Assembly (NCBI GenBank): GCA_964510805.1
Contig: CAZEDG010000002.1
Span: 7,653 to 71,652, forward strand
Direction: 5' to 3'
Length of the DNA stretch: 64,000 bases
DNA from: an uncultured Candidatus Saccharibacteria bacterium
GTDB lineage: Bacteria; Patescibacteriota; Minisyncoccia; Phycocordibacterales; UBA5272
Part shown: one piece after another, positions 1 to 64,000 of the stretch
Layout of the letters: every line of letters starts with the position of its first letter
Position numbering within the stretch: position 1 is the stretch's first letter
The notes under the pieces: generated by a model
What the model saw: only the letters and a program-made list of their open reading frames with translations
Databases searched by the model: none
What the model was told of the DNA's origin: nothing
Translations under genes and position numbers: made by a program

Positions 1-649
1 TTTCTTCATTTACTGTTGGTGAAGAGATAGGTACACCATCGAGGAAGATTGATACTTGCTTGCCGATATTTTCTTTTGTGATCTTCGCAAAGAGTTCAGT
101 TCCTTTATCATCAAAAGCAAGCTCGACGAGAGGTCTGTTCGAAGTCTGGTCGAACATAAGTGTTGCCTTCTTGAGGTACGTTCCTGTCAGTTCTGTTCTC
201 TCGAAATTATTGATAAGATCATAGATTGTAGAAGAAGCACTGAGTGGCTTCGCATCTTTTTTCTCAGTACGGAACTCAAGCACTGGGGTCTCGCCAATAA
301 GCTTCGCAGCTTGATCAGTATCAGAAACACCAGGAAGCTCAACCACAAGTCTCCACTCATTCGCAAGGCGACTATATGAGGTAGTCACCGTTGGTTCACG
401 CACCCCAAAGAGGTTCACGCGGCGCTCGATCACATCACGAAGTGATGACACGCTGTCTTCTACATTCACATCTTTTGGAAGTTGTGTAGTGTCTACAGAA
501 TACGTAAGTGCTGCACCCCCTGCAAGATCAAGACCGAGGACGAAGTCTTTTTTGAACTCACCCTTAAAGAGCGTGTCCCCTTTCCATAACCAAATACCGA
601 TAATACTAATAAAGAGAAGTACCCAAAATGCTTGTATTTTATGCTTCAT
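1..649 (-). CDS. secD: Protein translocase subunit SecD, N-terminal part; the gene continues beyond the window start.
   Basis: Reverse-strand translation from the ATG at 647-649 gives MKHKIQAFWVLLFISIIGIW...GLDLAGG...VSIFLDGVPISSPTVNEE, with a signal/TM segment and the SecD periplasmic domain pattern. The + ORF 56..379 is its antisense shadow. Confidence 0.7.
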   Translation of the reverse strand, partial: MKHKIQAFWVLLFISIIGIWLWKGDTLFKGEFKKDFVLGLDLAGGAALTYSVDTTQLPKDVNVEDSVSSLRDVIERRVNLFGVREPTVTTSYSRLANEWRLVVELPGVSDTDQAAKLIGETPVLEFRTEKKDAKPLSASSTIYDLINNFERTELTGTYLKKATLMFDQTSNRPLVELAFDDKGTELFAKITKENIGKQVSIFLDGVPISSPTVNEE

Positions 650-685
650 ACTAGGGGGATTCTACCATAAAGAGTAGATGAGAGA

Positions 686-935
686 CAACCAAAAGGGCCA
701 GATGTTAGAAGTTAGACTTTAGATGTTAGAAAATACAGATAAGTTAATAGTTTGTAGTTAATGGTTAATTGTAGAGAAAGAGGAGTGAGGAGCAAAATAC
801 AAGTTAATAGTTTATGGTTAATAGTTACTGGTAAATACAGGAACACAAGAGCGAGGCCGAAGGCCTCGCTCGTGTGTGTGTTGTGTTTTTATCTAAACTC
901 TAAAGTCTAACTTCTAACATCTAGAGGCTACCTAG
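686..935. repeat. MITE-like palindromic intergenic element, copy E1. Inverted AT-rich arms at 694-716 and 908-932; central GC hairpin at 849-871.
   Basis: The arm agatgttagaagttagactttag is the reverse complement of ctaaagtctaacttctaacatctag. The centre is gagcgaggcc-gaag-ggcctcgctc. It also contains ttaatagttaatgg-type subrepeats. Confidence 0.8.
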
Positions 936-2688
936 TCTTCGCCTCTGCGACACCAATCACTGATTCTTTGAGTGCAACAATCACTGAAGTAAGTGATTGT
1001 TTTGCGCTATCTAGAATAGCACTGAAGTTAAGGTTAACCGCTGGTGGGGTGGCAGGGACAACATCGAATGAAAGACCTCCAACATCAGTGTCATAATCTT
1101 GTGTATGCAGAGTATGGCCAGGAAACCCATACCAGTAATAACTAAGTGTTTGTCGTGTACCAAGTGTATGAGTTCCCGCCGAAGCTGGTGCAGTTAAACT
1201 AAAACTAAATGGAAGAGTATATATATCACCAGAACCAACAAATGTCGGGGAACCGAGATTGCCAGTATTTACAAAAAATAATCCTGGAGGTGGGTTACCA
1301 GCATCAAATGTCGAATTATACGCACCATCACAGTCCCCTTCATCAGAACCTCCATAACCCGCATCTGTTTCGAGCAAAAGACTTCCTGATACTGTCATAG
1401 AATCTCCTGGAGCATAAGTTGGGTTCGTGCCGATAGATATTGTACACCAAAAAGAAATCTCACCCATTCTCCCCCATGTCGAAGAATAAAGAGTAAGCGC
1501 CTCCCCCTTCCCCACCGACATCATACTCATCGCAAGGAAAAACATAGATACTGATGCAACCTTTGCAAGCTTGCCACCTGATACTTTGCGAATAATAAGT
1601 GAAGCGATAATGATAAGAGCAAGTACAGCAATAAGGATATACATAAGTGTTGTGTTATTAGATTGTGGAGTAACTTCTTTCTTAGCAACACGAATCACGG
1701 AGAAGTTATCGGTCTTCTGGTCGAGACGATTGTTATCTTTGTCAAAGAGAGCAAGCGTAATTGTACCCTCCTTACATGTCGCCTTAAGTGTATCTTCGAT
1801 CACAGGAGTATCAAGATCTTTGTGTCCTTGGCCACACGGTGCACCACTCTTGTCCTTAAGCGTATACGTTGCTTTTGACCCCTTAAAAGGAGAAGCTCGT
1901 ACTGTAGCAACAAGGTTGAGTCCGTCTTTACCTTCGGTAACAGCAAGACTCTTAATGATTCCGTATGCACCAGGAACAAATATGTTAGTAAGACTTGTCT
2001 CCTTGGTCTTCTCATCCTTCACTACGAACACTCCACGCTTCACATCACTCTTAAGTGTAAAAGTCTTAGTCTCTCCTTTCTTAACCGTTGTTGTAGCAGA
2101 GAGAAGCGCTGTAGGACTAAAGAGTGCTTCATACTCGGCATAAGAGATTGACGCATCAGCTTTGAAGGTACAGGTTACCTTAAGAGCATCTTTTACTTGA
2201 GCACAATCAATGATAGTGCTTGTATTCTTAGGAACAAGATCCTTTGCAAGAATAGACACAGAGTATCTAAGTCCAGCATCACTCTCAGCAACGAGAAGCA
2301 CTTGTACCTTAGACGCATTAAGAGGAGGAAGGGTGTAGGTAAAAGGCTTGTAGATCATCTCTCCTTCCTTAAGAGAAGGAACAATGCCAAGCCTCTCATA
2401 CGAAATCTGCTTATGGGTAGTCGTGTCCACAACCACAATACCGTACCCTATACCATTCTGCATTCCCATATTGCTCATGATATTGAATCCTCCAGTGTAG
2501 GTACCGTTGGATTCCTTGAAGGTAACATCAACCACACGTACATCAGCAATAACTGATACTTTTGTCTTAGACACCGCACCTGACGGTGGTTGAGGGGCTC
2601 TTGTTTGTTGTGCCGGCGCTTGCGCATACACAAACGATGTTGCTAATAATAGGTAGGTAGAAATAATAAAGGTTGTGGACTTTTTCAT
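928..2688 (-). CDS. Secreted/surface protein of unknown function, copy A (586 aa). It has a signal peptide and a central transmembrane segment.
   Basis: Long ORF. The N-terminus MKKSTTFIISTYLLLATSFVYAQAP looks like a signal peptide. It has a hydrophobic helix MYILIAVLALIIIASLIIRKV and a Gly/Ser/Thr-rich C-terminal domain. The + and - ORFs nested inside are shadow ORFs. Confidence 0.7.
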   Translation of the reverse strand: MKKSTTFIISTYLLLATSFVYAQAPAQQTRAPQPPSGAVSKTKVSVIADVRVVDVTFKESNGTYTGGFNIMSNMGMQNGIGYGIVVVDTTTHKQISYERLGIVPSLKEGEMIYKPFTYTLPPLNASKVQVLLVAESDAGLRYSVSILAKDLVPKNTSTIIDCAQVKDALKVTCTFKADASISYAEYEALFSPTALLSATTTVKKGETKTFTLKSDVKRGVFVVKDEKTKETSLTNIFVPGAYGIIKSLAVTEGKDGLNLVATVRASPFKGSKATYTLKDKSGAPCGQGHKDLDTPVIEDTLKATCKEGTITLALFDKDNNRLDQKTDNFSVIRVAKKEVTPQSNNTTLMYILIAVLALIIIASLIIRKVSGGKLAKVASVSMFFLAMSMMSVGKGEALTLYSSTWGRMGEISFWCTISIGTNPTYAPGDSMTVSGSLLLETDAGYGGSDEGDCDGAYNSTFDAGNPPPGLFFVNTGNLGSPTFVGSGDIYTLPFSFSLTAPASAGTHTLGTRQTLSYYWYGFPGHTLHTQDYDTDVGGLSFDVVPATPPAVNLNFSAILDSAKQSLTSVIVALKESVIGVAEAKTR

Positions 2689-2699
2689 ACTACTTAGTA

Positions 2700-2920
2700 T
2701 ATATGGAAGAAGATAAGATTAACGAGGAAGTTGTACACAGATGGTAATGAGAGTGAAGAATGAAGTTAAACTAGATGTTAGAAAAGCGGATAACAGACCG
2801 CTCCGCTACAGACAACAGATAATAGACAATACACACGAGCGAGGCCGAAGGCCTCGCTCGTGTGTGTGTTGTGTTTTTATCTAAACTCTAAAGTCTAACT
2901 TCTAACATCTAGAGGCTACC
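2700..2920. repeat. MITE-like element, copy E2. It has a variant left arm (acagataacag type). The hairpin at 2837-2859 and the right arm at 2896-2920 are identical to E1.
   Basis: gagcgaggccgaaggcctcgctc followed by ctaaactctaaagtctaacttctaacatctag is identical to 849-932. The left part carries a gcggataacagaccgc palindrome. Confidence 0.7.
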
Positions 2921-4676
2921 TAGTCTTCGCCTCTGCGACACCAATCACTGATTCTTTGAGTGCAACAATCACTGAAGTAAGTGATTGTTTTGCGCTATCT
3001 AGAATAGCACTGAAGTTAAGGTTAACCGCTGGTGGGGTGGCAGGGACAACATCGAATGAAAGACCTCCAACATCAGTGTCATAATCTTGTGTATGCAGAG
3101 TATGGCCAGGAAACCCATACCAGTAATAACTAAGTGTTTGTCGTGTACCAAGTGTATGAGTTCCCGCCGAAGCTGGTGCAGTTAAACTAAAACTAAATGG
3201 AAGAGTATATATATCACCAGAACCAACAAATGTCGGGGAACCGAGATTGCCAGTATTTACAAAAAATAATCCTGGAGGTGGGTTACCAGCATCAAATGTC
3301 GAATTATACGCACCATCACAGTCCCCTTCATCAGAACCTCCATAACCCGCATCTGTTTCGAGCAAAAGACTTCCTGATACTGTCATAGAATCTCCTGGAG
3401 CATAAGTTGGGTTCGTGCCGATAGATATTGTACACCAAAAAGAAATCTCACCCATTCTCCCCCATGTCGAAGAATAAAGAGTAAGCGCCTCCCCCTTCCC
3501 CACCGACATCATACTCATCGCAAGGAAAAACATAGATACTGATGCAACCTTTGCAAGCTTGCCACCTGATACTTTGCGAATAATAAGTGAAGCGATAATG
3601 ATAAGAGCAAGTACAGCAATAAGGATATACATAAGTGTTGTGTTATTAGATTGTGGAGTAACTTCTTTCTTAGCAACACGAATCACGGAGAAGTTATCGG
3701 TCTTCTGGTCGAGACGATTGTTATCTTTGTCAAAGAGAGCAAGCGTAATTGTACCCTCCTTACATGTCGCCTTAAGTGTATCTTCGATCACAGGAGTATC
3801 AAGATCTTTGTGTCCTTGGCCACACGGTGCACCACTCTTGTCCTTAAGCGTATACGTTGCTTTTGACCCCTTAAAAGGAGAAGCTCGTACTGTAGCAACA
3901 AGGTTGAGTCCGTCTTTACCTTCGGTAACAGCAAGACTCTTAATGATTCCGTATGCACCAGGAACAAATATGTTAGTAAGACTTGTCTCCTTGGTCTTCT
4001 CATCCTTCACTACGAACACTCCACGCTTCACATCACTCTTAAGTGTAAAAGTCTTAGTCTCTCCTTTCTTAACCGTTGTTGTAGCAGAGAGAAGCGCTGT
4101 AGGACTAAAGAGTGCTTCATACTCGGCATAAGAGATTGACGCATCAGCTTTGAAGGTACAGGTTACCTTAAGAGCATCTTTTACTTGAGCACAATCAATG
4201 ATAGTGCTTGTATTCTTAGGAACAAGATCCTTTGCAAGAATAGACACAGAGTATCTAAGTCCAGCATCACTCTCAGCAACGAGAAGCACTTGTACCTTAG
4301 ACGCATTAAGAGGAGGAAGGGTGTAGGTAAAAGGCTTGTAGATCATCTCTCCTTCCTTAAGAGAAGGAACAATGCCAAGCCTCTCATACGAAATCTGCTT
4401 ATGGGTAGTCGTGTCCACAACCACAATACCGTACCCTATACCATTCTGCATTCCCATATTGCTCATGATATTGAATCCTCCAGTGTAGGTACCGTTGGAT
4501 TCCTTGAAGGTAACATCAACCACACGTACATCAGCAATAACTGATACTTTTGTCTTAGACACCGCACCTGACGGTGGTTGAGGGGCTCTTGTTTGTTGTG
4601 CCGGCGCTTGCGCATACACAAACGATGTTGCTAATAATAGGTAGGTAGAAATAATAAAGGTTGTGGACTTTTTCAT
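2916..4676 (-). CDS. Secreted/surface protein, copy B. It is 100% identical to the protein encoded at 928..2688.
   Basis: The ORF-track translation is identical over all 586 aa. Nucleotides 2837-4733 are identical to 849-2745. Confidence 0.7.
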   Translation of the reverse strand: MKKSTTFIISTYLLLATSFVYAQAPAQQTRAPQPPSGAVSKTKVSVIADVRVVDVTFKESNGTYTGGFNIMSNMGMQNGIGYGIVVVDTTTHKQISYERLGIVPSLKEGEMIYKPFTYTLPPLNASKVQVLLVAESDAGLRYSVSILAKDLVPKNTSTIIDCAQVKDALKVTCTFKADASISYAEYEALFSPTALLSATTTVKKGETKTFTLKSDVKRGVFVVKDEKTKETSLTNIFVPGAYGIIKSLAVTEGKDGLNLVATVRASPFKGSKATYTLKDKSGAPCGQGHKDLDTPVIEDTLKATCKEGTITLALFDKDNNRLDQKTDNFSVIRVAKKEVTPQSNNTTLMYILIAVLALIIIASLIIRKVSGGKLAKVASVSMFFLAMSMMSVGKGEALTLYSSTWGRMGEISFWCTISIGTNPTYAPGDSMTVSGSLLLETDAGYGGSDEGDCDGAYNSTFDAGNPPPGLFFVNTGNLGSPTFVGSGDIYTLPFSFSLTAPASAGTHTLGTRQTLSYYWYGFPGHTLHTQDYDTDVGGLSFDVVPATPPAVNLNFSAILDSAKQSLTSVIVALKESVIGVAEAKTR

Positions 4677-4739
4677 ACTACTTAGTATATATGGAAGAAG
4701 ATAAGATTAACGAGGAAGTTGTACACAGATGGAAGGAGG

Positions 4740-4852
4740 TAACTAGATGTTAGATATTAGATATTAGACTTTAGATATTAGAAAATACAGATAAGTTAAT
4801 AGTTAATAGTAAACACAAGAACACAAGAGCGAGGCTGTAGGCCTCGCTCTTT
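4740..4852. repeat. MITE-like element, copy E3. This is a half element: a left arm and a hairpin with a tgta loop, with no right arm.
   Basis: ctagatgttagatattagatattagactttagatattagaaaatac ... gagcgaggctgtaggcctcgctc at 4827-4849. Confidence 0.65.
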
Positions 4853-5122
4853 GAAGTTAAGAAACCAGAGGGCTTGCCTCTCTGTTTCAATCGGGATTAA
4901 CCCATTTGTATTCTCAGTATATATCTTACAAGGTATTTGTCGAATTACTATTCTTCTCCTATTTTATCTTCTCCTATTTTAAAATAGTTTTCATAATATC
5001 GAGATTAAGTAAAAAAGCCCCCAACGAAGACGGAACTTCATAAGGGTCTTTTTCGTAGTGATGTAGGTAGTATACACCTATTTAGAAATAAAAAAGGATA
5101 TTCCACATGCTACAATAAAAAT

Positions 5123-5617
5123 ATGAAAAATAACTATGCTTTTATAGATAGTCAAAATGTTTATCTTTCTGTAAAAGAACAAGGGTGGCAAATAGACTGG
5201 AAAAAATTTCGTATTTATTTACGTTTTAAATATAATATTTCAAAAGCATATTTATGTATTGGTTATATTGAAGGTAATAGTGATCTTTACAAAGAATTAC
5301 AAGAAGCTGGTTTTATTTGTATTTGGAAAACAGTTTTAAAATATAAAGATGGAATGATTAAAGGAAATGTAGACGCAGAACTAGTTCTTAATACTATGAT
5401 TGAAAAAGATAATTTCAACAAGGCTGTTATTATTTCTGGTGATGGAGATTTTTTTTGTTTAATTGAACACCTTCTAAAAATAAATAAACTAGAAAAATTA
5501 CTTATACCTAACAAACAAAAATATTCTGCACTTCTTAAAAGAAAAGATATACGTGGTCACACAGACTTTATAAGTGATTTAAAAAATAAAATCGGCAATA
5601 CTAGAGCTAAAAAATAA
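5123..5617 (+). CDS. NYN-domain (LabA/NYN PIN-like) putative ribonuclease.
   Basis: FIDSQNVY ... GNVDAELVLNTM ... ISGDGDF follows the NYN/LabA acidic-residue pattern. The region is very AT-rich (about 28% GC) compared with its neighbours. Confidence 0.6.
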   Translation: MKNNYAFIDSQNVYLSVKEQGWQIDWKKFRIYLRFKYNISKAYLCIGYIEGNSDLYKELQEAGFICIWKTVLKYKDGMIKGNVDAELVLNTMIEKDNFNKAVIISGDGDFFCLIEHLLKINKLEKLLIPNKQKYSALLKRKDIRGHTDFISDLKNKIGNTRAKK

Positions 5618-5621
5618 AAAA

Positions 5622-5658
5622 AGGACCTTTCAGGCATATCATGCGTCCTGAAAGGTTA
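5622..5658 (+). terminator. Intrinsic terminator hairpin after the NYN gene.
   Basis: ggacctttcagg-catatcatgcgt-cctgaaaggt followed by tatcctttt. Confidence 0.55.
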
Positions 5659-5763
5659 TCCTTTTCGTTGGTGATATGTAAAGTATATCTAAATATAAAA
5701 CAATGTCAAGAATTACAAAACATAGAGAACATAAGAAGTCGACAAAAGCGTTAAGAAAAGCAC

Positions 5764-5792
5764 TTGACAAAACAAAAGGATTCGTGTATAAT
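5764..5792 (+). promoter_or_regulatory. Perfect sigma70 consensus promoter: TTGACA, 17-nt spacer, TATAAT.
   Basis: ttgaca at 5764-5769, a 17-nt spacer, and tataat at 5787-5792. It lies about 135 nt upstream of the GC-rich lipoprotein ATG at 5927, which has the SD gaaaggagg. Confidence 0.6.
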
Positions 5793-5926
5793 CTACTACA
5801 GACCTTGTTGGCTTTTCTGATAGCAATGTCTAAGAAGCCAAAAGGAGTCCTTCACAAGATATTCGCAAGAATATCGCGTGGAGTTCCTGCAATTTCTCAA
5901 TTTTCCAACTTCGAAAGGAGGCCACA

Positions 5927-6854
5927 CATGGCCACGTTCATCCGTCGCACCTTCGGCGCGACTCACTCCCTCATTGCAAAGATCCTTGTGATCTTCGCGC
6001 TGGGGATGATCCTCGTCGCCTGCGGTGGTGGCGGGTCCTCGACCCCGACGACCCCCACTCCGCCGGTCAAGACCCCGGTCGCCGGCGACTTCACGATGAC
6101 CCAGAACCCGTCGAACGGAGCAACCGGTGTCGCCGTGAACGTCAAGCCGACGATCACGATCAACGTGAAGGCCGGTACCTATGCCTCGGCGTCTTCGACC
6201 GAGACGTGCGCCGGGCAGACCGTCGAATCGGCGTTTGTTGCGCCGACAGTCTTCACCGGCACGGTTGAGCTTGCCTTGGTCAACAAGGCAAACTTGCCGT
6301 ATGCCACGACATGCGCGTGGAACGGCTCGGTGACTGTCGCTGGGATTGACGGTGGAGCTTCCTCCACCCAAAACTTCAGCCTCAGTTTCACCACCGAGAA
6401 CTGGTGGCCACCCAAGAAGGTGCTCGAGATCGGCGTGAAGGGTGGCGACACCCCTCCGCAAGAGATCCCGATGGAGACCAATCCGACCAACACCCCCGCC
6501 ATCGGCGGTGATGTATGGAAAGCGAAGGTTGCCGACACCACTATCCAAGGGTTCAAAGTTGGCATGAAGTTGACAGGCGTCAACAATGATGAGCTGTACG
6601 GCATGGTCTTTGTCAACCCATTGACGAAAAACCGTTGTGTTGCTCTTGTTTACGCGAAGGATGGTACCAGTATCTTCCAGGATCCTCGCAACTACGGAGG
6701 ATGCAGGACAACTATGTTCGATGCTTGGTGGGGAACCTCTGATGGGTATATCCTGCGTTACCCTTCACTCAGTAATCGCTGTTACAAGACAGTTTTCGTA
6801 CCCTCAAACGGTGGTTTCCAAGAAATCCTTCCTGACGTTCCTTGCCCAAATTAA
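5927..6854 (+). CDS. High-GC lipoprotein, probably acquired horizontally. It has a lipobox (LVAC), a Pro/Thr linker and Ig-like beta-rich domains.
   Basis: Start MATFIRRTF...ILVIFALGMILVACGGGGSSTPTTPTPPVKTP. GC is about 60% over 5927-6700 against a genome background below 40%. The ORF-track start at 5703 is rejected because the promoter and the AT-rich leader lie inside that extension. Confidence 0.65.
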
Positions 6855-6998
6855 GATCTGACCCAATAGTTAGATCTGACGCGCTATCTTCACCGATGGC
6901 GCGTTTCTTTTTATAAATAAGTGAATAACTGTACTTCATGATACTTATATGGTGCTATACTCCTTGTATAGCTTCTATATTTTTACTAATCACAATTT

Positions 6999-9900
6999 TT
7001 GTACATTAACATGATGAATTTTATTAACAAAGTTTTCCTGGGAAGTATGTTTGTAATCGCATTACTTCTTCTGTCATCTCATATTGAAATAGTCTATGCA
7101 GGCAATACAAAAACTGCAACATATGGAGACCCTCTACAACTTAACTATAATACTTCTGGAGTAAATAGTTGTAACAATATAGATGTTCCTGGAGGTGGCG
7201 GGTATGCACTAAATGGATCAGTTTCAGCAAACTCTTCGGGTAATTTTGATCCTGGCAACGCTTCTGTTGGTGGTATTTTTACTCTTACTTGTATAGCCAC
7301 AAACGGATCAGGCCCAGCGTCAGACTCTGCCACCCTCACCGTTAACCCTCTCTCTTGTTCCCCTGGTCAATACACCACAGGATCATCGTGTGTTAATTGT
7401 GGTCAAGGATACTACTGTCCCGGAGGAACAACAGCTCGACAAAATTGTGAACCAGGATATTACTGTCCAGGGACAACCGAATCAGATCACACCCCTTGCT
7501 TAGGAGGATGGTCATCTGGATGGAATTCTACCGTATGTAACCCACCATCATGTTACGCTGGAGAGTACTGGGGAGGTTCCTCGTGTCTCACTTGTACAGC
7601 AGGTAACTACTGTCCAGGAGATCAAACCTCTCACCCTTGTGCCGATGGATATACTTCTTCAGGAGGAGCGTCGAGCTGTTCTCCTCGTTGTACTCCAGGT
7701 AACTACTGGACCGGTGGATCAGGTGGATCCTGTGCAACATGCCCTCAAGGAAAAACATGTGATGGTACCACTACTCAGACACCCTGTCCTGCAGGAAAGA
7801 TATGTGATCTAGGTACTGCTCCTGGTGGCGGAACTCTCTGTACTGTAGGAAACTACTGTCCGTCTGGCACAACCCCTGGAGGAGGAGTTCAACCGCCACA
7901 AGCGTGCGGTGGCGGAATGACTTCTAACCCTGGTGCCACCAACTCTAGTCAATGTTTCCTCCCAAGTTGTTCTCCTGGGCAATACCTCAACGCTTCTTCT
8001 TGTGAGCAATGTACCGCAGGATACTGGTGTGATGGAAGTGGTTCACGTACTCCATGTTCAGCAGGAACATACTGTCCAGCAGGGACAGAACCAAGTGGAG
8101 TAAACGGTCCAAAAACATGCCCTCAAAATAGTTACTGTCCTGCACAATCAGGATCCCCTACTTCATGTGAAACTGTTGGTGCCGGATATGTAACCAATAG
8201 TGGAGGCGCAACCAACGCAGGACAATGTCACGCGCCGTCGTGTACTTCAGGTGACTATTGGAACGGATCATCCTGTACCACGTGTACCGCAGGATACTAT
8301 TGTGATGGAACAAGCGGAGGAAGAACTCCATGTCCGGAAAAATTCTATTGTGGACCAGGGACTACAGAACCAACTAATCCATCTAATCCTCCTCGGACAT
8401 GTACCGCTGGATATATGTGTGACGCAGGTACCACAGACTCTGGGGCAGGAAGTCCTACTCCATGTACTCAAGATCACTTCTGTACGGGGGGAAACTCAGG
8501 TCCAAGTGGATCAAACCCTCCAACGGCCTGCTCAACAATTGGTACGGACTTTGTAACAACTGGAACAGGCGCGACAGCGTCTACTGATTGTCATTTGCCA
8601 TATTGTCCATCTGGTAACTACTGGAATACAGGTACTCATGCTTGCGCTACTTGTCCAGAGGGAAAAATCTGTGACGGAACAAGTGCACCTCAACCATGTA
8701 CAGCAGGATATTATTGTCCAGCAGGAACAAAACCAAGTGGTGTAGATGGTCCAAGGAACTGTCCGGTAGGATCATGGTGTGATGGAAATGACGGTAGTGG
8801 TGGCGGTAACACTTCTAATAATGGTGGCTACCCTCCGCAACCATGTTTAGGAGGACTTACTTCTCCAGAAAACTCTATTTCTTCTGGTGCATGTCGTCCA
8901 CCGACATGTCCTTCTGGAGAATACTGGAATAGCACCGCTAGTTCATGTAAACCATGTACTTCTGGTAATTACTGTGGTGGAGATGGAACACAAACTCCAT
9001 GTCCTCCAGGATTCGTATGTGGTCCAACTACAACACAACCAGGTGGAACAAACCCGCCACACTCATGTCCTGCAGGATCTTCCTGTCCTGGTGGAAACAC
9101 CGATCCGGCAGACACTGACACTAACACCAATCCGCCTATCGTCTGTACTGCTAACCACTACTGTCCAACGGGACCAATTATTACCGATCCAGGAACAGAT
9201 AACCCTCTTCCTTGTCCAGAAGGCAAATGGTCAACCGTTGGATCTTCACAACTATCTGACTGTCAGTCATCTAACCCAAGTGGGCCAGACTTAACTATTG
9301 ATACTATCTATCCAACAACTGTGACATCAGGTGTAATGACTACCTTCTATACCACCATTGAGAACAGAGGTACGACTAATACCGGGGCATCATTCTATAA
9401 CCTTGTGTACTTTGCAGATCAAACAGATGGCAATGGAACTATTTCTACAACAACTCCATACAACGGTCTCTACCCTGCATACTATACCGGCAAGATGGGA
9501 ATACTTGGGGTAAGCGAAGCGACAACAACATCAGCACGTCACGCATTCACTGCACCTGGATCAGTAAAATTCTGTACAGACAAGCAAAACCAAAATGATG
9601 CGACCGGGCTTGTAAACGAAGGAACAGGAGAAAACAACAACTGTACCGGATGGATCAATATCGCCATCTCAGGAGTAAGTTCTTGTTCCCCTGGAATGTA
9701 TAACAACGGCAGTTGTGTTGCTTGTCCTCCAGGTAACTTCTGTTCAGGAGGAACTACTCCTTCCCCATGTCCTTCTAACACCTACTGTGACGGTGCTGGC
9801 CCTGGCGGAATCGGTAACACCCCTCCTGGTGGAATCTATCCTCCTGTATCATGTAGTGGTGGATTCGTCTCTCCGCAAGGATCAGGTAGTTCAGGATCTT

Positions 9901-10910
9901 GTGTCTCAGGCGGATCGCCATCTGGTACCCTTACCTCATCATCTAACTCATGTACTATTGCAACAGAAGACTCAACATGTGATGTAACCATGAGCTGGTC
10001 AACCAACTCACCTGTTGGTACAACAGAACTTATTCGCGACGGGCAGGTTGGAGCTCCTATTCCTGACGCTGTTGGTAATAACGTCTCTGATCAACTGATC
10101 CATGTTCCATACGAATCAGATGGTACAGTAGTCTACCAAATCTATAACAACAGTACGTCTCTTGCTTCGAAGTCAATCAATGTAAGTTGTGAGGCCGGAG
10201 CAAACAAATATGATACAGTATCAGGAACATGTGCTGACCCACAAGTGAACGGACTCATTGTAAGAGGTAACTACTATGATGACCCTGGTCATATCGAGTT
10301 CAAGTGTGGAGGATCAGATTCATACGAAGTAAGAATGGATCCAACTGGAGCAAACACTCTTGTACCTGGAGGAAGCGGAGTAAGTACTGGCGATAATCAA
10401 CTTCACAGTGTTTCGGTAAGCACAACACAGGATTATAAAATCATTTGTAAAAAAGGAAGTGTCGAAAAAACAATGACTACATCCTACACAAACCCAGCAG
10501 ACCGCCCACAGGTCGCACTCTCCTTCACCGCCGTGCCTAAGACTATTGAAGTTGGTGGCAAGGTAGTACTCAACTGGGATATCACCTATCCTGCACCTGC
10601 GTGTGTAATGACTGCACAAGTAGTATGTCCTAATGGTACCTGTAACCAGACACTGACAAGTTACCAGGCAGAGCTTAATGCAATGATTCAGTCAGGAAGA
10701 GTTGACCAAGTAGCAGGAAGTCAAACAACTCCAAGAACTATCGCGTCTTCTATCAGTACCGTAACCCCTGGTCACGAAACCACTGATCAGAAAGCAATCG
10801 GCAAGAAGACACTCAGTTCTGTACAAGGAACCACCGACTTCACGATTGACTGTGGAGGGAACAAGAAAGCATCTACTCGTGTCCGTGTTACAAGTAGCAA
10901 GGAGAACTAA
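6999..10910 (+). CDS. Giant secreted cysteine-rich repeat protein (1303 aa). It has about 20 CxxGxYC-type repeats of the ephrin-receptor-like/GCC2-GCC3 style, and C-terminal beta-rich (CARDB/Ig-like) domains.
   Basis: N-terminal signal/TM FLGSMFVIALLLLSS. Reiterated C-SPGQY..GSSC..C..GYYCPGGT units. PDLTIDTIYPTTVTSGVMTTFYTTIENRGTTNTG is CARDB-like. Confidence 0.7.
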   Translation: MYINMMNFINKVFLGSMFVIALLLLSSHIEIVYAGNTKTATYGDPLQLNYNTSGVNSCNNIDVPGGGGYALNGSVSANSSGNFDPGNASVGGIFTLTCIATNGSGPASDSATLTVNPLSCSPGQYTTGSSCVNCGQGYYCPGGTTARQNCEPGYYCPGTTESDHTPCLGGWSSGWNSTVCNPPSCYAGEYWGGSSCLTCTAGNYCPGDQTSHPCADGYTSSGGASSCSPRCTPGNYWTGGSGGSCATCPQGKTCDGTTTQTPCPAGKICDLGTAPGGGTLCTVGNYCPSGTTPGGGVQPPQACGGGMTSNPGATNSSQCFLPSCSPGQYLNASSCEQCTAGYWCDGSGSRTPCSAGTYCPAGTEPSGVNGPKTCPQNSYCPAQSGSPTSCETVGAGYVTNSGGATNAGQCHAPSCTSGDYWNGSSCTTCTAGYYCDGTSGGRTPCPEKFYCGPGTTEPTNPSNPPRTCTAGYMCDAGTTDSGAGSPTPCTQDHFCTGGNSGPSGSNPPTACSTIGTDFVTTGTGATASTDCHLPYCPSGNYWNTGTHACATCPEGKICDGTSAPQPCTAGYYCPAGTKPSGVDGPRNCPVGSWCDGNDGSGGGNTSNNGGYPPQPCLGGLTSPENSISSGACRPPTCPSGEYWNSTASSCKPCTSGNYCGGDGTQTPCPPGFVCGPTTTQPGGTNPPHSCPAGSSCPGGNTDPADTDTNTNPPIVCTANHYCPTGPIITDPGTDNPLPCPEGKWSTVGSSQLSDCQSSNPSGPDLTIDTIYPTTVTSGVMTTFYTTIENRGTTNTGASFYNLVYFADQTDGNGTISTTTPYNGLYPAYYTGKMGILGVSEATTTSARHAFTAPGSVKFCTDKQNQNDATGLVNEGTGENNNCTGWINIAISGVSSCSPGMYNNGSCVACPPGNFCSGGTTPSPCPSNTYCDGAGPGGIGNTPPGGIYPPVSCSGGFVSPQGSGSSGSCVSGGSPSGTLTSSSNSCTIATEDSTCDVTMSWSTNSPVGTTELIRDGQVGAPIPDAVGNNVSDQLIHVPYESDGTVVYQIYNNSTSLASKSINVSCEAGANKYDTVSGTCADPQVNGLIVRGNYYDDPGHIEFKCGGSDSYEVRMDPTGANTLVPGGSGVSTGDNQLHSVSVSTTQDYKIICKKGSVEKTMTTSYTNPADRPQVALSFTAVPKTIEVGGKVVLNWDITYPAPACVMTAQVVCPNGTCNQTLTSYQAELNAMIQSGRVDQVAGSQTTPRTIASSISTVTPGHETTDQKAIGKKTLSSVQGTTDFTIDCGGNKKASTRVRVTSSKEN

Positions 10911-10954
10911 GGCTAGTAATTCGTTATTAGTTATTCGTAATTAGTAAATACTAA

Positions 10955-11240
10955 TATAACAAAAGAGCGAGGCCTTCGGCCTCGCTCTTGTGTTATATTC
11001 TGCATTTTATCTTCATTCTTCATGCTTCATTCCTCTTTCTCTACCATTAACCATTAACTATAAACTATTAACCTTGTATTTTGCTCTTCATTCTTCATGC
11101 TTCATTCCTCTTTCTCTACCATTTACCATTCACTATAAACTCTTAACTTATCCGTATTTTCTAATCTCTAAAGTCTAACGTCTAATATCTAGTGTCTAGT
11201 GTCTAACCTCTAATATCTAAAGTCTAATATCTAGTCTTCC
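10955..11240. repeat. MITE-like element, copy E4, in opposite orientation (cttc loop). It has an internal tandem duplication of about 65 bp and an extended right arm.
   Basis: Hairpin gagcgaggccttcggcctcgctc at 10965-10987. Two tandem copies of cattcttcatgcttcattcctctttctctaccattaaccattaactataaactattaacc at about 11022-11150. ctaaagtctaacgtctaatatctag-type repeats at 11168-11235. Confidence 0.75.
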
Positions 11241-11293
11241 TCCCCTCTTCATTCTTCACTCTTCTCTCGTATCTTCTATGGTATACTTTTCTC

Positions 11294-11665
11294 ATGTTCA
11301 ACATCTGGCCATACTTACTTCGTCTTGCGGTAGCACTGTACTTCATCTACCCTCACGCGCTTGCCCTTTCTGAGGGTGTTAAGAAGGCCCGCATGGCTCT
11401 TTTCGAATGTCTCTATCAATCAATCAAGATCTCCGAAACTGTCACCTTCACCCTATGGCATGCATTCTTCATCTTTCTTGGTGTGCTTGTACTCATCTGG
11501 CCACGACCGATACTCCCTCTCCTTGTAGTACTTATTGTCCTTGCTTCCACACTCTACATTAACTTCTCTACTGGTAACTTCACAAGCGCAAACATGCTCA
11601 TCTTTGTCCTTATCTTAGTCACCCTCGCACTCATGATCTACAATGCACGACCACAGTTCAGATAG
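11294..11665 (+). CDS. Small multi-pass membrane protein, hypothetical.
   Basis: The ORF is 123 aa with 3-4 hydrophobic helices. Confidence 0.5.
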   Translation: MFNIWPYLLRLAVALYFIYPHALALSEGVKKARMALFECLYQSIKISETVTFTLWHAFFIFLGVLVLIWPRPILPLLVVLIVLASTLYINFSTGNFTSANMLIFVLILVTLALMIYNARPQFR

Positions 11666-11782
11666 CGATGAATATTTCTGTTTCCAAAAAAAAATTTGAC
11701 ACAAAATTAAATATATTGTAGTCTCTATTTAGGCCGTACACCTTTGATGAACCTGAACTCAAACTCGTAAGGAGGAAGAGCT

Positions 11783-12061
11783 ATGCCTAAAAAGGCAGAT
11801 ATGTCCTTCTGGAAAACCTCTAACAATCTAGTTAGATTCCTGCAAGGAGATGCAGAAGCGTCTTTAGACAGCTATCAAAAAGCACTTGAACAAAAGATGG
11901 AAAGTCATCGTCTTGCAAGTGAACACGAACTTGCAGAAAACCTTGCAAAACTTCTCAGTGAAGTCATAGCACTGCGTCAAATGCAGTTGCACTTATCAAT
12001 GACTCTTGTTGCCAAAGGAATGGAACCTTACACAGAAGATGTGACGACAGGGCTCCATTAA
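11783..12061 (+). CDS. Hypothetical small helical protein.
   Basis: The ORF is 92 aa and is preceded by a strong SD, aaggaggaagagct-ATG. Confidence 0.5.
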   Translation: MPKKADMSFWKTSNNLVRFLQGDAEASLDSYQKALEQKMESHRLASEHELAENLAKLLSEVIALRQMQLHLSMTLVAKGMEPYTEDVTTGLH

Positions 12062-12148
12062 CCATGCCAAGAGCAAGAAAACAACCCCTCCATAAAGAAG
12101 AGGGGTGTTTTGTTTTTTAAGAAAAGTATTATACTTAATAGTATTATG

Positions 12149-12514
12149 TCAATCGAACACACACCCACAAACACAAATGAAAAGGCTATTGAGCCTGTAC
12201 TCTCAAATAAAGTAGAAGCACAGAAACTGCTTCTAGAAATAGAAGAATTAAGAAGTCGTATCACATCATTAGAAGCGCAAACAGCATCTGCGACAATGGA
12301 ACTAGACAATGCGTTAGCTTCTAAGGATCGATCAAAAGTAGGGGCCCTTCAAAAAATTATTGCTCTAAATAATACTGAAAGAGGAAAGCTAAACCTTGAA
12401 CTTATTAAAAAAGAAGGAGAGTTACGAGAGAACACTGAAGCGCTTGATAGAAAATATGCAGTGAAGGAAAACGATATCTGGGCAGGGAGAGACACTGAGC
12501 GTAGAAGTAACTAA
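12149..12514 (+). CDS. Hypothetical coiled-coil protein.
   Basis: The ORF 12110..12514 has an internal ATG at 12149 (MSIEH...). LLLEIEELRSRITSLEAQ shows a heptad pattern. Confidence 0.45.
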   Translation, partial: SIEHTPTNTNEKAIEPVLSNKVEAQKLLLEIEELRSRITSLEAQTASATMELDNALASKDRSKVGALQKIIALNNTERGKLNLELIKKEGELRENTEALDRKYAVKENDIWAGRDTERRSN

Positions 12515-12528
12515 GAAAAGTAGCATTT

Positions 12529-15189
12529 GTGCAACTTAACTCAGAAGTAGCTTTACTTTCAAGACTAACCAAAGATCATGCATCTGGTCTTGCTCGTCTT
12601 TCGATTACCACAATCAAGGATTTGCTTTTTCACTTTCCTGTTCGTTATGCTGACATGCGAGAGATTGGAAGTACAAAGACACTTGCAAAAGGAGAAGCGG
12701 TTACACTCTTTGGCATACTCGAGAAGGTCACCGTCAAGCGAAGCTTCCGTGGCCATATTCCCATGACCGAAGCCAGGCTTCGTGATGCATCAGGAACACT
12801 TCGTCTTGTATGGTTCAACCAAGCCTACATTGGCAAGATGTACACCGATGATACAAAAGTAAAGATTCAAGGCATTATCCAAGAAGACTCGCGAGGATTC
12901 TTCTTGACCAACCCTAGCATAGAAAAGATACAAGCAATCCCAGAGCCAACTGAGAGTCTCTTTACAATAGATATAAGCGAAGACGGAAAATCAAAAGAAC
13001 AAGAACCTCTCTTCCTCACCCCTGTCTATCCAGAAACAAAAGGAGTTTCTTCGCTCTACCTCTACACACTTATCAAAAAAATTTTTACAAGTAATCTCAT
13101 AGACACACTAGAGGATCCAATACCAGAGGATATTCTCAAGAAGCTTCATCTTCCATCACTCAAAGATGCTCTCACGTATATACATTTTCCTAAAGAGCAC
13201 ACTCATACAGTTATAGCGAGAAAGCGATTTGCCTTCGAGGAGATCTTCTACCTTCAGATAAAACAAAACAAAGAAAAACAGGAAGCAAAGAACTCTCTTG
13301 CGTATCCAATCACTGTACAAAAAAAAGAGCTGAAGGAATTCATGGAGAGGTTTCCTTTTACACCAACACAGGGGCAATATAACGCAATTGACTCCATACT
13401 CTCTGATCTCAAGAAGACCGAGCCAATGGGAAGACTTCTTGAAGGAGATGTTGGAAGTGGCAAGACATTCGTCGCTGCGACTGTTGCATATATGACACTC
13501 CTTCATGCAAATGAAAGCTCTGGTAAGAGACTTCAGGTTGCTTACATGGCACCAACTGAGATACTCGCCAAGCAACACTTCGAGAGCTTCATAACCTATC
13601 TCCAGGGTACCGGTATCGAGATCGGACTTCTCACAGGATCCGGGTGCAAAAAATACCCAAGCAAAGGAGGAGATGAAGTAACCAATATATCAAAAGCACA
13701 GCTTCGCACATGGCTTCATGATGGCCGTGTCTCTATCGTCATAGGTACTCATGCGCTTATCCAAAAGACAATTACCTTCGACTCTCTCGCGCTCATCATT
13801 ATCGATGAACAGCATCGCTTCGGTGTTAAGCAACGTAAACTCTTAGCGCAGAAAGGACGCAGAAATAACGCAGAACAAGCGGAACAAGTAGAAGAATATA
13901 ACCATACTCTTCTTGATGAAAAAAAATCCAATCTTCTCTATGAGACTACAACATATACATTACGCGAAGCATTGTTTACAATAAAAAAAGAACTAGGCGG
14001 TGGCCACAAAGAGATAATCTACGAAAGAGCACTTGAAGAAGAACTAACACGAAAAGGAATACGTTTTTCTCGTCAAGTATCTCTACCTGTCCTATATCGT
14101 GATAAGCAAATTGGAACCTATAGACCTGACTTTATCATTGAAGATAGTATAATTCTTGAATTAAAAGCATTATCTTTTATTGGAGCAGAAGCAAAAAAAC
14201 AACTTTGGACTTATCTAAAAAATACAAAATATTCACTTGGTATTTTAGTGAACTTTTCTCCTACAGAATTACAAATTCAAAGAGTTGTGTACGACACAGC
14301 AAGAACTTCTTCCGCGTCAGTTCCGCCCAGTTCTGCGGTGTCTGCATATAAAATCCCTCACCTTCTCTCAATGACCGCAACACCTATTCCACGCACACTT
14401 GCGCTCACCATGTTCGGGGATCTTGATCTTACTGTGCTTGATGAAGTGCCAAAGGAACGCAAGCGTATCATAACCGAAATTGTACGATCATCTAAACGAA
14501 AAGAAATCTACGAAAAAGTGCGCGAAGAGTTACGAAGTGGTCGCCAAGTGTATGTTATTTGTCCACGTATCGAAGAGGATGACGAAGCGCTTGCAGATAA
14601 GCAAATGCTACGAAGTGTAAAAGAAGAAGCAAAGCGATTAAGTGATACTGTCTTCCCAGAATATGTGATCGATATCCTTCACAGCAAAATGAAGAAAGAA
14701 GAAAAAGAAGAAGTGATGCAAGATTTTCTTGATAAAAAATCAGATATCTTAGTTGCAACCTCAGTGGTTGAAGTTGGAGTGAATGTGCCGAATGCTTCTG
14801 TGATTATTATCGAGCACGCTGACCGCTTCGGCCTTGCACAGCTTCATCAGTTACGTGGTCGCGTCGGAAGAGCAGAACATCAATCATACTGTTACCTCTT
14901 CACCGAAGGAGTAAGTGAAGTTACGTATAACAGACTTATCTCTTTAGTAAAAGCAAAGAACGGCTTCGAGTTAGCTGAGATGGACATGCTTGCACGCGGT
15001 ATCGGCACCTTAAATGATGGCAAGCAATGGGGGCTAAGTGACTTAGCAATGGAAGCAATCAAGAATCCTAAGCTTGTTGAGATTGCACAACAAGAAGCAA
15101 AGTTACTCATAGAAAAAGATACAAGTCTTAACAATCACCCTCACCTTCGCGACCACATCAAGACACACAGTGATGTGCATATGGAGTAG
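12529..15189 (+). CDS. recG: ATP-dependent DNA helicase RecG carrying an in-frame GxxExxY-family PD-(D/E)XK domain insertion.
   Basis: LLFHFPVRYADM wedge-region motif. Helicase motif I GDVGSGKTFVA, motif II IIIDEQHRFG and motif III MTATPIPRTL. VATSVVEVGVNVP and QLRGRVGR are also present. An extra segment of about 167 aa lies between motifs II and III. Confidence 0.85.
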   Translation: MQLNSEVALLSRLTKDHASGLARLSITTIKDLLFHFPVRYADMREIGSTKTLAKGEAVTLFGILEKVTVKRSFRGHIPMTEARLRDASGTLRLVWFNQAYIGKMYTDDTKVKIQGIIQEDSRGFFLTNPSIEKIQAIPEPTESLFTIDISEDGKSKEQEPLFLTPVYPETKGVSSLYLYTLIKKIFTSNLIDTLEDPIPEDILKKLHLPSLKDALTYIHFPKEHTHTVIARKRFAFEEIFYLQIKQNKEKQEAKNSLAYPITVQKKELKEFMERFPFTPTQGQYNAIDSILSDLKKTEPMGRLLEGDVGSGKTFVAATVAYMTLLHANESSGKRLQVAYMAPTEILAKQHFESFITYLQGTGIEIGLLTGSGCKKYPSKGGDEVTNISKAQLRTWLHDGRVSIVIGTHALIQKTITFDSLALIIIDEQHRFGVKQRKLLAQKGRRNNAEQAEQVEEYNHTLLDEKKSNLLYETTTYTLREALFTIKKELGGGHKEIIYERALEEELTRKGIRFSRQVSLPVLYRDKQIGTYRPDFIIEDSIILELKALSFIGAEAKKQLWTYLKNTKYSLGILVNFSPTELQIQRVVYDTARTSSASVPPSSAVSAYKIPHLLSMTATPIPRTLALTMFGDLDLTVLDEVPKERKRIITEIVRSSKRKEIYEKVREELRSGRQVYVICPRIEEDDEALADKQMLRSVKEEAKRLSDTVFPEYVIDILHSKMKKEEKEEVMQDFLDKKSDILVATSVVEVGVNVPNASVIIIEHADRFGLAQLHQLRGRVGRAEHQSYCYLFTEGVSEVTYNRLISLVKAKNGFELAEMDMLARGIGTLNDGKQWGLSDLAMEAIKNPKLVEIAQQEAKLLIEKDTSLNNHPHLRDHIKTHSDVHME
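13950..14300 (+). other. GxxExxY (PDDEXK_3-like) nuclease-fold domain embedded in RecG.
   Basis: GGGHKEIIYERALEEELTRKGIRFSRQVSLPVLYRDKQIGTYRPDFIIEDSIILELKA...LGILVNF matches the GxxExxY family architecture: G-x-x-E-x-x-Y, then D...(D/E)xK. The segment is more AT-rich than the flanking recG sequence. Confidence 0.7.
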
Positions 15190-15194
15190 CTGGA

Positions 15195-15365
15195 AACTAG
15201 ATGTTAGATATTAGACTTTAGAGATTAGAAAACACGGATAAGTTAATGGTTAATAGTTAATGGTTAATAGTAAATACAAATACACAAAGAGCGAGGCCTT
15301 CGGCCTCGCTCTTGTATTTGTATTTTTATCTAGAGCCTAAAGTCTAATATCTAACATCTAGTTTA
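15195..15365. repeat. MITE-like element, copy E5. It is complete: left arm, hairpin at 15289-15311 and right arm at 15337-15361.
   Basis: ctagatgttagatattagactttagagattagaaaacac ... gagcgaggccttcggcctcgctc ... ctaaagtctaatatctaacatctag. Confidence 0.8.
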
Positions 15366-15419
15366 ACTTCACTCCTCATTCTCTACAATTAACCATTAAC
15401 TACTTTGTCGTACCTTATC

Positions 15420-15800
15420 CTCAAAGTGCATCCACCTGGACCAGGAACCTGCGGACCAGTCTTGTATACTAAGACGTATTTTTTATGCACTCCTGTCTTA
15501 TAAACATGGTGCGCCCACCTGGACTCGAACCAGGGACCAGTCGTGTATACTAAGTCGTATTTTGATTTCATTCGTACCTTATCCTCAAAGTGCATCCACC
15601 TGGACTCGAACCAGGGACCAGTCGTGTATAAGACGACGGCTCTACCAACTGAGCTATGGATGCACTTTGTTGACAATGTACTCATTTATCAAAATAAGAC
15701 GACGGCTCTACCAACAAAGCTTAGGCGCACTATGTTTATAATCCCCTCGTTTTCAAAAATAAGACGACGGCTCTATCTGCAAAACTTAAATCCAACAAAA
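15420..15800 (-). repeat. Cluster of partial tRNA copies around the tRNA above: two degenerate 3' halves and two degenerate 5' halves.
   Basis: 3'-half copies are at about 15430-15480 and 15505-15560; the latter reads ...CCTGGTTCGAGTCCAGGTGGGCGCACCA with an encoded CCA. 5'-half copies are at about 15700-15740 and 15755-15800 (aagacgacggctctacc...). ORFs 15389..15685 and 15543..15869 are artefacts of this array. Confidence 0.6.
15591..15663 (-). tRNA. tRNA with anticodon UAU (predicted tRNA-Ile, AUA-decoding; tentative isotype).
   Basis: The reverse complement folds as acceptor GCATCCA/TGGATGC, D-arm GCTC-AGTTGGTA-GAGC, anticodon stem GTCGT/ACGAC with loop CTTATAC, variable loop TGGTC, and T-arm CCTGG-TTCGAGT-CCAGG, with discriminator A. 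No CCA is encoded. Confidence 0.55.
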
Positions 15801-15987
15801 CCTTACAATCCTCACTCACAGAAAAGTAGTATATCAAAAAACAGCGTCTTTTTCTACATGAGCGACTAAACCAAATACCAACTTAAAAAATGCAGTTCTT
15901 CAGAGTCTATTGCAAAACTCTACAAAACCTTTATCATAGAAAGAGTCACCTCATACGAAGGTGATACAACACACTCAGGAGCAAGCA

Positions 15988-16212
15988 ATGGCAAAGAACT
16001 TGACCGCAGGAGATTCCTGCGATCGATTCCCTGGAGATATGCGCCAACTCATTCGAGAACAGGTGCGCTCACGGAACACCGAAGGAGTGCACGGCGGAAG
16101 CCATCTCTCGGACCATCGAGCCGTCGGCGCATCAACAAGTCCTGAAGACCGTGAGGCACTCAACCGCTTCATGGACCTCTCTTCAGGAAACAACCCTTGC
16201 TCACTGATGTGA
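15988..16212 (+). CDS. Small GC-rich ORF (75 aa) or structured small RNA of foreign composition. Coding status is uncertain.
   Basis: About 55-57% GC over about 250 bp in a genome below 40% GC. SD caggag is 6 nt before the ATG at 15988. A terminator ccccgcccc-acaa-gggcgg followed by ttctttat lies at about 16207-16235. Confidence 0.3.
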   Translation: MAKNLTAGDSCDRFPGDMRQLIREQVRSRNTEGVHGGSHLSDHRAVGASTSPEDREALNRFMDLSSGNNPCSLM

Positions 16213-16227
16213 GCAACACCCCGCCCC

Positions 16228-16440
16228 ACAAGGGCGGTTCTTTATATGACAGTTGCTAGTAAATAGTTACTAGTTAATAGTAAAAGAACACAAGAGCGAG
16301 GCCGAAGGCCTCGCTCTCTGTATTGATGCCCACCATTAACCATTAACTATAAACTATTAACCTGTATTTTGCTCTTCACTCTTTACACCTCATTCTTCAC
16401 TCTCTTCCTAACGTCTAATATCTAGTGTCTACCCCTACAC
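16228..16440. repeat. MITE-like element, copy E6.
   Basis: Hairpin gagcgaggccgaaggcctcgctc at 16294-16316. ccaccattaaccattaactataaactattaacc subrepeat. Right arm ctaacgtctaatatctagtgtctac. Confidence 0.75.
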
Positions 16441-18339
16441 CAACTCTTCTTTTTTCTTTGGAACGATACCATGAACCAAGAGAAGCTTTTCAAATTCTTC
16501 TCGTTCGATATTCTCAACTCTCATAAGCTCTTCAGCGATTGCAGTGAGCGCTTGTCGCTTTTCGATAATAATAAGTCTCGCTCTATTCCAAGCATCATCC
16601 ATAATACGCTTCACCTCATCATCTATCTTTTGTGCATACAACTCACTATGCTCCTTACCAACAAAGAAGCGTGAACCTTCCTGATCTGCAACAAAAGCAA
16701 CCGGACCAAGAGTACTCATTCCATATCTCGTCACCATTTGACGAGCCATTGCCGTAGCAACCTCAAGATCATTAGATGGGCCAGTAGTAAGATCTCCAAA
16801 TATTTCTTTTTCTGCAACATACCCACCGAGTGACATCGCAATATCATCTAAGAATGCAGACTTACTCATAAGTCTTCTTTCATCAAGTGGAAGCTTAAGT
16901 GTGTACCCACCAGCATGACCTCTTGCGATAATAGAAATCTTGTGTACCGGATCAGCGTCAGGAAGACATGATGCGACAAGCGCATGACCTGCTTCATGGT
17001 ACGCGGTGATTTTCTTTTCTTTATCGGAAAGCACGTGACTCTTACGCTCAGGTCCGAGCATTACCTTTTCGATAGATCGAATAAGGTCATACTGCGCAAC
17101 GCTTTTACGTCCTTCTCTCGCTGCGAGTATTGCACTTTCATTCATAAGAGAATAAAGATCGGCACCAGAGAATCCAGGAGTTCTTTCTGCAACAACACGA
17201 AGATTCACATCCTCAGCAAGAGGTTTGGACTTCACGTGTACAGCAAGTATCGCTTCACGGTCTGCTCTATCAGGAAGATCAAGTGTCACGCGACGATCGA
17301 ATCTTCCCGGTCGAAGAAGTGCCTTATCGAGTACATCTGGGCGATTTGTTGCAGCCATAACAATGAGATTCATTGTTGGCTCGAATCCATCCATCTCCAC
17401 AAGAATTTGATTAAGTGTCTGCTCACGTCCTTCACCTTGACCACTAATTGATGTCGCGCGAGTTCTTCCAACTGCATCAATCTCATCAATGAAGATAATT
17501 GCAGGCGCAGCTTTCTTGGCCATATCGAAAAGATCTCGCACACGAGATGCTCCAACTCCCACAAACATCTCTTCGAACTCACTTCCAGAAAGATGAAAGA
17601 ATGGCACTCCCGCTTCTCCCGCAACAGCTCGTGCGAGCATTGTCTTGCCTGTACCTGGTGCACCCATAAGAAGTACACCTTTTGGAATCTCTGCTCCAAT
17701 GTCTGTAAACTTCTTCGGTGCCCGCAAAAATTCTACAATCTCTTCGAGTTCTTCTTTTGCTTCCTTCGCACCAGCAACATCTTTGAAGGTGACACGCTCT
17801 TTTGCATCATCTGGATAAATAATTTTTGCTCGTGACTGACCAAATGATAGTGCTTGCATGTTAGCGCCTTTGATTCCCCTTCCAAGCCACCAAATCATTA
17901 ATCCTAAGAATATAATAGGAAGCACAATAGGGAGAAGCGCTCCCCAAAATGACATCCCGTGATCATTTTTTATTGATACCGTAGTTGAAGCAAGTGTTGT
18001 TGTACTTACCCCATATGCAGAAAGTGTAGAGAATACAGATGCACCTGCCTCCTTCTTCGTAACCACCTTTGTTTTGTCTCCTTTCTCCCCTGTAAGCTTA
18101 TCACCTTCAACTTGTACAGAAACAAGTGACCCGTCCTTTACCATTGTTGCAAATGACGAAAGAGGAACTTCTTCTACCTTTCCTTCTTCAAACAAAATAG
18201 AATATCCCCATGTAAGACACATAAAGATAATAAGCGCCCCGACAAGTTGTTGAGAAATACTTGCAGGCTTCTCTCTTTTCTTTCCTTTTTCTTTTGACTT
18301 TTCTTGTATGTTTAATTTTGGTAATTTCATCTTTTTCAT
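16435..18339 (-). CDS. ftsH: ATP-dependent zinc metalloprotease FtsH.
   Basis: N-terminal TM segments. AAA motif [13 protein letters not shown], the second region of homology, and the zinc motif HEAGHA. Confidence 0.9.
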
Positions 18340-18430
18340 TTGTCTATTCTAACACATGATACAATGTTCTAAGCTATTAGTATGTACTATTACTTTTTGG
18401 CAATATTGTAAAGACTAATAGCTAAGCATT

Positions 18431-18865
18431 ATGCGTCTTATCGAGAACAAAAAACTTCATCTTACCTATGTGGTAACCGACTCACTTTCTTCTGGTGTTG
18501 AGCTTTTTGGTTTTGAGGTAAAATCGTTACGTAGTAAGCATGGATCTCTCGAAGGGGCAAAGGTAATCGTACGAGGCGGTGAGGCTTTTTTGGTTGGAGT
18601 GTATATTCCTCCTTATCAACCAGAGAACACACCGAAGTCCTATGACCCCTACCGTACAAGGAGGCTTCTTCTTACAAAAGAAGAACTTTTCCGACTTGCT
18701 TCTCAAGAACAATCGAAGGTATTGACAATAGTACCTAATTCGTTGTATCTTAAAAATAACCTTATCAAGTGCGACATCGCACTTTGTAAGAAAAAAAATG
18801 CTCACGACAAGCGTGAAGATATCAAAAAAGATATTTCTCGTCGTGAGCTACGTGAAAAAGACTAG
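18431..18865 (+). CDS. smpB: SsrA-binding protein SmpB.
   Basis: The SmpB architecture is conserved (GVELFGFEVKSLR...RTRRLLL) and the protein is 144 aa. It is immediately followed by the tmRNA. Confidence 0.85.
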   Translation: MRLIENKKLHLTYVVTDSLSSGVELFGFEVKSLRSKHGSLEGAKVIVRGGEAFLVGVYIPPYQPENTPKSYDPYRTRRLLLTKEELFRLASQEQSKVLTIVPNSLYLKNNLIKCDIALCKKKNAHDKREDIKKDISRRELREKD

Positions 18866-18959
18866 AAATTCTTTACATCTGGTGTATGTTTTAGGGCTAA
18901 ACCATTCGCGGGCCCATGGCGAATGGTCGCCCGAACATTTTGGTTACAAAATGTTTTAG

Positions 18960-19351
18960 GGGGGGTGTACTTTGGCTTTGATAATAAGAATATGTCTTGT
19001 GTGCTGTATCGAGATCGCCTAAGCACTCGTTAACGTTTAGGTACCCATGTTGCAAAAACAACTGGCAAGGCTATTCCTTCACCATATATGGCAGGAATGG
19101 TTCCAGCATTCGCCTAAATTACTGGCCAATCTGGTGTCTCCTTCTATCGTATCTACGGATAGATTGTAGGCAATATAACAGTAGAGGTAGATTATCTTGT
19201 TGCATAGCAAAATAATCGAAATAATTATGCTATACCTATGATGCTTTTGTTTGCTTCTGATATCATGGCGCGAAACACACTAAGCAAACTATATACAGTA
19301 GAAACATTCTTCATACCTTGTTACACGCGGGTTCGAATCCCGCCACCTCCA
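18960..19351 (+). ncRNA. ssrA: tmRNA (SsrA).
   Basis: 5' GGGGGTG pairs with 3' CACCTCC and includes the G3:U wobble. The 3' tRNA-like end is GCGGGTTCGAATCCCGCCACCTCCA. An internal reading frame ...GKAIPSPYMAGMVPAFA-TAA at 19064-19117 is the putative tag, with a possible GCA resume codon at 19052. No CCA is encoded. ORF 18997..19215 is spurious. Confidence 0.8.
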
Positions 19352-19354
19352 CTG

Positions 19355-19408
19355 CTTCGCTAAAATCCGGATGAGCCTCTTAGGCTCATCCGGATTTTAG
19401 CTTCGCAG
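19355..19408 (+). terminator. Long perfect hairpin terminator after ssrA.
   Basis: gctaaaatccggatgagcc-tctta-ggctcatccggattttagc. Confidence 0.6.
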
Positions 19409-19555
19409 TGCGCGCACCGTAGATACGAACACAAAGACAAGGCCTCTTGAGAAATAAAAATCAAAACTAAAAGAAGCGGTGGACCCTGCGTAGCTTTACG
19501 CGAAGTATGGGCGGGTCCTGCGTAGCTTTAGCGAAGCAGGGTATATACTTACCTT

Positions 19556-19795
19556 ATGTACTATGTCTATATCTTACTAAGTCAGAAAGACAGCAGTCGA
19601 TATGTTGGAACAACAGAAGATTTAAAGAAGAGAATTAAGGAACATAATTCTGGCAATTCAAAGTATTCAAGCAGTAAAATGCCTTATATTTTGAAATGGT
19701 ACTGTGCATTTGATAATAAAGAAATGGCTTATAAATTTGAAAGATATCTTAAACAAGGGTCTGGCCATGCATTTACAAGTAAACACTTGATTTAA
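19556..19795 (+). CDS. GIY-YIG nuclease-domain protein (small, stand-alone).
   Basis: YYVYILLSQKDSSRYVGTTEDLKKRIKEH fits GIY...YIG with a following R...H/N. It is AT-rich. Confidence 0.6.
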   Translation: MYYVYILLSQKDSSRYVGTTEDLKKRIKEHNSGNSKYSSSKMPYILKWYCAFDNKEMAYKFERYLKQGSGHAFTSKHLI

Positions 19796-19936
19796 AGTAA
19801 GCCACATTTGTGACCGACTCTAGTGATTCGAACGAAAACATGCTCGCATCTTTGCTTCAAAAAAATATCTTCTACACTTATGTATTAAGCAACGGACAAA
19901 AAGAAAGGCCGTCACTTAGACGGCCTGGCGACAAAT

Positions 19937-20323
19937 TCAGTCATCCTGATCTTCAAGATCTTTGTCTGCCTGATCTGAGCAATAAGAGCGAACCACCACT
20001 CCGCCAGAAATAAAAACTTTTGGCTCTCTCGCTTTTTTTGCTTCCTCTGATTGTAAGTAGCGTCTTCCGTCAATCACAAAAAGCCTTCCTCTGTTCTTGT
20101 ATCTCTGATCCCTTGGATCCTTGAAAAAAGCTTCTGATAAAGCTTCACCACAACGAACCAGCTCATGTGAAAAGTGAAACTTCGGCTCTTCGGCACGAGG
20201 CGTAAAGTCTGGATTCCTTGCCCCAGTAGGAAGATACTGATCAAAATAATCTCTAATTGTTGGCCAGTTCTTAGGAAAGACAATACGAGTACCTTGACCT
20301 GTTTGGAAACGTTGAACGTACAT
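19937..20323 (-). CDS. Hypothetical protein.
   Basis: The ORF is 128 aa with no recognised motif. Confidence 0.4.
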   Translation of the reverse strand: MYVQRFQTGQGTRIVFPKNWPTIRDYFDQYLPTGARNPDFTPRAEEPKFHFSHELVRCGEALSEAFFKDPRDQRYKNRGRLFVIDGRRYLQSEEAKKAREPKVFISGGVVVRSYCSDQADKDLEDQDD

Positions 20324-20403
20324 GATACTTTCCTTTTCTTAAAAAAGCAGAATGAGCTTAGAAACGTCTACAATTATTTAACAAAAAATATAATTTGTCA
20401 AAT

Positions 20404-21162
20404 TTACCTCACCCTCTCCTCTTTAAGAACCACATTAAGTGTGCACTCTATACTCTTCGCGTCTTTTGGGGAAACTCCTTCTAGAACCGTCTCACTCTGA
20501 TACACATGATTCTTGTCATAGCTCAATTCACAAGACTCATTAAGAATAGAAAAAGTTTCTGGGTCAGCACCTTGTATTACAGTAGCATCAGCGTCCCCTC
20601 TTTTTGCAGAAATAATATATACCTGATGAGCATCAAGGCTATATTTTTTACTCAACACTTTAAAAGAGTTAGCATCAGAATGCGGAAGTATATCTTTTTT
20701 ATAAAAAACACTTGTTGCATCCTTTATAAAAGCACCAGTAGTCGAAGCAAGTGTAGAAGGATTGGCCAACACTTCATCAAGCGACCAATTACCGTCACGA
20801 TAGCGTTCATAATAAAACACACGATCTTTATCCTTATAATACCCAGAAAGAAAAGGTACCGCAGTAAACGTCGCGACATCGATAGAACTAGAAGCAACTC
20901 TATACCCTACACCACAAGAAGAAGTGAGAGACCCGAGAACTTTTTTACAATGAAAAAGCGTGCTACTGCTTTTACTGAAAAACTGATCAATAGTTGTCAC
21001 GTCTTCTTGCTCACTCTGATCTTCTGTAAGACTACTTGAACTTGCTTCTTCTAGAACGGAAGGTTTTTTGGATAGTTGCTCATGTATGCTATTTTTATTA
21101 TGAGTCAACAAAAGTGGTACAGTAAGCAAAAGAAAAAGGAGAAAAGGAACAGTGTACTTCAT
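20404..21162 (-). CDS. Secreted DKNYY-repeat protein.
   Basis: Signal peptide MKYTVPFLLFLLLTVPLLL. Repeated motifs YKDKDRVFYY, SVFYKKD, HQVYII and YDKNHVYQ. Confidence 0.5.
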   Translation of the reverse strand: MKYTVPFLLFLLLTVPLLLTHNKNSIHEQLSKKPSVLEEASSSSLTEDQSEQEDVTTIDQFFSKSSSTLFHCKKVLGSLTSSCGVGYRVASSSIDVATFTAVPFLSGYYKDKDRVFYYERYRDGNWSLDEVLANPSTLASTTGAFIKDATSVFYKKDILPHSDANSFKVLSKKYSLDAHQVYIISAKRGDADATVIQGADPETFSILNESCELSYDKNHVYQSETVLEGVSPKDAKSIECTLNVVLKEERVR

Positions 21163-21297
21163 GCAAATAAGTATACATCGATGTCGTGATTTTTTTGTAT
21201 ATCTTGTTATACTATGCTTGCTTTTTACATAAGTAGAGAGTTCTGTAATTCTAAGATACTATAAGAACTTATAAATATTTTGGTTACAAAATAATAT

Positions 21298-21900
21298 AGG
21301 GAGAAATGGCTGAGTGGGTCAAACGTAAACTGCTTTACGTTTAACGATAAGCATGAAGAGCTCTTCATGCGCAATCCGGCAAACACGAAGCCATTGTTCC
21401 GTAGGACGACAAATAGTCCCGAAGTAGTGCAAGGACTTATATTTGGAGAAATGGCTGAGTGGTTGAAGGCACCTGACTCGAAATCAGGCATAGGAGCAAT
21501 CCTATCGTGGGTTCAAATCCCACTTTCTCCGCAGATTGATACGCAGTGAAAATCTGCGGAGAAAGTGGTGCCATGCTCACAAGCATGGTACGTGGGATTT
21601 GAACGAAACGCCGGTCTACGAAAATGAGATGTAAAAATTGAGTGCAGTATTTTTACATCTCATTTTTGTCGACGTTTCTCGGGGTCGAGAAGTTGAGTGT
21701 TTTCTGAACAACAACGTTGTAAAAGAAAATACCAACTTGGTGACCAATCCCACTTTCTCCGCAAAATAATGAATCTGAAGCGAATGCTTCAGATGATTAT
21801 ATTTTGCGAGAGAAAGTGGGATTTGAACTGAGTCCGATGCGAAGCCGGTGTATGTCCTCATACATCGTGAGGACGAGGCTTAGGCGAAAGTTAAGAGTGT
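21298..21900. repeat. Array of partial copies of tRNA-Ser ends in both orientations around the intact tRNA-Ser.
   Basis: A 5'-end copy ggagaaatggctgagtgggtcaaacg at 21302-21327 carries a hairpin gcatgaagagctcttcatgc. The inverted T-arm copy gtgggatttgaac is at about 21590. A 3'-end copy aatcccactttctccgca is at about 21748. The inverted copy gagagaaagtgggatttgaactgagtcc is at about 21810. Confidence 0.6.
21445..21531 (+). tRNA. tRNA-Ser (anticodon CGA).
   Basis: GGAGAAA-TG-GCTG-AGTGGTTGAA-GGCA-CCTGACTCGAAATCAGG, a long variable arm, T-arm GTGGGTTCAAATCCCAC, acceptor TTTCTCC and discriminator G. Confidence 0.8.
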
Positions 21901-22057
21901 TTTTATGATGGTAAGCTTGTCGAACCAGAAATAAAAATACCTTAACAATCGACAAATCCTACTTTCTCACCATAGACAAAAACCAATTCTATTTGCTTCC
22001 CTTACTTAAGTATGGTATTGTATAGCTACACTATTATCACTATTTAAAAAACATCCC

Positions 22058-22570
22058 TTGGCAGAAAAAGTAAACATCAACAACAATATTCGTTCACCTA
22101 AGCTTCGTGTCATCGGAGCAAATGGAGACAATCTTGGCGTACTCACAAAAGAAGAAGCGCTCGAGCGAGCAAAAAAATCAAGTCTTGATCTTATTGAGGT
22201 CTCCCCTCAAGCAGACCCTCCTGTTGCACGTATCGCAGACTACGGAAAGTATATTTATGAACTTTCAAAAAAACTTAAGGAAGTAAAGGCAAAATCACAC
22301 GTTACCGAGACAAAAACAATTCAGATAAGTGTCGCAATTGGAGAAAATGACATAATGATTAAGGCTAAACAGGCTGCTGAATGGATCAAAGAAGGTCATA
22401 GAGTGAAGATAGACCTCCAGCTCAAAGGAAGAACTAAGTACATGGACGAAGGCTTCCTTCGTGAACGCATGGATAGAATTCTTGCTATTATTCCTGCTGA
22501 ATACAAAATTGCAGAACCTCTCAAGAAAATACCAAAATCAATGATGGTGGTTATCGAAAAAGCCAAATAA
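22058..22570 (+). CDS. infC: Translation initiation factor IF-3.
   Basis: IRSPKLRVIGANGDNLGVLTKEEALERAKKSSLDLIEVSPQADPPVARIADYGKY is the IF3 N- and C-domain pattern. It is followed by rpmI-rplT. Confidence 0.85.
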   Translation: MAEKVNINNNIRSPKLRVIGANGDNLGVLTKEEALERAKKSSLDLIEVSPQADPPVARIADYGKYIYELSKKLKEVKAKSHVTETKTIQISVAIGENDIMIKAKQAAEWIKEGHRVKIDLQLKGRTKYMDEGFLRERMDRILAIIPAEYKIAEPLKKIPKSMMVVIEKAK

Positions 22571-22721
22571 TCTCCTAAATACACTACACTAGACAGAAAG
22601 CCAATAAATCTCCAGGTTTGGAAGGTAGTCCTACAAAGCCAATATCGCTTGATATTCTTAATAATCCATGATATAATACGCCAACTATCGTAAAGGCGGT
22701 ACATAAATTCGGAACATTTTT

Positions 22722-22910
22722 ATGAAGACAAATAAATCATTCCTCAAACGACTAAAAGTTACAAAAAACGGTAAGATTATCGCGCGCAAGCCAGGTCTTA
22801 ACCACTTCAACGCTAAGGCATCTCGCCGTAAGCAACTTGGTAATAAGCGTGGACAAGACTTCGCTATGACAGGCAAAGAAAAGTCTCGTTTCCTTCCAGG
22901 ACTTCTATAA
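22722..22910 (+). CDS. rpmI: 50S ribosomal protein L35.
   Basis: MKTNKSFLKRLKVTKNGKIIARKPG, 62 aa. Confidence 0.85.
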   Translation: MKTNKSFLKRLKVTKNGKIIARKPGLNHFNAKASRRKQLGNKRGQDFAMTGKEKSRFLPGLL

Positions 22911-22964
22911 AAAAGCGAATTTTGTATTTTCCTTTATTACTAAATTTTTAATTATACAACTACC

Positions 22965-23309
22965 ATGTCACGAGTTAAGAGAAGTTTAATTGCAATGAAG
23001 CATCGTCGTAATGTACTTAGACGTGCTAAAGGATATCGCTTCGGAAGAAGTAAGAAAGAAGTCGAAGCAAAAGTTGCACTTCGTCATGCGGGAGCTCATG
23101 CGTTCGCTCACCGTAAGGACAAGAAGACTGATATGCGTCGCCTCTTTACTGTGCGTCTTAATGCGGGACTTCGTGCACTCGGCATGTCATACAGTGTCTT
23201 TATTGATAAGCTCGCAAAGAAAAATATCATCATCAATCGCAAGATGCTCTCTGAGCTTGCACAAAGCAACCCAGAAACATTTGAGCGTATTGTTGCACAA
23301 GTGAAGTAA
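22965..23309 (+). CDS. rplT: 50S ribosomal protein L20.
   Basis: MSRVKRS...RRAKGYRFGRSK...RHAGAHAFAHRKDKK. Confidence 0.9.
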   Translation: MSRVKRSLIAMKHRRNVLRRAKGYRFGRSKKEVEAKVALRHAGAHAFAHRKDKKTDMRRLFTVRLNAGLRALGMSYSVFIDKLAKKNIIINRKMLSELAQSNPETFERIVAQVK

Positions 23310-23312
23310 AGG

Positions 23313-23470
23313 TATAGAGTTTAGATATTAGACTTTAGATTTTAGGTAAACATAAGAGCGAGGCCTACGGCCTCGCTCTTATGTTCTTGTATTTACTATT
23401 AACTATTAACTATAAACTATTAACTTATCTACATTTCCTAATACCTAAAATCTAACGTCTAACATCTAGT
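23313..23470. repeat. MITE-like element, copy E7, lying between convergent genes.
   Basis: gagtttagatattagactttagattttagg ... gagcgaggcc-tacg-gcctcgctc at 23356-23378 ... ctaaaatctaacgtctaacatctag. Confidence 0.8.
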
Positions 23471-24046
23471 TTACAGCCTCATCTCCCTTTCACCGCTTCC
23501 TTCTTGGTCTTGTACCATTTTGATAAGCTTCTCGACTAGCACCTTCGGATCTTTTTCAAAAATAACATTAGGGTTAGTTCTATTACTATTCTTAATAATA
23601 TCCTTAATCACTTCATCCGTGGTCCATTCACCTTCTAGAATACCAAGTGGCATATTTGCCTCCCATGCAACAGTAAACTCATGAATAGTTCCTATTCTCC
23701 CACACCCAATCACAATTGCATCAGAAGATCTTACTAACATAAGATCTCTTCCAGGGAACCCGAAGCCTGTATAGATAACAGTATCCATCGCCTTAAGAGG
23801 AAGCCTGTAGACTTCTAGGTGTTCTTTCTTGCTCGCAGCAGGAGAAAGGCCAAAAGAAAAACCCCCTGCCTCCTTAGCTCCTTCCGCTGCGTAGAGAGGG
23901 AATCCACTCGTTGCTCCTGTAATAATTTGTGCACCTTGTCGTGCTATCTCTCTCCCTAACTCTTTAGCAATTGGGATAACAGAAGGTCCACAGTGGGCGA
24001 TTTCTGCCGCGCCAGACACACTGATTGTTATTCTCGCTGATTTCAT
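23471..24046 (-). CDS. LOG/TIGR00725-family Rossmann-fold nucleotide-binding protein.
   Basis: GIGTIHEFTVAWEA fits the LOG PGGxGTxxE-like motif. The protein is 191 aa. Confidence 0.5.
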   Translation of the reverse strand: MKSARITISVSGAAEIAHCGPSVIPIAKELGREIARQGAQIITGATSGFPLYAAEGAKEAGGFSFGLSPAASKKEHLEVYRLPLKAMDTVIYTGFGFPGRDLMLVRSSDAIVIGCGRIGTIHEFTVAWEANMPLGILEGEWTTDEVIKDIIKNSNRTNPNVIFEKDPKVLVEKLIKMVQDQEGSGEREMRL

Positions 24047-24049
24047 TCC

Positions 24050-24230
24050 ACTAGTATATAAGTACTAGAAGATAGTTACTAGTGGACAGGGAACAAATAC
24101 AGACAACAGACTGCTTCGCTTACAGATAACAGAATATAGATAAATACAAGACAAAGAGCAAAACCTTCAACCTCACTTGTGTATTTGTCTGTTATCTGTC
24201 TATCTATGTTCTCTGGTCTAATTTAATCTA
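24050..24230. repeat. Degenerate MITE-like element, copy E8.
   Basis: agagcaaaaccttcaacctcacttgt is a degraded hairpin. It is flanked by the inverted pair caaatacagacaacagac / gtatttgtctgttatctgtc. Confidence 0.5.
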
Positions 24231-25596
24231 TCTCAATCACCTGACCTCGTGTTGGCACTTCAACAGGAACATTATAGGTCTCATGAATTCTTTGACCAAG
24301 AAAGTACGAACCTTTTGCTTCTCCAAGAATAACGAACACCTTCTTGAGCGATTCCTTTGTCGAATCAACAAACTCAACAAGATGATCAGAATCTTTGTGT
24401 GCAGAGAACCCATGAATATTAACAACTCTCGCACGAACAGGAACCTTTACTCCTCTAATCGTAACCTCTTTCTCACCTTCTACGACATGTCTTCCGAGAG
24501 TATTCACAGCCTGATAACCAACAATCACAATACAACTATTAGGATCTGGGAGGTGCTCCATTTCATGATGGAGAATTCTTCCACCATTACTCATTCCACT
24601 TCCAGCAATAATTACTTTAGGTCGATGATCTTGCGCGATTGCTTTACTCTCCTCAGGAGTCGGAGTCATTATAAGCCCTTTGAACGCAAAGATGTCATCC
24701 CCGCTCTTAATAATACTTTCAGCATTTTCGTTGAACCAACTCTCATACTTCTTGTAGACTTTTGTAATATTAATACCAAGAGGCGAATTTAAGTACACAG
24801 GAACTTCTGGAATAAGTTTATGTTCCACAAGCTCATTGAAGGCAAGAAGGAGTTCTTGAGTTCTTTCTATAGAAAAGGCTGGGATAAGGACAGTGCCACC
24901 TTTTGCGATCGTAGAAGTTACCGCCTCCTTAAAAATATCTATACGCTTATCCTTGTCAGTATGATTGCGGTCACCGTAGACACTTTCCATAAAAAGATAC
25001 TCAATTCCTTTAAGCGGTGTTGTGTCTTTCATGAGCGGAGATGGTGTGTTGCCCAAGTCTCCTGTGAAGGCAAGTTTTTTACCTTTGTACTCTATTTCTA
25101 TCATTGCACTTCCTAAGATATGTCCAGCGTCATGGAAAGTAACTTTTGCATCACCATCATCAGTAGTAATTACATACTCTGTCTCATACGTTACGATTTC
25201 GCTCCAAAGATGCATAGACTCAAAAACATCTTTATCTTCGTAGAGAGGTACATCACCCATCTTGGTTGCTTCCTTATGAAGAATCCTAAAAGAATCAAGC
25301 ATTACAAGCTCAGCCATTTCTCTCGTCGGTTCAGTGCTCACAATCTTACCCTTAAACCCATCACGAACAAGCTTAGGTATTCTTCCAACATGGTCAAGGT
25401 GAGAGTGTGTAACAAAAAGATACTCTACAGAAGAAGGGTCGTAACTGAAGGCTTCGGCATTTATCGGTATCGAATATTTTTCCCCTTGGACAAGACCACA
25501 GTCGATAAGGATTTTTTTACCACCGAATTCTACCAAGAAGTTAGATCCTGTTGGCATCTCTGCACCACCTGCAAACGTAATTCGAAAGAGCGACAT
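24223..25596 (-). CDS. MBL-fold beta-CASP family ribonuclease (RNase J/CPSF-like).
   Basis: HSHLDHVG metallo-beta-lactamase motif. Downstream beta-CASP-like region. Confidence 0.7.
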   Translation of the reverse strand: MSLFRITFAGGAEMPTGSNFLVEFGGKKILIDCGLVQGEKYSIPINAEAFSYDPSSVEYLFVTHSHLDHVGRIPKLVRDGFKGKIVSTEPTREMAELVMLDSFRILHKEATKMGDVPLYEDKDVFESMHLWSEIVTYETEYVITTDDGDAKVTFHDAGHILGSAMIEIEYKGKKLAFTGDLGNTPSPLMKDTTPLKGIEYLFMESVYGDRNHTDKDKRIDIFKEAVTSTIAKGGTVLIPAFSIERTQELLLAFNELVEHKLIPEVPVYLNSPLGINITKVYKKYESWFNENAESIIKSGDDIFAFKGLIMTPTPEESKAIAQDHRPKVIIAGSGMSNGGRILHHEMEHLPDPNSCIVIVGYQAVNTLGRHVVEGEKEVTIRGVKVPVRARVVNIHGFSAHKDSDHLVEFVDSTKESLKKVFVILGEAKGSYFLGQRIHETYNVPVEVPTRGQVIEID

Positions 25597-25604
25597 AAGA
25601 AAAA

Positions 25605-26018
25605 TTATTTTTTATATAAAAAGTAAGCTACAAACGCACCAACCCCACCATTAAAAATATCAGAAAGCGTGTCAGGCCACCCTCCCCACTCTGAACCTCT
25701 CACCACATCGCTTAGTAGCTCATACAGTTCCCAACTAATCGCAACAAAAAGATAGGTAAGAAGTACATAGCTAAGCAAAGCAGGCTTCTTCTTGTAATGA
25801 ATAAGTGCAAGCGCAAGCGAAGCAACCCCGAACCCTCCCATGATATGCATCGGAATATCAAGCCACCAAATCTCATAATAAAGATGAGTTGGATCGAAGA
25901 CAAACTTAGAGAGCGCGAGAAGGATTCCGAGATATAGCGCTGAACTTATAATTGGTTTCATGTCTAAAAGTATACCATAGCCAGGCAGGAAACCCTGTAA
26001 GAGGAAAGACTCGTCCAC
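25605..26018 (-). CDS. Hypothetical 4-TM membrane protein.
   Basis: The ORF is 137 aa and hydrophobic. Confidence 0.45.
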   Translation of the reverse strand: MDESFLLQGFLPGYGILLDMKPIISSALYLGILLALSKFVFDPTHLYYEIWWLDIPMHIMGGFGVASLALALIHYKKKPALLSYVLLTYLFVAISWELYELLSDVVRGSEWGGWPDTLSDIFNGGVGAFVAYFLYKK

Positions 26019-26225
26019 GAAAAAACCGCCTCGTATAGGCGGATCTTTCGTAGGGTGTTAGGACATCTTCCTGATCATAATGCCAGGTGGGTAGGAAAAC
26101 GGAGAGACCTCGGCCTTTTCGCAATATTCCATAACCCTAAAGATGTTTATCCAGAAAAATACCTAAACACCCTGTTTCAATTATATGCCTCTCTCCAAAA
26201 AATGCAAATTTTTTTAAAAACAAAC

Positions 26226-26837
26226 CTATTCAGAAATTCCATCCAAGTTCACATCATAGAGCATCGCTTCGGTAACAAGTCGATAGTTCATGATTTCTTC
26301 AGAAGTGAACCAGAGGTCAACTTCTCTTTGGTATGCACCTTCACCGTCAGCAGGATCTGTACAGTGAATCAAGTTACGCATTCCGCGTGAGCCGTCAGTA
26401 TCACAAAGAAGATATGAGTCAATAGCATAATCACCACGAATAGTGCCAGTGTCCGCTGTTGCAGGCTCTGTGCCACCAACAAGACGCTTCACCACTGCTT
26501 GCGCGTTATTACCTTCGATAACAAGAGATACAACAGGTCCTGCACACATATAGTGCACCATAGCACGGATAATATCCTTACCGTACTCGATAGGTGCCTT
26601 ATCTACAACCATACCAAGAGACTTCTTATTCTCAGCAATTCTCTCACCTTTCTTGAGATACCAAGCATCATCCTTATTGTAATGCTTCCAAAGAGTATCT
26701 TCGTTAACCATGTGCATTTTCATTGCGACAAGCTTAAGACCGATACGCTCAAAACGCTTAACGATCTCACCAACAAGGCCTCGCTGTACCGCGTCTGGCT
26801 TAAGGATAACAAAGGTTCTTTCTTTTTTTGGATGCAT
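26226..26837 (-). CDS. ndk: Nucleoside diphosphate kinase with a C-terminal extension of about 60 aa.
   Basis: RTFVILKPDAVQRGLVGEIVKRFERIGLKLVAMK ... GTIRGDYA with the catalytic-His region. The protein is 203 aa against about 140 aa for a typical Ndk. Confidence 0.8.
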   Translation of the reverse strand: MHPKKERTFVILKPDAVQRGLVGEIVKRFERIGLKLVAMKMHMVNEDTLWKHYNKDDAWYLKKGERIAENKKSLGMVVDKAPIEYGKDIIRAMVHYMCAGPVVSLVIEGNNAQAVVKRLVGGTEPATADTGTIRGDYAIDSYLLCDTDGSRGMRNLIHCTDPADGEGAYQREVDLWFTSEEIMNYRLVTEAMLYDVNLDGISE

Positions 26838-26927
26838 AGAGTTAGTTACTAGTTAATGATTATTAGTTAATAGTTCCATACTAGCAAAAATAATAATAAT
26901 TGCAAAAAATAAGTTAAGAAACAAAAG

Positions 26928-26956
26928 CGACTTCGTAAGAAGTCGCTTTTGTATTT
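26928..26956. terminator. Bidirectional hairpin terminator.
   Basis: aaagcgacttc-gtaa-gaagtcgcttt followed by tgtatttt. Confidence 0.5.
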
Positions 26957-27106
26957 TGTTTAGAGAAATATCTTTTCTTTCTTGCTAAACGTTTAAAAGT
27001 GTTTTGAATGCGAGGCGGAGGAAATTTTTTCGACCAAAATGTACAAGTAGTACATTGCGGGAGAGAAAATTTCCTCTAACGAAGCAAGCGAAATACTTTT
27101 AGACGT

Positions 27107-27310
27107 TTAGTGTGCAACGTATGGGAGGAGCCCCATAAAGCGTGCACGCTTCACAGCGTTTGCAAGTGCACGCTGATTCTTCGCGGTAAGACCTGTCTTA
27201 CGACGATTGAGAATACGAGCATGTGGGTTCAAGAACTTCACAAGAATTTCTGTATCCTTGTAATCGATGAACTTAATGTTATTTGCATTAAAGTGATCTT
27301 GTTTTTTCAT
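27107..27310 (-). CDS. rpsR: 30S ribosomal protein S18.
   Basis: [51 protein letters not shown]. Confidence 0.9.
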
Positions 27311-27431
27311 TTTTTTAATTAAAATTTAGTAATAGTCAGTAATTGTATTAACAACTTTGATAATCAAGGTATGCGACACTCTGTATTTGTTCTGCGTTCT
27401 TCCGCGTTTAGTCCGCGGTATTCTGCGCTGT

Positions 27432-27884
27432 CTAGAATGGGATGTCGTCTAGATTCACATCAGCATCTCCATAATCAATGGTATCGAGATCAGGAACTCC
27501 TCCGCCTTTTGGCACCTCAGCTTGTGATTCAGCTGGTTGTGGAGCAGATCCTCCTGACTTAGGACCGAACTGTACAGAGTCTGCCACTATTTCTGTTCTG
27601 TACTTTTTCTCACCTGTTGTCTTGTCGTCCCATGATCTTGTCTGAATACGTCCTTCAATGAGCACTCCTTGACCTTTCTTTAAGTACTGTGCACTTGTCT
27701 CTGCTTGGCGTCCGAATACAACAATATTGTGATATTCTGCTTGCTCTTGTTTTGCACCATTTGCATCTTTATAGATACGGTTGGTTGCAAGAGAAAATGA
27801 AGTTACTTTGTTACCGTTTGGAAGAGAACGCATTTCTGGGTCTCTGGTAAGGTTACCGAAAAGAAAAGTCTTGTTAAGATACAT
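27432..27884 (-). CDS. ssb: Single-stranded DNA-binding protein.
   Basis: OB-fold MYLNKTFLFGNLTRDPEMR. Acidic tail ending in DDIPF. Confidence 0.9.
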   Translation of the reverse strand: MYLNKTFLFGNLTRDPEMRSLPNGNKVTSFSLATNRIYKDANGAKQEQAEYHNIVVFGRQAETSAQYLKKGQGVLIEGRIQTRSWDDKTTGEKKYRTEIVADSVQFGPKSGGSAPQPAESQAEVPKGGGVPDLDTIDYGDADVNLDDIPF

Positions 27885-27957
27885 ATTTTGTAGTGATTGG
27901 TGTTACTCGCTAATGGTTACTAGTGTAAACCTTATACCAAAATAATCCAAATACTTT

Positions 27958-28434
27958 TTATTTTACCGCTTCTACAGTTGATGCTTCTACAACAGGAGCA
28001 ACGTCTTCATCTGACGTAGTGTCGATGTCAACTTCATTCTCTGCAAGTGTTTCAGCTTTTACAACTGGAGCACGCTTGGTGTACACCGTGTTCTCACGAA
28101 CAGTAGATACCACAAGAAAACGAACAACTTCCTCATCGAACTTAAGAACCTTCTCAAGATCTTTGATCTTAGCTGGAGTAATTTCGAACTTAATCCATCC
28201 GAAATACCCTTCATTAAAACGAACGTTCACATTATTAACAACGCGAATCATTTCATAAGCGAGCTCACGCATATACGGAGCTTCTTCTGAAATGAAGCTA
28301 CCTCCTAGGGTAGCAATAGATTGCTTGAGTGCGTTACTCTTTTCAAGCGCCATGTCTTCACTAAGTTTATTATCAAAGATAAAAGAAACTTCATAAATAC
28401 GGCTATCTACCATGGTTTCATTACTTTCAGTCAT
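27958..28434 (-). CDS. rpsF: 30S ribosomal protein S6.
   Basis: YEVSFIFDNKLSEDMALEKSNALKQSI. It sits in the S6-SSB-S18 arrangement. Confidence 0.8.
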   Translation of the reverse strand: MTESNETMVDSRIYEVSFIFDNKLSEDMALEKSNALKQSIATLGGSFISEEAPYMRELAYEMIRVVNNVNVRFNEGYFGWIKFEITPAKIKDLEKVLKFDEEVVRFLVVSTVRENTVYTKRAPVVKAETLAENEVDIDTTSDEDVAPVVEASTVEAVK

Positions 28435-28503
28435 AGGCTACGATTATACCATAGAATGCATAAAAAGAAAAGGCCACCATGCGGTAACCTTCTTAGGCAA
28501 CAA

Positions 28504-28746
28504 TTACGTGCCCGCATCAAGCGCATGAAGCACTTGGTGATTCTGAGGATTCGCAATCACTTTACGAACCCTTAATTGTCTTGGAGACGTGAAGCTTCTT
28601 GCTTGGGTATATTCAAGGAAGAGAATCGCAAAGCATCTTTCCTTCCCCAAAGAAGCCATGTCAACATCTTCTCTCACTGGAAAAAGTTGACCATTTGCCC
28701 GGATACACCCACCTTCATTCCTTACCGACCCAACAAAGACTCTCAT
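28504..28746 (-). CDS. Hypothetical small protein.
   Basis: The ORF is 80 aa, upstream of rpsF. No motif was recognised. Confidence 0.35.
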   Translation of the reverse strand: MRVFVGSVRNEGGCIRANGQLFPVREDVDMASLGKERCFAILFLEYTQARSFTSPRQLRVRKVIANPQNHQVLHALDAGT

Positions 28747-28875
28747 ATTCCCTTTCCATTAAAAGTCCATCATCTACTCTACTCCTTGAGTACTTATTTT
28801 GCAAGCATTCAATAAACAAAAACCGGAGATGGGGCGCTTCTTCTCCGGTTTCTTTTTCCCCCTTTTTCACTCTGG

Positions 28876-29145
28876 TCACCTCTTGATCAGGTACATTGGC
28901 TGATATCGCTCGAGAATCTCATTAGTGACCGTGCGTCCTGTCTCGATCATGCGCATCAGCTTGATTCTTGGGCAATCATAGACTGCAAGAATTTCACCAT
29001 CAGAAACGACCACAAGCAGATTACGACCGACAACAATCCTGGTAAGACCAGGATCATTAGGGCGAACATGTATCTCAGCATCACGAGTCTTGATTGTCCC
29101 TGGACGATTAGACCCGACTATGACACCACAGAGAAAACTCTTCAT
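28876..29145 (-). CDS. Hypothetical small beta-rich protein.
   Basis: The ORF is 89 aa. Confidence 0.4.
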   Translation of the reverse strand: MKSFLCGVIVGSNRPGTIKTRDAEIHVRPNDPGLTRIVVGRNLLVVVSDGEILAVYDCPRIKLMRMIETGRTVTNEILERYQPMYLIKR

Positions 29146-29199
29146 GATGACCTCCTATGACGGATCAATGAACCTCCACCTTAATCATGGCACCTTATA

Positions 29200-30051
29200 C
29201 TAAAAAGTCAAATCAAATATCCTCTTTGTGTTCTCAAGAAGTTGTATACGCACCTCCTCAAAAGGTTCGTTACGAAGTACTGCGATCTTAGCAACAACTT
29301 CTTGTACATACATTGGTGAATTACGTTCACCTCTAAAAGGCGCAGGCGTTGCATAAGGACTATCTGTCTCTGCAAGAATCATCGTACTTGGAAGATATCT
29401 CACCACATCATCATAGTCCTTAGTGAAGGTGATCACTCCTGAGAAGCTCATTGTAAAACCAAGTTCTACAAACCTACGCGCAATTTCAATATTCCCAACA
29501 AAAAAATGTGCATTCCCTCGCAACTTCGTGCCGTATTCTTTTTTGAGATTTTCTAGAATATGAAGCATATCCTCGTACGCGTCCATACTCCCCTTACTTG
29601 GCCTTCCGTGAAGCATAAGCGGGAGATTGTGAGCACATGCGAATCTCACTTGTTGTTCGAAGATTTCCTGTTGTCGATCTACCTCAGCATCTTTGTTGTG
29701 GGTAAGTCCTTTTTCTGCTTTATCTCTTTCAAAAAAAGTATGAATATAGTGATAATCGAGACCGCATTCACCTATTGCAACAATTTTTTTAGAAGTATGA
29801 AAAAGCTCTTCGTAGGCATGTTCATCAAAAGACTCAGTGACATTATCAGCAGGATGCAGTCCAATTGTTGCATAGACGTGGGGGTGTTTCTCTGCAAGCG
29901 CAACTGCTTCCTTGCTATGATCAAGATCCGTGCCGACAGTGATCGTTGCAACACCGTACCCTTTCATCTCTTCTAAGACCTTATCACAATCAGAAGTGAA
30001 GGCCTTGTCGTGCATATGTGAATGGATATCAAAAAAAGCGTAGTTACTCAT
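29200..30051 (-). CDS. tatD: TatD-family metal-dependent hydrolase.
   Basis: FDIHSHMH ... AIGECGLDYHY ... HGRP fits the TatD pattern. Confidence 0.85.
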   Translation of the reverse strand: MSNYAFFDIHSHMHDKAFTSDCDKVLEEMKGYGVATITVGTDLDHSKEAVALAEKHPHVYATIGLHPADNVTESFDEHAYEELFHTSKKIVAIGECGLDYHYIHTFFERDKAEKGLTHNKDAEVDRQQEIFEQQVRFACAHNLPLMLHGRPSKGSMDAYEDMLHILENLKKEYGTKLRGNAHFFVGNIEIARRFVELGFTMSFSGVITFTKDYDDVVRYLPSTMILAETDSPYATPAPFRGERNSPMYVQEVVAKIAVLRNEPFEEVRIQLLENTKRIFDLTF

Positions 30052-30301
30052 ATAATTTACTGTGTGTACCTATGTGTGTAAATAAAATTCTATGTTCATT
30101 CTTTTCGTAGATTGCACAATAATCTCCTGTGATATTAATACTTCTAGCATTAGTATATGTTGGGTGAACAGAATGATTACGTAACAATGGATGAAAATAG
30201 TCGGAACAAAATAACAAAAATCTTTCCTCAAATTTTTTCTGAATAGACAAAGGGAGTTTAGCGAACTGTTTTTTAAAATTAGTATTAAACTCAATCTTCA
30301 T
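30044..30301 (-). CDS. Type II toxin, RelE/ParE superfamily.
   Basis: The ORF is 85 aa with the pattern KIEFNTNFKKQFAKLPLSIQKKFEERF. It lies directly downstream of a small antitoxin-like ORF. Confidence 0.55.
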   Translation of the reverse strand: MKIEFNTNFKKQFAKLPLSIQKKFEERFLLFCSDYFHPLLRNHSVHPTYTNARSINITGDYCAIYEKNEHRILFTHIGTHSKLYE

Positions 30302-30580
30302 TTATTTTGTATGAAGCCAACGCAAAGCGTCCTTTGGGTTATCAAAACCTGGTGACGTATTACGTCCTAGTTTAGCATCAAGGACAGCTTTTTTAATCTC
30401 TTGCAATGTCTTCTCATTAACTTGCTCGACAATCTCAACTTTTTTTGTACCTTCTGCAAACTCTGCTAAGGCAACATTAAGATACTGGGATAACGTAATA
30501 CCTTGCTTCTTAGCGTTTGCCATTGCGCGTGCTTTTATTTTTGGATCGGTGTTAAAAATTACTCTCGTAGTCATATGCAT
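30302..30580 (-). CDS. Antitoxin (RHH/RelB-DinJ-like) partner of the RelE-like toxin.
   Basis: The ORF is 92 aa. Its stop abuts the toxin start. TLSQYLNVALAEFAEG looks like a ribbon-helix-helix. Confidence 0.5.
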   Translation of the reverse strand: MHMTTRVIFNTDPKIKARAMANAKKQGITLSQYLNVALAEFAEGTKKVEIVEQVNEKTLQEIKKAVLDAKLGRNTSPGFDNPKDALRWLHTK

Positions 30581-30627
30581 AGTATATATATATTATATAT
30601 ATGAGTCAAGAAAGAATACTTACACTT

Positions 30628-31248
30628 CTAAACAATAATCTCTTCTAACATTTTTTCGTTAAGTGACTGTATTAAAGAAAATAACTCTGGAAATTCTTCA
30701 CCGCAAAGATTTTTGTATACCGTAAATTGTTTTTCAAAATGTTCCTTTATTTCATCTCGAGTTGTGCCAAGTGCACGAAGTGCGGCACCTTTATTATGAA
30801 TATTAGTGATACGAGTCATCGCTTTATCCAAAGTCTTCACAAAGCGTGCCTCTGGTACACTTTTACTTTCATACAAAGCAATAGTCTCTGGTAACCACGG
30901 ATATATATCTTCAAACTGAGATGTAATACGCGTCAACGACTCAGTTTCCCTCCTCTCTTTGTCTTCCCTATTTTTATCACCAAGATTAATGGAGTTTGTA
31001 TCATGGGCGTGAACCTCAACAAGATCATGAACAATAGCAAACTGCGCAACAAGTCCAATATCAAGCTTGTCGTTATAAAACTTTGAAGCAACGGCACACG
31101 CACACACTGATAGCATAACCGTATGATCAGTATCAGACTCGTATCTCACACCATCTTCATGCATGGTCACTCTATTAACACGAGCAAACTGAAGTGCCAT
31201 TTCTCCAAGTGCAAGCAACCCATCAACATGTTTTTGTTCATCACTCAT
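30628..31248 (-). CDS. HD-domain phosphohydrolase (YfbR-like 5'-deoxynucleotidase family).
   Basis: H...HD motif region ESDTDHTVMLS ... IVHDLVEVHAHD. Confidence 0.65.
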   Translation of the reverse strand: MSDEQKHVDGLLALGEMALQFARVNRVTMHEDGVRYESDTDHTVMLSVCACAVASKFYNDKLDIGLVAQFAIVHDLVEVHAHDTNSINLGDKNREDKERRETESLTRITSQFEDIYPWLPETIALYESKSVPEARFVKTLDKAMTRITNIHNKGAALRALGTTRDEIKEHFEKQFTVYKNLCGEEFPELFSLIQSLNEKMLEEIIV

Positions 31249-32723
31249 TACGGTAAACGATTAAAAATCGGTTTCTCGGGCATCTTGTTCTCACGGATAC
31301 ATTCTAGAATCTTGGAAGCCGTGCCAGGAAGAAATAGTTGTAATGAAGAAGCAATCAGATAAAGCTCATCAATAAGCTCTTTGATACTCTTTTTACCTTT
31401 TTCTTCGTCTACTTTGATTACTTTGAACGGTTCTTCTGCTTGAATCTTTTTATCGAGCATATGTACACGCGCCATAACAGTCTCTAAACTTTTTTTGACA
31501 TCAAATACTTCGAGTTCTCTGTCTTCCGCTAACACATCCTGCAAAGAACTCGCGGTAACCGACGCGGTAATCGCCATTTTCATAATACGATTAGTAAGAT
31601 TGCCAATACCATTTTGAAGATATGCTGTGTAGGACGTCTTAATAGAATCCATGGTAATATCACCATCTTCAAAAGAAGAAATGTCATGGAGTACCACAAA
31701 ACGAAGTACATCTTCTGGAAACTCTGTATATGGCGCAAAAGTTTTAATAATATCAAATGGAGAAATCACGTTACCGAGTGACTTACTCATCTTCTGTCCG
31801 CCTGAAGTAATGAACCCGTCGATGATGATATGGCGAGAATTTGGAAGACCTGATGCCATAAGCATTGCCTGCCACATTGCAGACTGCTGACGAAGATTAT
31901 CCTTACCGCAATATTGCACAGGAGTTCCTTCTTTCCAAAAATCAAAGTAAGCATCATCAGTCCCCCATCCAAGAGTTGAGATATAGCTAGTGAGTGCATC
32001 GAACCATACATACATCACATGTTCTTCATCGCCAGGTACTTCTATCCCCCATGGCATTTTTTCTTTGAGGCGTGAAATAGAAAAATCTTCAAGTCCTCGC
32101 TCTACGAATGCCTTAATCTCATTAAAACGAAAATCTGGAACAACAAAGTCTGGCGTTTTTGCATAGAACTGAAGAAGAGGTTTCTCAAAAGCTGACCATT
32201 TAAAAAAATAATTTTCTTCATCAATAAGCACAACATCTCGATTTGGATGGATAGGACACTTACCATGTTCGAGCTCGCTATCAGTCTTGTTAAGCTCACA
32301 CCCAACACAATACTTCGTTTGGTATGTTTTTTTATAAATATAACCATTATCATAACAACGCTTCCACATCTCTTTGGCAGAAAGAATATGCTTTTCGTCT
32401 GTAGTACGAATAAAATGCACATCCTTGATAGCAAGTGCTTTTGTAAGCTCTCTAAACTTAGATGCATAACCATCTACATATGCCTGAACATTAAGACCTT
32501 GCTTGACCGCGTTTTCGTAAATTTTTGCACCATGCTCATCTGTACCGGTATTAAAAAACACATCATACCCAAGAGCTCGCTTATATCGCGCGATAACGTC
32601 AGCACGAATAATTTCCATAGCAAAACCAATATGAGGGTCTGAATTCACATACGGTAGCGTTGTGGTAAGATAAAACTTTTTCTGAGTATTATGAGACATG
32701 ACCTTTTCTTTTATTAATATCAT
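31248..32723 (-). CDS. metG: Methionyl-tRNA synthetase.
   Basis: YVNSDPHIGFAMEIIRADV is the HIGH-region equivalent. KMSKSLGNVI. Zinc knuckle CVGCE. Confidence 0.9.
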   Translation of the reverse strand: MILIKEKVMSHNTQKKFYLTTTLPYVNSDPHIGFAMEIIRADVIARYKRALGYDVFFNTGTDEHGAKIYENAVKQGLNVQAYVDGYASKFRELTKALAIKDVHFIRTTDEKHILSAKEMWKRCYDNGYIYKKTYQTKYCVGCELNKTDSELEHGKCPIHPNRDVVLIDEENYFFKWSAFEKPLLQFYAKTPDFVVPDFRFNEIKAFVERGLEDFSISRLKEKMPWGIEVPGDEEHVMYVWFDALTSYISTLGWGTDDAYFDFWKEGTPVQYCGKDNLRQQSAMWQAMLMASGLPNSRHIIIDGFITSGGQKMSKSLGNVISPFDIIKTFAPYTEFPEDVLRFVVLHDISSFEDGDITMDSIKTSYTAYLQNGIGNLTNRIMKMAITASVTASSLQDVLAEDRELEVFDVKKSLETVMARVHMLDKKIQAEEPFKVIKVDEEKGKKSIKELIDELYLIASSLQLFLPGTASKILECIRENKMPEKPIFNRLP

Positions 32724-33735
32724 CTGCTAGTTCCATTAAGATAGAGGCGAGCGGAACAGCAAGAAGTACACCCCAAAGACCTGCAAACTTTCCTCCAACA
32801 ATAAGCGCAATAATAATAATCACCGAAGGAACGCCGACCATTTTGTTCATTATTTTTGGATACAAAATATTACTTTCTAACTGACCGACAACAAAATAGA
32901 CAAGTGCGACAATTCCAAGTAACGACAGACCTCCATGAGTCCATGCAAGTAAAAGTGCTGGTATCGTTGCAACAGTAAGACCGACAACAGGAACAAGCTC
33001 TCCGAAAAATGCAAGAATAGCAAGTAATGTTGCGTATGGCATATCAAGAACAAGAAGTGGAACATACACAAGAAGCGAAACAACAAGAGAAAGGATGAGC
33101 TGTCCTTGCATCCATAGTCCAATCTTTTTTTGTGCCCTAGCCCAAAGATCCGAAATATACTCTTCTTGATGACGCGCAACAATAAGCCGTAGGAATTTTT
33201 GTACACCATGCTCTTCAAGTGCTAGATAAAATGCAAGAACAAAAGTAATTACAAAATTAACAACACTACTTACAACAACCGATGTTGTTGCAAAGAAACT
33301 TCCTGATCCAAGAAAGGCAGTCTTGAGGATAGTCAGAATCTGCCCTTTAGAAATATCTCTTGAGAGGCTTTGTACATAAAGCGCCATATCCTTGAACCCC
33401 ATATCTCTACCGAAGATTCTCACCGAATCAAGCACCTTAGGGAGATTTTTTACGAAAAGTGCAATATCATCTGCAAGCGGAGGAATAAAGACAAGTACGA
33501 TGGTAGCGAGAATACTAATCAGAAGCAAAAAGATCAAAGAAACAGAAACAGCTCTTGGTATCCCTTTTTTTGCAAGAGCACTTACCGGAAGCTCAAGAGA
33601 AGATGCAAGCACTACAGACACAAGAAGCGCCACAATAAAATCACTGATGTAAAAAAGGCCTGCAAAGAGAATGAGAATAACGACAGTTCTTATAATCGTC
33701 CCTGTTGACACAGAAACAGTAATACGTTCTTTCAT
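32689..33735 (-). CDS. AI-2E family (PerM-like) transporter.
   Basis: The ORF is 348 aa with about 8 TM helices and the topology typical of the family. Confidence 0.6.
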   Translation of the reverse strand: MKERITVSVSTGTIIRTVVILILFAGLFYISDFIVALLVSVVLASSLELPVSALAKKGIPRAVSVSLIFLLLISILATIVLVFIPPLADDIALFVKNLPKVLDSVRIFGRDMGFKDMALYVQSLSRDISKGQILTILKTAFLGSGSFFATTSVVVSSVVNFVITFVLAFYLALEEHGVQKFLRLIVARHQEEYISDLWARAQKKIGLWMQGQLILSLVVSLLVYVPLLVLDMPYATLLAILAFFGELVPVVGLTVATIPALLLAWTHGGLSLLGIVALVYFVVGQLESNILYPKIMNKMVGVPSVIIIIALIVGGKFAGLWGVLLAVPLASILMELADDINKRKGHVS

Positions 33736-33947
33736 AGTCTCTTCATTCTAGCATAAATCACCGAATCGAAAAGAATGCATCTCTTGTTATACCGTTCCCA
33801 ATTAATGCTTCCGAATGAGTATCTTTCTTATTTTTTAACGAAAAACCTTGTCGGAACAGAAATCATATAAATCTATGATGATAGTGAGACAAGTGTTTTG
33901 CAATAAAAAATAAGAAAGATACCCGAAATTGTTAATTAGGAATGGTG

Positions 33948-35834
33948 TTACCTTCCCACAACCAAAGATGGGTTCTCAGGCCACATTTCTGCCTGAAGTG
34001 CAGTAGTAAGAGGAGAAAGCATAGTTCTAAGATGAGCTCTTGAAACATCTTCATCTGCATCAAGAACAATCTTAGAGGTGATCGAAGGAGATGCTCCCAC
34101 ATGACTCATAGAAGGCTTAACAGCAAGACCTATATCAACAGAAGTAACCGCTCCTTGTGGAAGTGCTCCAGGTGTCCAAGTTACCGTTCTTGTTTTTGAA
34201 TCATATGACACAGAAGGATTAGAAGTGACCCCTCGCCATGTTACATACGCAGGAAGTGTAAACGACACTCTTGAGGTGCTGATTGTATTTTGAACAGAAA
34301 GCGTAAAACGTGCTGTATACGTAGTTACTTCGTTAGGCACAGGAGGAATAGGACCACTATTTTCAAAAGAGGAATTTTTGTACTGAGTTGTGGCAATAAG
34401 TGTCACAATTCCTTGAACCCCCCACTTCTTGCTAAGTGTGCTCGCAACCGCATCAGAGCCTTTTACGGTACCACTCCCCATAAAGGTTGTCATAAGAACA
34501 GGAGAATTCTCACCTTTATCAATAATAGGAACAGTAACACGAAGTGTACCGCGAGCACCCGGTGCAAGCACAGCAAGATCAGGTATCATTGCCTTGTTCC
34601 ACGTGATTGTTTTTTTGTTCGAATCATAGTATCCATTCTCAGGATCAATTCCTTGGAACATAGGAGCATCTCCTCCTACCTTAAGCACAAGCTCAACATC
34701 TTCTAGCGCCTGACTACTTGTATTCTCATAAGAAAGAGTGATGTCTGCTCTATCGTTGTAACGAATCGCTTCGCTTCCGCCTTTTTCTGAAGTAAGTGTT
34801 GTAGTAAGCGTAATAGGAGAGGCCTTGAGTGCGACATCTTTTGTATCCTGAGCATACACAAGACCTATAGTTGTTCGGTTTTCTCCTACGGAACCAATCT
34901 TCGCGAGAAGCGTTGCCCCTTCTCCCTGCTTGCCCTCAAAAGAACCAGTAATAACAATCTTAACCTCTTCACCAGAAAGAAGTGCCTTGATTGGAAACGT
35001 GGTTGATCGTGCAATAGGCTTAGGTGAAGCATCAATAACAGAAAAACTATTAGGTAACGTAAGTGTAAGGAGACTTGGAACAGATGTGGTCGCAGAATTA
35101 TTTTTTACAACAAAAGTATAGGATGACTCTTGTCCCAAAGACATTGTCGATGGTCCATCGATATGCACTGAAACAGGTGGGGTACGGAGAATCACCTGTG
35201 AGGTGATCACTTTACTAAACACAGCATTTGATCCTGCAACTTTATACTCAAGCTTAAGTGTTACAGGTCTTGTTTCTCCTTCTGCCCCATAAAAAGAAAG
35301 TGAAAAATCTTGTTTCTTATACTCATTCGCAACTATGTTACCGAGCTCCTTTTTTTCTTGAACTTTTTCTTGTTCATCTTGAGACCCATTTCCTTCTTTG
35401 TAGAGTACGGTAACACTTACATTTTGGAGAGGTGCAGTGTTGCGATTACGAAGAGTAAAGAGAAGCGGAACTGTTTCTCCTCCTTCTACATACTGAGCAA
35501 TATCTGCCGACATATCGATATTGTTAGAAGAAACAACATTACGCATTGACACCATACGCCAAATAGAAAACGAAACTGCACAAATAAGGAAAATAAAAGA
35601 AAGCATAAGAAGCTTTCCACCAAAAGAAAAACCACTTTCTTTTTTGCTTTCGGTAAGAACAGGAGATCCGTCTCCCCATGAATTAGGGAGATTAAGGTCT
35701 CGATGTTTTTTTGCAGTATGTATCTCTATCCCCCCTACTGAAGACTTAGGGTTATAGAGTTCGTGCTCTATTGCATCAATTGCACTTCGTTCATTGTCTT
35801 GTTCACTCATGGGATCTAGTATAGCAGATGCCAA
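33948..35834 (-). CDS. Hypothetical membrane-anchored protein: N-terminal cytoplasmic region, one TM, and a large beta-rich ectodomain.
   Basis: The ORF is 628 aa with TM LLMLSFIFLICAVSFSIW. Confidence 0.55.
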   Translation of the reverse strand: MASAILDPMSEQDNERSAIDAIEHELYNPKSSVGGIEIHTAKKHRDLNLPNSWGDGSPVLTESKKESGFSFGGKLLMLSFIFLICAVSFSIWRMVSMRNVVSSNNIDMSADIAQYVEGGETVPLLFTLRNRNTAPLQNVSVTVLYKEGNGSQDEQEKVQEKKELGNIVANEYKKQDFSLSFYGAEGETRPVTLKLEYKVAGSNAVFSKVITSQVILRTPPVSVHIDGPSTMSLGQESSYTFVVKNNSATTSVPSLLTLTLPNSFSVIDASPKPIARSTTFPIKALLSGEEVKIVITGSFEGKQGEGATLLAKIGSVGENRTTIGLVYAQDTKDVALKASPITLTTTLTSEKGGSEAIRYNDRADITLSYENTSSQALEDVELVLKVGGDAPMFQGIDPENGYYDSNKKTITWNKAMIPDLAVLAPGARGTLRVTVPIIDKGENSPVLMTTFMGSGTVKGSDAVASTLSKKWGVQGIVTLIATTQYKNSSFENSGPIPPVPNEVTTYTARFTLSVQNTISTSRVSFTLPAYVTWRGVTSNPSVSYDSKTRTVTWTPGALPQGAVTSVDIGLAVKPSMSHVGASPSITSKIVLDADEDVSRAHLRTMLSPLTTALQAEMWPENPSLVVGR

Positions 35835-35911
35835 GCTTAAAGAGTGGGGTTAAATAAAAAGGCATGCTGTTTTTGAATGAAATTGTTATACTGTTTATTG
35901 TATAGAAATAC

Positions 35912-36625
35912 ATGCAAGAAAAAGAACCAGCACCAGAAAATCAACACAAACATCAAGATCTCAAAAAAATTACCATCACCTCTGCAGAAGAAGAAATTTT
36001 TACTGTAGAACCGCATGCTTACTTTTCTGCGTGTAAAAAACATGGTGTTATTTATAAAATAACGAGAAGAAGTAGGTTTAGCGAAAATGGAGGATTCACT
36101 GATTATGCACTTAGAGATACTATTGACGGGGAGGACTTTATCTTTAGGGTTGTTAAATCTTTTGGTTATGGCGCAGGTGTCTATTCTATAGATTTTATAT
36201 CTGAAAAATATAGTTATGCGCTTATGGAATTTAATCGTGAAGGAATCCATAACCTTGAAGAGGTTATTCTTTCTTTTATCCAAACGGTACTTGTGACAGA
36301 TCAAAATGTAAAAACACTAAAATTCACAGGCGCTCCAAGTAATTATTCAAAAAAAGATGTCGAAGATGCGAGAACACTGCTTATCCAAAAAGGACACCCT
36401 GCAAAAGAACTAAATTCACTTGACCCCAATGAACTTAGGGGCTTACTTTATCGTTGTGATATACAAGGTACAGAGCTTCAAAACGCAGACAACAACTATG
36501 AACAAAAAAGGCTTGATGTTTTTACCTATCGTCTTGGCAAACTTTTTTCAAAATATAAACTACCTTACTCTGTAAGAAAAGATGAGTTAACTTCTGATGT
36601 TTTTATTGAAAGAATAGATATATAA
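35912..36625 (+). CDS. Hypothetical protein.
   Basis: The ORF is 237 aa. Confidence 0.5.
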   Translation: MQEKEPAPENQHKHQDLKKITITSAEEEIFTVEPHAYFSACKKHGVIYKITRRSRFSENGGFTDYALRDTIDGEDFIFRVVKSFGYGAGVYSIDFISEKYSYALMEFNREGIHNLEEVILSFIQTVLVTDQNVKTLKFTGAPSNYSKKDVEDARTLLIQKGHPAKELNSLDPNELRGLLYRCDIQGTELQNADNNYEQKRLDVFTYRLGKLFSKYKLPYSVRKDELTSDVFIERIDI

Positions 36626-36631
36626 CTATCA

Positions 36632-37186
36632 CTACAACTGCATCTCTTTAAGAACATGCTGAAGATGGGTGCGGACTACCTTTTCGTTAAGCACTAATCT
36701 TGTATAGAGTTCATCAAGTGAAAGCGTGTGATATTCTTGTATCCCTTTAACCCCAAGCGTTGTAATATCGATATACCCAAGATCAGCAAGAATAATACAA
36801 TAAAGAAGGGTTCTAGCGAACAAGTCACCGTAGGAAGAACTTCCTTTAAAAAAAGAAAGCAATCTATCATAAAGTAAGCTGTGTGATCCTTCACCCTTGA
36901 TAAATCTTTTAAGAAGCTGAGTTCCTTCCTGAAGGTATCTAAAACTTTGACTATCTTTTTCGGCACCAACAATTCTCCAAACCTCTTTACCTTTTACAAG
37001 AGTAAGTAGCGTCACCGAACGAGGAAGCACATGCGGGCGTAACTTACTCTCAAGTTTCCTGATACTCTTGGCGTGACACATAAGAAGTCCGAACTCTCGT
37101 GTAAAAATCTTAAACACACGATCATGTTCTCCTTGATCGTACATCTCAAGCACAATACCCTGTGTCACATATTTCTCAATCGCCAT
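36632..37186 (-). CDS. recO: DNA repair protein RecO (short form).
   Basis: The N-terminal OB-fold pattern QGIVLEMYDQGEHDRVFKIFTREFGLL fits RecO. Confidence 0.6.
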   Translation of the reverse strand: MAIEKYVTQGIVLEMYDQGEHDRVFKIFTREFGLLMCHAKSIRKLESKLRPHVLPRSVTLLTLVKGKEVWRIVGAEKDSQSFRYLQEGTQLLKRFIKGEGSHSLLYDRLLSFFKGSSSYGDLFARTLLYCIILADLGYIDITTLGVKGIQEYHTLSLDELYTRLVLNEKVVRTHLQHVLKEMQL

Positions 37187-40100
37187 GACCTAAGGTAAGT
37201 GAAGCGAACACAGAAGAAGATGAAAGCTCGATTACTTTACCTTTACAATCTTTGTCATAGATAATCTCTTCTGCGCGAACTACTTTCTTAAGATCATATA
37301 TTTCTTCATCAGAAAGTTCTATAGAAAGCGCAATTGAATTAACCGTTTCTGAGGAAGAAAGATTATGCTCCTTACGTAACTCTTGTAACCCTCGCTGAAT
37401 CTTACGAATATCACCTTCTCGCTTAAGCGCTTCTGTGATTGTTACATCAAGCACAACATCTTCTTTTTGATTTTTATCATAGAACACTTCCTTTACGTTG
37501 AGCTCTTCTTCAATAAGGAAGATAAGTTCTGGGTCAACTTCTTTGTTAAAAGTAACAGAGCTAAGTGGTTGCTTAACAGAGAGCTTATGTTCTGTACGCT
37601 TCATCAACCCAAGAGAGACAAGCTCTCGCACCTCTTTCATAGAAGCAATAAGTTCTTTATCAATAAATCCCTGCTCTGGCCACTTCTCAAGATGTACTGA
37701 TGCATAATCACCGCGAAGTTCTTGATATGTTCTTTCTGCAAGAAAAGGCAATACTGGGGCAACAGTCTTAGCAAGCGTAAGAAGTACATAACGAAGTGTG
37801 CTGTACGCTTCATACTCATCTTCTTCACCAGTTAAGCCTTTGAGGCGATCACGAGAACGTCTTGTATACCAGATAGAGAGATCGTCAACAATTTGATCAA
37901 TACCCTTGGTTGCTTCGTCTAACTTGTACGCATCATATCCGTCTGTTGCTTCCTTCACAAGCTCATGAACTCTACTTATCATCCATCTATCCAAAGGATT
38001 AGATGATGACGTTCCTGCTTGCACTTGCACGTTACCCATCTTGTAAAGCGCTACCACGTTATCAAATCGCATGATACATCGCTTGTATACTTCATCAAGT
38101 TCTTTATCACTGAAGTTAATCGACTCACCTTTTACAACAGGAGAAGACATGAGGTACAAGCGAAAAGCGTCAGCGCCAAATCTCTCCACAAGAAGCATCG
38201 GATCTGTATAATTATTAAGACTCTTACTCAACTTCTTTCCATCAGATGCATTGATTAGACCATTACAAATCACGTGCTTGTACGGCGCAATATCGAAAAG
38301 TCCTACACCTAAGTTAATAAGTGAATAGAACCATCCTCTTGTCTGATCCATACTCTCAGCAATAAATGTAGCTGGATACGCCTCCTTAAAGAGATCTTTG
38401 TTTTCGAATGGATAATGAATAGAAGCAAAAGGCATAGACCCAGACTCGAACCAACAATCGAATACATCAGAAATTCTTGTATACACTTCTCCACCTACAA
38501 TAAGCTCCACTCCATCGATATAAGGACGATGAAGATTGATTGCGCCAGTTGCGTCACGTGGCACAGAAGCCGGCACAAAACTAATCACTTGACCATTGTG
38601 TACATTAAGCCCCTCTTCTTTGTGCTTATTTGCAATAATCTCTTCGCTTGTTGCAAGCTCTGCTTCATGAATACCCATATATACCATAGAGCCATGTGTC
38701 ACAAAAAGTATCTTCTTGCCTTCATATTTCTCTTCACATGACGCAACCACTTGCATAAATCTATGTGCCCCATCTCTAAATGATTCACCTCCAGGAACTC
38801 TCTCATTAAGATGCTCATGAATACTTCTTATAGAACGAAAAGTTGTCGCGTTCATTGATTCATATTCTCCAAAATGGAACTCTCGCAACCTCTCATCAAC
38901 CACGATAGTTGCCTGTGTTCCTTTTGCAATAATTGCTGAAGTTTCTCTTGTACGAAGAAGTGGTGAAGTGATGATGACATCGACACCAAGCTCTTGTATC
39001 TTATTACCCGCAAGCACTGCTTGCTCAATACCTTTCTCAGTAAGTGTATTAGTCTCATCTCCAAGACTATCCAATCTATCAAGCACATTGAACACCGACT
39101 CGCCGTGACGCATTGCAAAGTAGGTATTCTTAGGTTTCTTGGTTGCACATGAAGCAAGCTCCTTGAGGGAACCAACTACGTGAACCTTACTTCCATCATG
39201 ATTCTTCCACACAGGAAGAGGTGCTCCCCAATACCTCGAACGAGACACCGCCCACTCACGAGCGCCTTCTAACCACTTACCAAATCGTCCATCACGAATA
39301 TGCTCAGGAGTCCATCCGATTGCACTATTTTCTTTGAGAAGCTTTTCTTTCATCTTAGGCACATCAACAAACCATGATGATGTAGCGTAGTTAAGAAGCG
39401 GAGTCTTACATCTCCAACAAAGTGGATATGAGTGCACAATCTTATGCTTCTCAAAAAGTTTTCCATTATGGGCAAGCCATTTAATAATCTCAACATCAGT
39501 TGACTGAGTATCTCCTGCTTTCTTAACCTTAAGCCCTTTAAAATCTTCTACATCATCAGTAAATGTTCCATCCATCTTCACATGCTTGATAACAGGAATA
39601 TTATGTTCCTTTGCAAGTTGCATGTCCTCATCACCAAACGCAGGAGCTTCATGCGCAATACCGGTACCAGCATCTTCGGTAATAAAATCTGCATGCCAAA
39701 TCTTCCAAATGTTTTCTTTGTGTTCAAGTTCTTTATCTTTAAAATACGGAAACAACGGGAGATACTTCTTGCCAACAAGAGTGCTTCCTGGAAATTCACC
39801 AACAATCTCCTTTGATTCGTTATCTTTAAAATATTCTTCGACTTTACTCTTTGCAAGAATATAACACTTCGTGATTCCTTCTTGTGTACTTTTTACTTTT
39901 ACATACACAATATCTTTATGAAGTGCAAGCGCTGTATTACCTGGAAGTGTCCATGGGGTTGTTGTCCACGCAAGCACGTACGTTCCCTTTTCTTCTTCGA
40001 GTTCAAATTCTGCTGTCACAGAAAGATCAGTCACATCAGTATACTCAAGACCAACCTCTGATTGTGCAAGAGGAGTCTCACACCTCGGACAGATATGCAT

Positions 40101-40643
40101 CATCTTGCTTCCTTCATAGGCAAGCTTCTTCTCATAGAGAGACTTCCAGGCAAACCAGATACTCTCCGTATAGGTTGCGTCCATTGTCTTATATGGATGA
40201 CTCATGTCAGCCCATCTTCCAAGACGAGGAATTATTTTTTTCCATTCCTCTTCATACTGAAGCACACTTGCGTATGCATCAGCATTGAACTTATCGATAC
40301 CAAACGCTTCGATGTCTTTTTTGCTTGCAAGACCGAGCTTCTTCTCAATGAGATTCTCAATCGGAAGACCATGACAATCCCACCCCCATACACGACGAAC
40401 CGAATTACCTCTCATTGTCTGATAGCGAGGGATGAGATCCTTCACTGTTCCTGCCATAAGAGAACCATGATGAGGAAGACCTGTTGCAAATGGAGGACCA
40501 TCATAAAAAGAAAAAGTTCCTTGTGGTTCACCTCCTCCCGGCTGTTCGATAGACTTCTCGAAAATATGATTCTCTTCCCAAAAGCGAAGTGCCTTCTCTT
40601 CTTTTTCTGAAACAGAGAGTGGTTTTTGGTTATTGTCTTGCAT
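37176..40643 (-). CDS. ileS: Isoleucyl-tRNA synthetase (type 2) carrying an inserted histidine-phosphatase (PGAM-like) domain.
   Basis: PHHGS (HIGH). CP1 editing region WTTTPWTLPGNTALA. KLSKS-type KMSKS region GKKLSKSLNN. HRPYID. The ORF-track start at 40685 is TTG inside the leader terminator; the ATG at 40641-40643 (MQDNNQ) is preferred. Confidence 0.85.
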   Translation of the reverse strand: MQDNNQKPLSVSEKEEKALRFWEENHIFEKSIEQPGGGEPQGTFSFYDGPPFATGLPHHGSLMAGTVKDLIPRYQTMRGNSVRRVWGWDCHGLPIENLIEKKLGLASKKDIEAFGIDKFNADAYASVLQYEEEWKKIIPRLGRWADMSHPYKTMDATYTESIWFAWKSLYEKKLAYEGSKMMHICPRCETPLAQSEVGLEYTDVTDLSVTAEFELEEEKGTYVLAWTTTPWTLPGNTALALHKDIVYVKVKSTQEGITKCYILAKSKVEEYFKDNESKEIVGEFPGSTLVGKKYLPLFPYFKDKELEHKENIWKIWHADFITEDAGTGIAHEAPAFGDEDMQLAKEHNIPVIKHVKMDGTFTDDVEDFKGLKVKKAGDTQSTDVEIIKWLAHNGKLFEKHKIVHSYPLCWRCKTPLLNYATSSWFVDVPKMKEKLLKENSAIGWTPEHIRDGRFGKWLEGAREWAVSRSRYWGAPLPVWKNHDGSKVHVVGSLKELASCATKKPKNTYFAMRHGESVFNVLDRLDSLGDETNTLTEKGIEQAVLAGNKIQELGVDVIITSPLLRTRETSAIIAKGTQATIVVDERLREFHFGEYESMNATTFRSIRSIHEHLNERVPGGESFRDGAHRFMQVVASCEEKYEGKKILFVTHGSMVYMGIHEAELATSEEIIANKHKEEGLNVHNGQVISFVPASVPRDATGAINLHRPYIDGVELIVGGEVYTRISDVFDCWFESGSMPFASIHYPFENKDLFKEAYPATFIAESMDQTRGWFYSLINLGVGLFDIAPYKHVICNGLINASDGKKLSKSLNNYTDPMLLVERFGADAFRLYLMSSPVVKGESINFSDKELDEVYKRCIMRFDNVVALYKMGNVQVQAGTSSSNPLDRWMISRVHELVKEATDGYDAYKLDEATKGIDQIVDDLSIWYTRRSRDRLKGLTGEEDEYEAYSTLRYVLLTLAKTVAPVLPFLAERTYQELRGDYASVHLEKWPEQGFIDKELIASMKEVRELVSLGLMKRTEHKLSVKQPLSSVTFNKEVDPELIFLIEEELNVKEVFYDKNQKEDVVLDVTITEALKREGDIRKIQRGLQELRKEHNLSSSETVNSIALSIELSDEEIYDLKKVVRAEEIIYDKDCKGKVIELSSSSVFASLTLGHGD
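38540..39150 (-). other. Histidine phosphatase (phosphoglycerate-mutase-like, RHG motif) domain inserted in IleRS.
   Basis: FAMRHGESVFN...ITSPLLRTRETS...FVTHGSMV. About 205 aa lie between ...IGSLKEL and DxHRPYID, where typical IleRS has a linker of about 15 aa. Confidence 0.65.
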
Positions 40644-40659
40644 GGTGTTTGTAGTATCG

Positions 40660-40885
40660 ATAAAAATAATAAAGCCCTCACACAAAGACTATCTTTGTGC
40701 AAGGACGAGTGAGATCGTGGTACCACCTTGCTTTACTTCTCTTCGAAGTCTTATTTAGTCGGGTTCTACTTGTCTTACATAGGACTTATGTATTAGTCCT
40801 GTTACAAAAATAGTAAGAGGTTCTTCCCACACCAAGGAGTGATTAGTTCCTTCATCGTGTATATATCTTTATACTAACAAAAAGA
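40660..40885 (-). promoter_or_regulatory. T-box-like riboswitch leader of ileS.
   Basis: On the minus strand: a GA-motif stem I region gatgaagg; the T-box-like box gcaaGGTGGTACCAcg (RC of 40716-40731); a terminator cacaaaga-tag-tctttgtg with extended stem (RC of 40676-40704) followed by a U-tract about 20 nt before the ATG. Confidence 0.5.
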
Positions 40886-40891
40886 AAAAAA

Positions 40892-40920
40892 GACGCAAGC
40901 AGAATCGCCCTGCTTGCGTC
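40892..40920 (-). terminator. Terminator of the upstream minus-strand gene.
   Basis: gacgcaagcag-aatcgcc-ctgcttgcgtc with an adjacent T-tract on the minus strand. Confidence 0.5.
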
Positions 40921-40921
40921 T

Positions 40922-41221
40922 TTAGTGGATGATGCCGTCCTTTGAAAGAAAGACAATTACCACTGAATTATCTTCTTCAGATGACGAATAAGAGAGATTG
41001 CCTTTAAGCATTTCTAGCGCCAAACGATCTGCGATATAATGCATAAGCACTTCATCAGGAATCTTTTCAAAAGCTTTGAGACTTCTCATCTTTTCGGAAA
41101 GTCCTTCAAAAGTAAGAGTCTCTTGTTGGTTGCATCTTGCTTTTTCAAGAATTGTACTCAAACTAACAGAGAGACAATGCTCGAGATGCGTTCTTTCTTC
41201 ATCAGTGTTCATGTTAAGCAC
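40922..41221 (-). CDS. Hypothetical protein.
   Basis: The ORF is 99 aa. Confidence 0.4.
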   Translation of the reverse strand: MLNMNTDEERTHLEHCLSVSLSTILEKARCNQQETLTFEGLSEKMRSLKAFEKIPDEVLMHYIADRLALEMLKGNLSYSSSEEDNSVVIVFLSKDGIIH

Positions 41222-41759
41222 CCCCTACCGAAACAAGCTCAAACACTCTGGAAGAATTCTTTACAATCAACCCTTGTCCTTCAAGAGACTCAAGCGCAAG
41301 CAAAGCTTCTTCTTTTGTAAAATTTCTTGCCTTTCCAACTCCCGCAAGGAACACTTCTAGATCAAAAGGTTCTTTGCTCTTCTTGAGTCCTTCGAAGTGA
41401 ACAGTAAGCGCCTCTTCTGCCAAAATAAGAAGCTCATTACTTACTTGATACTCGTAGTAATAAGGATTGTCTTTGGGCTCATCTCTAGAGCGTCGAATCT
41501 TGCCATCTTCAAGGAGATGTGCAATAGCATTAAGAACAAAGTCGTACCGCACCGGTGAATTTCTCACAAAACGAAAATGCTCTTTGAGTGCATCTTCAAT
41601 CTCTGGCGCAGTCCAGTCTTTTCCAGATCTTTTATGCTTTGCAAAAATATCAAGAATAGCTCCTTCGAGCTCTTCTTGTTGTTCTTTTCTTGAGACAAAC
41701 CTCCATCCAAGAAAACAAGAAAAGATGATACACATAAGAGCAACCATAACAACTTTCAT
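41214..41759 (-). CDS. Hypothetical N-terminally anchored protein.
   Basis: The ORF is 181 aa with an N-terminal TM helix. Confidence 0.45.
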   Translation of the reverse strand: MKVVMVALMCIIFSCFLGWRFVSRKEQQEELEGAILDIFAKHKRSGKDWTAPEIEDALKEHFRFVRNSPVRYDFVLNAIAHLLEDGKIRRSRDEPKDNPYYYEYQVSNELLILAEEALTVHFEGLKKSKEPFDLEVFLAGVGKARNFTKEEALLALESLEGQGLIVKNSSRVFELVSVGGA

Positions 41760-41855
41760 ACACGAACCTCCATATAGTTAATAATCATCTTCATACGATA
41801 CTACACCAAAAGAAACGATTGGTCTAGAACCAAATTAAACTGAATCAAATCATTG

Positions 41856-43556
41856 TTACATCCTCTCTGGTTGATCTATACCAAGCACATAAAGACCGTG
41901 TGCAAGAATTTGTTTTGTAGCACTGGCAAGCATAACATAGTAACGACTTGTATCAACTGATTCTTGGTTAACAATTTGTACTCGTGCATACATACTATTG
42001 AACACTCTAGTAAGGAGAAGCAAGTGTTGCACAATATGCTGAGGACCAAGGTCTGTATACGCTCTCTTAAGCACTTCACTGTATCCGATAATCACCTTCT
42101 CAAGTTCTGCTTCAGGATGATCAACAACATATCCGTGTTCAAAATCAATCTGTGCTTCTTCTGCTTTATCAAGAAGTGCACACAATCTTGCGTGGGTGTA
42201 TTGCAAGTATGGACCAGAGTCGCCTTCAAAAGAAATTGATTTTTCGAAATCAAATATAATATCTTTCCCTGGAGCAATTTTAAGAATAGAAAACTTAATC
42301 GCCCCAACCGCAATAGAAGTAAGAAGCTCTTCTTTTTTTGCATCAGGAACTCTCATGTCTTCTATCTTACTTCGAACATGTTCTCGTATCTCATTAAGAA
42401 GCTCTTCGCCTCCGATCACATTTCCTGTTCGTGATGACATCTTGCCACTTGTAAGTCGAAGCATGCCGTGACTTACATGGGTAAGTTTACCAACAAGATC
42501 AGTATGAATTTTTTCTGCAACTGTGTTGATCACTTTGAAATATTCTTTTTGTTCACTTGCAGTAATCACAACATAGTGAGATGCCTCCGGAAGAAGCTTG
42601 AGCTTCTTTTCATAATTACCAAGTTCTTTTGCTTCATAGGTTGGAAGACCTTCCTTGTTCACAAACACACGTGTGTGTAGTCCGTCCTGTTCACCTTTAT
42701 AGACAATCGCCCCTTCTGATTCTTCGAAGACACCACGCGCAAGATACTCGCGAACAAGAGTAAGTCCAGGGTCTGCAACTTCTGATTCATAAATAAAAGC
42801 ATCAAATGTTGTCCCAAGATTCTTATACAAAGAAGCAAAGTACGCAAGCGAAAGCTCTCTTCCCTCTCTATACACCTCCATGACAGAAGCATCGGTTCCT
42901 CCATAGATCGCTTTGTTAACTTCTATGATTTCTTTTTTTGCTTCGTCACTCTTCTCGAACTGTTCGTTGGCGTACGCATAACACTTACCTAAGAATGCAA
43001 CTTTTTCTTGAAGTGTTGCAGACGAAGTAGGTTTTTCGCTTTCCTTTTGTATCACACCCCAAACACCCATCGCAACATTACGACCGATATCAGATGGATA
43101 ACATACTCGTGTAACATCATATCCATACATCTCATAGATACGAGAAATAGATTCACCAATTGCATTTGCCATCAAATGACCAATATGGAACACCTTGAAA
43201 CAGTTAGGGTCAGTATACTCAACAAGCGCTTGTTCATTGCGCAGTGGTCTTCGTATTCCGTACATTGCAATATCTTCTACCTCATCAGTACGCACATCAC
43301 TTTTTAAATACAAGTTAATAAAGCCAGGGCCAGCGACTTCGATTTTTTCAACAACGGTATCTAATTTTTCTCTAAGAGTCGCCACAAGTTCCTCTGCGCA
43401 CACTTTTGGGCTTACATTCTTTTTCTTAGCAAATGGAAAAGCAATGTTTGTTGCATAATCACCATGAGCAAGTTCCTCTGGTTGAGTAAGCGAAAAAGAA
43501 ACCCCTTCTCCCGCGATTTCTTGTAACACACTTATAATCGTATCGTATGCATTCAT
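41856..43556 (-). CDS. argS: Arginyl-tRNA synthetase.
   Basis: Class I HIGH region FHIGHLMANAIGESISR. ArgRS N-terminal add-domain. The protein is 566 aa. Confidence 0.85.
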   Translation of the reverse strand: MNAYDTIISVLQEIAGEGVSFSLTQPEELAHGDYATNIAFPFAKKKNVSPKVCAEELVATLREKLDTVVEKIEVAGPGFINLYLKSDVRTDEVEDIAMYGIRRPLRNEQALVEYTDPNCFKVFHIGHLMANAIGESISRIYEMYGYDVTRVCYPSDIGRNVAMGVWGVIQKESEKPTSSATLQEKVAFLGKCYAYANEQFEKSDEAKKEIIEVNKAIYGGTDASVMEVYREGRELSLAYFASLYKNLGTTFDAFIYESEVADPGLTLVREYLARGVFEESEGAIVYKGEQDGLHTRVFVNKEGLPTYEAKELGNYEKKLKLLPEASHYVVITASEQKEYFKVINTVAEKIHTDLVGKLTHVSHGMLRLTSGKMSSRTGNVIGGEELLNEIREHVRSKIEDMRVPDAKKEELLTSIAVGAIKFSILKIAPGKDIIFDFEKSISFEGDSGPYLQYTHARLCALLDKAEEAQIDFEHGYVVDHPEAELEKVIIGYSEVLKRAYTDLGPQHIVQHLLLLTRVFNSMYARVQIVNQESVDTSRYYVMLASATKQILAHGLYVLGIDQPERM

Positions 43557-43661
43557 TTCTCTATACTACCGTATTTTAAGAAAGAATAAAACTTTCTCTA
43601 AATACTTCTGTATAGTAGAATAGACCTGGATTCCATACATGAGCAAACTGGAGAATAAAGA

Positions 43662-44240
43662 ATGATCGACTCAAAACGTATCGCACTTATTGGTGCACAC
43701 ACCAAGGACTCATTGTCTTACGGGCTTGGTAATGGTATGCCATGGCCTCGTGGAGCACTTAAGAAAGACATGCTTGAGAGATTCAAGCCAATCACTTTAG
43801 GTGCACCAGAAGGCAAAAAAAATCTTCTCATTGCCGGCAATAGCACCTTCGTTGCTATGGGAGGGAAACCTCTCCCAGGAAGATACATGATTGGTGTATC
43901 AAGAAAGGTGGAAGAACCTGTTACGCTTCCTAGCGGTGCAGTACTTGTACCCAGTTTTGGAGAAGCGCTTCGTTATGCGGAAACACTCACAGATCTACAC
44001 AAAGTATTCTTTATCGGAGGAAAAAGCTCTTGGGAAGAAGGGTTCCGTCACGCATCAGAAGCATTCATCACCGTTGTTCATAAAGAAGTAGAACGAGATG
44101 ATCTTATCACACTCGACCAGTCACTTGAGGTAATGGCAAAAGCTTCTGGATTTGTCATGATAAGCCAAGAACATACAGTTGATGAATGGGGTGGACCAGT
44201 GCGAGTTGATTTCCTAGAATATTTTAAAGACAGGAGTTAG
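43662..44240 (+). CDS. folA: Dihydrofolate reductase-like protein.
   Basis: IALIGAHTKDSLSYGLGNGMPWP is a DHFR N-terminal-like motif. It lies in a thymidylate cluster. Confidence 0.6.
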   Translation: MIDSKRIALIGAHTKDSLSYGLGNGMPWPRGALKKDMLERFKPITLGAPEGKKNLLIAGNSTFVAMGGKPLPGRYMIGVSRKVEEPVTLPSGAVLVPSFGEALRYAETLTDLHKVFFIGGKSSWEEGFRHASEAFITVVHKEVERDDLITLDQSLEVMAKASGFVMISQEHTVDEWGGPVRVDFLEYFKDRS

Positions 44241-44267
44241 AAGAAGCGAGGCAATGCCTCGCTTTAT

Positions 44268-44687
44268 TTATTTCCCTGTACTTCCAAAACCCCCTTCTCC
44301 ACGCACAGTGTCGCTTAATTCATCAACTTCGATCACGTCACATAACTCCACTTTTTGAATAAGCATTTGGGCAACTTTTTGACCATGAAGAAATGTATAT
44401 GACTCATGAGTAAGGTTATGCATGATTACCTGAACCTCTCCACGATACCCGGCATCCACAACACCACCAAGAGTCTTTAGTCCTTTTGAACCAATTGATG
44501 ACTTATCCCAAATAAGTCCAACATACCCGACTTCCATTTCTAGCGCAACACCAACAGGAATCTTTTTTGTCTCCCCTCCTTGGATTACATGACTACCATA
44601 TGCATAGAGATCAATCCCTGCATCCTCCTTGTGCGCACGAGTTGGAATCACCGCATCTCTATAGAGTTTTTTTATCTGTAGTTTCAT
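44268..44687 (-). CDS. dut: dUTP diphosphatase.
   Basis: AGIDLYA...GLIWDKSSIG...GVVDAGYRGEV...RGEGGFGSTG are the dUTPase motifs. Confidence 0.9.
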   Translation of the reverse strand: MKLQIKKLYRDAVIPTRAHKEDAGIDLYAYGSHVIQGGETKKIPVGVALEMEVGYVGLIWDKSSIGSKGLKTLGGVVDAGYRGEVQVIMHNLTHESYTFLHGQKVAQMLIQKVELCDVIEVDELSDTVRGEGGFGSTGK

Positions 44688-44803
44688 TATCTATAATTGT
44701 AGCACAAGGTGATTCACTATATTTTGACAAAACCTATCAAAAACGTAGAATGACGCTAGACCTCAATTGGGGAGCAGTACTATTTAACAACAAGGAGTAT
44801 CGT

Positions 44804-45274
44804 ATGCAAGATCTCAGCAATACTCGCTCAAGCGAGATGCGTGAACGAATGGTCTTACTTCAGGAAAATGGCTGGTGTCTTTTCTGTCAGCAAGGTTTTA
44901 CGCTCATGAAAAAAACAAAACTCCATGATGGAAAGCATTGGTATGTGACCGTAAATGACGCTGCCTACCAAGGAGCAACTACTCATGTTATGGCGGTACC
45001 CAATCGACACATAACAGACCCTGTAGAGATGACAACCGAGGAGCTCGTAGAGCTTTTTCAGGTCGTGGTTCCATGGCTCCGTAAAGAACTTAACATGAGA
45101 GGTCTGAGTGGACTATTTCGTTTTGGTGACACTAAACGAACCGGCTCAACCATTCATCATCTTCACTTTCACTTTGTTGAAGGTGAGGAGCGTGTTGATC
45201 ACAACCATCCACCAGTTTGGGCTGTTGTCGGCTTTCAGACTGGATATGAACCACCCCCTCAAGGAGAACTTTGA
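44804..45274 (+). CDS. HIT-family (histidine triad) nucleotide-binding protein.
   Basis: CLFCQ N-terminal motif. Histidine triad HHLHFHFV. The start is at the ATG at 44804, which has SD aaggag; the longer ORF-track start overlaps dut. The stop overlaps the thyA-like ATG in an ATGA-type junction. Confidence 0.6.
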   Translation: MQDLSNTRSSEMRERMVLLQENGWCLFCQQGFTLMKKTKLHDGKHWYVTVNDAAYQGATTHVMAVPNRHITDPVEMTTEELVELFQVVVPWLRKELNMRGLSGLFRFGDTKRTGSTIHHLHFHFVEGEERVDHNHPPVWAVVGFQTGYEPPPQGEL

Positions 45275-46188
45275 TGATTGATCTCGGTTATATTTCGTAC
45301 CTTCCTCCTCATGAGCGGAAGATTGATACTCAGTACTACGACCTGATGAAAGAGGTATACCTTCACGGAAAAATCGTGAAACCGATTCAGGGTGGCGAAG
45401 CACGAATGGTTGCCGGAGCGCAACACCATTACCGCGCAGAGAATGGGTTCATCATGGAAACCATGAGAGACCTATCTGGCTCACTTATTGGATCACTTGC
45501 TGAACATATGGGTTTCTTGAATGGATGCGAAACATTAGAAGAACTTGTTGCGTTCGGTATGCCGCGTGTCTGGTGGGAGCGTTGGGTGACTGCTCAAAAA
45601 TGTGCAGACTTTAACCTCCCTTCAGGAAGCCTCGGAACTGCTTCATACGGCCCCGTCTGGACGAAAATGCCAACTCGTGATGGTGGCACCTTCAACCAGG
45701 TTGACGCACTACAAGACGGCATCAAAGCACGGCCTCATTTGAGAACATGGAGACTTTCTCCGTGGTTTGCTCCTGAAGTCATTGGACCGTTCGGAACCCG
45801 TCGAGTTGTGGTTGCACCGTGTCATGGAGAAATCCACGCACTTGCTGATCCTTTAACGAAGGAACTAACCATTCATCACTGGCAACGAAGTGGTGATCTA
45901 CCTGTTGGGGTGAAGTTCAACCGAATGCAGTACTTTGCATTCGGGATGATGCTTGCGAAGATTATGGGGTATAAGTTCGTTGAACTTATCTATACCTTCT
46001 CAGATGCTCACATCTATGAAGAACAGTACCCGTATGTAGAAGAACTACTCTCGCGTGAACCCAGGATTTATCCGACGGTAACGATCGAAGCTAATCATGA
46101 GCGTTTGCAACAATTCCGTCCAAGAGATTTCAAACTCGGTGATGACTACAACCCTCATCCGAAAATGAATATTCCAACACCTACTTGA
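45274..46188 (+). CDS. thyA: Thymidylate synthase ThyA-family enzyme (divergent; dUMP-type Asn retained).
   Basis: Active-site VAPCHGEIH aligns with PCH. QRSGDLPVGVKFN aligns with QRSCDVFLGLPFN. The C-terminal DYNPHP aligns with YDPHP. GC is about 48%, above background. Confidence 0.7.
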   Translation: MIDLGYISYLPPHERKIDTQYYDLMKEVYLHGKIVKPIQGGEARMVAGAQHHYRAENGFIMETMRDLSGSLIGSLAEHMGFLNGCETLEELVAFGMPRVWWERWVTAQKCADFNLPSGSLGTASYGPVWTKMPTRDGGTFNQVDALQDGIKARPHLRTWRLSPWFAPEVIGPFGTRRVVVAPCHGEIHALADPLTKELTIHHWQRSGDLPVGVKFNRMQYFAFGMMLAKIMGYKFVELIYTFSDAHIYEEQYPYVEELLSREPRIYPTVTIEANHERLQQFRPRDFKLGDDYNPHPKMNIPTPT

Positions 46189-46220
46189 AGAATCTTTTAG
46201 TAATCTGTAAAAGATAACAA

Positions 46221-46289
46221 GACCCCCAACCATTCGGTTGGGGGTCTATTTTATATAAAAGAAAAATCGGCGCATGCGCCGATTTCATG
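46221..46289. terminator. Convergent terminator pair.
   Basis: gacccccaacc-attc-ggttgggggtc followed by tatttt on the + strand for thyA. atcggcgc-atgc-gccgat followed by a T-tract on the minus strand for the deaminase-like gene. Confidence 0.55.
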
Positions 46290-46297
46290 TTGCCGAG

Positions 46298-47131
46298 CTA
46301 CAATTCGACATATATTAATTCAACACCATGGGAACGAAGGGTTTTCTGACCATTCAGATTCGAATAACCGCCCGTAAAAAAAACTTTCCTGAACCCAGCA
46401 ACAACAACGGGTGGTGCGCACAAGTTACAAGGGAATGTAGTTACGTAAAGCTCAGCACCTTCAAGCGAAATACCACGTTTTGCAGCTTCCGCAATAAGCG
46501 CTTGCTCACCATGAAGTGCACTTGTCACTTCAATGAACTCACCAGGCTTGAAACTGTCCCTCGGATCACCATCCATATATGGGACGTATTCATGTGGGTA
46601 ATGCTTGTTATAAGCAACCAAACAAACATTATCTGAAGTGATTGCCATTGCTCCAACCTGTCGCCACCAATCAGAGCTTCGCCTTGCAAGGCGAAGCAAG
46701 TTTTGCATACAAATACTGCAATGAGCATACTCCGGATCTCCTTTTCGTACAACACGATCAGCTTCCGGTTGTACAAAACCAACCGCTGAGGATTTACTCC
46801 AATCCCAGCGAAGAAATGCACTTCCCCAAATTACTTCTCTGGTAAAAGAAAGACTTCTTGTAACATCGTCTTCTGGTACATAAATCTGAGTTTCATGCGG
46901 AAACTGGTTTTCATGAAAATCAGAAAAAGGTAATACCTTGTACCCGAGAGGAGCCAAGCATACAGCAAGCTCTTTTAGGTCAAGTGAGCGTATTTCTCGT
47001 ACAAGATGAGGAAAGCTGGGCACGTCAGATGCTTGCACAATATAGATTGTGTCAGAATTAGTTGATGCAAGATAATCGAGATACCCGCGATGAATCACGG
47101 GCATATAAGCAATTACAATATTTTTGCTCAT
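46298..47131 (-). CDS. Two-domain protein: an unknown N-terminal domain fused to a C-terminal cytidine/dCMP deaminase-like zinc-binding domain.
   Basis: HGEQ...(26 aa)...PCNLC matches the H(A/G)E-x(n)-PCxxC deaminase zinc motif. The N-terminal 170 aa are unassigned. Confidence 0.5.
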   Translation of the reverse strand: MSKNIVIAYMPVIHRGYLDYLASTNSDTIYIVQASDVPSFPHLVREIRSLDLKELAVCLAPLGYKVLPFSDFHENQFPHETQIYVPEDDVTRSLSFTREVIWGSAFLRWDWSKSSAVGFVQPEADRVVRKGDPEYAHCSICMQNLLRLARRSSDWWRQVGAMAITSDNVCLVAYNKHYPHEYVPYMDGDPRDSFKPGEFIEVTSALHGEQALIAEAAKRGISLEGAELYVTTFPCNLCAPPVVVAGFRKVFFTGGYSNLNGQKTLRSHGVELIYVEL

Positions 47132-47141
47132 ACCAAACCTT

Positions 47142-47816
47142 TCAACTCTTATTTAGACCTTCAATATGAGTTTCCGCAAGCACGTGCAGTTCTTGTGGTA
47201 AACCGGAAAGAAGTTGGGCGACCTGCACAACTTTTTCTTCAACAAGTTTGGTGACTGATTTTGCAAGTGGGGTAGCGCCATCGATTGCGAGCAAACGAAT
47301 GCGAGCGCTACTAGATGTTTCGGCTTGCGGAAGAAACACTTTGATACGTCCTACGTGTTGAGCAATAACATCGCGCTGTTCTGCAGAAATATCCCCCGTA
47401 CTTGTTGAGAGGATGCACACATCTGGATGTAACGCCTTATTGATATATTCCTTGTCTTTTGTGTGCTCATCAAGATCGCGAACGATCACGATATCAGCAG
47501 ACACCAAATGGCACACCATTTGGATACGTTCACTTTCAGGCACCACCGGACGACTTGGTCCTTTACGATGCTTTACCAGCTGATCAGAATCAACCACCAC
47601 AACTAAGATCTGACACTCTGCTTTTGCAAGGCGCAAGTACCTGGCATGACCGAGATGGATAAGGTCCCAAACACCACCCACTACACCAACTTCATATCCA
47701 GCAGACTTCAATTGAGCAACCAATGCCACAGCGTCAGTAAAATTCAAATAACGCCTTTCTGGAGAGCATTGAGGTGAAAGAATTTCCCTCATTGTGACAC
47801 CAACAGCTTGTTCCAT
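47142..47816 (-). CDS. HxGH nucleotidyltransferase (NadD-like nicotinate-nucleotide adenylyltransferase family).
   Basis: GVVGGVWDLIHLGHARYL fits GGxFDxxHxGH. ETSSSARIR fits the ISSTxIR-like motif. Confidence 0.5.
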   Translation of the reverse strand: MEQAVGVTMREILSPQCSPERRYLNFTDAVALVAQLKSAGYEVGVVGGVWDLIHLGHARYLRLAKAECQILVVVVDSDQLVKHRKGPSRPVVPESERIQMVCHLVSADIVIVRDLDEHTKDKEYINKALHPDVCILSTSTGDISAEQRDVIAQHVGRIKVFLPQAETSSSARIRLLAIDGATPLAKSVTKLVEEKVVQVAQLLSGLPQELHVLAETHIEGLNKS

Positions 47817-47879
47817 GTCGTACTCCTTGTATGTGAATTAACATCCCTATTCGGGTCTAAAAATAGACTACACTCCAAA

Positions 47880-47912
47880 ACAAAAAACCGCAATATTGCG
47901 GTTTTTTGTTTT
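47880..47912. terminator. Bidirectional terminator after rplK.
   Basis: aaaaaaccgcaatattgcggttttttgtttttg. Confidence 0.5.
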
Positions 47913-47920
47913 TGTGGTGA

Positions 47921-48334
47921 TTACACCACCTTGATTCCGATTGAACGAGCTGTTCCTTCGATAATCTTCATTCCTTGCTCTACAGTGTGAGCAGAAAGAT
48001 CTTTAAGCTTAAGGGTAGCGATCTCTCGAACCTTATCCTTAGAAAGGGTTCCAGCTTGCCCTCGTGAGTTACCTTTTGCTACGTTCGCTGCTTTCATCAC
48101 AAGTGATGTTGCGGTAGGAGTCTTGATAACGAAATCATAGGTACGATCTTCGTATACATAAATCTTAACAGAAAGACGCCCCTGCTGACCCTGAGTTGCT
48201 GCGTTAAACTTGTTAACGAAGTCACCGATCTGAACACCAGCTTGACCAAGTGCTGGACCAAGTGGTGGAGCAGGAGTAGCTTTACCTGCTTCGATCTGAA
48301 CCTTTACATATTTTGTAATTTTTTTAGCTGCCAT
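47921..48334 (-). CDS. rplK: 50S ribosomal protein L11.
   Basis: PAPPLGPALGQAGVQIGDFVNKFN. Confidence 0.9.
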   Translation of the reverse strand: MAAKKITKYVKVQIEAGKATPAPPLGPALGQAGVQIGDFVNKFNAATQGQQGRLSVKIYVYEDRTYDFVIKTPTATSLVMKAANVAKGNSRGQAGTLSKDKVREIATLKLKDLSAHTVEQGMKIIEGTARSIGIKVV

Positions 48335-48529
48335 ATACGTTTTTTTAAAGTTTGCTTATTCTAACACGGTTTTTATTGAATTTCAAGATTTCCTAAAGAA
48401 GTTTATAAAAAGTTAAAAATTGCTTTAGCTACGCGAAGCTTAGAAATTTTTCGAAGACGGTATAGTAGACCTCGGAGCGACAGAGAAAAATTTCGTAGCG
48501 ACAAAGTAGATGAAGTAGTTTTTAGCTTT

Positions 48530-49075
48530 TTAGATTTTCTTAATTTGAAGGAAATCTAGCTCTACCGGAGTCTCACGACCAAACATATTCACAAGAACCT
48601 TGAGCTTGCCTCGCGCTTTATCAACCTCAGAAACCTTCCCTTCAAAGTCCTTGAATGGTCCATCGATGATACCGACGAGCTCACCTACATCAATAGTAAT
48701 TTCGTGTTCAACTTCTCCGGTGTTCATACGACTGAAGAGAAAATCAATTTCCTTCTGAGAAAGAGGAACAGGTGTTGTTCCTGCGCCAACGAAACCTGTC
48801 ACTCGAGGAGTATTACGAACAACGTACCAACTATTATCATCTACAATCATATCCACAAGGACATATCCTGGATAGATTTTTTCCTCAACTTCTACACGCT
48901 TAGTTCCTTTTACTTTGATCTTCTTCTCAAGAGGAACGACGACACTAAAAATCTTGTCTTGCATTCCAAGAGACTCGATGCGTTGCTTTAAGTTACGCAT
49001 AACCGCATTCTCATAACCACTGTACGTGTGAATTGCATACCAATGACGCTCCCCTGTAAATTCTTGTTTAGCCAT
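48530..49075 (-). CDS. nusG: Transcription termination/antitermination factor NusG.
   Basis: WYAIHTYSGYENAV NGN domain. C-terminal KOW motif GELVGIIDGPFKDFEGKV. Confidence 0.9.
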   Translation of the reverse strand: MAKQEFTGERHWYAIHTYSGYENAVMRNLKQRIESLGMQDKIFSVVVPLEKKIKVKGTKRVEVEEKIYPGYVLVDMIVDDNSWYVVRNTPRVTGFVGAGTTPVPLSQKEIDFLFSRMNTGEVEHEITIDVGELVGIIDGPFKDFEGKVSEVDKARGKLKVLVNMFGRETPVELDFLQIKKI

Positions 49076-49121
49076 ATATTTTAGATACTAGTTAACAATA
49101 TAATAATAGTAAAAGAGACAC

Positions 49122-49304
49122 CTAGCGAGCAATAACCTTTGCAAGGAGTTCACGAAGACCAAGATCAATTCCAGAAAGCATAAGTGCAACAGCAACAGAA
49201 ATGACAATTACAAGCATCGCAAACATTGTTGTTGTAGAAAAGGTTGGGAAGGTTACCTCCTTGAGTTCACTTTTGGTTTCTTTTAAGTATTGGAGAAGTT
49301 TCAT
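49122..49304 (-). CDS. secE: Preprotein translocase subunit SecE.
   Basis: The ORF is 60 aa with a single TM helix, upstream of nusG in the conserved secE-nusG-rplK order. Confidence 0.75.
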   Translation of the reverse strand: MKLLQYLKETKSELKEVTFPTFSTTTMFAMLVIVISVAVALMLSGIDLGLRELLAKVIAR

Positions 49305-49497
49305 AATAAGTAGTTATAACTATGGGTAGAGTATACCGTAATACTCGCTAATTCTAAAAAACGCCCTCCAAGAAGGAGTAGCATTCGTATGCATATACGA
49401 TACCATAGAACAAGATTTTTTGCAAATCACCTTATTTTATAAGGACTATTTTTTTGTATTAGACCGGACTATTAAAGGGTGCACTGCCTAAACAAAA

Positions 49498-49527
49498 AGA
49501 AAAGAAGGCGTATGCCTTCTTTTCTTG
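49498..49527. terminator. Hairpin terminator.
   Basis: gaaaagaaggcgtatgccttcttttctt. Confidence 0.45.
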
Positions 49528-49542
49528 TGATCGTTACAAAAT

Positions 49543-50325
49543 CTACTTAATCGTGTACGTAATAGTCACATGTGACTTGATTACGTTTTCTCCTTGCGGA
49601 AGAGACACTTTTGATTCCGCTACTCCACCTACTGACATTGCGTCAGCTCTTGCATACATCATAGGATAGTACCCTCCATTATCCTCACTAAAGGAAAGCA
49701 CGGTTCCTAGAGATACACCAAGTGCATCAGCTTGAACCTTAGCCTTTTCTTTTGCGTCAGCAATTGCGAGTGCTTTTGCGTTTTCTTTTACCTTATCCAT
49801 ATCATCCACAGTAAAGTTAGGTCCGCTAATATCGGTGATGTTAACTTTACCAAGAATTCCAAAAACTTCCCCTGCTTGGTCAACTTTTCTTACCTTAACA
49901 CTCACTGACTGTCGCACCTCATAACCATTCACTACTGAAGTCTGTGGAGGGCATGCGTATGCAGTACATACACCCGTCATCTTGGTCTCATAGTGAGGAT
50001 TCACGGTATAGGAAAGGGTCTTTACATCTTTCTTGTCGACACCAAGAGTAGAAAGATCTTTGAGTGCTTGAGCAACCTTCGCTTCAGCAAGCTTCTGAGC
50101 TTCTGGGACAGTCTTAGCATTCTCGTTTACCGTGAAAGTTACCTCTGCAATATCCGGCACTGCAGTTACCTCACCGTCACCCTGCACAGAAATAGAAGCA
50201 ATCTGACCACTTGGATGATTCACCGCATCAAGGTTCTGAATTCCAAATGCAAGAGAAGCAAAGGCAAGCGCAACAAGAGCAGTAGTGCCTGCCATCCAAG
50301 TATATTTTTTATAGTTATTTTCCAT
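49543..50325 (-). CDS. SIMPL-domain (BP26/OMP28-like, DUF541) periplasmic protein.
   Basis: N-terminal signal/TM and alternating beta-alpha SIMPL topology. The similarity is recognised by pattern, not from a search. Confidence 0.5.
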   Translation of the reverse strand: MENNYKKYTWMAGTTALVALAFASLAFGIQNLDAVNHPSGQIASISVQGDGEVTAVPDIAEVTFTVNENAKTVPEAQKLAEAKVAQALKDLSTLGVDKKDVKTLSYTVNPHYETKMTGVCTAYACPPQTSVVNGYEVRQSVSVKVRKVDQAGEVFGILGKVNITDISGPNFTVDDMDKVKENAKALAIADAKEKAKVQADALGVSLGTVLSFSEDNGGYYPMMYARADAMSVGGVAESKVSLPQGENVIKSHVTITYTIK

Positions 50326-50379
50326 AGTTACTAGTTTTTGTTAGGGAATCTGTACGCGTACAGATTCTTTATAATTCGT

Positions 50380-51579
50380 TTATAATCGGCCGTTACTGTA
50401 CATATAGCCAAGTATTAGCAGTATAGCAACTAGCATAACGCCTGCCAACATAACAAGCGACTCATCTCCTTTTGTCATTGGGACCGCTTCAGCAACAATC
50501 TCTTCTTCATGAGGAGTTACAGGGAGTGCTTGAGCAATAGTATTCTTAGGAGAAGGTTGCACAGGGCTCACCTGCTTTTCTTTTTCTTGGGAACTGTTAT
50601 TTTTTTCTTCTCCATGAAAAACTTTTTTATATTTTCCAAAAGACCACACATGTGGCGACGACTCAAAAGGAAGAAGTGGTAGATCAAGAGGAGGTTCTAC
50701 TTCTTTTGGTTTTTTTGAAGAAGGCTCCGATGTAACGAGAGATTCTTTTGAGTCATGTTTTTCTGGGCTAACCTTAAGCACCGAACTCTGAGCAAACACA
50801 TCAGTTCTGTGTACAGCAAATTCTTCTGTGTTTTTACCTTCATTTGGCAAGCGTTCTACCGGAGGAAGAATTTTTACAGGCTCTTGTTTTACTTCTTTCT
50901 TTTCAACAAGAACAGGCTTTGCTTCTTGTTTTTGTTGTATTGTGCTATTTTCTTGTAAGGATTCTTTTTGTATCTCCTTTTGTGCAACAGTTTCTTCTTT
51001 TGGTTTCTGATCCAAAGAAGAAGTGATACTTTTTTCTTCTTTTTTCTTTATTTCTTCTGGTTGAGTAAAAGAAATATCTTTAACGAGATCAAAAGAAGGA
51101 AGCTTTATTGCTAAAGAAGGATCTTTTTTAGGAGTATCTTCTTTAACTTCTTTAGGAATATCATTAACAAATGTAACTTCTGGAAGAGAAAAAGAAGTTT
51201 GCAAAAATCCCTCTTTTTTTGTTTCTACGGTATCAGTACTTTTTTGTTCTAAGCCTGGTTTCTGTTTAGGTATATCCTCGCGCACGACTTTATTTTCTGG
51301 TTCTGTTATTTTTGGAAGATTCTTTTCTTCTGCACCATCTTTTTGATAGTACACAATTGGACCAGAAGACGCAGTCTGTTGTTCTCTTGCTTTTTTTTCT
51401 TGAACCAACTGAAAAAGTGAGCCATCCTTTTCTTTTTGCTTAAAAAGAACTACAGCATCCTTGATTGCTTTATCTTCCCATCCAGAAGCATCAAGTAAAG
51501 TCTCTAAAAGATTTACCGTAAGAGGGTCATGACGAACAGCAAGTTCTTCTACGATGGTTTGTATTTCGGTAAGGGTCAT
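50380..51579 (-). CDS. Hypothetical tail-anchored protein with a low-complexity K/E/P-rich spacer.
   Basis: The ORF is 399 aa with a C-terminal TM helix LVMLAGVMLVAILLILGYMY. Confidence 0.5.
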   Translation of the reverse strand: MTLTEIQTIVEELAVRHDPLTVNLLETLLDASGWEDKAIKDAVVLFKQKEKDGSLFQLVQEKKAREQQTASSGPIVYYQKDGAEEKNLPKITEPENKVVREDIPKQKPGLEQKSTDTVETKKEGFLQTSFSLPEVTFVNDIPKEVKEDTPKKDPSLAIKLPSFDLVKDISFTQPEEIKKKEEKSITSSLDQKPKEETVAQKEIQKESLQENSTIQQKQEAKPVLVEKKEVKQEPVKILPPVERLPNEGKNTEEFAVHRTDVFAQSSVLKVSPEKHDSKESLVTSEPSSKKPKEVEPPLDLPLLPFESSPHVWSFGKYKKVFHGEEKNNSSQEKEKQVSPVQPSPKNTIAQALPVTPHEEEIVAEAVPMTKGDESLVMLAGVMLVAILLILGYMYSNGRL

Positions 51580-51640
51580 AACAAGTAAGGTAACCCTCTA
51601 TCGTGACCACCTAAGAACACACAGTGAGGGTCAGTGGTGA

Positions 51641-53698
51641 TTATTTTTTCTTTGTAGGTGCCTTCTTGGTAGAATCTGTCGTCGTTACAGGTTGTGCCGT
51701 ACTACTCACAGGTGCAAGCGAAGCCATGAATTTTTCAAGATCTGCATTGCCTGGATTTCTCTTAAGAAGTTCATCTGCAAGTGGTTTAGCGAGATCCCCT
51801 CTACCACCATCACGAAGTGAAAGTGCTAAGAAATATGCAATATTTGCATTATTAGGATCTTTTTCGAGTGCAGTCTTAAGGGCAAGTACAGCATCAACAT
51901 AGTCACGCTTACCGTAGAAGAGAAGTCCTGCTTGAGTGTAAACCGCTGGGTCATTAGGTGCGCTTTGGATAGCTTGCACTGCATAAGTAATCGCTTCATC
52001 TATTTTGTTCTCAGAAGCTTCTAGCTGACTCATGAGATAGAGTGCATCAGCAAAATTCTGCTTCTTGCGAAGTGCTTCAGTAAGATTTTGACGAACTCCT
52101 TCTTTTGTTCCTGCAGAAGTTTCAAGACGAGCAAGCATGAGATAAATATAAGGATTATCTGGGAAAAGCTTCGCTGCTTCTTCGTAAGATTTCTTAGCAT
52201 TTGCAAATGCGCCATCCTTATCAAAAGGAACTGCAAGCTCGTAAGCTCTACCAAGCGTTACATAGTTCTGATAATTATCAGGATTAACTTTAACTGCTTC
52301 CTTACCTGCGTCTACCGCAATTTTTGCCTTTCTAAGGTACTCATTCTTAAACTGCTCCTGGTCTTGAGAAACAGATGCAACAAGTTTCTGATTATAGGTG
52401 ATCGCATACTCAACCAAAGTTCTATAAAATCCATCGTACTTATATGAGCGAGATGCTTCCTGTACGAGCTTTTCTGCTTGTGCGAGATCAGAAGAAGTCT
52501 GAGCTTGAGCAAAAAGAGAGAATGCATGTGCTTTGACCACAGTACTTACACTGTTCACTATAAGCAAAAGTGCAACTGGAACAAAAAGATATGCAAGTTT
52601 TTTGCTTGGATGGAATTCATTGAGGCGAGCTTTTGCAACACCAAGACCTCCAATACACATCCAAAGAACAAGCATTCCATAAGAAAGAGGAACAACAAAT
52701 GAAATAACAGTAAGGTATGCAAGCGTAAGAAGAAGGACTGTTACAATAGTATGTTCTGATCCTTCTCTTTTTTCTCTAAAAGTAGTATAGGTACTAAGAA
52801 GTGAAGATAGGATAAGGAGAATAAAGCTTACTAGACCAACAATACCGATAGTTACAAACAATGTTGATACTGTACTCGAACCTTGGCTAAAATCAAAACC
52901 AAAGTAAGGTGAATTAATTACATCTGGTGTTCTATAGAGTTGCCATGCGCGAGAAAAGTTCCCTGCACCGATACCAAATATTGTATTATGCACAAGAACT
53001 TTTTTACCAACGATGAGCGAACCTTGGAAACTCGGCTTAATACCATCTTGTGATGCGAGTGCTACAAGAAGCGCGATAAGCACCATAGCAGAAGAAGCAA
53101 CAAAAAACTTCCACTTTTTTGCAATCCTTCCTTTCACTAAATAAAGAAAACATCCGACCGTAAAGATGCCAAGATATGAAGCAAAAGAAACTGAACTAGA
53201 AAAACCTCCAAACAAAGACTTAGCGAAGCCGAACAAACTTCCCCCTATCATAAGCGCTGTCACAAAAATAAAAGCACTTACCGAAAGAACTACCGCCATA
53301 ACCATTTTTAGTGTGTGGCGCAATTTTTCTGGAAGAGAACGAACAAGGTACATAATCGCAGGGAGTGCGAGAAGTGCTGCGCCAGAAAACATATTGAATC
53401 CATCACCAAAGAAAATAATTCCTGGATTCTTAGAAAAAAGCGCTGAGAGCCCCACAGAGATAGAAAAAGCAAAATACGCGAAGAATTCAAGACGAGACAC
53501 AGTATGCCATGTTCTTGTAAGAATCGCATTGATAACATAAGCAAGGAGTGCCACTCCAACGAGAACCATCATGATGATGTGATAGGTCGCCTCCCCTGTA
53601 AAACTAGTTTTTGGAATAAAAAGAAGCGGAGAACCTACAACGATGACTGCGGTTGTATACTGATACACTCTTGATAAGATGGTTGTTAAAAACTTCAT
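51641..53698 (-). CDS. O-antigen-ligase-like polytopic membrane protein with a C-terminal TPR-repeat domain.
   Basis: About 10 N-terminal TM helices. C-terminal repeats of the form YEEAAKLFPDNPYIYLMLARL... AIQSAPNDPAVYTQAGLLF. Confidence 0.6.
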   Translation of the reverse strand: MKFLTTILSRVYQYTTAVIVVGSPLLFIPKTSFTGEATYHIIMMVLVGVALLAYVINAILTRTWHTVSRLEFFAYFAFSISVGLSALFSKNPGIIFFGDGFNMFSGAALLALPAIMYLVRSLPEKLRHTLKMVMAVVLSVSAFIFVTALMIGGSLFGFAKSLFGGFSSSVSFASYLGIFTVGCFLYLVKGRIAKKWKFFVASSAMVLIALLVALASQDGIKPSFQGSLIVGKKVLVHNTIFGIGAGNFSRAWQLYRTPDVINSPYFGFDFSQGSSTVSTLFVTIGIVGLVSFILLILSSLLSTYTTFREKREGSEHTIVTVLLLTLAYLTVISFVVPLSYGMLVLWMCIGGLGVAKARLNEFHPSKKLAYLFVPVALLLIVNSVSTVVKAHAFSLFAQAQTSSDLAQAEKLVQEASRSYKYDGFYRTLVEYAITYNQKLVASVSQDQEQFKNEYLRKAKIAVDAGKEAVKVNPDNYQNYVTLGRAYELAVPFDKDGAFANAKKSYEEAAKLFPDNPYIYLMLARLETSAGTKEGVRQNLTEALRKKQNFADALYLMSQLEASENKIDEAITYAVQAIQSAPNDPAVYTQAGLLFYGKRDYVDAVLALKTALEKDPNNANIAYFLALSLRDGGRGDLAKPLADELLKRNPGNADLEKFMASLAPVSSTAQPVTTTDSTKKAPTKKK

Positions 53699-53956
53699 AG
53701 ATTAATTGCTTTTTCTAAAATTACTAATGATACTCGAAGTATAACGCTTTTTTTTACTATTTTAGAGAGCAGACTGTGGACATGATAAAGATAAAACAAG
53801 CACTGTTTCGCGATATACTAGTAGAATCTATGGAAAACGCTTTACCACAAGAGGAATTACCCCACAAAAAAAACATATACCCGACACTGCGACATTTTAT
53901 CCTTATCATGTTTGTTCTTCTGTGTGTGTGCATCCTTTTACTTTTAATTCTTCAAA

Positions 53957-55534
53957 ATGGAAGAATGGTCTACGAGCATGGCATCTAATTTATTCAACAG
54001 AATCCCTCCTCTTTTTTCTGATCTAGCAAAAATCCTTGCCGGAGAAATTGATTGTTCCATCGAAACCCTTACTCGCTATAGCAGAGATGCTTCTTCGTAT
54101 CACATCCCTCCTCAAGCAGTTATCTATCCAAAGAACAGCACCGACATCAAGCATGTACTTGGACTTGCAAGGGAGTATGGTATTCCAGTAACTACTCGTG
54201 GTAGCGGTAGAAGTACAAGCGGTGGAAGCATAGGTGAAGGAATCATCCTCGACATGTCTCGCTATTTTACGTATATACGTGGAATTAATTTTATTGAGAA
54301 CACTATTTCTGTAGATGCAGGGGTTCCTGTTGGAGAACTCCTTGACCGTCTTAATGACATGCAAGTAGATATCCCCTACCTGCACGGTCTTAACAGGGCT
54401 TCAAGTATCGGTTCTGTTGTTGCCACTCGTCCAGTAAGCGCTTCTTCTTTTTTGTATGGAAGTATTCGCGAATGGGTCGAAGGCATGACTGTTGTTGTTG
54501 ATAACGGAGAAGAACATCACATACAAGACGGCATCACTCCAAGCGGAAGACTTCTTGGTATTTATCAGTCAGTGTTTCCTTTTATTACAAAAGAGAGTGC
54601 ACTTATTCGCGCAGGTAAGCCAAAAGTTCATGACGATCCGACAGGATACACTCTTTGGAGTAGCTCAATAGGACCAAGACAACTCTTAGATGAGCTCGTT
54701 GGATCAGAAGGCACGCTCGCTATTATTACTCAAATAACCCTTCGTCTTACACCTTACAAAGAACATAGTGCGGTAACATGCATCCCTATCGCACACGAAA
54801 AAGAAATTCCTGCTTATGTCGCCATTGCAAAACATCACACTTGTGAACAAGTATTTCTTTTTGATGAAACAACTCTCACCCTAGCAAGAAGGGAGCTTCC
54901 TCACCTTGTACCTACCTACAAAAACGCACCTTACACGCTTCTTGTGACACATAAAGCAAAAGACTCTAAGACATTACACAAGCTTATCTCTTCATTTAAA
55001 AAAGCATGCTCTTTCCCTTATGATCTCTACACAATAGAACAACGAGAATATGTAGACAAGTTCACAAGCGAAACCTACCTTGATCATCTGTATCATAATT
55101 ATTCAAATGGAGCACTTCGAGCAAGTACGCTCACTCGTGGCATTATTGTTCCATTACATCTTGTACCGCTCTTTATAGAAGAAGCTACCCACTACCTCAA
55201 CAGAACAGGATATATGTACTCTTGCACCGGATACATTGGTTCAGGAAATGTCATGATTACAATACTCTTCGATCCACTCTCAAAAAAATATGACACTGAT
55301 AGTTACATTCTCGCCAAGGAACTCTTTTTAATTGCAAAAAAATACCACGGAGGAATAAGTGCCGTCTCTGGTGAAGGCATAGAAAAAACACCTTTCTTAC
55401 CTTGTATATATACAAAAGATACGCTCGCACTTTTTAGATCAATAAAAGCAATGTGGGACCCTCTTCATATCCTCAACCCAGGAAAAAAAACAGGGACACA
55501 GGTGGACTATTTACAAAAACATCTACAATACTAA
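53957..55534 (+). CDS. FAD-binding oxidoreductase (PCMH-type FAD-linked oxidase/dehydrogenase).
   Basis: GIPVTTRGSGRSTSGGSIGEGIILDMSR FAD-binding motif. The protein is 525 aa. Confidence 0.7.
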   Translation: MEEWSTSMASNLFNRIPPLFSDLAKILAGEIDCSIETLTRYSRDASSYHIPPQAVIYPKNSTDIKHVLGLAREYGIPVTTRGSGRSTSGGSIGEGIILDMSRYFTYIRGINFIENTISVDAGVPVGELLDRLNDMQVDIPYLHGLNRASSIGSVVATRPVSASSFLYGSIREWVEGMTVVVDNGEEHHIQDGITPSGRLLGIYQSVFPFITKESALIRAGKPKVHDDPTGYTLWSSSIGPRQLLDELVGSEGTLAIITQITLRLTPYKEHSAVTCIPIAHEKEIPAYVAIAKHHTCEQVFLFDETTLTLARRELPHLVPTYKNAPYTLLVTHKAKDSKTLHKLISSFKKACSFPYDLYTIEQREYVDKFTSETYLDHLYHNYSNGALRASTLTRGIIVPLHLVPLFIEEATHYLNRTGYMYSCTGYIGSGNVMITILFDPLSKKYDTDSYILAKELFLIAKKYHGGISAVSGEGIEKTPFLPCIYTKDTLALFRSIKAMWDPLHILNPGKKTGTQVDYLQKHLQY

Positions 55535-55554
55535 CCCTGTAGAGTCACAAAAAA

Positions 55555-55959
55555 CTACTTCTCGTCTTTAATAAGGTGCCTCACTTGATCCTTAGGGTCA
55601 TAGCTTTCGCGAACCACTTGTCGTGCCCAAATTCTAAATTCCTTTCCCCATTCTCCTTTTACCCTAAATCCGATCGCAATAATGACATCAGTGTTATACA
55701 CAAAAATTTTTCTCGCCACTTTCTTCTTACCTTCCTTTTGTGTCACCATAAGTTCCCTCTCTGACTCTATACGATTAAGCTCTTTCTCTTTATAAATTTT
55801 TTTCAAATGATCGTTAATCGTTGGGACTGATCTTCCGTAAATTCGAGCAATTCTTTTTTGTGTACTCCATACTTCATCATCAAAAACAAATACCCCCTCT
55901 TTTACAAGGTGTGGCTGGTTATCAATATGAATACGTGGAAGCGATGGATGAGAATTCAT
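55555..55959 (-). CDS. RhuM-family protein, N-terminal domain only (truncated).
   Basis: VWSTQKRIARIYGRSVPTINDHLKKIYKEKEL and NTDVIIAIGFRVKGEWGKEFRIWA match the conserved RhuM N-terminal block. The protein is 134 aa against about 330 aa for a typical RhuM. Confidence 0.5.
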   Translation of the reverse strand: MNSHPSLPRIHIDNQPHLVKEGVFVFDDEVWSTQKRIARIYGRSVPTINDHLKKIYKEKELNRIESERELMVTQKEGKKKVARKIFVYNTDVIIAIGFRVKGEWGKEFRIWARQVVRESYDPKDQVRHLIKDEK

Positions 55960-55977
55960 ATAACGAAGTATACAGGA

Positions 55978-56631
55978 CTATGCGAGTTTTTTCACTGCCT
56001 TCTTTTCCTCAGGAACAAAAAAAGTATAGTCAAGATGGAAAAGCTTAAGAGAGATATGGTAAATACTATACGTGATAAAAAATGCCGAGAATACATCTAT
56101 CGAATAGTGTAAATGCGAGAGAAGCACTATGACACCGAAGACAACCGAAGAGGACAGAAACAGCGTTCTTACGTATACATGATCCCAGAAGATAAGTGCG
56201 ATAAGAAACGGTAATCCTGTATGCCCAGAAAAGAAAAGGTCATTACCTGAGGTAATGAAGTTAAGCATATTAGATTGTAGCTCAAGCTTAAGAGGAAATG
56301 GACCAATGTGGGTAAGCGACACGAATCCTGCACGTATAAGAATAAAAAGAGAGACAGTCTTAAGAAGAAAAGGTGCCATCATTCTAAAACGAAATGCGAG
56401 CACAACAACAAAAAGACAAAGTGCAATTGCTCCTTGGACAAAGATAAGTTCAAAATCAAAGACCGGGGTATTGCTCAGGATAATATCATCCACGTAATTA
56501 CTTGCACGAATCGTAGCGTACGCACTTGCAAAATGTGTAGCAAACACACTTGCAATAAAAAGAATCACCGCTTCAAGAAGTGAAGCATAGTAACGAAGAT
56601 GAGAAACTTTTTTAGGAAGAACTTTTGTCAT
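55978..56631 (-). CDS. PAP2-superfamily membrane phosphatase-like protein.
   Basis: Multi-TM with FSGHTG and SHLHYSIDV (PSGH / SRxxxxxHxxxD-like). Confidence 0.5.
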   Translation of the reverse strand: MTKVLPKKVSHLRYYASLLEAVILFIASVFATHFASAYATIRASNYVDDIILSNTPVFDFELIFVQGAIALCLFVVVLAFRFRMMAPFLLKTVSLFILIRAGFVSLTHIGPFPLKLELQSNMLNFITSGNDLFFSGHTGLPFLIALIFWDHVYVRTLFLSSSVVFGVIVLLSHLHYSIDVFSAFFITYSIYHISLKLFHLDYTFFVPEEKKAVKKLA

Positions 56632-56708
56632 TACGTATTTAACAAGCAGTATATCAGAATATTTTTATATACTCTTGTTAATAAAACCTTTTCTTTGAGA
56701 AGAGATTG

Positions 56709-57404
56709 CTAATCTTGTAACAAAAATCCGTAATGAGAAAGTGTTTTAATAAAAGAATGCTTACCGAGTTTCTTACGAAGATTGAACACATGATGATTAA
56801 GTGCGTATGACTTTTCTTTAATTGAAGGAGAAAGGTAGTGAGCAAGATGATCATTGGAGGTTGGTCGATTTTTGTTGAGAAATAAATGAAAAAGAATACT
56901 ATACTCTGTCTTTGTAAGATGTATCCTTTCTTTGTCACTTGTTACAACATGATCTTTGATATCAATAGTTACCCCTTGTGAACTTAGTATCGTAGAAGAA
57001 AAAAGAGTCTCATTACTTCTTTGCAAAAGCTTTGTGACCTTAAGTGTAAATTCATCCCAAGAAAAAGGACTCTGGACACAACCATCCACACCAGCATTGA
57101 TAAGTAATTCACGGTATGAAGACGAACATGCGTTACCACACACAAGAAAAAGTGGGACTTTGGAGTTACTTGCACGTAATGTTTCTACAAGAAGTGCATC
57201 ATCTTTACCTTCTCCTTCAAAAAGACGATCAATAAGAACAAGCGAAGAAGATTGAATAAGTGTCTTCGTAAGAAGCGCTCCTTCACAGACAGAAATCACT
57301 GCCGAAGGAAAAAGTTCTCTTAGGTGTGCATCAAGCGTGCTTTCTTTTTTTGTGCGAATACATACAATCTGCATATACCAAGATACTACACAGGAAGCGC
57401 TCAA
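56709..57404 (-). CDS. OmpR/PhoB-type winged-helix regulator with an atypical receiver domain.
   Basis: The C-terminus has the OmpR-type wHTH pattern (TKTEYSILFHLFLNKNRPTS...FIKTLSHYGFLL). The receiver domain is divergent. Confidence 0.55.
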   Translation of the reverse strand: MSASCVVSWYMQIVCIRTKKESTLDAHLRELFPSAVISVCEGALLTKTLIQSSSLVLIDRLFEGEGKDDALLVETLRASNSKVPLFLVCGNACSSSYRELLINAGVDGCVQSPFSWDEFTLKVTKLLQRSNETLFSSTILSSQGVTIDIKDHVVTSDKERIHLTKTEYSILFHLFLNKNRPTSNDHLAHYLSPSIKEKSYALNHHVFNLRKKLGKHSFIKTLSHYGFLLQD

Positions 57405-57507
57405 AAAATGCAGAGCAAAAGGTAATATTTTTATAAAATTAAGATAAAATTTTGTTTCCTTTTTGGCCCATTGTTTTTAAGGCTTTTTTGCGATATACTA
57501 TTGACTA

Positions 57508-58179
57508 ATGCGCGTATTAGTCGTTGAAGATGAAGAAGGGATTGCTAAGTTTTTAAAAGCGGGCATCGAGTCCGAGTATTTTGCTGTTGATGTTGCAGAA
57601 GATGGAGAACGTGGAGTATACCTCGCAAAAACGAATGACTATGACATTATTATCCTTGATTACATGCTTCCAAAAAAAGATGGAGCAGTGGTCTGCGAAG
57701 AAATCAGACGAGAAGGCAAAACAACCCCGATCATCATGCTTTCAGCTAGAGGAGAAATGACAACGAAAGTAGATCTCCTTAATAAAGGGGCTGACGACTA
57801 CATCACAAAACCTTTTTCTCTTGAAGAGCTTCTTGCGAGAATGCGAGCGCTTCTTAGAAGACCGTCTCAGGTAGCTTCGGATATTCTTTCTATTGATGAT
57901 CTTGTACTTGATACCAAGCGCCATATCGTAACAAGAAAAGATAAAGAAATTTACCTCACAAGAAAAGAGTTTATGCTTCTTGAGTTTCTTCTTCGTAATC
58001 AAGGCATCCCTGTTTCTCGAGGAAAAATCATAGACCATGTATGGGATATTAACGTAGACCCTTTTTCTAATACTATCGAATCTCATATTCTCAACTTACG
58101 CAAAAAAATTAATCTTCGTGGATGCAAAAATCTTATTCATACACTTCCTGGTGTTGGTTACAAGATCAGTCTTCAGTAA
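57508..58179 (+). CDS. OmpR-family response regulator.
   Basis: MRVLVVEDEEGIAKFL...IIILDYMLPKKDG...TKPFSLEELLARMRALLRR, then a wHTH ending PGVGYKI. Confidence 0.85.
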   Translation: MRVLVVEDEEGIAKFLKAGIESEYFAVDVAEDGERGVYLAKTNDYDIIILDYMLPKKDGAVVCEEIRREGKTTPIIMLSARGEMTTKVDLLNKGADDYITKPFSLEELLARMRALLRRPSQVASDILSIDDLVLDTKRHIVTRKDKEIYLTRKEFMLLEFLLRNQGIPVSRGKIIDHVWDINVDPFSNTIESHILNLRKKINLRGCKNLIHTLPGVGYKISLQ

Positions 58180-58314
58180 TTTTTGTCTTTAGAAAAAATT
58201 TATTCCAAACTAGAACTTACGCTATTCTGTTTTTAATTAATACAAGAAAAGGTTTTATTACACTTTCTGGTGGACCTTAAATGGATCTTGATCATTCACA
58301 AAAGAGGTGTCGTA

Positions 58315-59052
58315 ATGAGTCAACAAGCTACAGTAAACTGGGAATCTTACGCTCGTGATTACGATGCGCTAAACGCCTTAAACCCTTACCATGAAATGCT
58401 TAAGCTTGTCACTTCCTATGTGCCCAAAAATGGAAAACTTCTTGATGCATCTTGTGGAACAGGCAACCTTGAAATAAGGCTACCAAATGATAGCCTCATT
58501 CAAGTAACCGGGGTTGATTCTTCTCAAGAAATGCTTGCACGTGCAAAACAAAAACATAAAGAAAATCAAAACTTTTCTTTTGTATTTGGGGACCTTAATA
58601 AGCAACTTGATTTTCCTCATAATTTCTTTGATTCGATTGCTTGTGTTAATACGCTCTATGCTGTTGATGATCCTATTTTTACTCTCAGGGAATTCAAGAG
58701 GGTTTTAACACCTAACGGGACCCTGGTTGTGGTTACACCAAAAGTAGGCTTTGAAAATGGAATTATTCTCAAAGCTCACTGCCGGAGTGCTGAAGAGGAT
58801 GAGCATTGGGCAAATGTTCATTCTTCTGAAGAAAGAGAGCGTACACTTATAACAGAAGCCCTTGGAGAAACAGAAGATGCAGAAGCAATGCTTAGAGTTG
58901 CTTCGCATAATAGACTTATTCGTGGCAGGAACTATCATTTCTTCAAACAAGCAGAACTGCTGAACCTGATCCGATTACTTGGATTCAAAATTGTTTTCAA
59001 AGATTTCACGTACGGAAATCAGGCGCTTTTTTTTGTCGCAACGAAAGAGTAA
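58315..59052 (+). CDS. Class I SAM-dependent methyltransferase.
   Basis: LDASCGTGNLE motif I. The SD aaagagg precedes the ATG at 58315, so this start is preferred over the ORF-track start. Confidence 0.7.
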   Translation: MSQQATVNWESYARDYDALNALNPYHEMLKLVTSYVPKNGKLLDASCGTGNLEIRLPNDSLIQVTGVDSSQEMLARAKQKHKENQNFSFVFGDLNKQLDFPHNFFDSIACVNTLYAVDDPIFTLREFKRVLTPNGTLVVVTPKVGFENGIILKAHCRSAEEDEHWANVHSSEERERTLITEALGETEDAEAMLRVASHNRLIRGRNYHFFKQAELLNLIRLLGFKIVFKDFTYGNQALFFVATKE

Positions 59053-59066
59053 CCTAGGAGAATACA

Positions 59067-59747
59067 ATGCTTCAACACGGAAGTAGTATTGTCACAAAAG
59101 GAAGTCAACAAAAAATCTTCCCATGGCAAAATCTTCAATTTATTCACGCTCTACAAAACCCTGTTCGTCCAATAGAAGGAACAGATCTTAGTTTCTGTAT
59201 CCTCTCCACAGAAGATGAGCTTGACCAGGCATTCAAAAAACGCTACCAAGTATTCTGTGAAGAACAGAGAATTGCCCCGGTTGAAAACTACCCAGACAAA
59301 AAAGAAACAGATGACTACGACAGCAATTCCATACACACCGCAGTGTTGCGTGGCGACGAAATCTTGGCATACACAAGACTTGTACTCCCTTGCGAACAAT
59401 TCCCTATGGAGAGAACAAACTTTCTTCCCGAAGACCGCTTTGAAAGGTCTCGTTCAGTTGAAGTGTCGCGAGCACTTACGGATCAGTTAGTCCGAAAAGA
59501 CAGGAATCAGATTCTTCTCTCTAAGGACCTTATATGGCATCTCTTCAACGGTATCTACTGTATTTGCCAGGAAGCTGAGGTCGATGCAATCTTGAGTTTC
59601 TCAACTGCTGTCATGAATAATGGATATCGTAAACGAGGCGTTCCGATGCGTTACGTTGGGGAACAGGTCCTTTATCACGGCCACCCGAGCTTCCCTCTTA
59701 TTATCGATGTTGACCGAGAGCGTACACCAAGTTTCTTGTTGCACTAA
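59067..59747 (+). CDS. GNAT-fold N-acyltransferase of the FeeM/LuxI-like (N-acyl amino acid / autoinducer synthase) type.
   Basis: FKKRYQVFCEEQRIAPVENYPDKKETDDYD...HTAVLRGDEILAYTRLVLP resembles the RxxVF(xxE) core of acyl-amino-acid and acyl-HSL synthases. Confidence 0.45.
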   Translation: MLQHGSSIVTKGSQQKIFPWQNLQFIHALQNPVRPIEGTDLSFCILSTEDELDQAFKKRYQVFCEEQRIAPVENYPDKKETDDYDSNSIHTAVLRGDEILAYTRLVLPCEQFPMERTNFLPEDRFERSRSVEVSRALTDQLVRKDRNQILLSKDLIWHLFNGIYCICQEAEVDAILSFSTAVMNNGYRKRGVPMRYVGEQVLYHGHPSFPLIIDVDRERTPSFLLH

Positions 59748-59817
59748 AATCTTTGTCTTTACAGTCTCACATTGTGGGGCTGTTTTTCTTTTGCAAGAAG
59801 AGATACACTATACTGTA

Positions 59818-61756
59818 ATGTTTTTTTTAGGCATACTTATTTTCGTTTTAAATCTTAGTCTTGGTTTTGTTACGTTTTATCAAAAAAGAACCCTAGAAGC
59901 AAAAATTTTTAGTACTTTTGCTGTCGGTTTTGGTGTTTGGGCTTTCAGTGTGTACAGGACAATCGAAACCTCTTCATTATTTTGGGGAAGAACCGCTTTC
60001 GCTGGAGCAATAACTGGAATAGGTTCTATTTTTTTGTTTTCTTTAATTTTTCCAGGCAATAAAGCTATATCAAAAAAAATCCTATTCTTTATCTCTCTCC
60101 CCACTGTTTTACTCCTTGTTGCAACGTATACGAATCTAATGATAACTTCTGTAAAAGTTTTAAATGGAGCAATTAGTGGAACCTTTGGACCTCTCATGAA
60201 ACTCTATCAATTTTTTGCACCTATTTATATCTTTGGTAGTCTTTTTGTTATTTTCAAAAAATATAAAAAAGCATACAGGGAAGAAAAAATTAAAATAATG
60301 TATGCCTTTATTGGTATTTCTTTATTTGTCGGCCCAGCAGTGATAACCAATGCAGTCCTCCCCCTTTGGTTTAATATTTATTCACTCAATACAATTGGGC
60401 CGATCTTTTCTATCTGTATGGTTAGTTTTATTTCATACGCCATCATTCGCCATCAATTCTTAGATATAAAAATTATTATCCAAAGAGGTCTTGTCTACTC
60501 TGTACTTTTTTCCTTCATCGTCATTCTCTACATAAGTACACTCTTTACAGTCGAACACCTTCTTCCGATTGATCACGACAGAACTCTTCTCCTTGTCTCG
60601 ATTATCACTACTGCATTTGGAATATTTACTGTACCTTATCTTAACCGACTTCTCGAAAAAGTTACCGATCCAATCTTCTTCAAAGGAAGATATAACTACG
60701 CCGATACTGTCGCTCTTCTTACAAAAACACTCAATGACACAATCTCACTTACAAGTATTGTCAAAAAAACAACCAGTATCCTCAAAGAAAAACTAAAAGT
60801 GAGCGAAGTCATCTTTGATCTTTCGCAAGATAAAGAAAAAAAAATATAATGAAATGCTTTCTTTCTCTATTACGAGTAATCGTAAACATATAGGAACGCT
60901 GTATCTTGGTGATAAAAAATCAGGTGACCCTTACTCAAAAACAGATATCCTTCTTCTTGAAACGTTCACCAAACAAGCAGGGATAGCCCTCGAAAAAGCT
61001 AACCTCTATGACAAAATAAAAGAACATGCGAGCACCCTCGAACAAAAAGTAAGTGAACGCACTAAAGAGCTTGAAGTCCTCCAAAGAGAAAAAGAACTTC
61101 TTATGCTTGAGATTTCTCACGGTCTACAAACCCCTCTTACTATTATTAAAGGAGAGCTCTTCTTCCTCAAAAAGGAAGGAGCTGATGAATCAAGACTTGT
61201 GACTGTTGATAGTTCAATTGATCGTATTTCTCATTTTATCTATCGACTTCTTAGTCTTGCACATGTAGAAAAGCAAGAGAAAAAAGAGCTTGCACTTCTT
61301 CCTCTTAACGAAGTAATCGAAGATACTCTGTCACTCTTTGAAGCTAATATAGAAGAAAATGCAATCAACTTACATATGTCACTTGAAGAAAATGTTGTAA
61401 TAGAAGGCAACAAAAATGATCTTGATGAACTTATCTCCAACCTCATCAGTAACGCGATTAAATACATTGGTTCTACGGTAAATAAAACAATTACACTAAC
61501 GCTTACAAAAAAAGGCAAACAAGCAATACTTACCATACAAGATACAGGTATTGGCATGGATGAAGATGAGCTCAAGCATCTCTTCGAAAAATTCTATCGT
61601 GTAAAAAATAGCGAAACAAAAGGTATCAAAGGCACAGGCCTTGGTCTTGCAATAGCAAAGAAGATTATAGAAAACCACAGAGGGACAGTTCAAGTGATGA
61701 GCGCAAAAGGTATAGGCACCACCTTTACTATCACCTTCCCTCTTGCAAAAGAGTAA
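59818..61756 (+). pseudogene. Sensor histidine kinase (polytopic sensor, GAF-like, DHp, HATPase_c) interrupted by a frameshift in an A9 homopolymer at 60836-60844.
   Basis: ORF 59620/59818..60849 is the N-terminal multi-TM sensor ending ...DKEKKI-stop. ORF 60815..61756 carries the H-box EISHGLQTP and G-boxes and ends with GTGLGLAIAK. Deleting one A joins ...DKEKK to YNEMLSFS... in a single frame. Confidence 0.6.
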
Positions 61757-61796
61757 CAACAAAAAAACTACTTACAGAAAGTAAGTAGTTTTTTTG

Positions 61797-62909
61797 TTAT
61801 AAAGCAACCACTTCTTTTTGTTCTTGCTTTCTTGCTTCTAAGATACGATCTCGTACTAAGATGAGCGCGACAACATACATACTCTCTGCCCACCCAAGAG
61901 GAATATTGTCGTTTGGTTGTGTTGTGTGTGAATACCAGAGTTCAGGAATAAGACCATCTTGATTAATCGTGTTACCTGCTCGCATGAGATACTCTTTTGC
62001 TTTTAGAAGATCACCTCGCTTGGCATAAATAATTGCAAGCCATGCAAGCCCCATAGACCACTCAGCTTCTTCACTATATCCATCTTCGTTCTTATTGTAA
62101 TAACGATCATTACGATATCTGATAATCCCTTGATCGCGGAGCAAAAAGTACTCGACATTATCAAGAATCTTTCTTGTCTCTTCTTCCGTAGTTACCTCAA
62201 AAGGAAAAATAAGGGTAAGGAGAGCGAGATCACAAAACCTAGTCTTGGTTTCTCTTGGAAGAAGATCACGAAGTGCTTGTTCACCTTTTTCTATCATTCC
62301 TTCTGGAACAGTGACATAAGGAAGTGCTTTTGCGGTGATAAGTGCCCGTACCACAGAACCAATTGATGAAGCTCTTACTTCTTGATTCTCTTCCCAAATA
62401 CCAGAATCAGGATCATGCCAATACTCGATAGTATTGAGATAGTTCACAATAAGCTGTACCACTGCACGTTCCTCATCATTGTATGCAACGGTGTATCCTT
62501 CGAGCTCACACTGTGCGATAAGATAAAGCACTTCTCCTACCGCATCGTGTTGCTTATTCCCCCACTCTTCCCAATACTCCTCAAAAGTCTCAGGATTATA
62601 CCGAGCATGAATAAATTGCCAGGTTTCGTACGGTCTATTCTCTACCGCCCAATTAATTTTATCTTTATGTTTAAGAATGATAAGAAGGAGTGCTCTTGCA
62701 GTCTCTTGTACTGTCGTCATTTCACCATTAAAACGAAATCCGAGTGTCATAAAATACACATCTCTAAGCCATGCTTTGTTGTACCCTGTTGCAACATCAT
62801 GTGCAGACGCAGTAAAAAGCCCTGTCGAAGTACGAAGTCTTCTCACTTGATCAAGGTGCCACTTGATGGCTGGTTCAAACTCAAATTTTTCAAAGTACTG
62901 TTCGATCAT
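61797..62909 (-). CDS. Glycoside hydrolase family 15-like (glucoamylase/glucodextranase-like) protein.
   Basis: YNKAWLRDVYF and GIWEE are GH15-type catalytic-region motifs. The protein is 370 aa. Confidence 0.55.
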   Translation of the reverse strand: MIEQYFEKFEFEPAIKWHLDQVRRLRTSTGLFTASAHDVATGYNKAWLRDVYFMTLGFRFNGEMTTVQETARALLLIILKHKDKINWAVENRPYETWQFIHARYNPETFEEYWEEWGNKQHDAVGEVLYLIAQCELEGYTVAYNDEERAVVQLIVNYLNTIEYWHDPDSGIWEENQEVRASSIGSVVRALITAKALPYVTVPEGMIEKGEQALRDLLPRETKTRFCDLALLTLIFPFEVTTEEETRKILDNVEYFLLRDQGIIRYRNDRYYNKNEDGYSEEAEWSMGLAWLAIIYAKRGDLLKAKEYLMRAGNTINQDGLIPELWYSHTTQPNDNIPLGWAESMYVVALILVRDRILEARKQEQKEVVAL

Positions 62910-62923
62910 AGATTTTGTTTATA

Positions 62924-63379
62924 TTATCCTGTTTGCTTCACCAAAAACTTCTCATCATTCGCTGAATCTTTTGTTACCCCACCCGGAGAAGTAACTCTTT
63001 CTACTAATGAAGCAATTAAAGCTGGTTTTACATTAAGTGCTTTCATTTCTCCAACAATAAGAGCAAGTGCCTGCACAGCATTAAGAGCTTCTAGAATCTT
63101 TGCTCCGCCCTGCTGTTCTCTGTAACCTTCTTGATTACTGAGGTACTCTTGAGTTAATCGTGTCGCTTCTTGTATCTCTGCCATTGTGCGATCAAATTCT
63201 GTAGTCACAGGATAACCTCTTCCATTTACCTCAAACATCTTATATGGTTCTTTTTTTGCTTCTAATTGTAATTCTATGTGACGAAAACCATCGCTGATTG
63301 CTTGAGCAAGCTTTTCCTTTGGATTATATTCCTGTTTTTGAGGAGATTGCGATACTTGTGGAGCTTGATTAAAATGCAT
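62924..63379 (-). CDS. Hypothetical protein.
   Basis: The ORF is 151 aa. Confidence 0.45.
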   Translation of the reverse strand: MHFNQAPQVSQSPQKQEYNPKEKLAQAISDGFRHIELQLEAKKEPYKMFEVNGRGYPVTTEFDRTMAEIQEATRLTQEYLSNQEGYREQQGGAKILEALNAVQALALIVGEMKALNVKPALIASLVERVTSPGGVTKDSANDEKFLVKQTG

Positions 63380-63441
63380 ATATCGTAAGTATACACCCTT
63401 TCCACGAGAAGTTAAGCGGATACACTTTTTACAAAAACATG

Positions 63442-63699
63442 TTATTTACCAAGCACTTTATGAACCTCCGTCCAAGGACCGCAATCAGTGACATCTGTAA
63501 AACCAAGTGACACAAGCATACTTTTTGCAAAAGCACTTCTTCTACCTGACGCACAACATGTTGCAAGCGGTGTATCTTTTGAAAGATTTTGTACATATCC
63601 TTCCAACGTTCCAAGTGGAACGTTGACTGCACCTTCTGCGTGCCCTCCATCATATTCTTCTTTTTCTCTCACATCAAAACAAATGACTTCTTTTTTCAT
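63442..63699 (-). CDS. Rhodanese-domain sulfurtransferase (single domain).
   Basis: Active-site loop CCASGRRS. The protein is 85 aa. Confidence 0.75.
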   Translation of the reverse strand: MKKEVICFDVREKEEYDGGHAEGAVNVPLGTLEGYVQNLSKDTPLATCCASGRRSAFAKSMLVSLGFTDVTDCGPWTEVHKVLGK

Positions 63700-63774
63700 A
63701 TACCTTTAAGTATAACGTACTCTGTGAATACAAAAAATAACTCATGCTATGCTACAACTTCTGACACACTTTTT

Positions 63775-64000
63775 TATGATGGATCAAGAATCTTTTTATG
63801 ACTCATTTGCACCTTGGTATGACATCTACTGTGAATCACAGTCATTAAAAAAATTACTTAATGAGGAAATAAAAATACTAGCATCCCTTCATCCAAAAAA
63901 AATATTAGAGCTTGGCATGGGTACTGGCAGATTTGCAAGAGAATATCTTAATCGATATCCAAAAACTACTTATATCGGCATTGATTCGTCGATTCAAATG
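63775..64000 (+). CDS. SAM-dependent methyltransferase, 5' part; the gene continues past the window end.
   Basis: Translation from the ATG at 63775 gives MMDQESFYDSFAPWYDIY...ILELGMGTGRFAREYL with motif I, and no stop before 64000. Confidence 0.55.

What the first reader, a model, noticed from the sequence alone, without database searches (positions are those of the whole stretch)
13858..14358. In-frame insertion of a GxxExxY PD-(D/E)XK nuclease-fold domain into the RecG helicase core
RecG is intact in all helicase motifs. Between motif II (IIIDEQHRFG) and motif III (MTATPIPRT), where RecG normally has about 10 residues, there are about 167 extra residues. The core of the insert is an unmistakable GxxExxY-family domain: GGGHKEIIYERALEEELTRKGIRF...LPVLY...YRPDFIIEDSIILELKA...LGILVNF. 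There is no intein signature (no N-terminal Cys/Ser, no C-terminal HN plus Cys/Ser/Thr), so the domain is expected to remain in the mature protein. The insert is more AT-rich than the rest of recG, consistent with a selfish or mobile origin. GxxExxY genes are normally stand-alone and high-copy. A copy lodged inside a surface loop of an essential recombination helicase would be an undescribed mode of propagation or domain acquisition, and could give RecG a nuclease or structure-recognition module.
Basis: partly seen in the sequence, partly recalled or inferred. Interest (0 to 1): 0.72.

Follow-up and report, generated by a model that had tools for sequence, protein, structure and literature searches.

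The report
Mobile nuclease cassette translated inside RecG
The extra 159 residues in this RecG helicase are a copy of a selfish nuclease-gene cassette, flanked by inverted repeat arrays, that in these tiny-genome (CPR) bacteria sits in frame inside many essential genes and appears to be tolerated by being translated as an extra surface domain instead of being spliced out.

Summary
recG (12529-15189, +) is intact and carries an in-frame GxxExxY / PF13366 PD-(D/E)XK nuclease domain between helicase motifs II and III.

It is not a RecG-specific module. It is one copy of a roughly 450-500 bp cassette: a nuclease ORF bracketed by inverted arrays of four CGCNGAY heptamers spaced about one helical turn apart. 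The disordered linkers are the translated arrays.

The evidence for mobility in RecG is:
- Insert-bearing alleles are scattered among insert-free alleles that are 92-97% identical.
- Host identity and insert identity are uncorrelated.
- One "empty" allele keeps a deletion footprint.

The same cassette sits in frame in LepA, LeuRS, SecA, GatB, glycosyltransferases and other CPR proteins. It also occurs as stand-alone genes and as about 85-nt array-only mini-elements.

The catalytic residues are kept in 83-84 of 84 embedded copies, and dN/dS is about 0.05-0.16.

Many junctions carry inverted copies of the adjacent host codons. These copies are absent from empty alleles, which points to hairpin or fold-back insertion intermediates.

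There is no intein or intron signature. No paper in the library searched describes this. The closest precedents are Rickettsia palindromic elements and the phage "ShiLan" insertion.

The anatomy and evolutionary pattern are shown here. The nuclease activity and the mechanism of movement are inferred.

The parts
12529..15189 (+). recG ORF (886 aa, GTG start) carrying the insertion. The wedge domain and helicase motifs are intact.
   Evidence: The AF2 model's best PDB match is RecG 1gm5, E 6e-39.
13804..13824 (+). Helicase motif II, DEQHRFG (aa 426-432). This is the last conserved host block before the element.
   Evidence: invariant in the alignment of 59 RecGs.
13847..14346 (+). The whole mobile cassette, from outermost heptamer to outermost heptamer (500 nt). 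The net gain over empty alleles is 477 nt. The left boundary is uncertain by about 12 nt, because the first unit overlaps host-like codons AQKG.
13847..13884 (+). Left array of four heptamers: CGCAGAA at 13847, 13858 and 13869, and AGCGGAA at 13878. It is translated as ..AQKGRRNNAEQAEQ.. and forms part of the disordered N-linker.
   Evidence: The linker, aa 445-467, has pLDDT below 50.
13933..14292 (+). Nuclease core (LLYE...RVVY, 120 codons), family GxxExxY / PF13366. It has no start or stop codon of its own.
14011..14166 (+). Catalytic and signature codons: E495 (14011-14013), Y498 (14020-14022), D534 (14128-14130), E544 (14158-14160) and K546 (14164-14166).
   Evidence: These residues are conserved in 83-84 of 84 embedded copies.
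14310..14346 (+). Right array of four heptamers in inverted orientation: TTCCGCG at 14310, TTCCGCC at 14321, TTCTGCG at 14331 and GTCTGCA at 14340. It is translated as ..SSASVPPSSAVSA.. and forms the disordered C-linker.
   Evidence: The linker, aa 590-605, has pLDDT below 50.
14371..14397 (+). Helicase motif III, MTATPIPRT (aa 615-623). This is the first conserved host block after the element.
27390..27427 (-). A solo four-unit array of the same kind (CGCAGAA tac CGCGGAC taaa CGCGGAA gaa CGCAGAA; spacing 10, 11, 10). It lies between the ssb stop codon and rpsR, with no nuclease ORF and no partner array. It is probably a relic of another copy.
   Evidence: Arrays of 3 or more units occurred 0 times in 5 shuffles of 668 kb.

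Best explanation
The segment is a resident copy of a selfish DNA cassette. The cassette is a GxxExxY PD-(D/E)XK nuclease gene bracketed by inverted arrays of four CGCNGAY heptamers spaced 10-12 bp apart.

In CPR/Patescibacteria a sub-lineage of these cassettes has lost its own start and stop codons. It lives inside host genes as an in-frame, stop-free insertion in surface loops.

The host ribosome reads straight through:
- The arrays become two flexible linkers of about 20 residues each.
- The nuclease folds as an extra domain.
- RecG, cut between motifs II and III, keeps working.

The nuclease is kept active by selection because it drives the element's spread. It most likely binds its own heptamer arrays as a multimer and makes the DNA break that starts copying into an unoccupied allele of the same gene. 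This is a homing-like pattern with one element lineage per site. New genes are invaded only rarely.

Insertion appears to pass through hairpin or fold-back intermediates at the cut target ends, which leaves inverted copies of 8-18 nt of host sequence at fresh junctions. Copies are lost by internal deletion, which leaves array footprints or about 85-nt array-only mini-elements.

Shown here: the anatomy, the in-frame state, the patchy and incongruent distribution, purifying selection on the active site, and junction palindromes that are absent from empty sites.

Inferred: that the protein keeps the insert, that the nuclease binds the arrays and cuts the target, and the fold-back mechanism.
For: 1. 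Domain and fold. PF13366 and TIGR04256 match far above their cut-offs. The core is confidently folded and the linkers are disordered. The fold is PD-(D/E)XK.

2. Arrays. Left and right inverted arrays flank essentially every copy, embedded or stand-alone, and the unit variant is shared by both arms of an element.
- Spacing is 10, 11-12, 10.
- 99 arrays occur in 668 kb against 0 in shuffles, and 75 of them lie next to a nuclease core.
- Position 4 of the unit and the spacers are not complementary between arms (50% and 43% identity). That fits protein-binding sites better than an RNA stem.

3. Mobility in RecG.
- 22 occupied alleles are scattered over the tree built from the flanks only.
- The nearest empty alleles are 92-97% identical in protein, and 90.5%, 87% and 81.5% identical in DNA for three pairs.
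- Host identity and insert identity are uncorrelated (r = 0.15). Hosts that are 94% identical carry inserts that are 53% identical.
- Core dN is far below host dN in some pairs and above it in others.
- P0031 retains the outermost units as a footprint.

4. Generality.
- 56 of 80 GTDB loci are open for at least 40 codons on both sides.
- Hosts include LepA, LeuRS, SecA, a Val/Ile-tRNA synthetase-like enzyme, AsnB, GT4 and Wzy.
- 43 host Pfam families occur among the 65 long representatives.

5. Selection. E, D, E and K are kept in 83-84 of 84 embedded copies. Core dN/dS is 0.05-0.16.

6. Site lineages. For 80 of 84 embedded cores, no copy in a different host gene is clearly closer than the best copy in the same host gene.

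7. Junction palindromes.
- A score of 7 or more occurs at 34% of left junctions and 24% of right junctions, against 3.4% of control windows. They usually abut the outermost unit.
- In LepA the arms match each lineage's own codons.
- They are absent from two empty LepA alleles, where a 6-aa loop stands instead.

8. Array-only mini-elements sit in frame at other sites of LepA, RecG and LeuRS.

9. No Rfam intron and no intein domain.
Against: - Nothing here shows the nuclease is active, binds the heptamers or cuts empty sites.
- There is no transcript or peptide evidence that the insert stays in RecG.
- The window's own copy has irregular array spacing (11, 11, 9 and 9, 10, 11) and no junction palindromes. 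It may be an old copy that no longer moves.
- No direct target-site duplication was seen, and PD-(D/E)XK enzymes are hydrolytic, so hairpin formation would need other factors.
- At a second LepA site the flanking hairpin is made of two native host segments. Some palindromes may therefore be selected or pre-existing rather than made at insertion.
- The NJ trees are low-resolution and dS is saturated.
- Distinct element lineages use exactly the same RecG site, and this is not explained without invoking a target specificity that I could not identify.
Confidence: 0.72

Rival explanations
1. Domesticated domain. An ancestral RecG acquired the nuclease once and keeps it because it adds a useful activity to fork or junction processing, such as cutting or recognising branched DNA. 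Presence and absence then reflect vertical descent with losses.
For: The catalytic residues are under strong purifying selection. RecG works on branched DNA, and the fold resembles junction- and flap-processing nucleases (Cas4, Dna2, Hjc). The profile has a weak sequence match to T7 endonuclease I (E 0.24). The window copy lacks fresh-insertion marks.
Against: Occupied alleles are polyphyletic, with empty sisters 92-97% identical. Host and insert identities are uncorrelated. The same cassette with the same arrays sits in proteins that have nothing to do with DNA: LepA, LeuRS, SecA, GatB, glycosyltransferases and Wzy. The flanking arrays and the mini-elements have no role in such a model.
Confidence: 0.08
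2. The insert is removed before the mature protein is made. Possible routes are an unrecognised intron, RNase III or IVS-like excision at the stem formed by the arrays followed by re-ligation, ribosomal bypassing, or an atypical intein.
Against: 56 of 80 loci, and the mini-elements, keep the host frame open through both arrays and the whole core, which RNA-level removal would not require. There is no Rfam family. There are no Hint or intein blocks and no nucleophile at the junctions (and the sequence). The RNA fold z-score is only -1.97. Unit position 4 and the spacers are not complementary. The catalytic set E-D-ExK is that of metal-dependent DNases, not of EndA.
Confidence: 0.07
3. Passenger model. 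The cassette is mobile, but its nuclease is not the mobility enzyme. Movement relies on host recombination and natural transformation, or on another transposase. The nuclease is kept for a different selfish or defensive role, such as addiction, restriction-like defence or exclusion, with the arrays acting as operators or recombination hot spots.
For: No activity data exist. Spread among orthologous sites could be achieved by homologous recombination in the highly conserved motif II and III flanks. Stand-alone family members are very abundant outside CPR. One paper reports a GxxExxY gene next to a CRISPR-associated reverse transcriptase, though its authors think the gene may be an unrecognised cas4.
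Against: Inverted arrays with helical-turn spacing bracket the nuclease gene and co-vary with it in unit type. Mini-elements keep only the arrays. Junction palindromes are templated on each recipient's own codons, which plain homologous replacement does not explain. No other transposase gene travels with the cassette.
Confidence: 0.13

Closest known systems
Rickettsia palindromic elements (RPEs), i.e. intragenic MITEs
   Same: Short mobile DNA with palindromic or inverted ends. It inserts in frame into many unrelated housekeeping genes, is translated with the host protein and is tolerated because it lands in surface regions (review PMC10969869). The array-only mini-elements of about 85 nt found here look like a direct counterpart.
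   Different: RPEs are about 150 bp, encode no enzyme, and no autonomous partner is known for them. Here the full-length element encodes a conserved nuclease in the host's frame. Its ends are arrays of four heptamers. It occurs in CPR bacteria. No sequence relationship to RPEs was tested.
ShiLan-type 'hidden HNH' insertion in actinophage DNA methylase genes (Arsenault, Gosselin and Gogarten 2025, PMC11855218)
   Same: A homing-like insertion element inside a protein-coding gene that has no stop codons in the host frame and no detectable intein or intron. It is predicted to loop out of the host protein, and it carries a nuclease gene.
   Different: There the nuclease is HNH and is read in a different frame from the host. 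Here it is a PD-(D/E)XK nuclease read in the host frame as a domain of the host protein. The present family has repeat arrays, junction palindromes, mini derivatives and dozens of host genes.
Inteins with homing endonuclease domains
   Same: In-frame insertion next to conserved motifs of essential proteins. Distribution at one site among close alleles is sporadic. Host and element phylogenies are incongruent. Each insertion site has its own lineage. The nuclease is maintained by selection.
   Different: There is no Hint splicing domain, no junction nucleophiles and no HN motif (and the sequence). The element is expected to remain in the mature protein.
Stand-alone GxxExxY (TIGR04256 / PF13366 PDDEXK_3) genes
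   Same: Same protein family, same conserved E, D and ExK residues, and the same inverted heptamer arrays around the ORF in the stand-alone copies examined (L059-L083).
   Different: Stand-alone copies have their own start codon (sometimes overlapping the innermost unit) and their own stop codon, and they lie between genes. The family's function is listed as unknown in the only survey that names it (PMC3424549).
TIR transposons and REP/RAYT-type units
   Same: A nuclease or transposase gene is bracketed by inverted repeats made of reiterated short binding-site-like units, and there are non-autonomous mini derivatives.
   Different: There is no DDE or HUH transposase. No direct target-site duplication was seen. 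Many junctions carry inverted duplications of the target instead.

Membership tests
RecG helicase | N-terminal wedge/OB domain | tested here: met
   PF17191 RecG_wedge, E 1e-19, aa 18-136.
RecG helicase | Superfamily 2 helicase core with motifs I (GSGKT), II (DEQH), III (TATPIPRT) and the C-terminal helicase domain | tested here: met
   DEAD and Helicase_C Pfam matches. The motifs were located. RecG equivalog models match both halves; the scores (699.9 against a cut-off of 718) fall just short because the insert splits the match.
RecG helicase | Overall fold like solved RecG | tested here: met
   Foldseek best hit is 1gm5_A, E 6.4e-39.
GxxExxY protein (TIGR04256 / PF13366 PDDEXK_3) | Profile match above the curated cut-off over the full model | tested here: met
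   PF13366: 115.8 bits (cut-off 22), profile positions 3-117 of 117. TIGR04256: 120 bits (cut-off 35), positions 3-116 of 116.
GxxExxY protein (TIGR04256 / PF13366 PDDEXK_3) | GxxExxY motif and the PD...(D/E)xK catalytic residues | tested here: met
   GHKEIIY (E495, Y498), RPD (D534) and ELK (E544, K546). These are invariant in alignments A1 and A3.
GxxExxY protein (TIGR04256 / PF13366 PDDEXK_3) | Nuclease activity | not testable with these tools
Intein | Hint splicing blocks: N-terminal Cys/Ser/Thr, C-terminal His-Asn, and a +1 nucleophile | tested here: not met
   The junctions read ...QKG|RRNNAE and ...SAYK|IPHLL. There is no Hint, intein or LAGLIDADG Pfam match at E up to 0.01.
Group I / group II intron | Ribozyme core detectable by covariance model | tested here: not met
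   Rfam E-value scan of 13500-14700 returned only one chance-level snoRNA match. The host frame is open throughout.
Homing endonuclease gene (functional class) | Sporadic presence at one site among close alleles, with element history decoupled from host history | tested here: met
Homing endonuclease gene (functional class) | The nuclease cleaves the unoccupied target site | not testable with these tools
   Empty-site sequences are in hand, but no recognisable shared target motif was found.
TIR transposon / MITE | Terminal inverted repeats | tested here: met
   Inverted heptamer arrays at both ends.
TIR transposon / MITE | Direct target-site duplication | tested here: not met
   Comparisons of occupied and empty sites show replacement of a short host loop and inverted duplications, not direct ones.
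Rickettsia palindromic element | In-frame, translated, palindromic insertion in many unrelated genes | tested here: met
   This is a functional resemblance only.
Rickettsia palindromic element | Sequence homology to RPE families; no encoded enzyme | tested here: not met
   The full-length element encodes a nuclease. Sequence comparison with RPEs was not done.
ShiLan-type hidden-nuclease insertion | The nuclease is encoded out of frame with the host | tested here: not met
   Here the nuclease is in the host frame. The paper was read.

The most novel reading that the evidence does not exclude
Besides introns (removed as RNA) and inteins (removed as protein), there may be a third way for a nuclease-encoding selfish element to live in essential genes: not being removed at all.

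On this reading the GxxExxY cassette is an autonomous element whose nuclease works while embedded as a domain of the host protein. The nuclease recognises its own heptamer arrays and inserts through hairpin or fold-back intermediates that leave inverted target duplications. The element also spawns array-only mini-elements.

It would then be a major, so far unrecognised source of insertions and new domains in the proteins of CPR bacteria. It would also give a function to the large PF13366 family, whose role is unknown, and perhaps, by analogy of architecture, to PF05635.
Probability: 0.4. Interest if true: 0.9.

Novelty: new variant of a known kind. Interest (0 to 1): 0.8.

Why it matters
- It assigns a concrete, testable biology to a very large protein family of unknown function (9429 cluster representatives at E up to 0.001). 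The proposal is a mobile cassette with defined ends.
- It shows that essential CPR proteins such as RecG, EF4, aminoacyl-tRNA synthetases, SecA and GatB tolerate a translated domain of about 160 residues. This may explain part of the puzzling insertions seen in CPR proteins, and it causes mis-annotation: NCBI names one of these RecGs 'GxxExxY protein'.
- The heptamer arrays and the junction palindromes offer a handle on a possibly new insertion chemistry.
- The nuclease with its arrays could be a compact sequence-specific DNA-binding and cutting module.
- The finding links full-length elements to RPE-like mini insertions, for which no autonomous partner has been known.

Tried and rejected
- **Other copies in the window.** tblastn of the insert against the window found none. 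Only a solo array was found.
- **Intron or known RNA.** The Rfam E-value scan was negative. The RNA fold of the element gave a weak z of -1.97, so an RNA-stem reading was set aside. The non-complementary position 4 and spacers point the same way.
- **Terminal inverted repeats as one long stem.** This was replaced by arrays of heptamers once many loci were compared.
- **Solved-structure relatives by sequence.** Only an insignificant match to T7 endonuclease I was found.
- **Frequent jumps between host genes.** The NJ core tree suggested this. Nearest-neighbour identities show that elements are mostly specific to one host gene, so the idea was downgraded to 'rare'.
- **Unit-like target motif in empty RecG loops.** None was convincing.
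- **Direct target-site duplications.** None were seen.
- **Viral contigs.** Only distant relatives at 30-41% identity, so there is no evidence for phage carriage.
- **Literature.** Searches for GxxExxY, PDDEXK_3, PF13366 and for CPR in-frame insertions found no description of this element.
- **Missing data.** P0104, the closest empty sister of P0017, had no DNA on file.
Full report
**1. The observation**

A single ORF, 12529-15189 (+), encodes an 886-aa RecG.
- Pfam finds the RecG wedge, DEAD and Helicase_C domains. Between the two helicase halves it finds PF13366 (PDDEXK_3) at aa 474-586, E 1.8e-33.
- NCBIfam gives TIGR04256 'GxxExxY protein' at 120 bits against a cut-off of 35. The RecG equivalog models match in two pieces around the insert.
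- Motif II (DEQHRFG) starts at aa 426 and motif III (MTATPIPRT) at aa 615.
- The closest insert-free RecGs have 23 residues between DEQHRFG and MTATP. This protein has 182, a net gain of 159 codons.
- No intein domain and no Rfam family is present.

**2. Structure**

An AlphaFold2 model of the whole protein, built on 59 sequences, has mean pLDDT 74.5.
- Residues 468-589 fold confidently (block means 79-90) as helix-helix-four strands-helix-two strands.
- They are joined to the helicase by two segments with pLDDT below 50, aa 445-467 and 590-605.
- The best solved match of the whole model is RecG 1gm5.
- Modelled alone with 80 family members, the core reaches pLDDT 90.8.

The insert is therefore an independent nuclease-fold domain on flexible tethers.

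**3. It is not a fixed feature of RecG**

Among the 120 best RecG relatives, all from CPR/Patescibacteria where named, 22 carry the insert at exactly this site and 98 do not.
- A neighbour-joining tree built from 700 flank columns only scatters the 22 over the whole tree, often next to insert-free sisters.
- The nearest empty alleles are 92-97% identical in protein, for example P0015/P0091 at 97% and P0003/P0047 at 96%.
- At the DNA level three occupied/empty pairs are 90.5%, 87.1% and 81.5% identical.
- Host identity and insert identity are uncorrelated over 231 pairs (r = 0.15). P0002 and P0011 are 94% identical as hosts but 53% identical in the insert.
- Core dN can be far below host dN (0.09 against 0.43) or above it (0.29 against 0.13).
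- The 'empty' P0031 still carries a degenerate outermost left unit, 21 nt and the outermost right unit of a P0009-like element. That is a deletion footprint.

This is the pattern of a mobile element with repeated gain, replacement and loss. It is not the pattern of a domesticated domain.

**4. The unit that moves is larger than the domain**

Comparing occupied and empty alleles, and then about 85 loci, shows that the core is bracketed by inverted arrays of short repeats.
- A typical end has four heptamers CGCNGAY laid out unit-3 nt-unit-4 or 5 nt-unit-3 nt-unit. The spacing is 10, 11-12, 10, about one helical turn. The other end is the reverse complement.
- In the window the left units start at 13847, 13858, 13869 and 13878. 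The right units start at 14310, 14321, 14331 and 14340.
- The 'linkers' (..NAEQAEQ.., ..SSASVPPSSAVSA.., and in relatives ..ADHAD.., ..SAxSA..) are simply these arrays read in the host frame.
- Arrays of three or more units occur 99 times in 668 kb of fetched DNA and never in five shuffles. 75 of them lie next to a nuclease core.
- Each element uses its own unit variant (GAC, GAT, GAA, TACAGAC, CACAGAT, ACTGAT and others) in both arms.
- Unit position 4 is only 50% identical between arms and the spacers only 43%.
- The RNA fold of the element is only marginally better than shuffles, z = -1.97.

I read the arrays as protein-binding sites rather than as an RNA stem. That reading is an inference.

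**5. The phenomenon is general**

A scan of one genome per GTDB species with the insert alignment returned 80 loci, nearly all Patescibacteria.
- In 56 of them the match lies in an ORF open for at least 40 codons on both sides. In 4 it is fused on one side. In 20 it is a stand-alone gene of 123-168 codons.
- Hosts identified by Pfam are RecG, LepA/EF4, LeuRS, a Val/Ile-tRNA synthetase-like enzyme, SecA (two different sites), asparagine synthase, a GT4 glycosyltransferase, an O-antigen-ligase-like membrane protein, and one protein with two copies.
- An exhaustive phmmer search of 1.84 billion cluster representatives found 9429 relatives at E up to 0.001. Of the best 150, 65 are at least 290 aa long, most with the domain internal. 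Those 65 carry 43 different host Pfam families, including GatB, transketolase, GT2 and pilin-like proteins.
- A profile search shows that stand-alone proteins of 125-155 aa are the common form.
- In the core tree the embedded copies form a sub-lineage with stand-alone copies outside.
- Stand-alone copies have the same arrays, just outside or overlapping their start and stop codons.

**6. Selection**

In 84 embedded copies, the E and Y of GxxExxY, the D of PD, the E and K of ExK, and a conserved Q and N are kept in 83-84 cases. Core dN/dS is 0.05-0.16 in the pairs where dS is not saturated. The nuclease is therefore maintained while embedded, as expected if its activity serves the element.

**7. 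How it spreads**

For 80 of 84 embedded cores, no copy in a different host gene is clearly closer than the best copy in the same host gene. Each site therefore has its own element lineage, as with inteins, and moves to new genes are rare. I could not find a shared target motif in the empty sites.

A second, unexpected feature bears on mechanism. Directly outside the outermost unit, many junctions carry a perfect palindrome. Its outer arm is host coding sequence and its inner arm is the reverse complement of that sequence.
- A score of 7 or more occurs at 34% of left junctions and 24% of right junctions, against 3.4% of control windows.
- In LepA the arms are 8-18 nt and match each lineage's own codons. 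The left stem covers the codons of host residues V-R-M, and the right stem covers those of (V/I)-L-N-L. An example is the left junction GTCAGAATGATA|TATCATTCTGAC.
- Two empty LepA alleles, one with 90% protein identity to an occupied host, have no palindrome. They carry a six-residue loop (ENESGK or TLRGTS) where the occupied allele has inner arm - element - inner arm.

The palindromes therefore arise with the insertion. They look like the product of hairpin opening or fold-back priming at the two cut target ends. No direct target-site duplication was seen.

There are three caveats:
- At a second LepA site the hairpin is built from two native host segments.
- The window's own copy has no junction palindromes.
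- PD-(D/E)XK nucleases are hydrolytic, so other factors would be needed.

**8. Derivatives**

Twenty-four arrays are not next to a core.
- Several are back-to-back inverted pairs with only 4-25 nt between them. These are mini-elements of 80-100 nt that are again in frame. They sit in LepA at two further sites (L047, L052, L042; L045, L020), in RecG after the CPRID block (L010), and in LeuRS (L035).
- The window has a solo four-unit array at 27390-27427 between ssb and rpsR.

**9. Comparison with what is known**

The family is listed with 'unknown' function in the PD-(D/E)XK survey (PMC3424549). Apart from incidental mentions, no paper in the library describes it.

The closest known things are these:
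- Rickettsia palindromic elements are in-frame, translated palindromic insertions in many genes, but they encode no enzyme (PMC10969869).
- The ShiLan insertion of phage methylases is in-frame, non-splicing and homing-like, but it has an HNH nuclease in another frame (PMC11855218).
- Inteins show the same population pattern, but the Hint blocks are absent here.

I therefore file this as a new variant of a known kind, in-frame non-spliced selfish insertions. New in this case are the cargo family, the in-frame nuclease domain, the heptamer arrays, the junction palindromes and the breadth of hosts.

**10. Verdict**

It is not a RecG innovation. It is one instance of a widespread cassette family that appears to be undescribed. 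Whether this particular copy is still mobile is uncertain. Activity, array binding and the fate of the insert in the protein remain to be tested.

Noticed in passing
window 27390-27427 (- strand): A solo four-unit heptamer array (CGCAGAA, CGCGGAC, CGCGGAA, CGCAGAA; spacing 10, 11, 10) lies in the 120-nt gap between the ssb stop codon and rpsR. It has no nuclease ORF and no inverted partner, and is probably a relic of another cassette.
   Followed up: partly
L001 484-513 and 895-924; L084 1127-1145 and 1528-1555; also L002, L085-L087: In relatives, a PF05635 (23S_rRNA_IVP / bAvd-like four-helix-bundle) gene sits immediately upstream of recG. It is bracketed by its own inverted arrays of contiguous 7-nt repeats, for example CTACACG x4. 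The right array is translated as the first 10-15 residues of RecG (MSKPTRYTLHATRL...). So a second small-ORF family has the same cassette architecture. It is absent upstream of recG in the window.
   Followed up: partly
L047 4788-4870, L052 4833-4912, L042 about 4800-4879, L045 5041-5125, L020 5104-5180, L010 4644-4744, L035 4728-4819: Array-only mini-elements (left array plus right array, 80-100 nt, no nuclease) are inserted in frame at other loops of LepA, RecG and LeuRS. They resemble Rickettsia palindromic elements.
   Followed up: partly
L009 3164-3532 and 3977-4429: One 862-codon ORF with no other Pfam domain contains two GxxExxY cores.
   Followed up: no
proteins P0268, P0273, P0276 and about 40 others: A group of proteins of 250-280 aa consists of two tandem GxxExxY domains.
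   Followed up: no
window 839-2749 and 2827-4737: A tandem duplication with a period of 1988 nt, 99.5% identical over about 1.9 kb.
   Followed up: partly
window 15400-15663 (- strand): tRNA-Ile(TAT) at 15591-15663 is followed by two partial copies of its 3' half (anticodon arm to acceptor end). This looks like scars of integrations into the tRNA gene.
   Followed up: partly
window 15263-15330: A long hairpin just downstream of the recG stop codon. It matches miRNA-precursor models on both strands at sub-threshold scores, and is probably a terminator.
   Followed up: no
window 18961-19354 (+): A tmRNA gene (Rfam, 79 bits) that ARAGORN did not report.
   Followed up: no
P0017, P0002; P0148, P0150: Public annotation names whole RecG or LepA proteins 'GxxExxY protein' because of the embedded domain. 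This is a systematic mis-annotation.
   Followed up: no
L070 (338 codons upstream, 1 downstream), L077 (10 upstream, 309 downstream), L081 (SecA, 31 codons before the C-terminus): These cassettes are fused to only one side of a host gene, or sit close to its end. They are possible intermediates between the stand-alone and embedded states.
   Followed up: no

Follow-up and report, generated by a model that had tools for sequence, protein, structure and literature searches.

Gene neighbourhood and the tRNA-Ile(UAU) gene

The window, meaning the whole 64-kb stretch of DNA that was analysed, carries a tRNA-Ile gene with a UAU anticodon in a neighbourhood comprising recG (with an inserted PD-(D/E)XK domain), ftsH, smpB, a tmRNA gene, and infC. 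ARAGORN called tRNA-Ile(tat) at 15590–15663 on the minus strand of the 64-kb window, and Rfam placed an RF00005 match at 15591–15663 on the same strand with 68.5 bits against a gathering score of 29; the two methods agree with the initial annotation that a genuine tRNA with anticodon UAU lies at 15591–15663. Its acceptor stem is GCATCCA/TGGATGC with discriminator A, and CCA is not encoded. The second and last tRNA called by ARAGORN in the 64 kb is tRNA-Ser(CGA). The nearest RecG homologs belong to Nomurabacteria/Paceibacteria-type CPR bacteria. RecO and SSB are encoded in the window along with RecG, and heptamer repeats are present there as well. These repeats had prompted the idea of a cyanobacterial origin, which was rejected because the RecG homologs and the relatives are CPR/Patescibacteria, a group of ultrasmall bacteria.

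AUA accounts for 9.3 per 1000 codons in the window's ORFs, or 15% of isoleucine codons, and the live gene is therefore needed. An Ile-type tRNA whose anticodon is UAU, in a window that uses AUA codons, would fit tilS-independent decoding, and no TilS domain was detected among the ORFs scanned in the 64-kb window. The isoleucyl-tRNA synthetase (IleRS), encoded at 37176–40685, gave a weak C-terminal match to DUF5915 (E = 4.5e-6). The UAU anticodon had been described as uncommon, which holds for bacteria generally (PMC3575796) but not for the CPR lineage. A tRNA-pattern scan of GTDB returned at least 120 matches, and those listed were almost all from Patescibacteria; the 92 usable tRNA-Ile(UAU) loci form a census that is pattern-biased and has no non-CPR control. 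Among the matches listed, 79 of these 92 loci bear a CPR label and 1 of 92 a non-CPR label. The live tRNA is 100% identical at L002, L087, L090, L110, and L154 (five species; three-digit L numbers denote individual loci), and eight further loci match it at 95% identity or more. Given the CPR labels, the five identical tRNAs, and the AUA usage, UAU appears to be the lineage's normal AUA decoder. In Mycoplasma mobile and other bacteria that lack tilS, a UAU anticodon of the unmodified type likewise reads AUA in place of lysidine-CAU in a reduced genome (PMC3575796); the likeness rests on the tRNA and codon use, and nesting has no counterpart in that work. Nothing relevant on tilS or UAU in CPR bacteria turned up in the searchable literature.

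Concentric half-copies of the tRNA gene

Read along the minus strand, the live gene is enclosed by two 5' halves (L3 and L2) and two 3' halves (R2 and R3) in the concentric order L3-L2-[tRNA]-R2-R3, with 5' halves only upstream and 3' halves only downstream. The features of the locus are, in that order:

15828..15856, minus strand: promoter-like site preceding the outermost shell, with the elements TAGAAA-17-TATACT and a TG (extended -10), from a consensus scan
15759..15793, minus strand: L3, 5' half of the outermost (putatively oldest) shell, ending ...GTCGTCTTAT at the anticodon
15729..15758, minus strand: shell-2 cassette leader, 30 nt, pairing with the trailer after R2 (inverted repeat I11)
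15694..15728, minus strand: L2, 5' half of shell 2, GCGCCTA allele, ending ...CTTAT and without U8 and A14
15664..15693, minus strand: live cassette leader, 30 nt, the 5' strand of a conserved stalk
15591..15663, minus strand: live tRNA-Ile(UAU) gene, called by ARAGORN and by Rfam
15550..15590, minus strand: live cassette trailer, 41 nt, comprising the 3' stalk strand and then the conserved junction motif AAAATACGACTTAG
15507..15549, minus strand: R2, shell-2 3' half that runs from TATAC... to TGGGCGC-A-CCA
15469..15506, minus strand: shell-2 cassette trailer, 38 nt, ending AAAATACGTCTTAG
15427..15468, minus strand: R3, outermost-shell 3' half whose T arm is rearranged (TGGTCCGCAGGTTCCTGGTCCAGG)
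15408..15426, minus strand: trailer after R3, the same as the first 19 nt of the live trailer
15287..15313, no strand assigned: bidirectional terminator hairpin from a terminator scan, inside a 170-nt palindromic repeat element (15194–15364)

The two degenerate 5' halves and two degenerate 3' halves reported initially are real: all four share the orientation of the live gene, and local alignment of half-copies against the flanks gave scores of 23 and 36, against a 99th percentile of 12 in the reverse-strand null. The 5' halves end with the anticodon TAT and the 3' halves start with it, so that five TAT triplets stand in register (15761–59, 15696–94, 15630–28, 15549–47, and 15468–66) at spacings of 65, 66, 81, and 81 nt. 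The sequence GAGCCGTCGTCTTAT occurs exactly three times.

The halves of shell 2 match one another. L2 is identical to the live 5' half at 30/36 positions and R2 to the live 3' half at 38/40, and R2 terminates in GGGCGCACCA, which includes the encoded CCA that had been noted for one 3' half. Their acceptor strands, GCGCCTA and TGGGCGC, pair at 7/7 positions with two fully compensatory changes relative to the live stem. When L2 and R2 were joined in silico, ARAGORN called tRNA-Ile(tat), and cross-combinations of shell halves joined in the same way yielded no tRNA call. The matched pairing and the renewed call as tRNA-Ile therefore argue that each shell is a former gene split by cassette insertion. 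Shell 2 has lost U8 and A14 from L2 and is therefore most likely dead. In the outermost shell, L3 is identical to the live 5' half at 26/36 positions and R3 to the live 3' half at 36/40 with two indels; the L3 acceptor strand GGATTTA pairs with TGGATGC of R3 at 6/7 positions, and the in silico join of L3 and R3, too decayed, was not called as a tRNA by ARAGORN. The shell types alternate within the window: A-type (L3/R3), B-type (L2/R2), and A-type again (live). Positions 15408–15441, comprising the last 34 nt of R3 with its trailer, are 100% identical to 15572–15605 at the live end and trailer (repeat family D3), a perfect tract that can be read as gene conversion.

Conceivably, the outer halves could be exons that are spliced together once the inner tRNA has been excised, which would make the nest a working split tRNA or one with an intron. 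Insertion beside the anticodon and paired flanks do resemble the situation in archaeal intron-bearing and split tRNAs, joining L2 to R2 gives a recognizable tRNA, and the acceptor part of L2 is identical in the window and at L164. This explanation is nonetheless very improbable: L2 lacks U8 and A14, L3/R3 and many outer halves elsewhere are badly decayed or bear hairpin insertions, inspection of the junctions found no bulge-helix-bulge (the fold has a 9-bp helix whose loop is asymmetric, 2/13 nt instead of 3-4-3), and Rfam gave no group I intron match. Small hairpin insertions in the D and T loops of dead halves occur at many loci.

Leaders, trailers, and transcription signals

The spacers between the nested copies measure 30–41 nt and hold no cargo. 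The initial description of the fragments as stacked without cargo is accurate for these spacers, but each split gene is in fact filled by the next complete tRNA with its paired leader and trailer. The live leader pairs with the live trailer (inverted repeats I8/I9) in a duplex of -19.7 kcal/mol, and seven compensatory pairs keep this stalk, which lies outside the cloverleaf, among the window, L002, L164, and L162 (four species). Duplex energies show strong leader/trailer pairing to be a property of nested cassettes. Together with the seven compensatory pairs, this indicates that leader, tRNA, and trailer form one co-evolved unit. The shell-2 leader and shell-2 trailer pair through I11 (18 nt at 94%). 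The shell-2 leader is homologous to the leader preceding L2 at L164, and the consensus scan found a promoter-like TTGAAA-16-CATAGT inside it. The shell-2 trailer lies within an 81-nt repeat unit 79% identical to the unit holding t1 (family D2), and the junction motif AAAATACGACTTAG of the live trailer recurs at t2 of the window, at t1/t2 of L164, and at L137.

A 441-nt region is predicted to fold into nested helices, the tip being formed by the live cloverleaf (-144.6 kcal/mol, z = -4.4). The site at 15828..15856, a putative promoter, is similar to TGnTATAGT boxes that immediately precede stand-alone tRNA-Ile(UAU) genes in relatives. At the other side, the strong hairpin at 15287..15313 is likely the end of both the nested transcript and recG; the palindromic element around it belongs to a repeat family with more copies in the window. 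The whole nest would probably be transcribed from the outermost promoter, and the long leader/trailer stalk would probably hold the live tRNA together and guide how it is freed from its precursor. An equation of the cassette with the primary transcript was abandoned, because MAFFT gave no support for stand-alone genes having flanks homologous to the cassette leader or trailer.

The GC-rich segment and the search for a recombinase

The GC-rich segment at 15960–16240 had been suggested as a remnant of island cargo. It corresponds to a 74-codon ORF (15988–16212) with a ribosome-binding site and terminator, located upstream of the putative promoter of the nest. L137 encodes a homolog of the 74-residue product (37% identity, tblastn E = 4e-7) between ftsH and another nested tRNA-Ile locus. 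As this is the same place, the GC-rich ORF is a conserved neighbour gene rather than cargo. This small ORF and several other ORFs have no match in Pfam, NCBIfam, or PHROGs. No integrase, transposase, or reverse transcriptase (PF00589 and PF00239 included) was detected in the approximately 60 ORFs of the 64-kb window, and, among the matches listed, no locus has an orphan half that is inverted or more than 700 nt from the gene. The earlier suggestion of integrase activity or decayed islands accordingly finds no direct support here.

Nests in related bacteria

The order recG...tRNA-Ile(UAU)...ftsH-smpB is kept in relatives, in which the nest varies. A plain gene with a TGGTATAGT promoter is present at L004 and L167/L168; one outer shell encloses the gene at L002, L005, L162, and L169/L170; L164 has a homologous multi-shell nest; and L137 has an R shell with the window's trailer family. 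Nests also occur in independent CPR lineages (L063, L074, L105, L107, L116, L121, L123, L125, L148, L152, and L156). The GCGCC allele, which in the window marks shell 2, is the live allele at L005, L152, and L137. The odd T arm of R3 recurs in R halves of L164, L137, and L152.

Three derived shell features are common to the window and L164, namely the junction motif, the odd T arm CAGGTTCCTGGTCCAGG, and the loss of U8 in GCGCCTA-AGCTT. A large part of the structure must therefore be old and vertically inherited, and the number of independent insertions is blurred as a result. R halves of both are mosaics of T arm and acceptor, and these mosaics, with the perfect 34-nt tract, indicate that gene conversion partly homogenizes the shells. 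The 12-nt acceptor/D-stem part of L2 is identical in the window and L164, though it could not have been copied from the live gene.

Orphan halves are found at 21 of the 92 loci among the matches listed: a 5' half upstream at 13, a 3' half downstream at 17, and both at 9. Halves on the wrong side occur at 0 of 92 loci, with reverse-strand matches at 0–1, again among the matches listed. Within the same set of listed matches, presence of a 5' orphan is associated with presence of a 3' orphan (odds ratio 20, p = 1.4e-5, 92-locus census). At L121 the shells read Y-X-Y and at L148 Y'-X'-Y', and in both the inner tRNA is clearly unlike the outer one. Other isoacceptors are also affected: tRNA-Val(GAC) at L074 is a clean nest, and orphan 3' ends lie at Met, Gly, Leu, and Ser genes, including the window's tRNA-Ser(CGA).

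Local duplication might account for such a structure if two independent tandem arrays, one of 65-nt units (leader + 5' half) and one of 81-nt units (3' half + trailer), had grown by slippage or unequal crossing-over and abutted at the anticodon by chance. The regular periods of 65/66 and 81 nt are compatible with this origin, as are L123, where a 108-nt 5' unit and a 67-nt 3' unit each occur in two identical copies, the gene-conversion tracts (34 nt at 100%; mosaic R halves), and loci with 5' orphans only or 3' orphans only. We regard it as unlikely, since duplication cannot make a shell whose halves carry a different, mutually compensated acceptor stem, and leaves the 5'/3' co-occurrence without explanation. 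Nor can it make alternating alleles or inner tRNAs unlike the outer ones; the alternating shell types and the inner tRNAs of L121 and L148 therefore argue against duplication or slippage.

The co-occurrence of orphans also bears on classical island scars, in which integrase-bearing elements would have entered the anticodon loop repeatedly, some carrying a 3' and some a 5' part, and later lost their cargo. The anticodon loop is the commonest attB sublocation, and displaced fragments of both 3' and 5' type are known (PMC4383910). The gene content of the recG–ftsH interval varies among relatives, T-loop-type 3' fragments are found at other CPR tRNAs (L063 Met, L145, and L066), and the R units start with a pseudo 5' anticodon-stem strand. 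Against this, every shell would need paired 5'-type and 3'-type events with the cargo wholly lost each time, whereas the observed co-occurrence is far above that predicted for independent events. Leader and trailer would arise independently, yet they form a co-varying stalk; the intermediate hybrid gene would carry a mismatched acceptor stem; and neither an integrase within the 64 kb nor a distant orphan was found. Island scars are in our judgment an improbable source of the shells. The initial reading of the fragments as a scar of serial integration retains its core, repeated site-specific events at the anticodon, but instead of the classic pile of displaced 3' fragments on one side, at island ends, the locus has concentric shells with matching 5' and 3' halves.

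Junctions and a proposed cassette-insertion model

TAT is present in every junction of the window's clade. On its left, a junction has the B arm (...GTCGTCT) or the P arm, which is conserved (...GAATGAAnnnAAAATACGNCTTAG); on its right, it has B' (ACACGAC...) or P' (TTTTGAnAA...GAG). B-TAT-B' is the live anticodon arm, B-TAT-P' joins a 5' half to a leader, and P-TAT-B' joins a trailer to a 3' half. The fourth combination, P-TAT-P', in which a trailer end, TAT, and a leader start are contiguous, is found at L164 (TTTGCTACGATTAG-TAT-TTTTGACAACGAATGG) and at L169/L170. These four types form the pattern that would be expected, judging from the junction sequences, of Campbell-type integration of a circular or tandem cassette with a 3-bp core. 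P-TAT-P' could alternatively have arisen by a second insertion at an existing left junction.

TAT flanks every insert on both sides as a 3-bp repeat, and the leader start pairs with the trailer end. Conservation of the insert ends does not extend from clade to clade, and 8 additional bases are present at the right end. On inspection the junctions did not fit a Helitron-like or IS200/IS605-like element or a group I intron, given the extra TAT, the lack of a ribozyme, and the lack of conserved ends. Rfam gave only tRNA and tmRNA at gathering scores, with no group I ribozyme core; the insert consists of the tRNA plus 71 nt.

We propose, with a probability of about one in two, that the nest arose as non-autonomous tRNA cassettes were inserted one after another, in a site-specific manner, at the anticodon, with a recombinase acting in trans. 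Each shell would be an earlier tRNA-Ile(UAU) gene split exactly at the anticodon by a complete cassette, composed of a leader of ~30 nt, a tRNA, and a trailer of ~40 nt, and the inserted tRNA would take over the function of the gene that it splits. Because every cassette brings a fresh, intact anticodon arm, it would itself become the next target, giving concentric shells with the youngest gene at the centre. Recombination would be att-like and site-specific, with the three bases TAT as common core: attB would be the anticodon arm, GTCGTCT-TAT-ACACGAC, and attP the joined ends of a putative circular or tandem cassette, ..AAAATACGNCTTAG-TAT-TTTTGAnAA... The enzyme, presumably some kind of site-specific recombinase, would be supplied in trans; a 3-bp core would fit serine-type recombinases better than tyrosine-type ones. 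With one shell in place, outer and inner halves could misalign in homologous recombination or undergo gene conversion, which would add or remove shells and keep parts of them similar to the live gene.

Several observations weigh against cassette insertion. The window's ORFs yielded no recombinase, and no such enzyme could be tied to the nests. The 3-bp core is short for a tyrosine integrase, and ~150 bp would make a very small circle. Conservation of the junction motif AAAATACGNCTTAG is limited to the window's clade; nests of other CPR groups (L074, L148, and L123) have no common ends beyond TAT. A search for an element elsewhere with a matching att core had been suggested; a scan of viral contigs for the predicted free attP gave chance matches only. 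The tRNA-pattern scan of viral contigs returned ordinary phage tRNAs, with one 96% match (L008) in an uninformative context, and a cassette-leader pattern scan of metagenomes returned only L162 and the L002 contig.

The nests might instead have spread by homology, from one accidental primordial nest, through uptake of DNA from a nest-bearing relative with the halves serving as homology arms and no dedicated enzyme. The tRNA core is near-invariant across species and would provide arms of ~35 nt; insertions of the same isoacceptor in the same orientation and position would follow; and gene conversion is clearly active, with RecO, SSB, and RecG encoded in the window. What this does not account for is the first event, nor does it predict the P-TAT-P' junctions, and unrelated nests in distant CPR groups and at other tRNAs also lie in anticodon or T loops. 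We consider such spread doubtful as the origin of the nests.

Comparison with known systems

Among known systems, integron cassettes and IMEX are small units moved by a recombinase encoded elsewhere, with a site formed by joined ends and serial insertion at one site. The nest is like them in its small units, the absence of a recombinase of their own, the proposed joined-ends site, and the proposed serial insertion. Integron arrays, in contrast, grow linearly from attI without nesting, and IMEX use dif/Xer; no attC-like or dif-like site was identified at the locus. Twintrons and nested transposons offer a different parallel, in that an element carrying its own target is re-invaded, leaving a Russian-doll record with the youngest element innermost. 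The nest, as interpreted here, would have the same re-invasion of its own target and the same innermost youngest copy, but twintrons and nested transposons are ribozyme- or transposase-based and span 0.5–10 kb, whereas the nested element is essentially just a tRNA gene.

Tyrosine-integrase islands and prophages resemble the nest, as interpreted here, in their tRNA target, in crossover at the anticodon or T loop, in direct-orientation tDNA fragments, in tandem events, and in preservation of gene function (PMC4383910). In the Islander count, 3' fragments mark 3760 islands and 5' fragments 159, all of which have an integrase; an ordinary island spans kilobases, encodes its own integrase, and has a single fragment at its far end (PMC4383910). 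Islands restore only the displaced part, whereas the insert here, ~145 bp, is a whole replacement tRNA gene; in the nest both old halves are orphaned, no integrase was found in the window, and the copies lie one inside another instead of in tandem.

Archaeal intron-containing, split, and permuted tRNAs, and the model developed for Caldiarchaeum, likewise feature interruption beside the anticodon and pairing of leader and trailer (PMC3293823; PMC3218864). The Caldiarchaeum model also places a tRNA fragment beside a newer gene after a mobile element integrates (PMC3293823; PMC3218864). The archaeal pieces stay functional and are joined by a splicing endonuclease at a bulge-helix-bulge (PMC3293823; PMC3218864); in the nest, by contrast, the outer pieces decay, the host is bacterial, and the insert is another tRNA gene.

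Implications

We found no description of nested tRNA genes in the searchable literature, and there is a real chance that the locus, a case of tRNA-targeted integration on our reading, belongs to a new class of minimal non-autonomous element. The pattern is common among CPR bacteria, and it suggests that small tRNA cassettes enter the anticodon of the gene that they replace. If cassette insertion holds, tRNA genes in the CPR, a large and little-known branch of the bacterial tree, would be turned over by complete replacement genes entering their own anticodons, a mode of replacement and tRNA-gene disruption that likewise lacks a description in the searchable literature, and the shells would be stacked molecular fossils of past tRNA alleles. 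The locus would in that case bear on the old question of how tRNA genes become interrupted beside the anticodon.

More tentatively, and with odds that we put clearly below even, CPR bacteria may harbour an undescribed minimal selfish element: a bare tRNA gene with paired leader and trailer, for which the anticodon arm of a resident tRNA of the same specificity serves as attachment site. It would destroy the resident, make the cell dependent on itself, and offer its own anticodon as the next target. Were this true, many tRNA loci would hold datable concentric fossils, and there would be a bacterial, DNA-level route to anticodon-interrupted tRNA genes.

For annotation, if cassette insertion holds, orphan tRNA halves in CPR genomes should not be taken as island boundaries. 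The conserved stalk of the precursor is a candidate processing signal.

Surroundings of the tRNA-Ile nest

The nest, in which the live tRNA-Ile(UAU) (15591–15663, minus strand) is enclosed by split halves of older copies (shells), is flanked together with a small GC-rich open reading frame by two palindromic elements, one on either side. These belong to a family of intergenic elements in the window, each of approximately 170 nt and comprising heptamer repeats (TTAATGG, TTAGATA) that surround a GC hairpin, AAGAGCGAGGCC...GGCCTCGCTCTT, which also serves as a bidirectional terminator. A single weak match to this family was found in L116, a locus from another genome.

Palindromic elements and the small open reading frame
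~700–924, palindromic element
2817–2912, palindromic element
4741–4853, palindromic element
10915–11233, palindromic element
15194–15364, palindromic element
15988–16212, plus strand, small GC-rich ORF, 74 aa; homologue in L137 at 869–1072 (minus strand)
16250–16431, palindromic element
23315–23476, palindromic element

The small ORF has a GC content of 56%, versus 41% for the window, and family searches with its 74-aa product returned no match. It is kept beside ftsH and the tRNA-Ile nest in a second CPR genome (L137); in both genomes the nest runs in the opposite orientation to the ORF.

Orphan halves and shells in other loci

Many CPR loci (including L125, L002, L156, L074, L107 and L148) carry hairpin insertions of 25–50 nt in the D or T loops of dead tRNA halves, often with GAA-type triloops (GCGAAGC-like). 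These insertions suggest that hairpins tend generally to enter hairpin loops. At L164, leader-like and trailer-like parts are fused (8895–8966) within a 108-nt spacer separating two 5' shells, and a P-TAT-P' junction (trailer end, TAT, leader start) follows; the fused stretch looks like a cassette (leader, tRNA and trailer) from which the tRNA has been deleted.

The tRNA-Ser(CGA) locus

The window's other tRNA, tRNA-Ser(CGA), is likewise accompanied by partial copies, within region 21300–21830. The inverted copies of its 3' end form perfect 18–19-bp hairpins with direct copies.

21300–21325, 5' fragment
21445–21532, tRNA-Ser(CGA)
21551–21604, inverted copy of the 3' end
21728–21763, 3' fragment
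21797–21828, inverted copy of the 3' end

Further proteins and ORFs

928–2688 and 2916–4676, minus strand, two adjoining ORFs, each exactly 586 aa
12529–15189, plus strand, RecG with a PD-(D/E)XK_3 ('GxxExxY') nuclease domain (aa 474–586)
19556–19795, plus strand, stand-alone GIY-YIG nuclease-domain ORF, 79 aa
37176–40685, minus strand, isoleucyl-tRNA synthetase, 1169 aa, with a histidine-phosphatase (His_Phos_1) domain insertion (aa 524–679)

The 586-aa pair, apparently a tandem duplication, had no match in Pfam, NCBIfam or PHROG. In relatives (L002, L005, L165–L170), the region upstream of recG encodes two proteins, one 23S_rRNA_IVP/bAvd-like (116 aa) and the other a giant CARDB protein, and is possibly the target region of a diversity-generating retroelement. 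Within the upstream stretch of the window (6999–12514), ORF 12110–12514 gave no match, and no reverse transcriptase was seen. The nuclease domain of RecG sits as an insertion between the helicase lobes; many close homologues (~720–745 aa) are without it. The isoleucyl-tRNA synthetase also shows a weak C-terminal DUF5915 match, and its domain composition may be relevant to UAU recognition or editing. Finally, the GIY-YIG ORF, which immediately follows the tmRNA gene (18961–19354), is a possible candidate for a structure-specific nuclease.

Follow-up and report, generated by a model that had tools for sequence, protein, structure and literature searches.

What is a histidine phosphatase doing inside an isoleucyl-tRNA synthetase (IleRS)? 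Few proteins are as conserved as aminoacyl-tRNA synthetases, and added catalytic domains are rare in the bacterial ones. The question is raised by an ileS gene in a stretch of 64,000 nucleotides (hereafter the window) from an uncultured Candidatus Saccharibacteria bacterium. The explanation that we favour, with a probability of about 0.62, is an anciently fixed bifunctional protein, i.e., a type-2 IleRS with a nested conventional phosphomonoesterase, inherited vertically and with an activity that we infer from its residues and fold.

The synthetase and its gene

The ORF analysis of the 64-kb window gave a single unbroken frame on the reverse strand, at positions 37176-40685 (1169 aa), which was identified by its matches to TIGR00392 and to PDB chains as coding for a type-2 IleRS with a nested phosphatase domain. 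The TIGR00392 (ileS) match reaches 818.6 bits, for a cut-off of 621.4, and is split by the insert into two stretches. The best match in the PDB is the human cytoplasmic enzyme (9w01, E=5e-202). The E-values for 9w01, 7d5c, 8c8u, and 1ile range from 5e-202 to 8.5e-189, as opposed to 2e-83 for the type-1 IleRS of S. aureus (1ffy), and the top Foldseek matches are the same type-2 proteins. On these comparisons, the window protein is a type-2 (eukaryote/archaeal-like) IleRS, nearer to these enzymes than to the bacterial type 1. Type-2 IleRS are the mupirocin-resistant class.

Following the domain maps of ScIleRS and CaIleRS (PMC7955072, PMC7191050), whose nomenclature is the basis of our CP3 assignment, the protein shares its domain order with human and yeast cytoplasmic IleRS, Priestia megaterium IleRS2, and Thermus thermophilus IleRS: Rossmann fold, CP core, CP1 editing domain, CP2, CP3, anticodon-binding domain, and C-terminal domain. 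It differs from them by some 200 added residues in the middle of CP3, where the others have 3 to 9. The zinc-binding cysteines of the T. thermophilus CP3 are missing from it, as they are from the yeast and Candida enzymes.

The class I landmarks listed in the preliminary description were all found. The N-terminal IleRS part (aa 1-516, positions 39138-40685, on the reverse strand like all features of the gene given below) begins with the first Rossmann half, which holds the HIGH-like motif PHHGS (aa 71-75, 40461-40475). Next come the CP core, a CP1 editing domain with TTTPWTLPGN at aa 241-250 and GTGIAHEAPAFG at aa 340-351, CP2, the CP2-3 linker AREWAVSRSRYWG (aa 475-487, 39225-39263), and half of CP3, as far as GSLKEL (aa 505-510). 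Residues 215-421 match isolated IleRS editing-domain chains (1wk8 and 1ue0), and the TTTPWTLPGN editing motif is conserved among homologues. The C-terminal part (aa 717-1169, 37179-38537) contains the rest of CP3, the second Rossmann half with DCWFESGSMP (aa 743-752), the motif KLSKS (aa 818-822, 38220-38234), the anticodon-binding domain (Anticodon_1, PF08264; aa 899-1043, 37557-37991), and a DUF5915-like C-terminal domain whose Pfam match lies narrowly under the cut-off (26.8 vs 27). Across 60 homologues, no substitution occurs at P71, H72, G74, K818, S820, K821, or S822. With its motifs intact and a mean identity of 78% over the N-terminal core, the synthetase is expected to aminoacylate tRNA(Ile) and to edit Val.

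The nominal TTG start at 40685 is probably wrong. We prefer the ATG at 40643 (M15), giving a product of 1155 aa, because the homologues start at this position and because a hairpin overlaps the TTG. This 15-bp hairpin, followed by TTTATTATTT (a U-run), lies in the ileS leader at 40674-40706. The Rfam scan matched no family within or 5' of ileS, hairpin included.

A complete phosphatase nested in CP3

The Pfam search identified a His_Phos_1 domain (PF00300) at aa 524-679, between two stretches of tRNA-synt_1, at E=9.7e-32 and 110.6 bits for a cut-off of 21.7. Alignments to human IleRS and to insert-less IleRS2 delimit the inserted segment to aa 517-716 (about 200 aa), i.e., positions 38538-39137, in agreement with the span 38540-39150 proposed earlier. 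In the human alignment, residue 516 of the query pairs with residue 494 of the chain and residue 717 with residue 498. The distance from GSxxEL to DLH(R/K)xx(I/V)D is around 206 residues in the window protein vs around 9 in insert-less type-2 IleRS (P0340, P0342, P0344, P0345, P0390, P0393, and P0394). The host site is, in the nomenclature adopted above, the CP3 surface subdomain, and the earlier placement of the domain in the catalytic core has to be corrected, as CP3 lies outside the core proper.

The reported in-frame domain is present in full, with all its catalytic residues. Its motifs FAMRHGES (aa 523-530), SPLLRTRET (aa 574-582), and FVTHGS (aa 661-666) are framed by VHVVGSLKEL (aa 501-510) and NLHRPYID (aa 717-724). 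The core (aa 524-679, 38649-39116), defined from Pfam, the match to PhoE (1ebb), and AF2/Foldseek, includes the RHG motif with R526 and H527 (39105-39110), the latter being the predicted phospho-accepting nucleophile. It further includes N533 of the phosphate pocket (39087-39089), the second phosphate-binding arginine R578 in SPxxR (38952-38954), and the second active-site histidine H664 in the THG motif (38694-38696). The predicted general acid, E602, lies in ERLREFHFG (aa 598-606, 38868-38894) and aligns with the Glu of the PhoE segment DERLREIHLG. Another acidic residue, E634 (38784-38786), belongs to a conserved GGE[ST] motif and is a Glu in 120/120 homologues and 79/81 aligned rows, with Asp in the remaining two. 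A C-terminal tail (aa 680-716, 38538-38648), with a helix at 680-685 and a strand at 700-703 both modelled by AF2 at high pLDDT, returns the chain to the insertion point. At the re-entry junction VPRDATGAINLHRPYID (aa 708-724, 38514-38564), where NLHRPYID restarts CP3, residues P709, R710, D711, and G714 are invariant within the Paceibacteria-type clade.

Structure prediction gave a pLDDT of 94 and a pTM of 0.91 for the insert alone, and most of its 10-residue blocks score above 90 in the full-length model. The Foldseek matches to CobC, Rv3214, PhoE, and dPGMs have a probability of 1.00 and TM scores of 0.65-0.75. By structure and sequence, the nearest structures are CobC (the top one), Rv3214, HFP, PhoE, and Rv2419c, all short-form phosphatases; the short-form branch-1 kin, with Foldseek E-values around 1e-13, also include iPSP. 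The insert aligns to PhoE 1ebb at E=4e-17, and the catalytic counterparts match. Like PhoE (YhfR) of Geobacillus stearothermophilus, it has about 200 aa, the RHG, SPxxR, E-x-x-x-G, and HG motifs, and the same fold. Unlike PhoE-type enzymes, it is embedded in another enzyme and has no equivalog-level match to a characterised member. The models thus place it with confidence of fold among the short-form PhoE/CobC/GpmB-like branch-1 histidine phosphatases, and the domain is complete and apparently active. We propose that it folds independently within the CP3 of a working IleRS. His527 would attack the phosphate and form a phospho-histidine intermediate, Arg526, Arg578, Asn533, and His664 would hold the phosphate, and Glu602 would protonate the leaving group.

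Which phosphatase?

The Foldseek search against the PDB returned short-form phosphatases and mutases mixed together (E around 1e-13 to 1e-11), which does not discriminate the substrate. Among the family models, the insert misses the cut-offs for dPGM (NF038349, 85.3 vs 225; NF002217, PRK01112, 38.3 vs 320), GpmB (NF002901, 79.4 vs 261), alpha-ribazole phosphatase CobC (TIGR03162, 74 vs 162.9; NF011580, 50.4 vs 250), and phosphoserine phosphatase (NF045917, 53.3 vs 350; NF009994, 48.6 vs 277), as well as the equivalog cut-off for a bona fide SixA.

The label "PGAM-like" given in the preliminary description is therefore right for the superfamily fold and motifs, and should not be taken to mean a mutase, since every dPGM equivalog cut-off is missed. 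One could nevertheless imagine that the organism uses the nested domain as its cofactor-dependent phosphoglycerate mutase in glycolysis, filling a step that is reported, in a source citing Jaffe et al., to be missing in some Parcubacteria. The best NCBIfam match of phosphatase type is indeed to the archaeal-type dPGM NF038349 (E=5e-24). We regard this as improbable: the dPGM and GpmB cut-offs are missed by more than 2.5-fold, the neighbours in sequence and structure are the phosphatases PhoE, CobC, and Rv3214, and, as in PhoE, a hydrophobic residue (F/Y/I) follows the catalytic Glu. Furthermore, the domain is present in the IleRS of Gracilibacteria, frequently more than once per protein, yet a curated Gracilibacteria genome lacks glycolysis entirely (PMC7304191). 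It is improbable that the nested domain works as a 2,3-BPG-dependent mutase; the likely substrate would be a phosphorylated small molecule, either a metabolite or a nucleotide. In the Paceibacteria-type clade the insert is acidic throughout (net charge -8.9 +/- 2.4), which suits a small molecule better than RNA.

Spread and inheritance of the insert

The earlier suggestion that a short linker is all that orthologues have here holds in our alignment for IleRS outside the candidate phyla radiation (CPR), to which the organism of the window belongs, and fails for the CPR relatives, where the insert is the rule. All 120 best matches, 60-77% identical to the window protein, have PF00300 in their IleRS. 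So have 76 of the 80 GTDB loci, from Parcubacteria/Paceibacteria, with insert identities down to 28%, and wider searches found the His_Phos_1 insert in IleRS of Gracilibacteria, Peregrinibacteria, and Peribacteria. The implied uniqueness of the architecture is hence not tenable; with close and distant relatives commonly carrying the segment, it is a lineage-specific insertion.

The insert evolves faster than its host, with a mean identity of 42% vs 78% for the IleRS N-terminal core. However, none of the 120 homologues and none of the 81 aligned rows shows a change at R526, H527, N533, R578, E602, or H664. Such invariance despite fast divergence suggests that the active site is held by purifying selection, and we set aside the idea of a degenerate pseudo-enzyme. 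Pairwise identities of insert and core are correlated (Spearman 0.55, 2016 pairs), and the GC content of the insert (0.39-0.46) is the same as that of its flanks, which together point to vertical co-inheritance. A one-off or recent horizontal insertion was rejected, because every listed relative has the insert and its divergence follows that of the core. On this survey, the phosphatase is a lineage-wide, vertically inherited feature of IleRS. The insertion would be old, fixed before Parcubacteria/Paceibacteria diversified and then passed on with the synthetase. The presence of a copy at the same CP3 position in Gracilibacteria and Peregrinibacteria suggests, short of proof, that it predates the split from these clades.

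The closest non-fused His_Phos_1 relatives are metagenome proteins of the P0122, P0153, and P0123 types, the last being tandem di-domains of around 400 aa. They are 35-46% identical to the IleRS-embedded copies, share their catalytic set, and are independent genes, none of them characterised. P0122, located between adk and secY, has about 205 aa and matches residues 3-194 of the insert, C-terminal tail included; JGI annotates a relative in its cluster as "broad specificity phosphatase PhoE". As these free-standing homologues of about 205 aa possess the same tail, a whole gene seems to have been inserted.

It had also been proposed that the domain could be a selfish insertion, parallel to the one in RecG. 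Indeed, the RecG of the same window carries a PDDEXK_3 (PD-(D/E)XK) insert, and some related IleRS host domains typical of mobile elements (DUF559 and an IS200-like Y1 transposase). However, the RecG insert is patchy (present in around 22 of the 120 nearest RecG) and the IleRS phosphatase is universal in relatives with an invariant active site; these are different phenomena. Catalytic residues are invariant in more than 200 sequences for insert identities down to 28%, and there is no compositional anomaly. Pfam detected only His_Phos_1 in the insert, with no Hint/splicing or nuclease domain, which together with the presence of the insert in every listed relative speaks against an insertion of the intein or homing-endonuclease type. 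An artefact, a frameshift, a chance match, or a chimeric assembly can be discarded given the unbroken ORF, the uniform GC, and the identical architecture in hundreds of independent assemblies. The conservation pattern effectively refutes a selfish, neutral, or decaying insertion, or an error of assembly or gene calling, and we give this explanation next to no credit. Two shadow ORFs inside the insert (38415-38741, forward; 38852-39175, reverse) were set aside as by-products of conserved coding.

We found no published description of this IleRS-phosphatase architecture in the full-text literature available outside subscription-only sources. The view that it is undescribed stands in this respect; it does not for databases, which already display it, one relative being entered at JGI as [quoted passage not shown]. 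There is a curated precedent for an IleRS with an unrelated enzyme domain (NF040702, ileS_w_GNAT). The window protein reaches 286 bits where 1999 are required and has no GNAT match in Pfam. Relatives in Gracilibacteria and Peregrinibacteria share GNAT inserts with this family, yet the GNAT-bearing CPR proteins that we tested also miss its cut-off, and it thus describes another lineage. Fusions of His_Phos_1 to unrelated catalytic domains exist in NF005567 (RNase H/acid phosphatase, Rv2228c type) and in PFK-2/FBPase-2. The insert matches the phosphatase half of the former at E=2e-21, under the cut-off, and PFKFB2 (5htk) weakly (E=8e-5). These are end-to-end fusions with partners unrelated to tRNA synthetases, whereas the window phosphatase is nested.

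Is the phosphatase linked to the function of IleRS?

The IleRS of Gracilibacteria and Peregrinibacteria carry one to four phosphatase copies over three surface sites (A, B, and C). Core catalytic residues are retained in nearly all of the copies, with a few substitutions in individual ones. Pairwise identities between copies at the three sites are star-like (33-40%), except that a clade with tandem CP3 copies resolves, its first copies being 52-54% and its second copies 39-45% mutually identical. Some relatives have further inserts, namely GNAT, P-loop kinase, and alpha/beta hydrolase, besides the DUF559 and transposase domains mentioned above. In P0338, a single cluster among the 120 listed matches, a HAD phosphatase occupies site B, where relatives carry His_Phos_1. 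The P-loop kinase inserts (P0339, P0355, P0361) best match the RNA-repair kinase Pnkp1 (4xrp, E=7e-4) and PSTK, the Ser-tRNA(Sec) kinase (E=9e-10, far under the cut-off).

In our preferred reading, IleRS acts as a scaffold that is essential, is always expressed, and accepts entire domains in its surface loops. The one to four copies at three different sites suggest that the phosphatase does not have to be placed precisely with respect to the active sites of the synthetase. Still, a pure model of a passenger on a convenient scaffold fails to predict three observations: in the set of the 150 nearest representative clusters, no multi-domain protein other than IleRS hosts this phosphatase subfamily; copies have built up at further IleRS sites; and in one lineage a non-homologous HAD phosphatase occupies one of these sites. 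Host exclusivity, repeated copies, and the HAD case are hints of a functional link to IleRS.

Such a link could mean that the tethered phosphatase acts on something that IleRS binds or makes. Candidates are tRNA(Ile) ends with a 3'-phosphate or a 2',3'-cyclic phosphate, healed before charging (in relatives, jointly with the co-inserted PNK/PSTK-like kinase), or the reaction products AMP and PPi, which would be removed. In addition to the three observations above and to the resemblance of the kinases to Pnkp1 and PSTK, the location fits, as CP3 comes directly after the CP2-3 linker, which in yeast IleRS lines the tRNA CCA/reveromycin pocket (PMC7955072, PMC7191050). On the other side weigh the acidity of the insert and its variable position and copy number, with which a defined channel into the active site is hard to reconcile. 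The HAD case is one cluster, the kinase matches are weak, and the window protein carries the phosphatase alone. Moreover, we know of no branch-1 histidine phosphatase that acts on RNA ends. We therefore consider this coupling possible, though not likely.

GNAT, P-loop kinase, phosphatase, and alpha/beta hydrolase are also classic classes of enzymes that modify small molecules, and aminoacyl-nucleotide antibiotics are detoxified by members of the GNAT family, MccE and RimL for example. The inserts could thus form a resistance module, built into the antibiotic target, that inactivates natural IleRS inhibitors or toxic aminoacyl-adenylate mimics on the spot. However, no IleRS inhibitor known to us is a phosphomonoester, and the GNAT insert of the relatives matches RimI-like models weakly. 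The idea finds no support within the window and would be pure inference, which makes it very unlikely in our eyes. A broader version sees the CPR IleRS as a modular platform on which an accessory phosphatase (of histidine-phosphatase type or, by convergence, of HAD type), in some cases joined by a PNK/PSTK-like kinase and a GNAT, acts on IleRS ligands, e.g., healing damaged 3'/5' tRNA ends ahead of charging or neutralising toxins and inhibitors directed at tRNA(Ile) or IleRS. The window phosphatase would then be the ancestral and most widespread module of a tRNA repair or defence system embedded in the synthetase. This we regard as rather doubtful.

Significance

The preferred reading remains the ancient bifunctional IleRS with a nested phosphomonoesterase. 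To our knowledge, a complete second enzyme nested in a subdomain of a synthetase and kept throughout a very large bacterial radiation has not been described before. The fusion can mislead automated annotation, with names such as "class I tRNA ligase family protein", "hypothetical protein", or "GNAT family N-acetyltransferase", and can skew pathway calls based on domain hits. For protein engineering, it offers a natural case of permissive insertion sites within a class I synthetase. The invariant active site and the repeated gain of phosphatases by IleRS suggest that these ultra-small bacteria, which depend on hosts, need the activity in some way. With a metabolic substrate, the domain may close a gap in reconstructions of CPR metabolism, e.g., at the phosphoglycerate mutase step; with one linked to IleRS, it would represent a new kind of synthetase-associated processing of tRNA or reaction products.

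An isoleucyl-tRNA synthetase of type 2 with an insertion in CP3

The ileS gene is a single minus-strand ORF of 1169 aa (37176-40685), whose product is identified as isoleucyl-tRNA synthetase (IleRS) by TIGR00392 (818.6 bits; cut-off 621.4). The class I landmarks PHHGS, DCWFESG and KLSKS are complete and conserved, the CP1 motifs TTTPWTLPGN and GTGIAHEAPAFG are conserved as well, and Pfam places Anticodon_1 at aa 899-1043. The enzyme is of type 2, i.e., eukaryote/archaeal-like. Its nearest solved relatives are the human and yeast cytoplasmic IleRS, Priestia megaterium IleRS2 and the Thermus thermophilus enzyme (E=5e-202 to 8.5e-189), whereas the type-1 IleRS of S. aureus is a far weaker match (E=2e-83). 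Foldseek with the full AlphaFold2 model retrieved the same type-2 relatives.

The nominal start of ileS, a TTG at 40685, is probably wrong, because the N-termini of homologues align with M15 (ATG at 40643) and because a hairpin with a U-run overlaps the TTG. Two terminator-like hairpins lie upstream of the gene on the minus strand, at 40674-40706 and 40889-40923; one closes the upstream gene and the other, the 15-bp hairpin that overlaps the TTG (40706-40674), lies in the ileS leader. The latter could be an attenuator or another leader element; no Rfam family matched there.

Pfam splits the tRNA-synt_1 domain of this protein into two stretches, and between them finds His_Phos_1 (PF00300) at aa 524-679 (E=9.7e-32). 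This confirms the preliminary description, which had reported a histidine-phosphatase domain inside IleRS over a segment equivalent to aa 517-716; every synthetase and phosphatase motif it quoted was found in its place. By alignment, the inserted segment spans aa 517-716 (nt 38538-39137, minus strand), with the junction sequences GSLKELASCATK and ATGAINLHRPYIDGVELIVGGEVYTR. Residues 516 and 717, on either side of it, correspond to residues 494 and 498 of the human IleRS chain. The equivalent point in the yeast enzyme is around residue 490, within CP3 (residues 459-526; PMC7955072); in Candida IleRS, CP3 covers residues 473-534 and has a beta-beta-alpha-alpha topology (PMC7191050). CP3 comes straight after the CP2-3 linker (AREWAVSRSRYWG, aa 475-487), which in yeast IleRS is a wall of the tRNA-CCA/reveromycin pocket (PMC7955072). 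As anticipated from the sequence, orthologues lacking the insert have a short linker at this position: GSxxEL and DLH(R/K)xx(I/V)D are about 9 residues apart in seven such IleRS2, versus about 206 in the window protein. The GC content is even over the insert and both flanks.

The nested domain is a predicted histidine phosphatase

Modelled alone by AlphaFold2, the insert reaches a pLDDT of 94 and a pTM of 0.91, and in the full-length model most of its 10-residue blocks exceed a pLDDT of 90. Sequence and model thus both indicate a complete phosphatase domain. The closest solved sequence is the broad-specificity phosphatase PhoE/YhfR (1ebb, 1h2e; E=4e-17), and the closest structures are CobC, Rv3214, a histidine-family phosphatase of the riboflavin pathway, PhoE and Rv2419c. 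The alignment with PhoE predicts a catalytic set made of R526, H527 (the nucleophile), N533, R578, E602 (the general acid) and H664, and places Glu634 in a conserved GGE[ST] motif.

The insert scores far below all the curated equivalog cut-offs (dPGM, GpmB, CobC, PspA and acid phosphatase), which puts it within the superfamily yet outside every characterised family. Its sequence gives no evidence of mutase identity. Phosphoglycerate mutase is reportedly missing from some Parcubacteria clades (PMC7304191), a gap that the nested domain might fill; yet it is improbable that the domain is this glycolytic enzyme, given the missed dPGM cut-offs and its presence also in Gracilibacteria, a group for which one curated genome has no glycolysis at all (PMC7304191).

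An ancient insertion, unlike that of RecG

The PF00300 architecture is shared by all 120 best database matches of the protein (60-77% identical, 1138-1214 aa), of which the named organisms are Parcubacteria, Pacebacteria and taxa of that kind. When one genome for each GTDB species was scanned with an insert profile, 80 loci were returned. In 76 of them the domain is embedded in IleRS, with insert identities down to 28%; among these are Nomurabacteria, Taylorbacteria, Zambryskibacteria, Minisyncoccia and RAAC4_OD1_1, a genome from 2013. The remaining four are free-standing Clostridium proteins. Hence, the fusion, initially thought to be unique, is widespread. The catalytic His and Arg residues, whose absence would have spoken against a phosphatase, are present, and none of the six catalytic residues varies in either set of aligned sequences (120/120 and 81/81). 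Mean identity to the window sequence is 42% for the insert and 78% for the IleRS N-terminal core, and the pairwise identities of the two are correlated (Spearman 0.55, 2016 pairs). An invariant catalytic set in an otherwise diverged insert, whose identity follows that of the core, argues for an anciently fixed, vertically inherited and catalytically constrained domain. The same pattern of conservation and co-divergence rules out a recent or selfish arrival, and we give next to no credence to a selfish, relic or artefactual origin.

The preliminary description had drawn a parallel with the RecG helicase of the window (12529-15189, plus strand, 886 aa). RecG does carry a nuclease insert, a PD-(D/E)XK domain (PF13366, PDDEXK_3, "GxxExxY protein"; aa 474-586, E=1.8e-33) between its DEAD and Helicase_C lobes, but the likeness ends there. 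Among the 120 RecG homologues nearest to it, about 22 have the domain, and it is missing from the other 98 or so, which are Paceibacteria proteins of 717-761 aa with equal similarity in the helicase parts, whereas the IleRS phosphatase is kept universally among relatives. This patchy distribution fits sporadic gain and loss of a possibly mobile RecG insert. The MetRS and ArgRS of the window are of ordinary size.

Free-standing relatives and multi-domain synthetases

With the insert alone as query, all 1.84 billion representatives were searched, and 635 matched at E<=1e-10. The best 150 comprise 65 IleRS-linked proteins, 60 free-standing ones (<=260 aa) and 25 of 261-500 aa, mostly tandem di-domain proteins, with no multi-domain host other than IleRS. 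One free-standing homologue, P0122 (205 aa, 39% identical to the insert), is encoded between adk and secY (positions 6001-6618, plus strand, of the stretch L081), on the strand opposite to the surrounding ribosomal-protein gene cluster. Since this is a real free-standing gene, which includes the same C-terminal tail as the insert, IleRS appears to have captured a whole phosphatase gene.

The IleRS-linked proteins are diverse. Some have a single insert in CP3, others carry tandem His_Phos_1 doubles there (P0258, P0145, P0206, P0138), and the domain also occurs at a second site, in the DCWFESG-KMSKS interval (P0149, P0157, P0128, P0121), and at a third site, which follows KMSKS and precedes the anticodon-binding domain (P0149, P0133, P0128, P0141, P0290). 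Multi-copy variants hold 2-4 copies (P0149, P0133, P0128, P0258 and P0134, a fragment with four), nearly all of which retain the catalytic core, with a few substitutions in individual copies. A search with P0149, whose cluster is found on contigs of up to 1.06 Mb, found PF00300 in almost all IleRS of Gracilibacteria, Peregrinibacteria and Peribacteria; the nearest insert-less IleRS2 have 1030-1106 aa and, where named, are from non-CPR bacteria, e.g., Verrucomicrobia.

The IleRS of Gracilibacteria and Peregrinibacteria reach 1370-1860 aa owing to more in-frame domains. Many of these CPR proteins contain further nested domains, namely GNAT, DUF559 nuclease-like, P-loop kinase (AAA_33/AAA_18/Zeta_toxin) and alpha/beta hydrolase domains and, inside CP1, an IS200-type Y1 transposase; the extra inserts recur at three sites or more. 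At site B, one of three IleRS insertion positions, P0338 carries a HAD phosphatase instead of the histidine phosphatase. The proteins with extra domains or this swap (P0278, P0289, P0290, P0338, P0339, P0355, P0361) are metagenomic and lie outside the window. The kinase insert best matches the RNA-repair kinase Pnkp1 (E=7e-4) and, at a score far below cut-off, Ser-tRNA(Sec) kinase (E=9e-10); these matches are leads only.

Other features of the window

A nucleotide-salvage-type cluster (43662-47131) encodes DHFR, a HIT/DcpS_C-like protein, thymidylate synthase and a dCMP/cytidine deaminase; the deaminase is extended at its N-terminus by about 140 aa that lack a Pfam match. Two tandem minus-strand ORFs (928-2688 and 2916-4676) encode identical 586-aa proteins (100% protein identity) with a signal-peptide-like N-terminus, a predicted membrane segment and no Pfam match; the pair reflects either a duplication of very recent date or a repeat artefact of the assembly. 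The 1303-aa ORF at 6999-10910 (plus strand), whose sole Pfam match is a sub-threshold CARDB, probably encodes a large surface protein of the type common in CPR genomes. The only Rfam gathering-level matches in the window are a tmRNA gene (18961-19354, plus strand, 79 bits) and two tRNA genes (15591-15663, minus; 21445-21531, plus).

Possible function of the nested phosphatase

We favour, with a probability of about 0.6, a bifunctional protein in which an intact IleRS serves as the scaffold of an autonomous phosphomonoesterase acting on small substrates. The nested domain would hydrolyse phosphomonoesters by the canonical phospho-histidine mechanism, its likely substrate being some nucleotide or small phosphorylated metabolite. 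As an essential protein that can take up entire domains in its surface loops, IleRS would act as the scaffold. Such loose coupling is favoured because the position and copy number of the domain vary, because its substrate-facing parts change fast, and because copies of the Paceibacteria type are all acidic (net charge -8.9 +/- 2.4). A function tied to that of IleRS, which could be repair of tRNA ends bearing a 3'-phosphate, perhaps together with the kinase of the relatives, or removal of AMP or PPi, seems to us unlikely, if still worth weighing: IleRS is the only multi-domain host in the best 150 of 635 matches, it has gained phosphatase modules repeatedly, and in one lineage a non-homologous HAD phosphatase sits in the same loop, all of which disfavours a purely accidental association. 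Detoxification of an inhibitor is a very improbable role for the insert.

Full-text searches found no paper on an IleRS with a nested histidine phosphatase. The architecture is already visible in databases, with JGI product names combining IleRS, SixA and GNAT, and NCBI curating a separate "ileS_w_GNAT" model; therefore, the sequences were already on record, and other genomes share the fusion. Synthetases with accessory domains and histidine phosphatase fusions are known kinds; what is unusual here is the nesting of a domain within a domain, its very deep conservation, and the many sites and copies. The nested phosphatase is a robust finding, apparently unstudied and directly testable.
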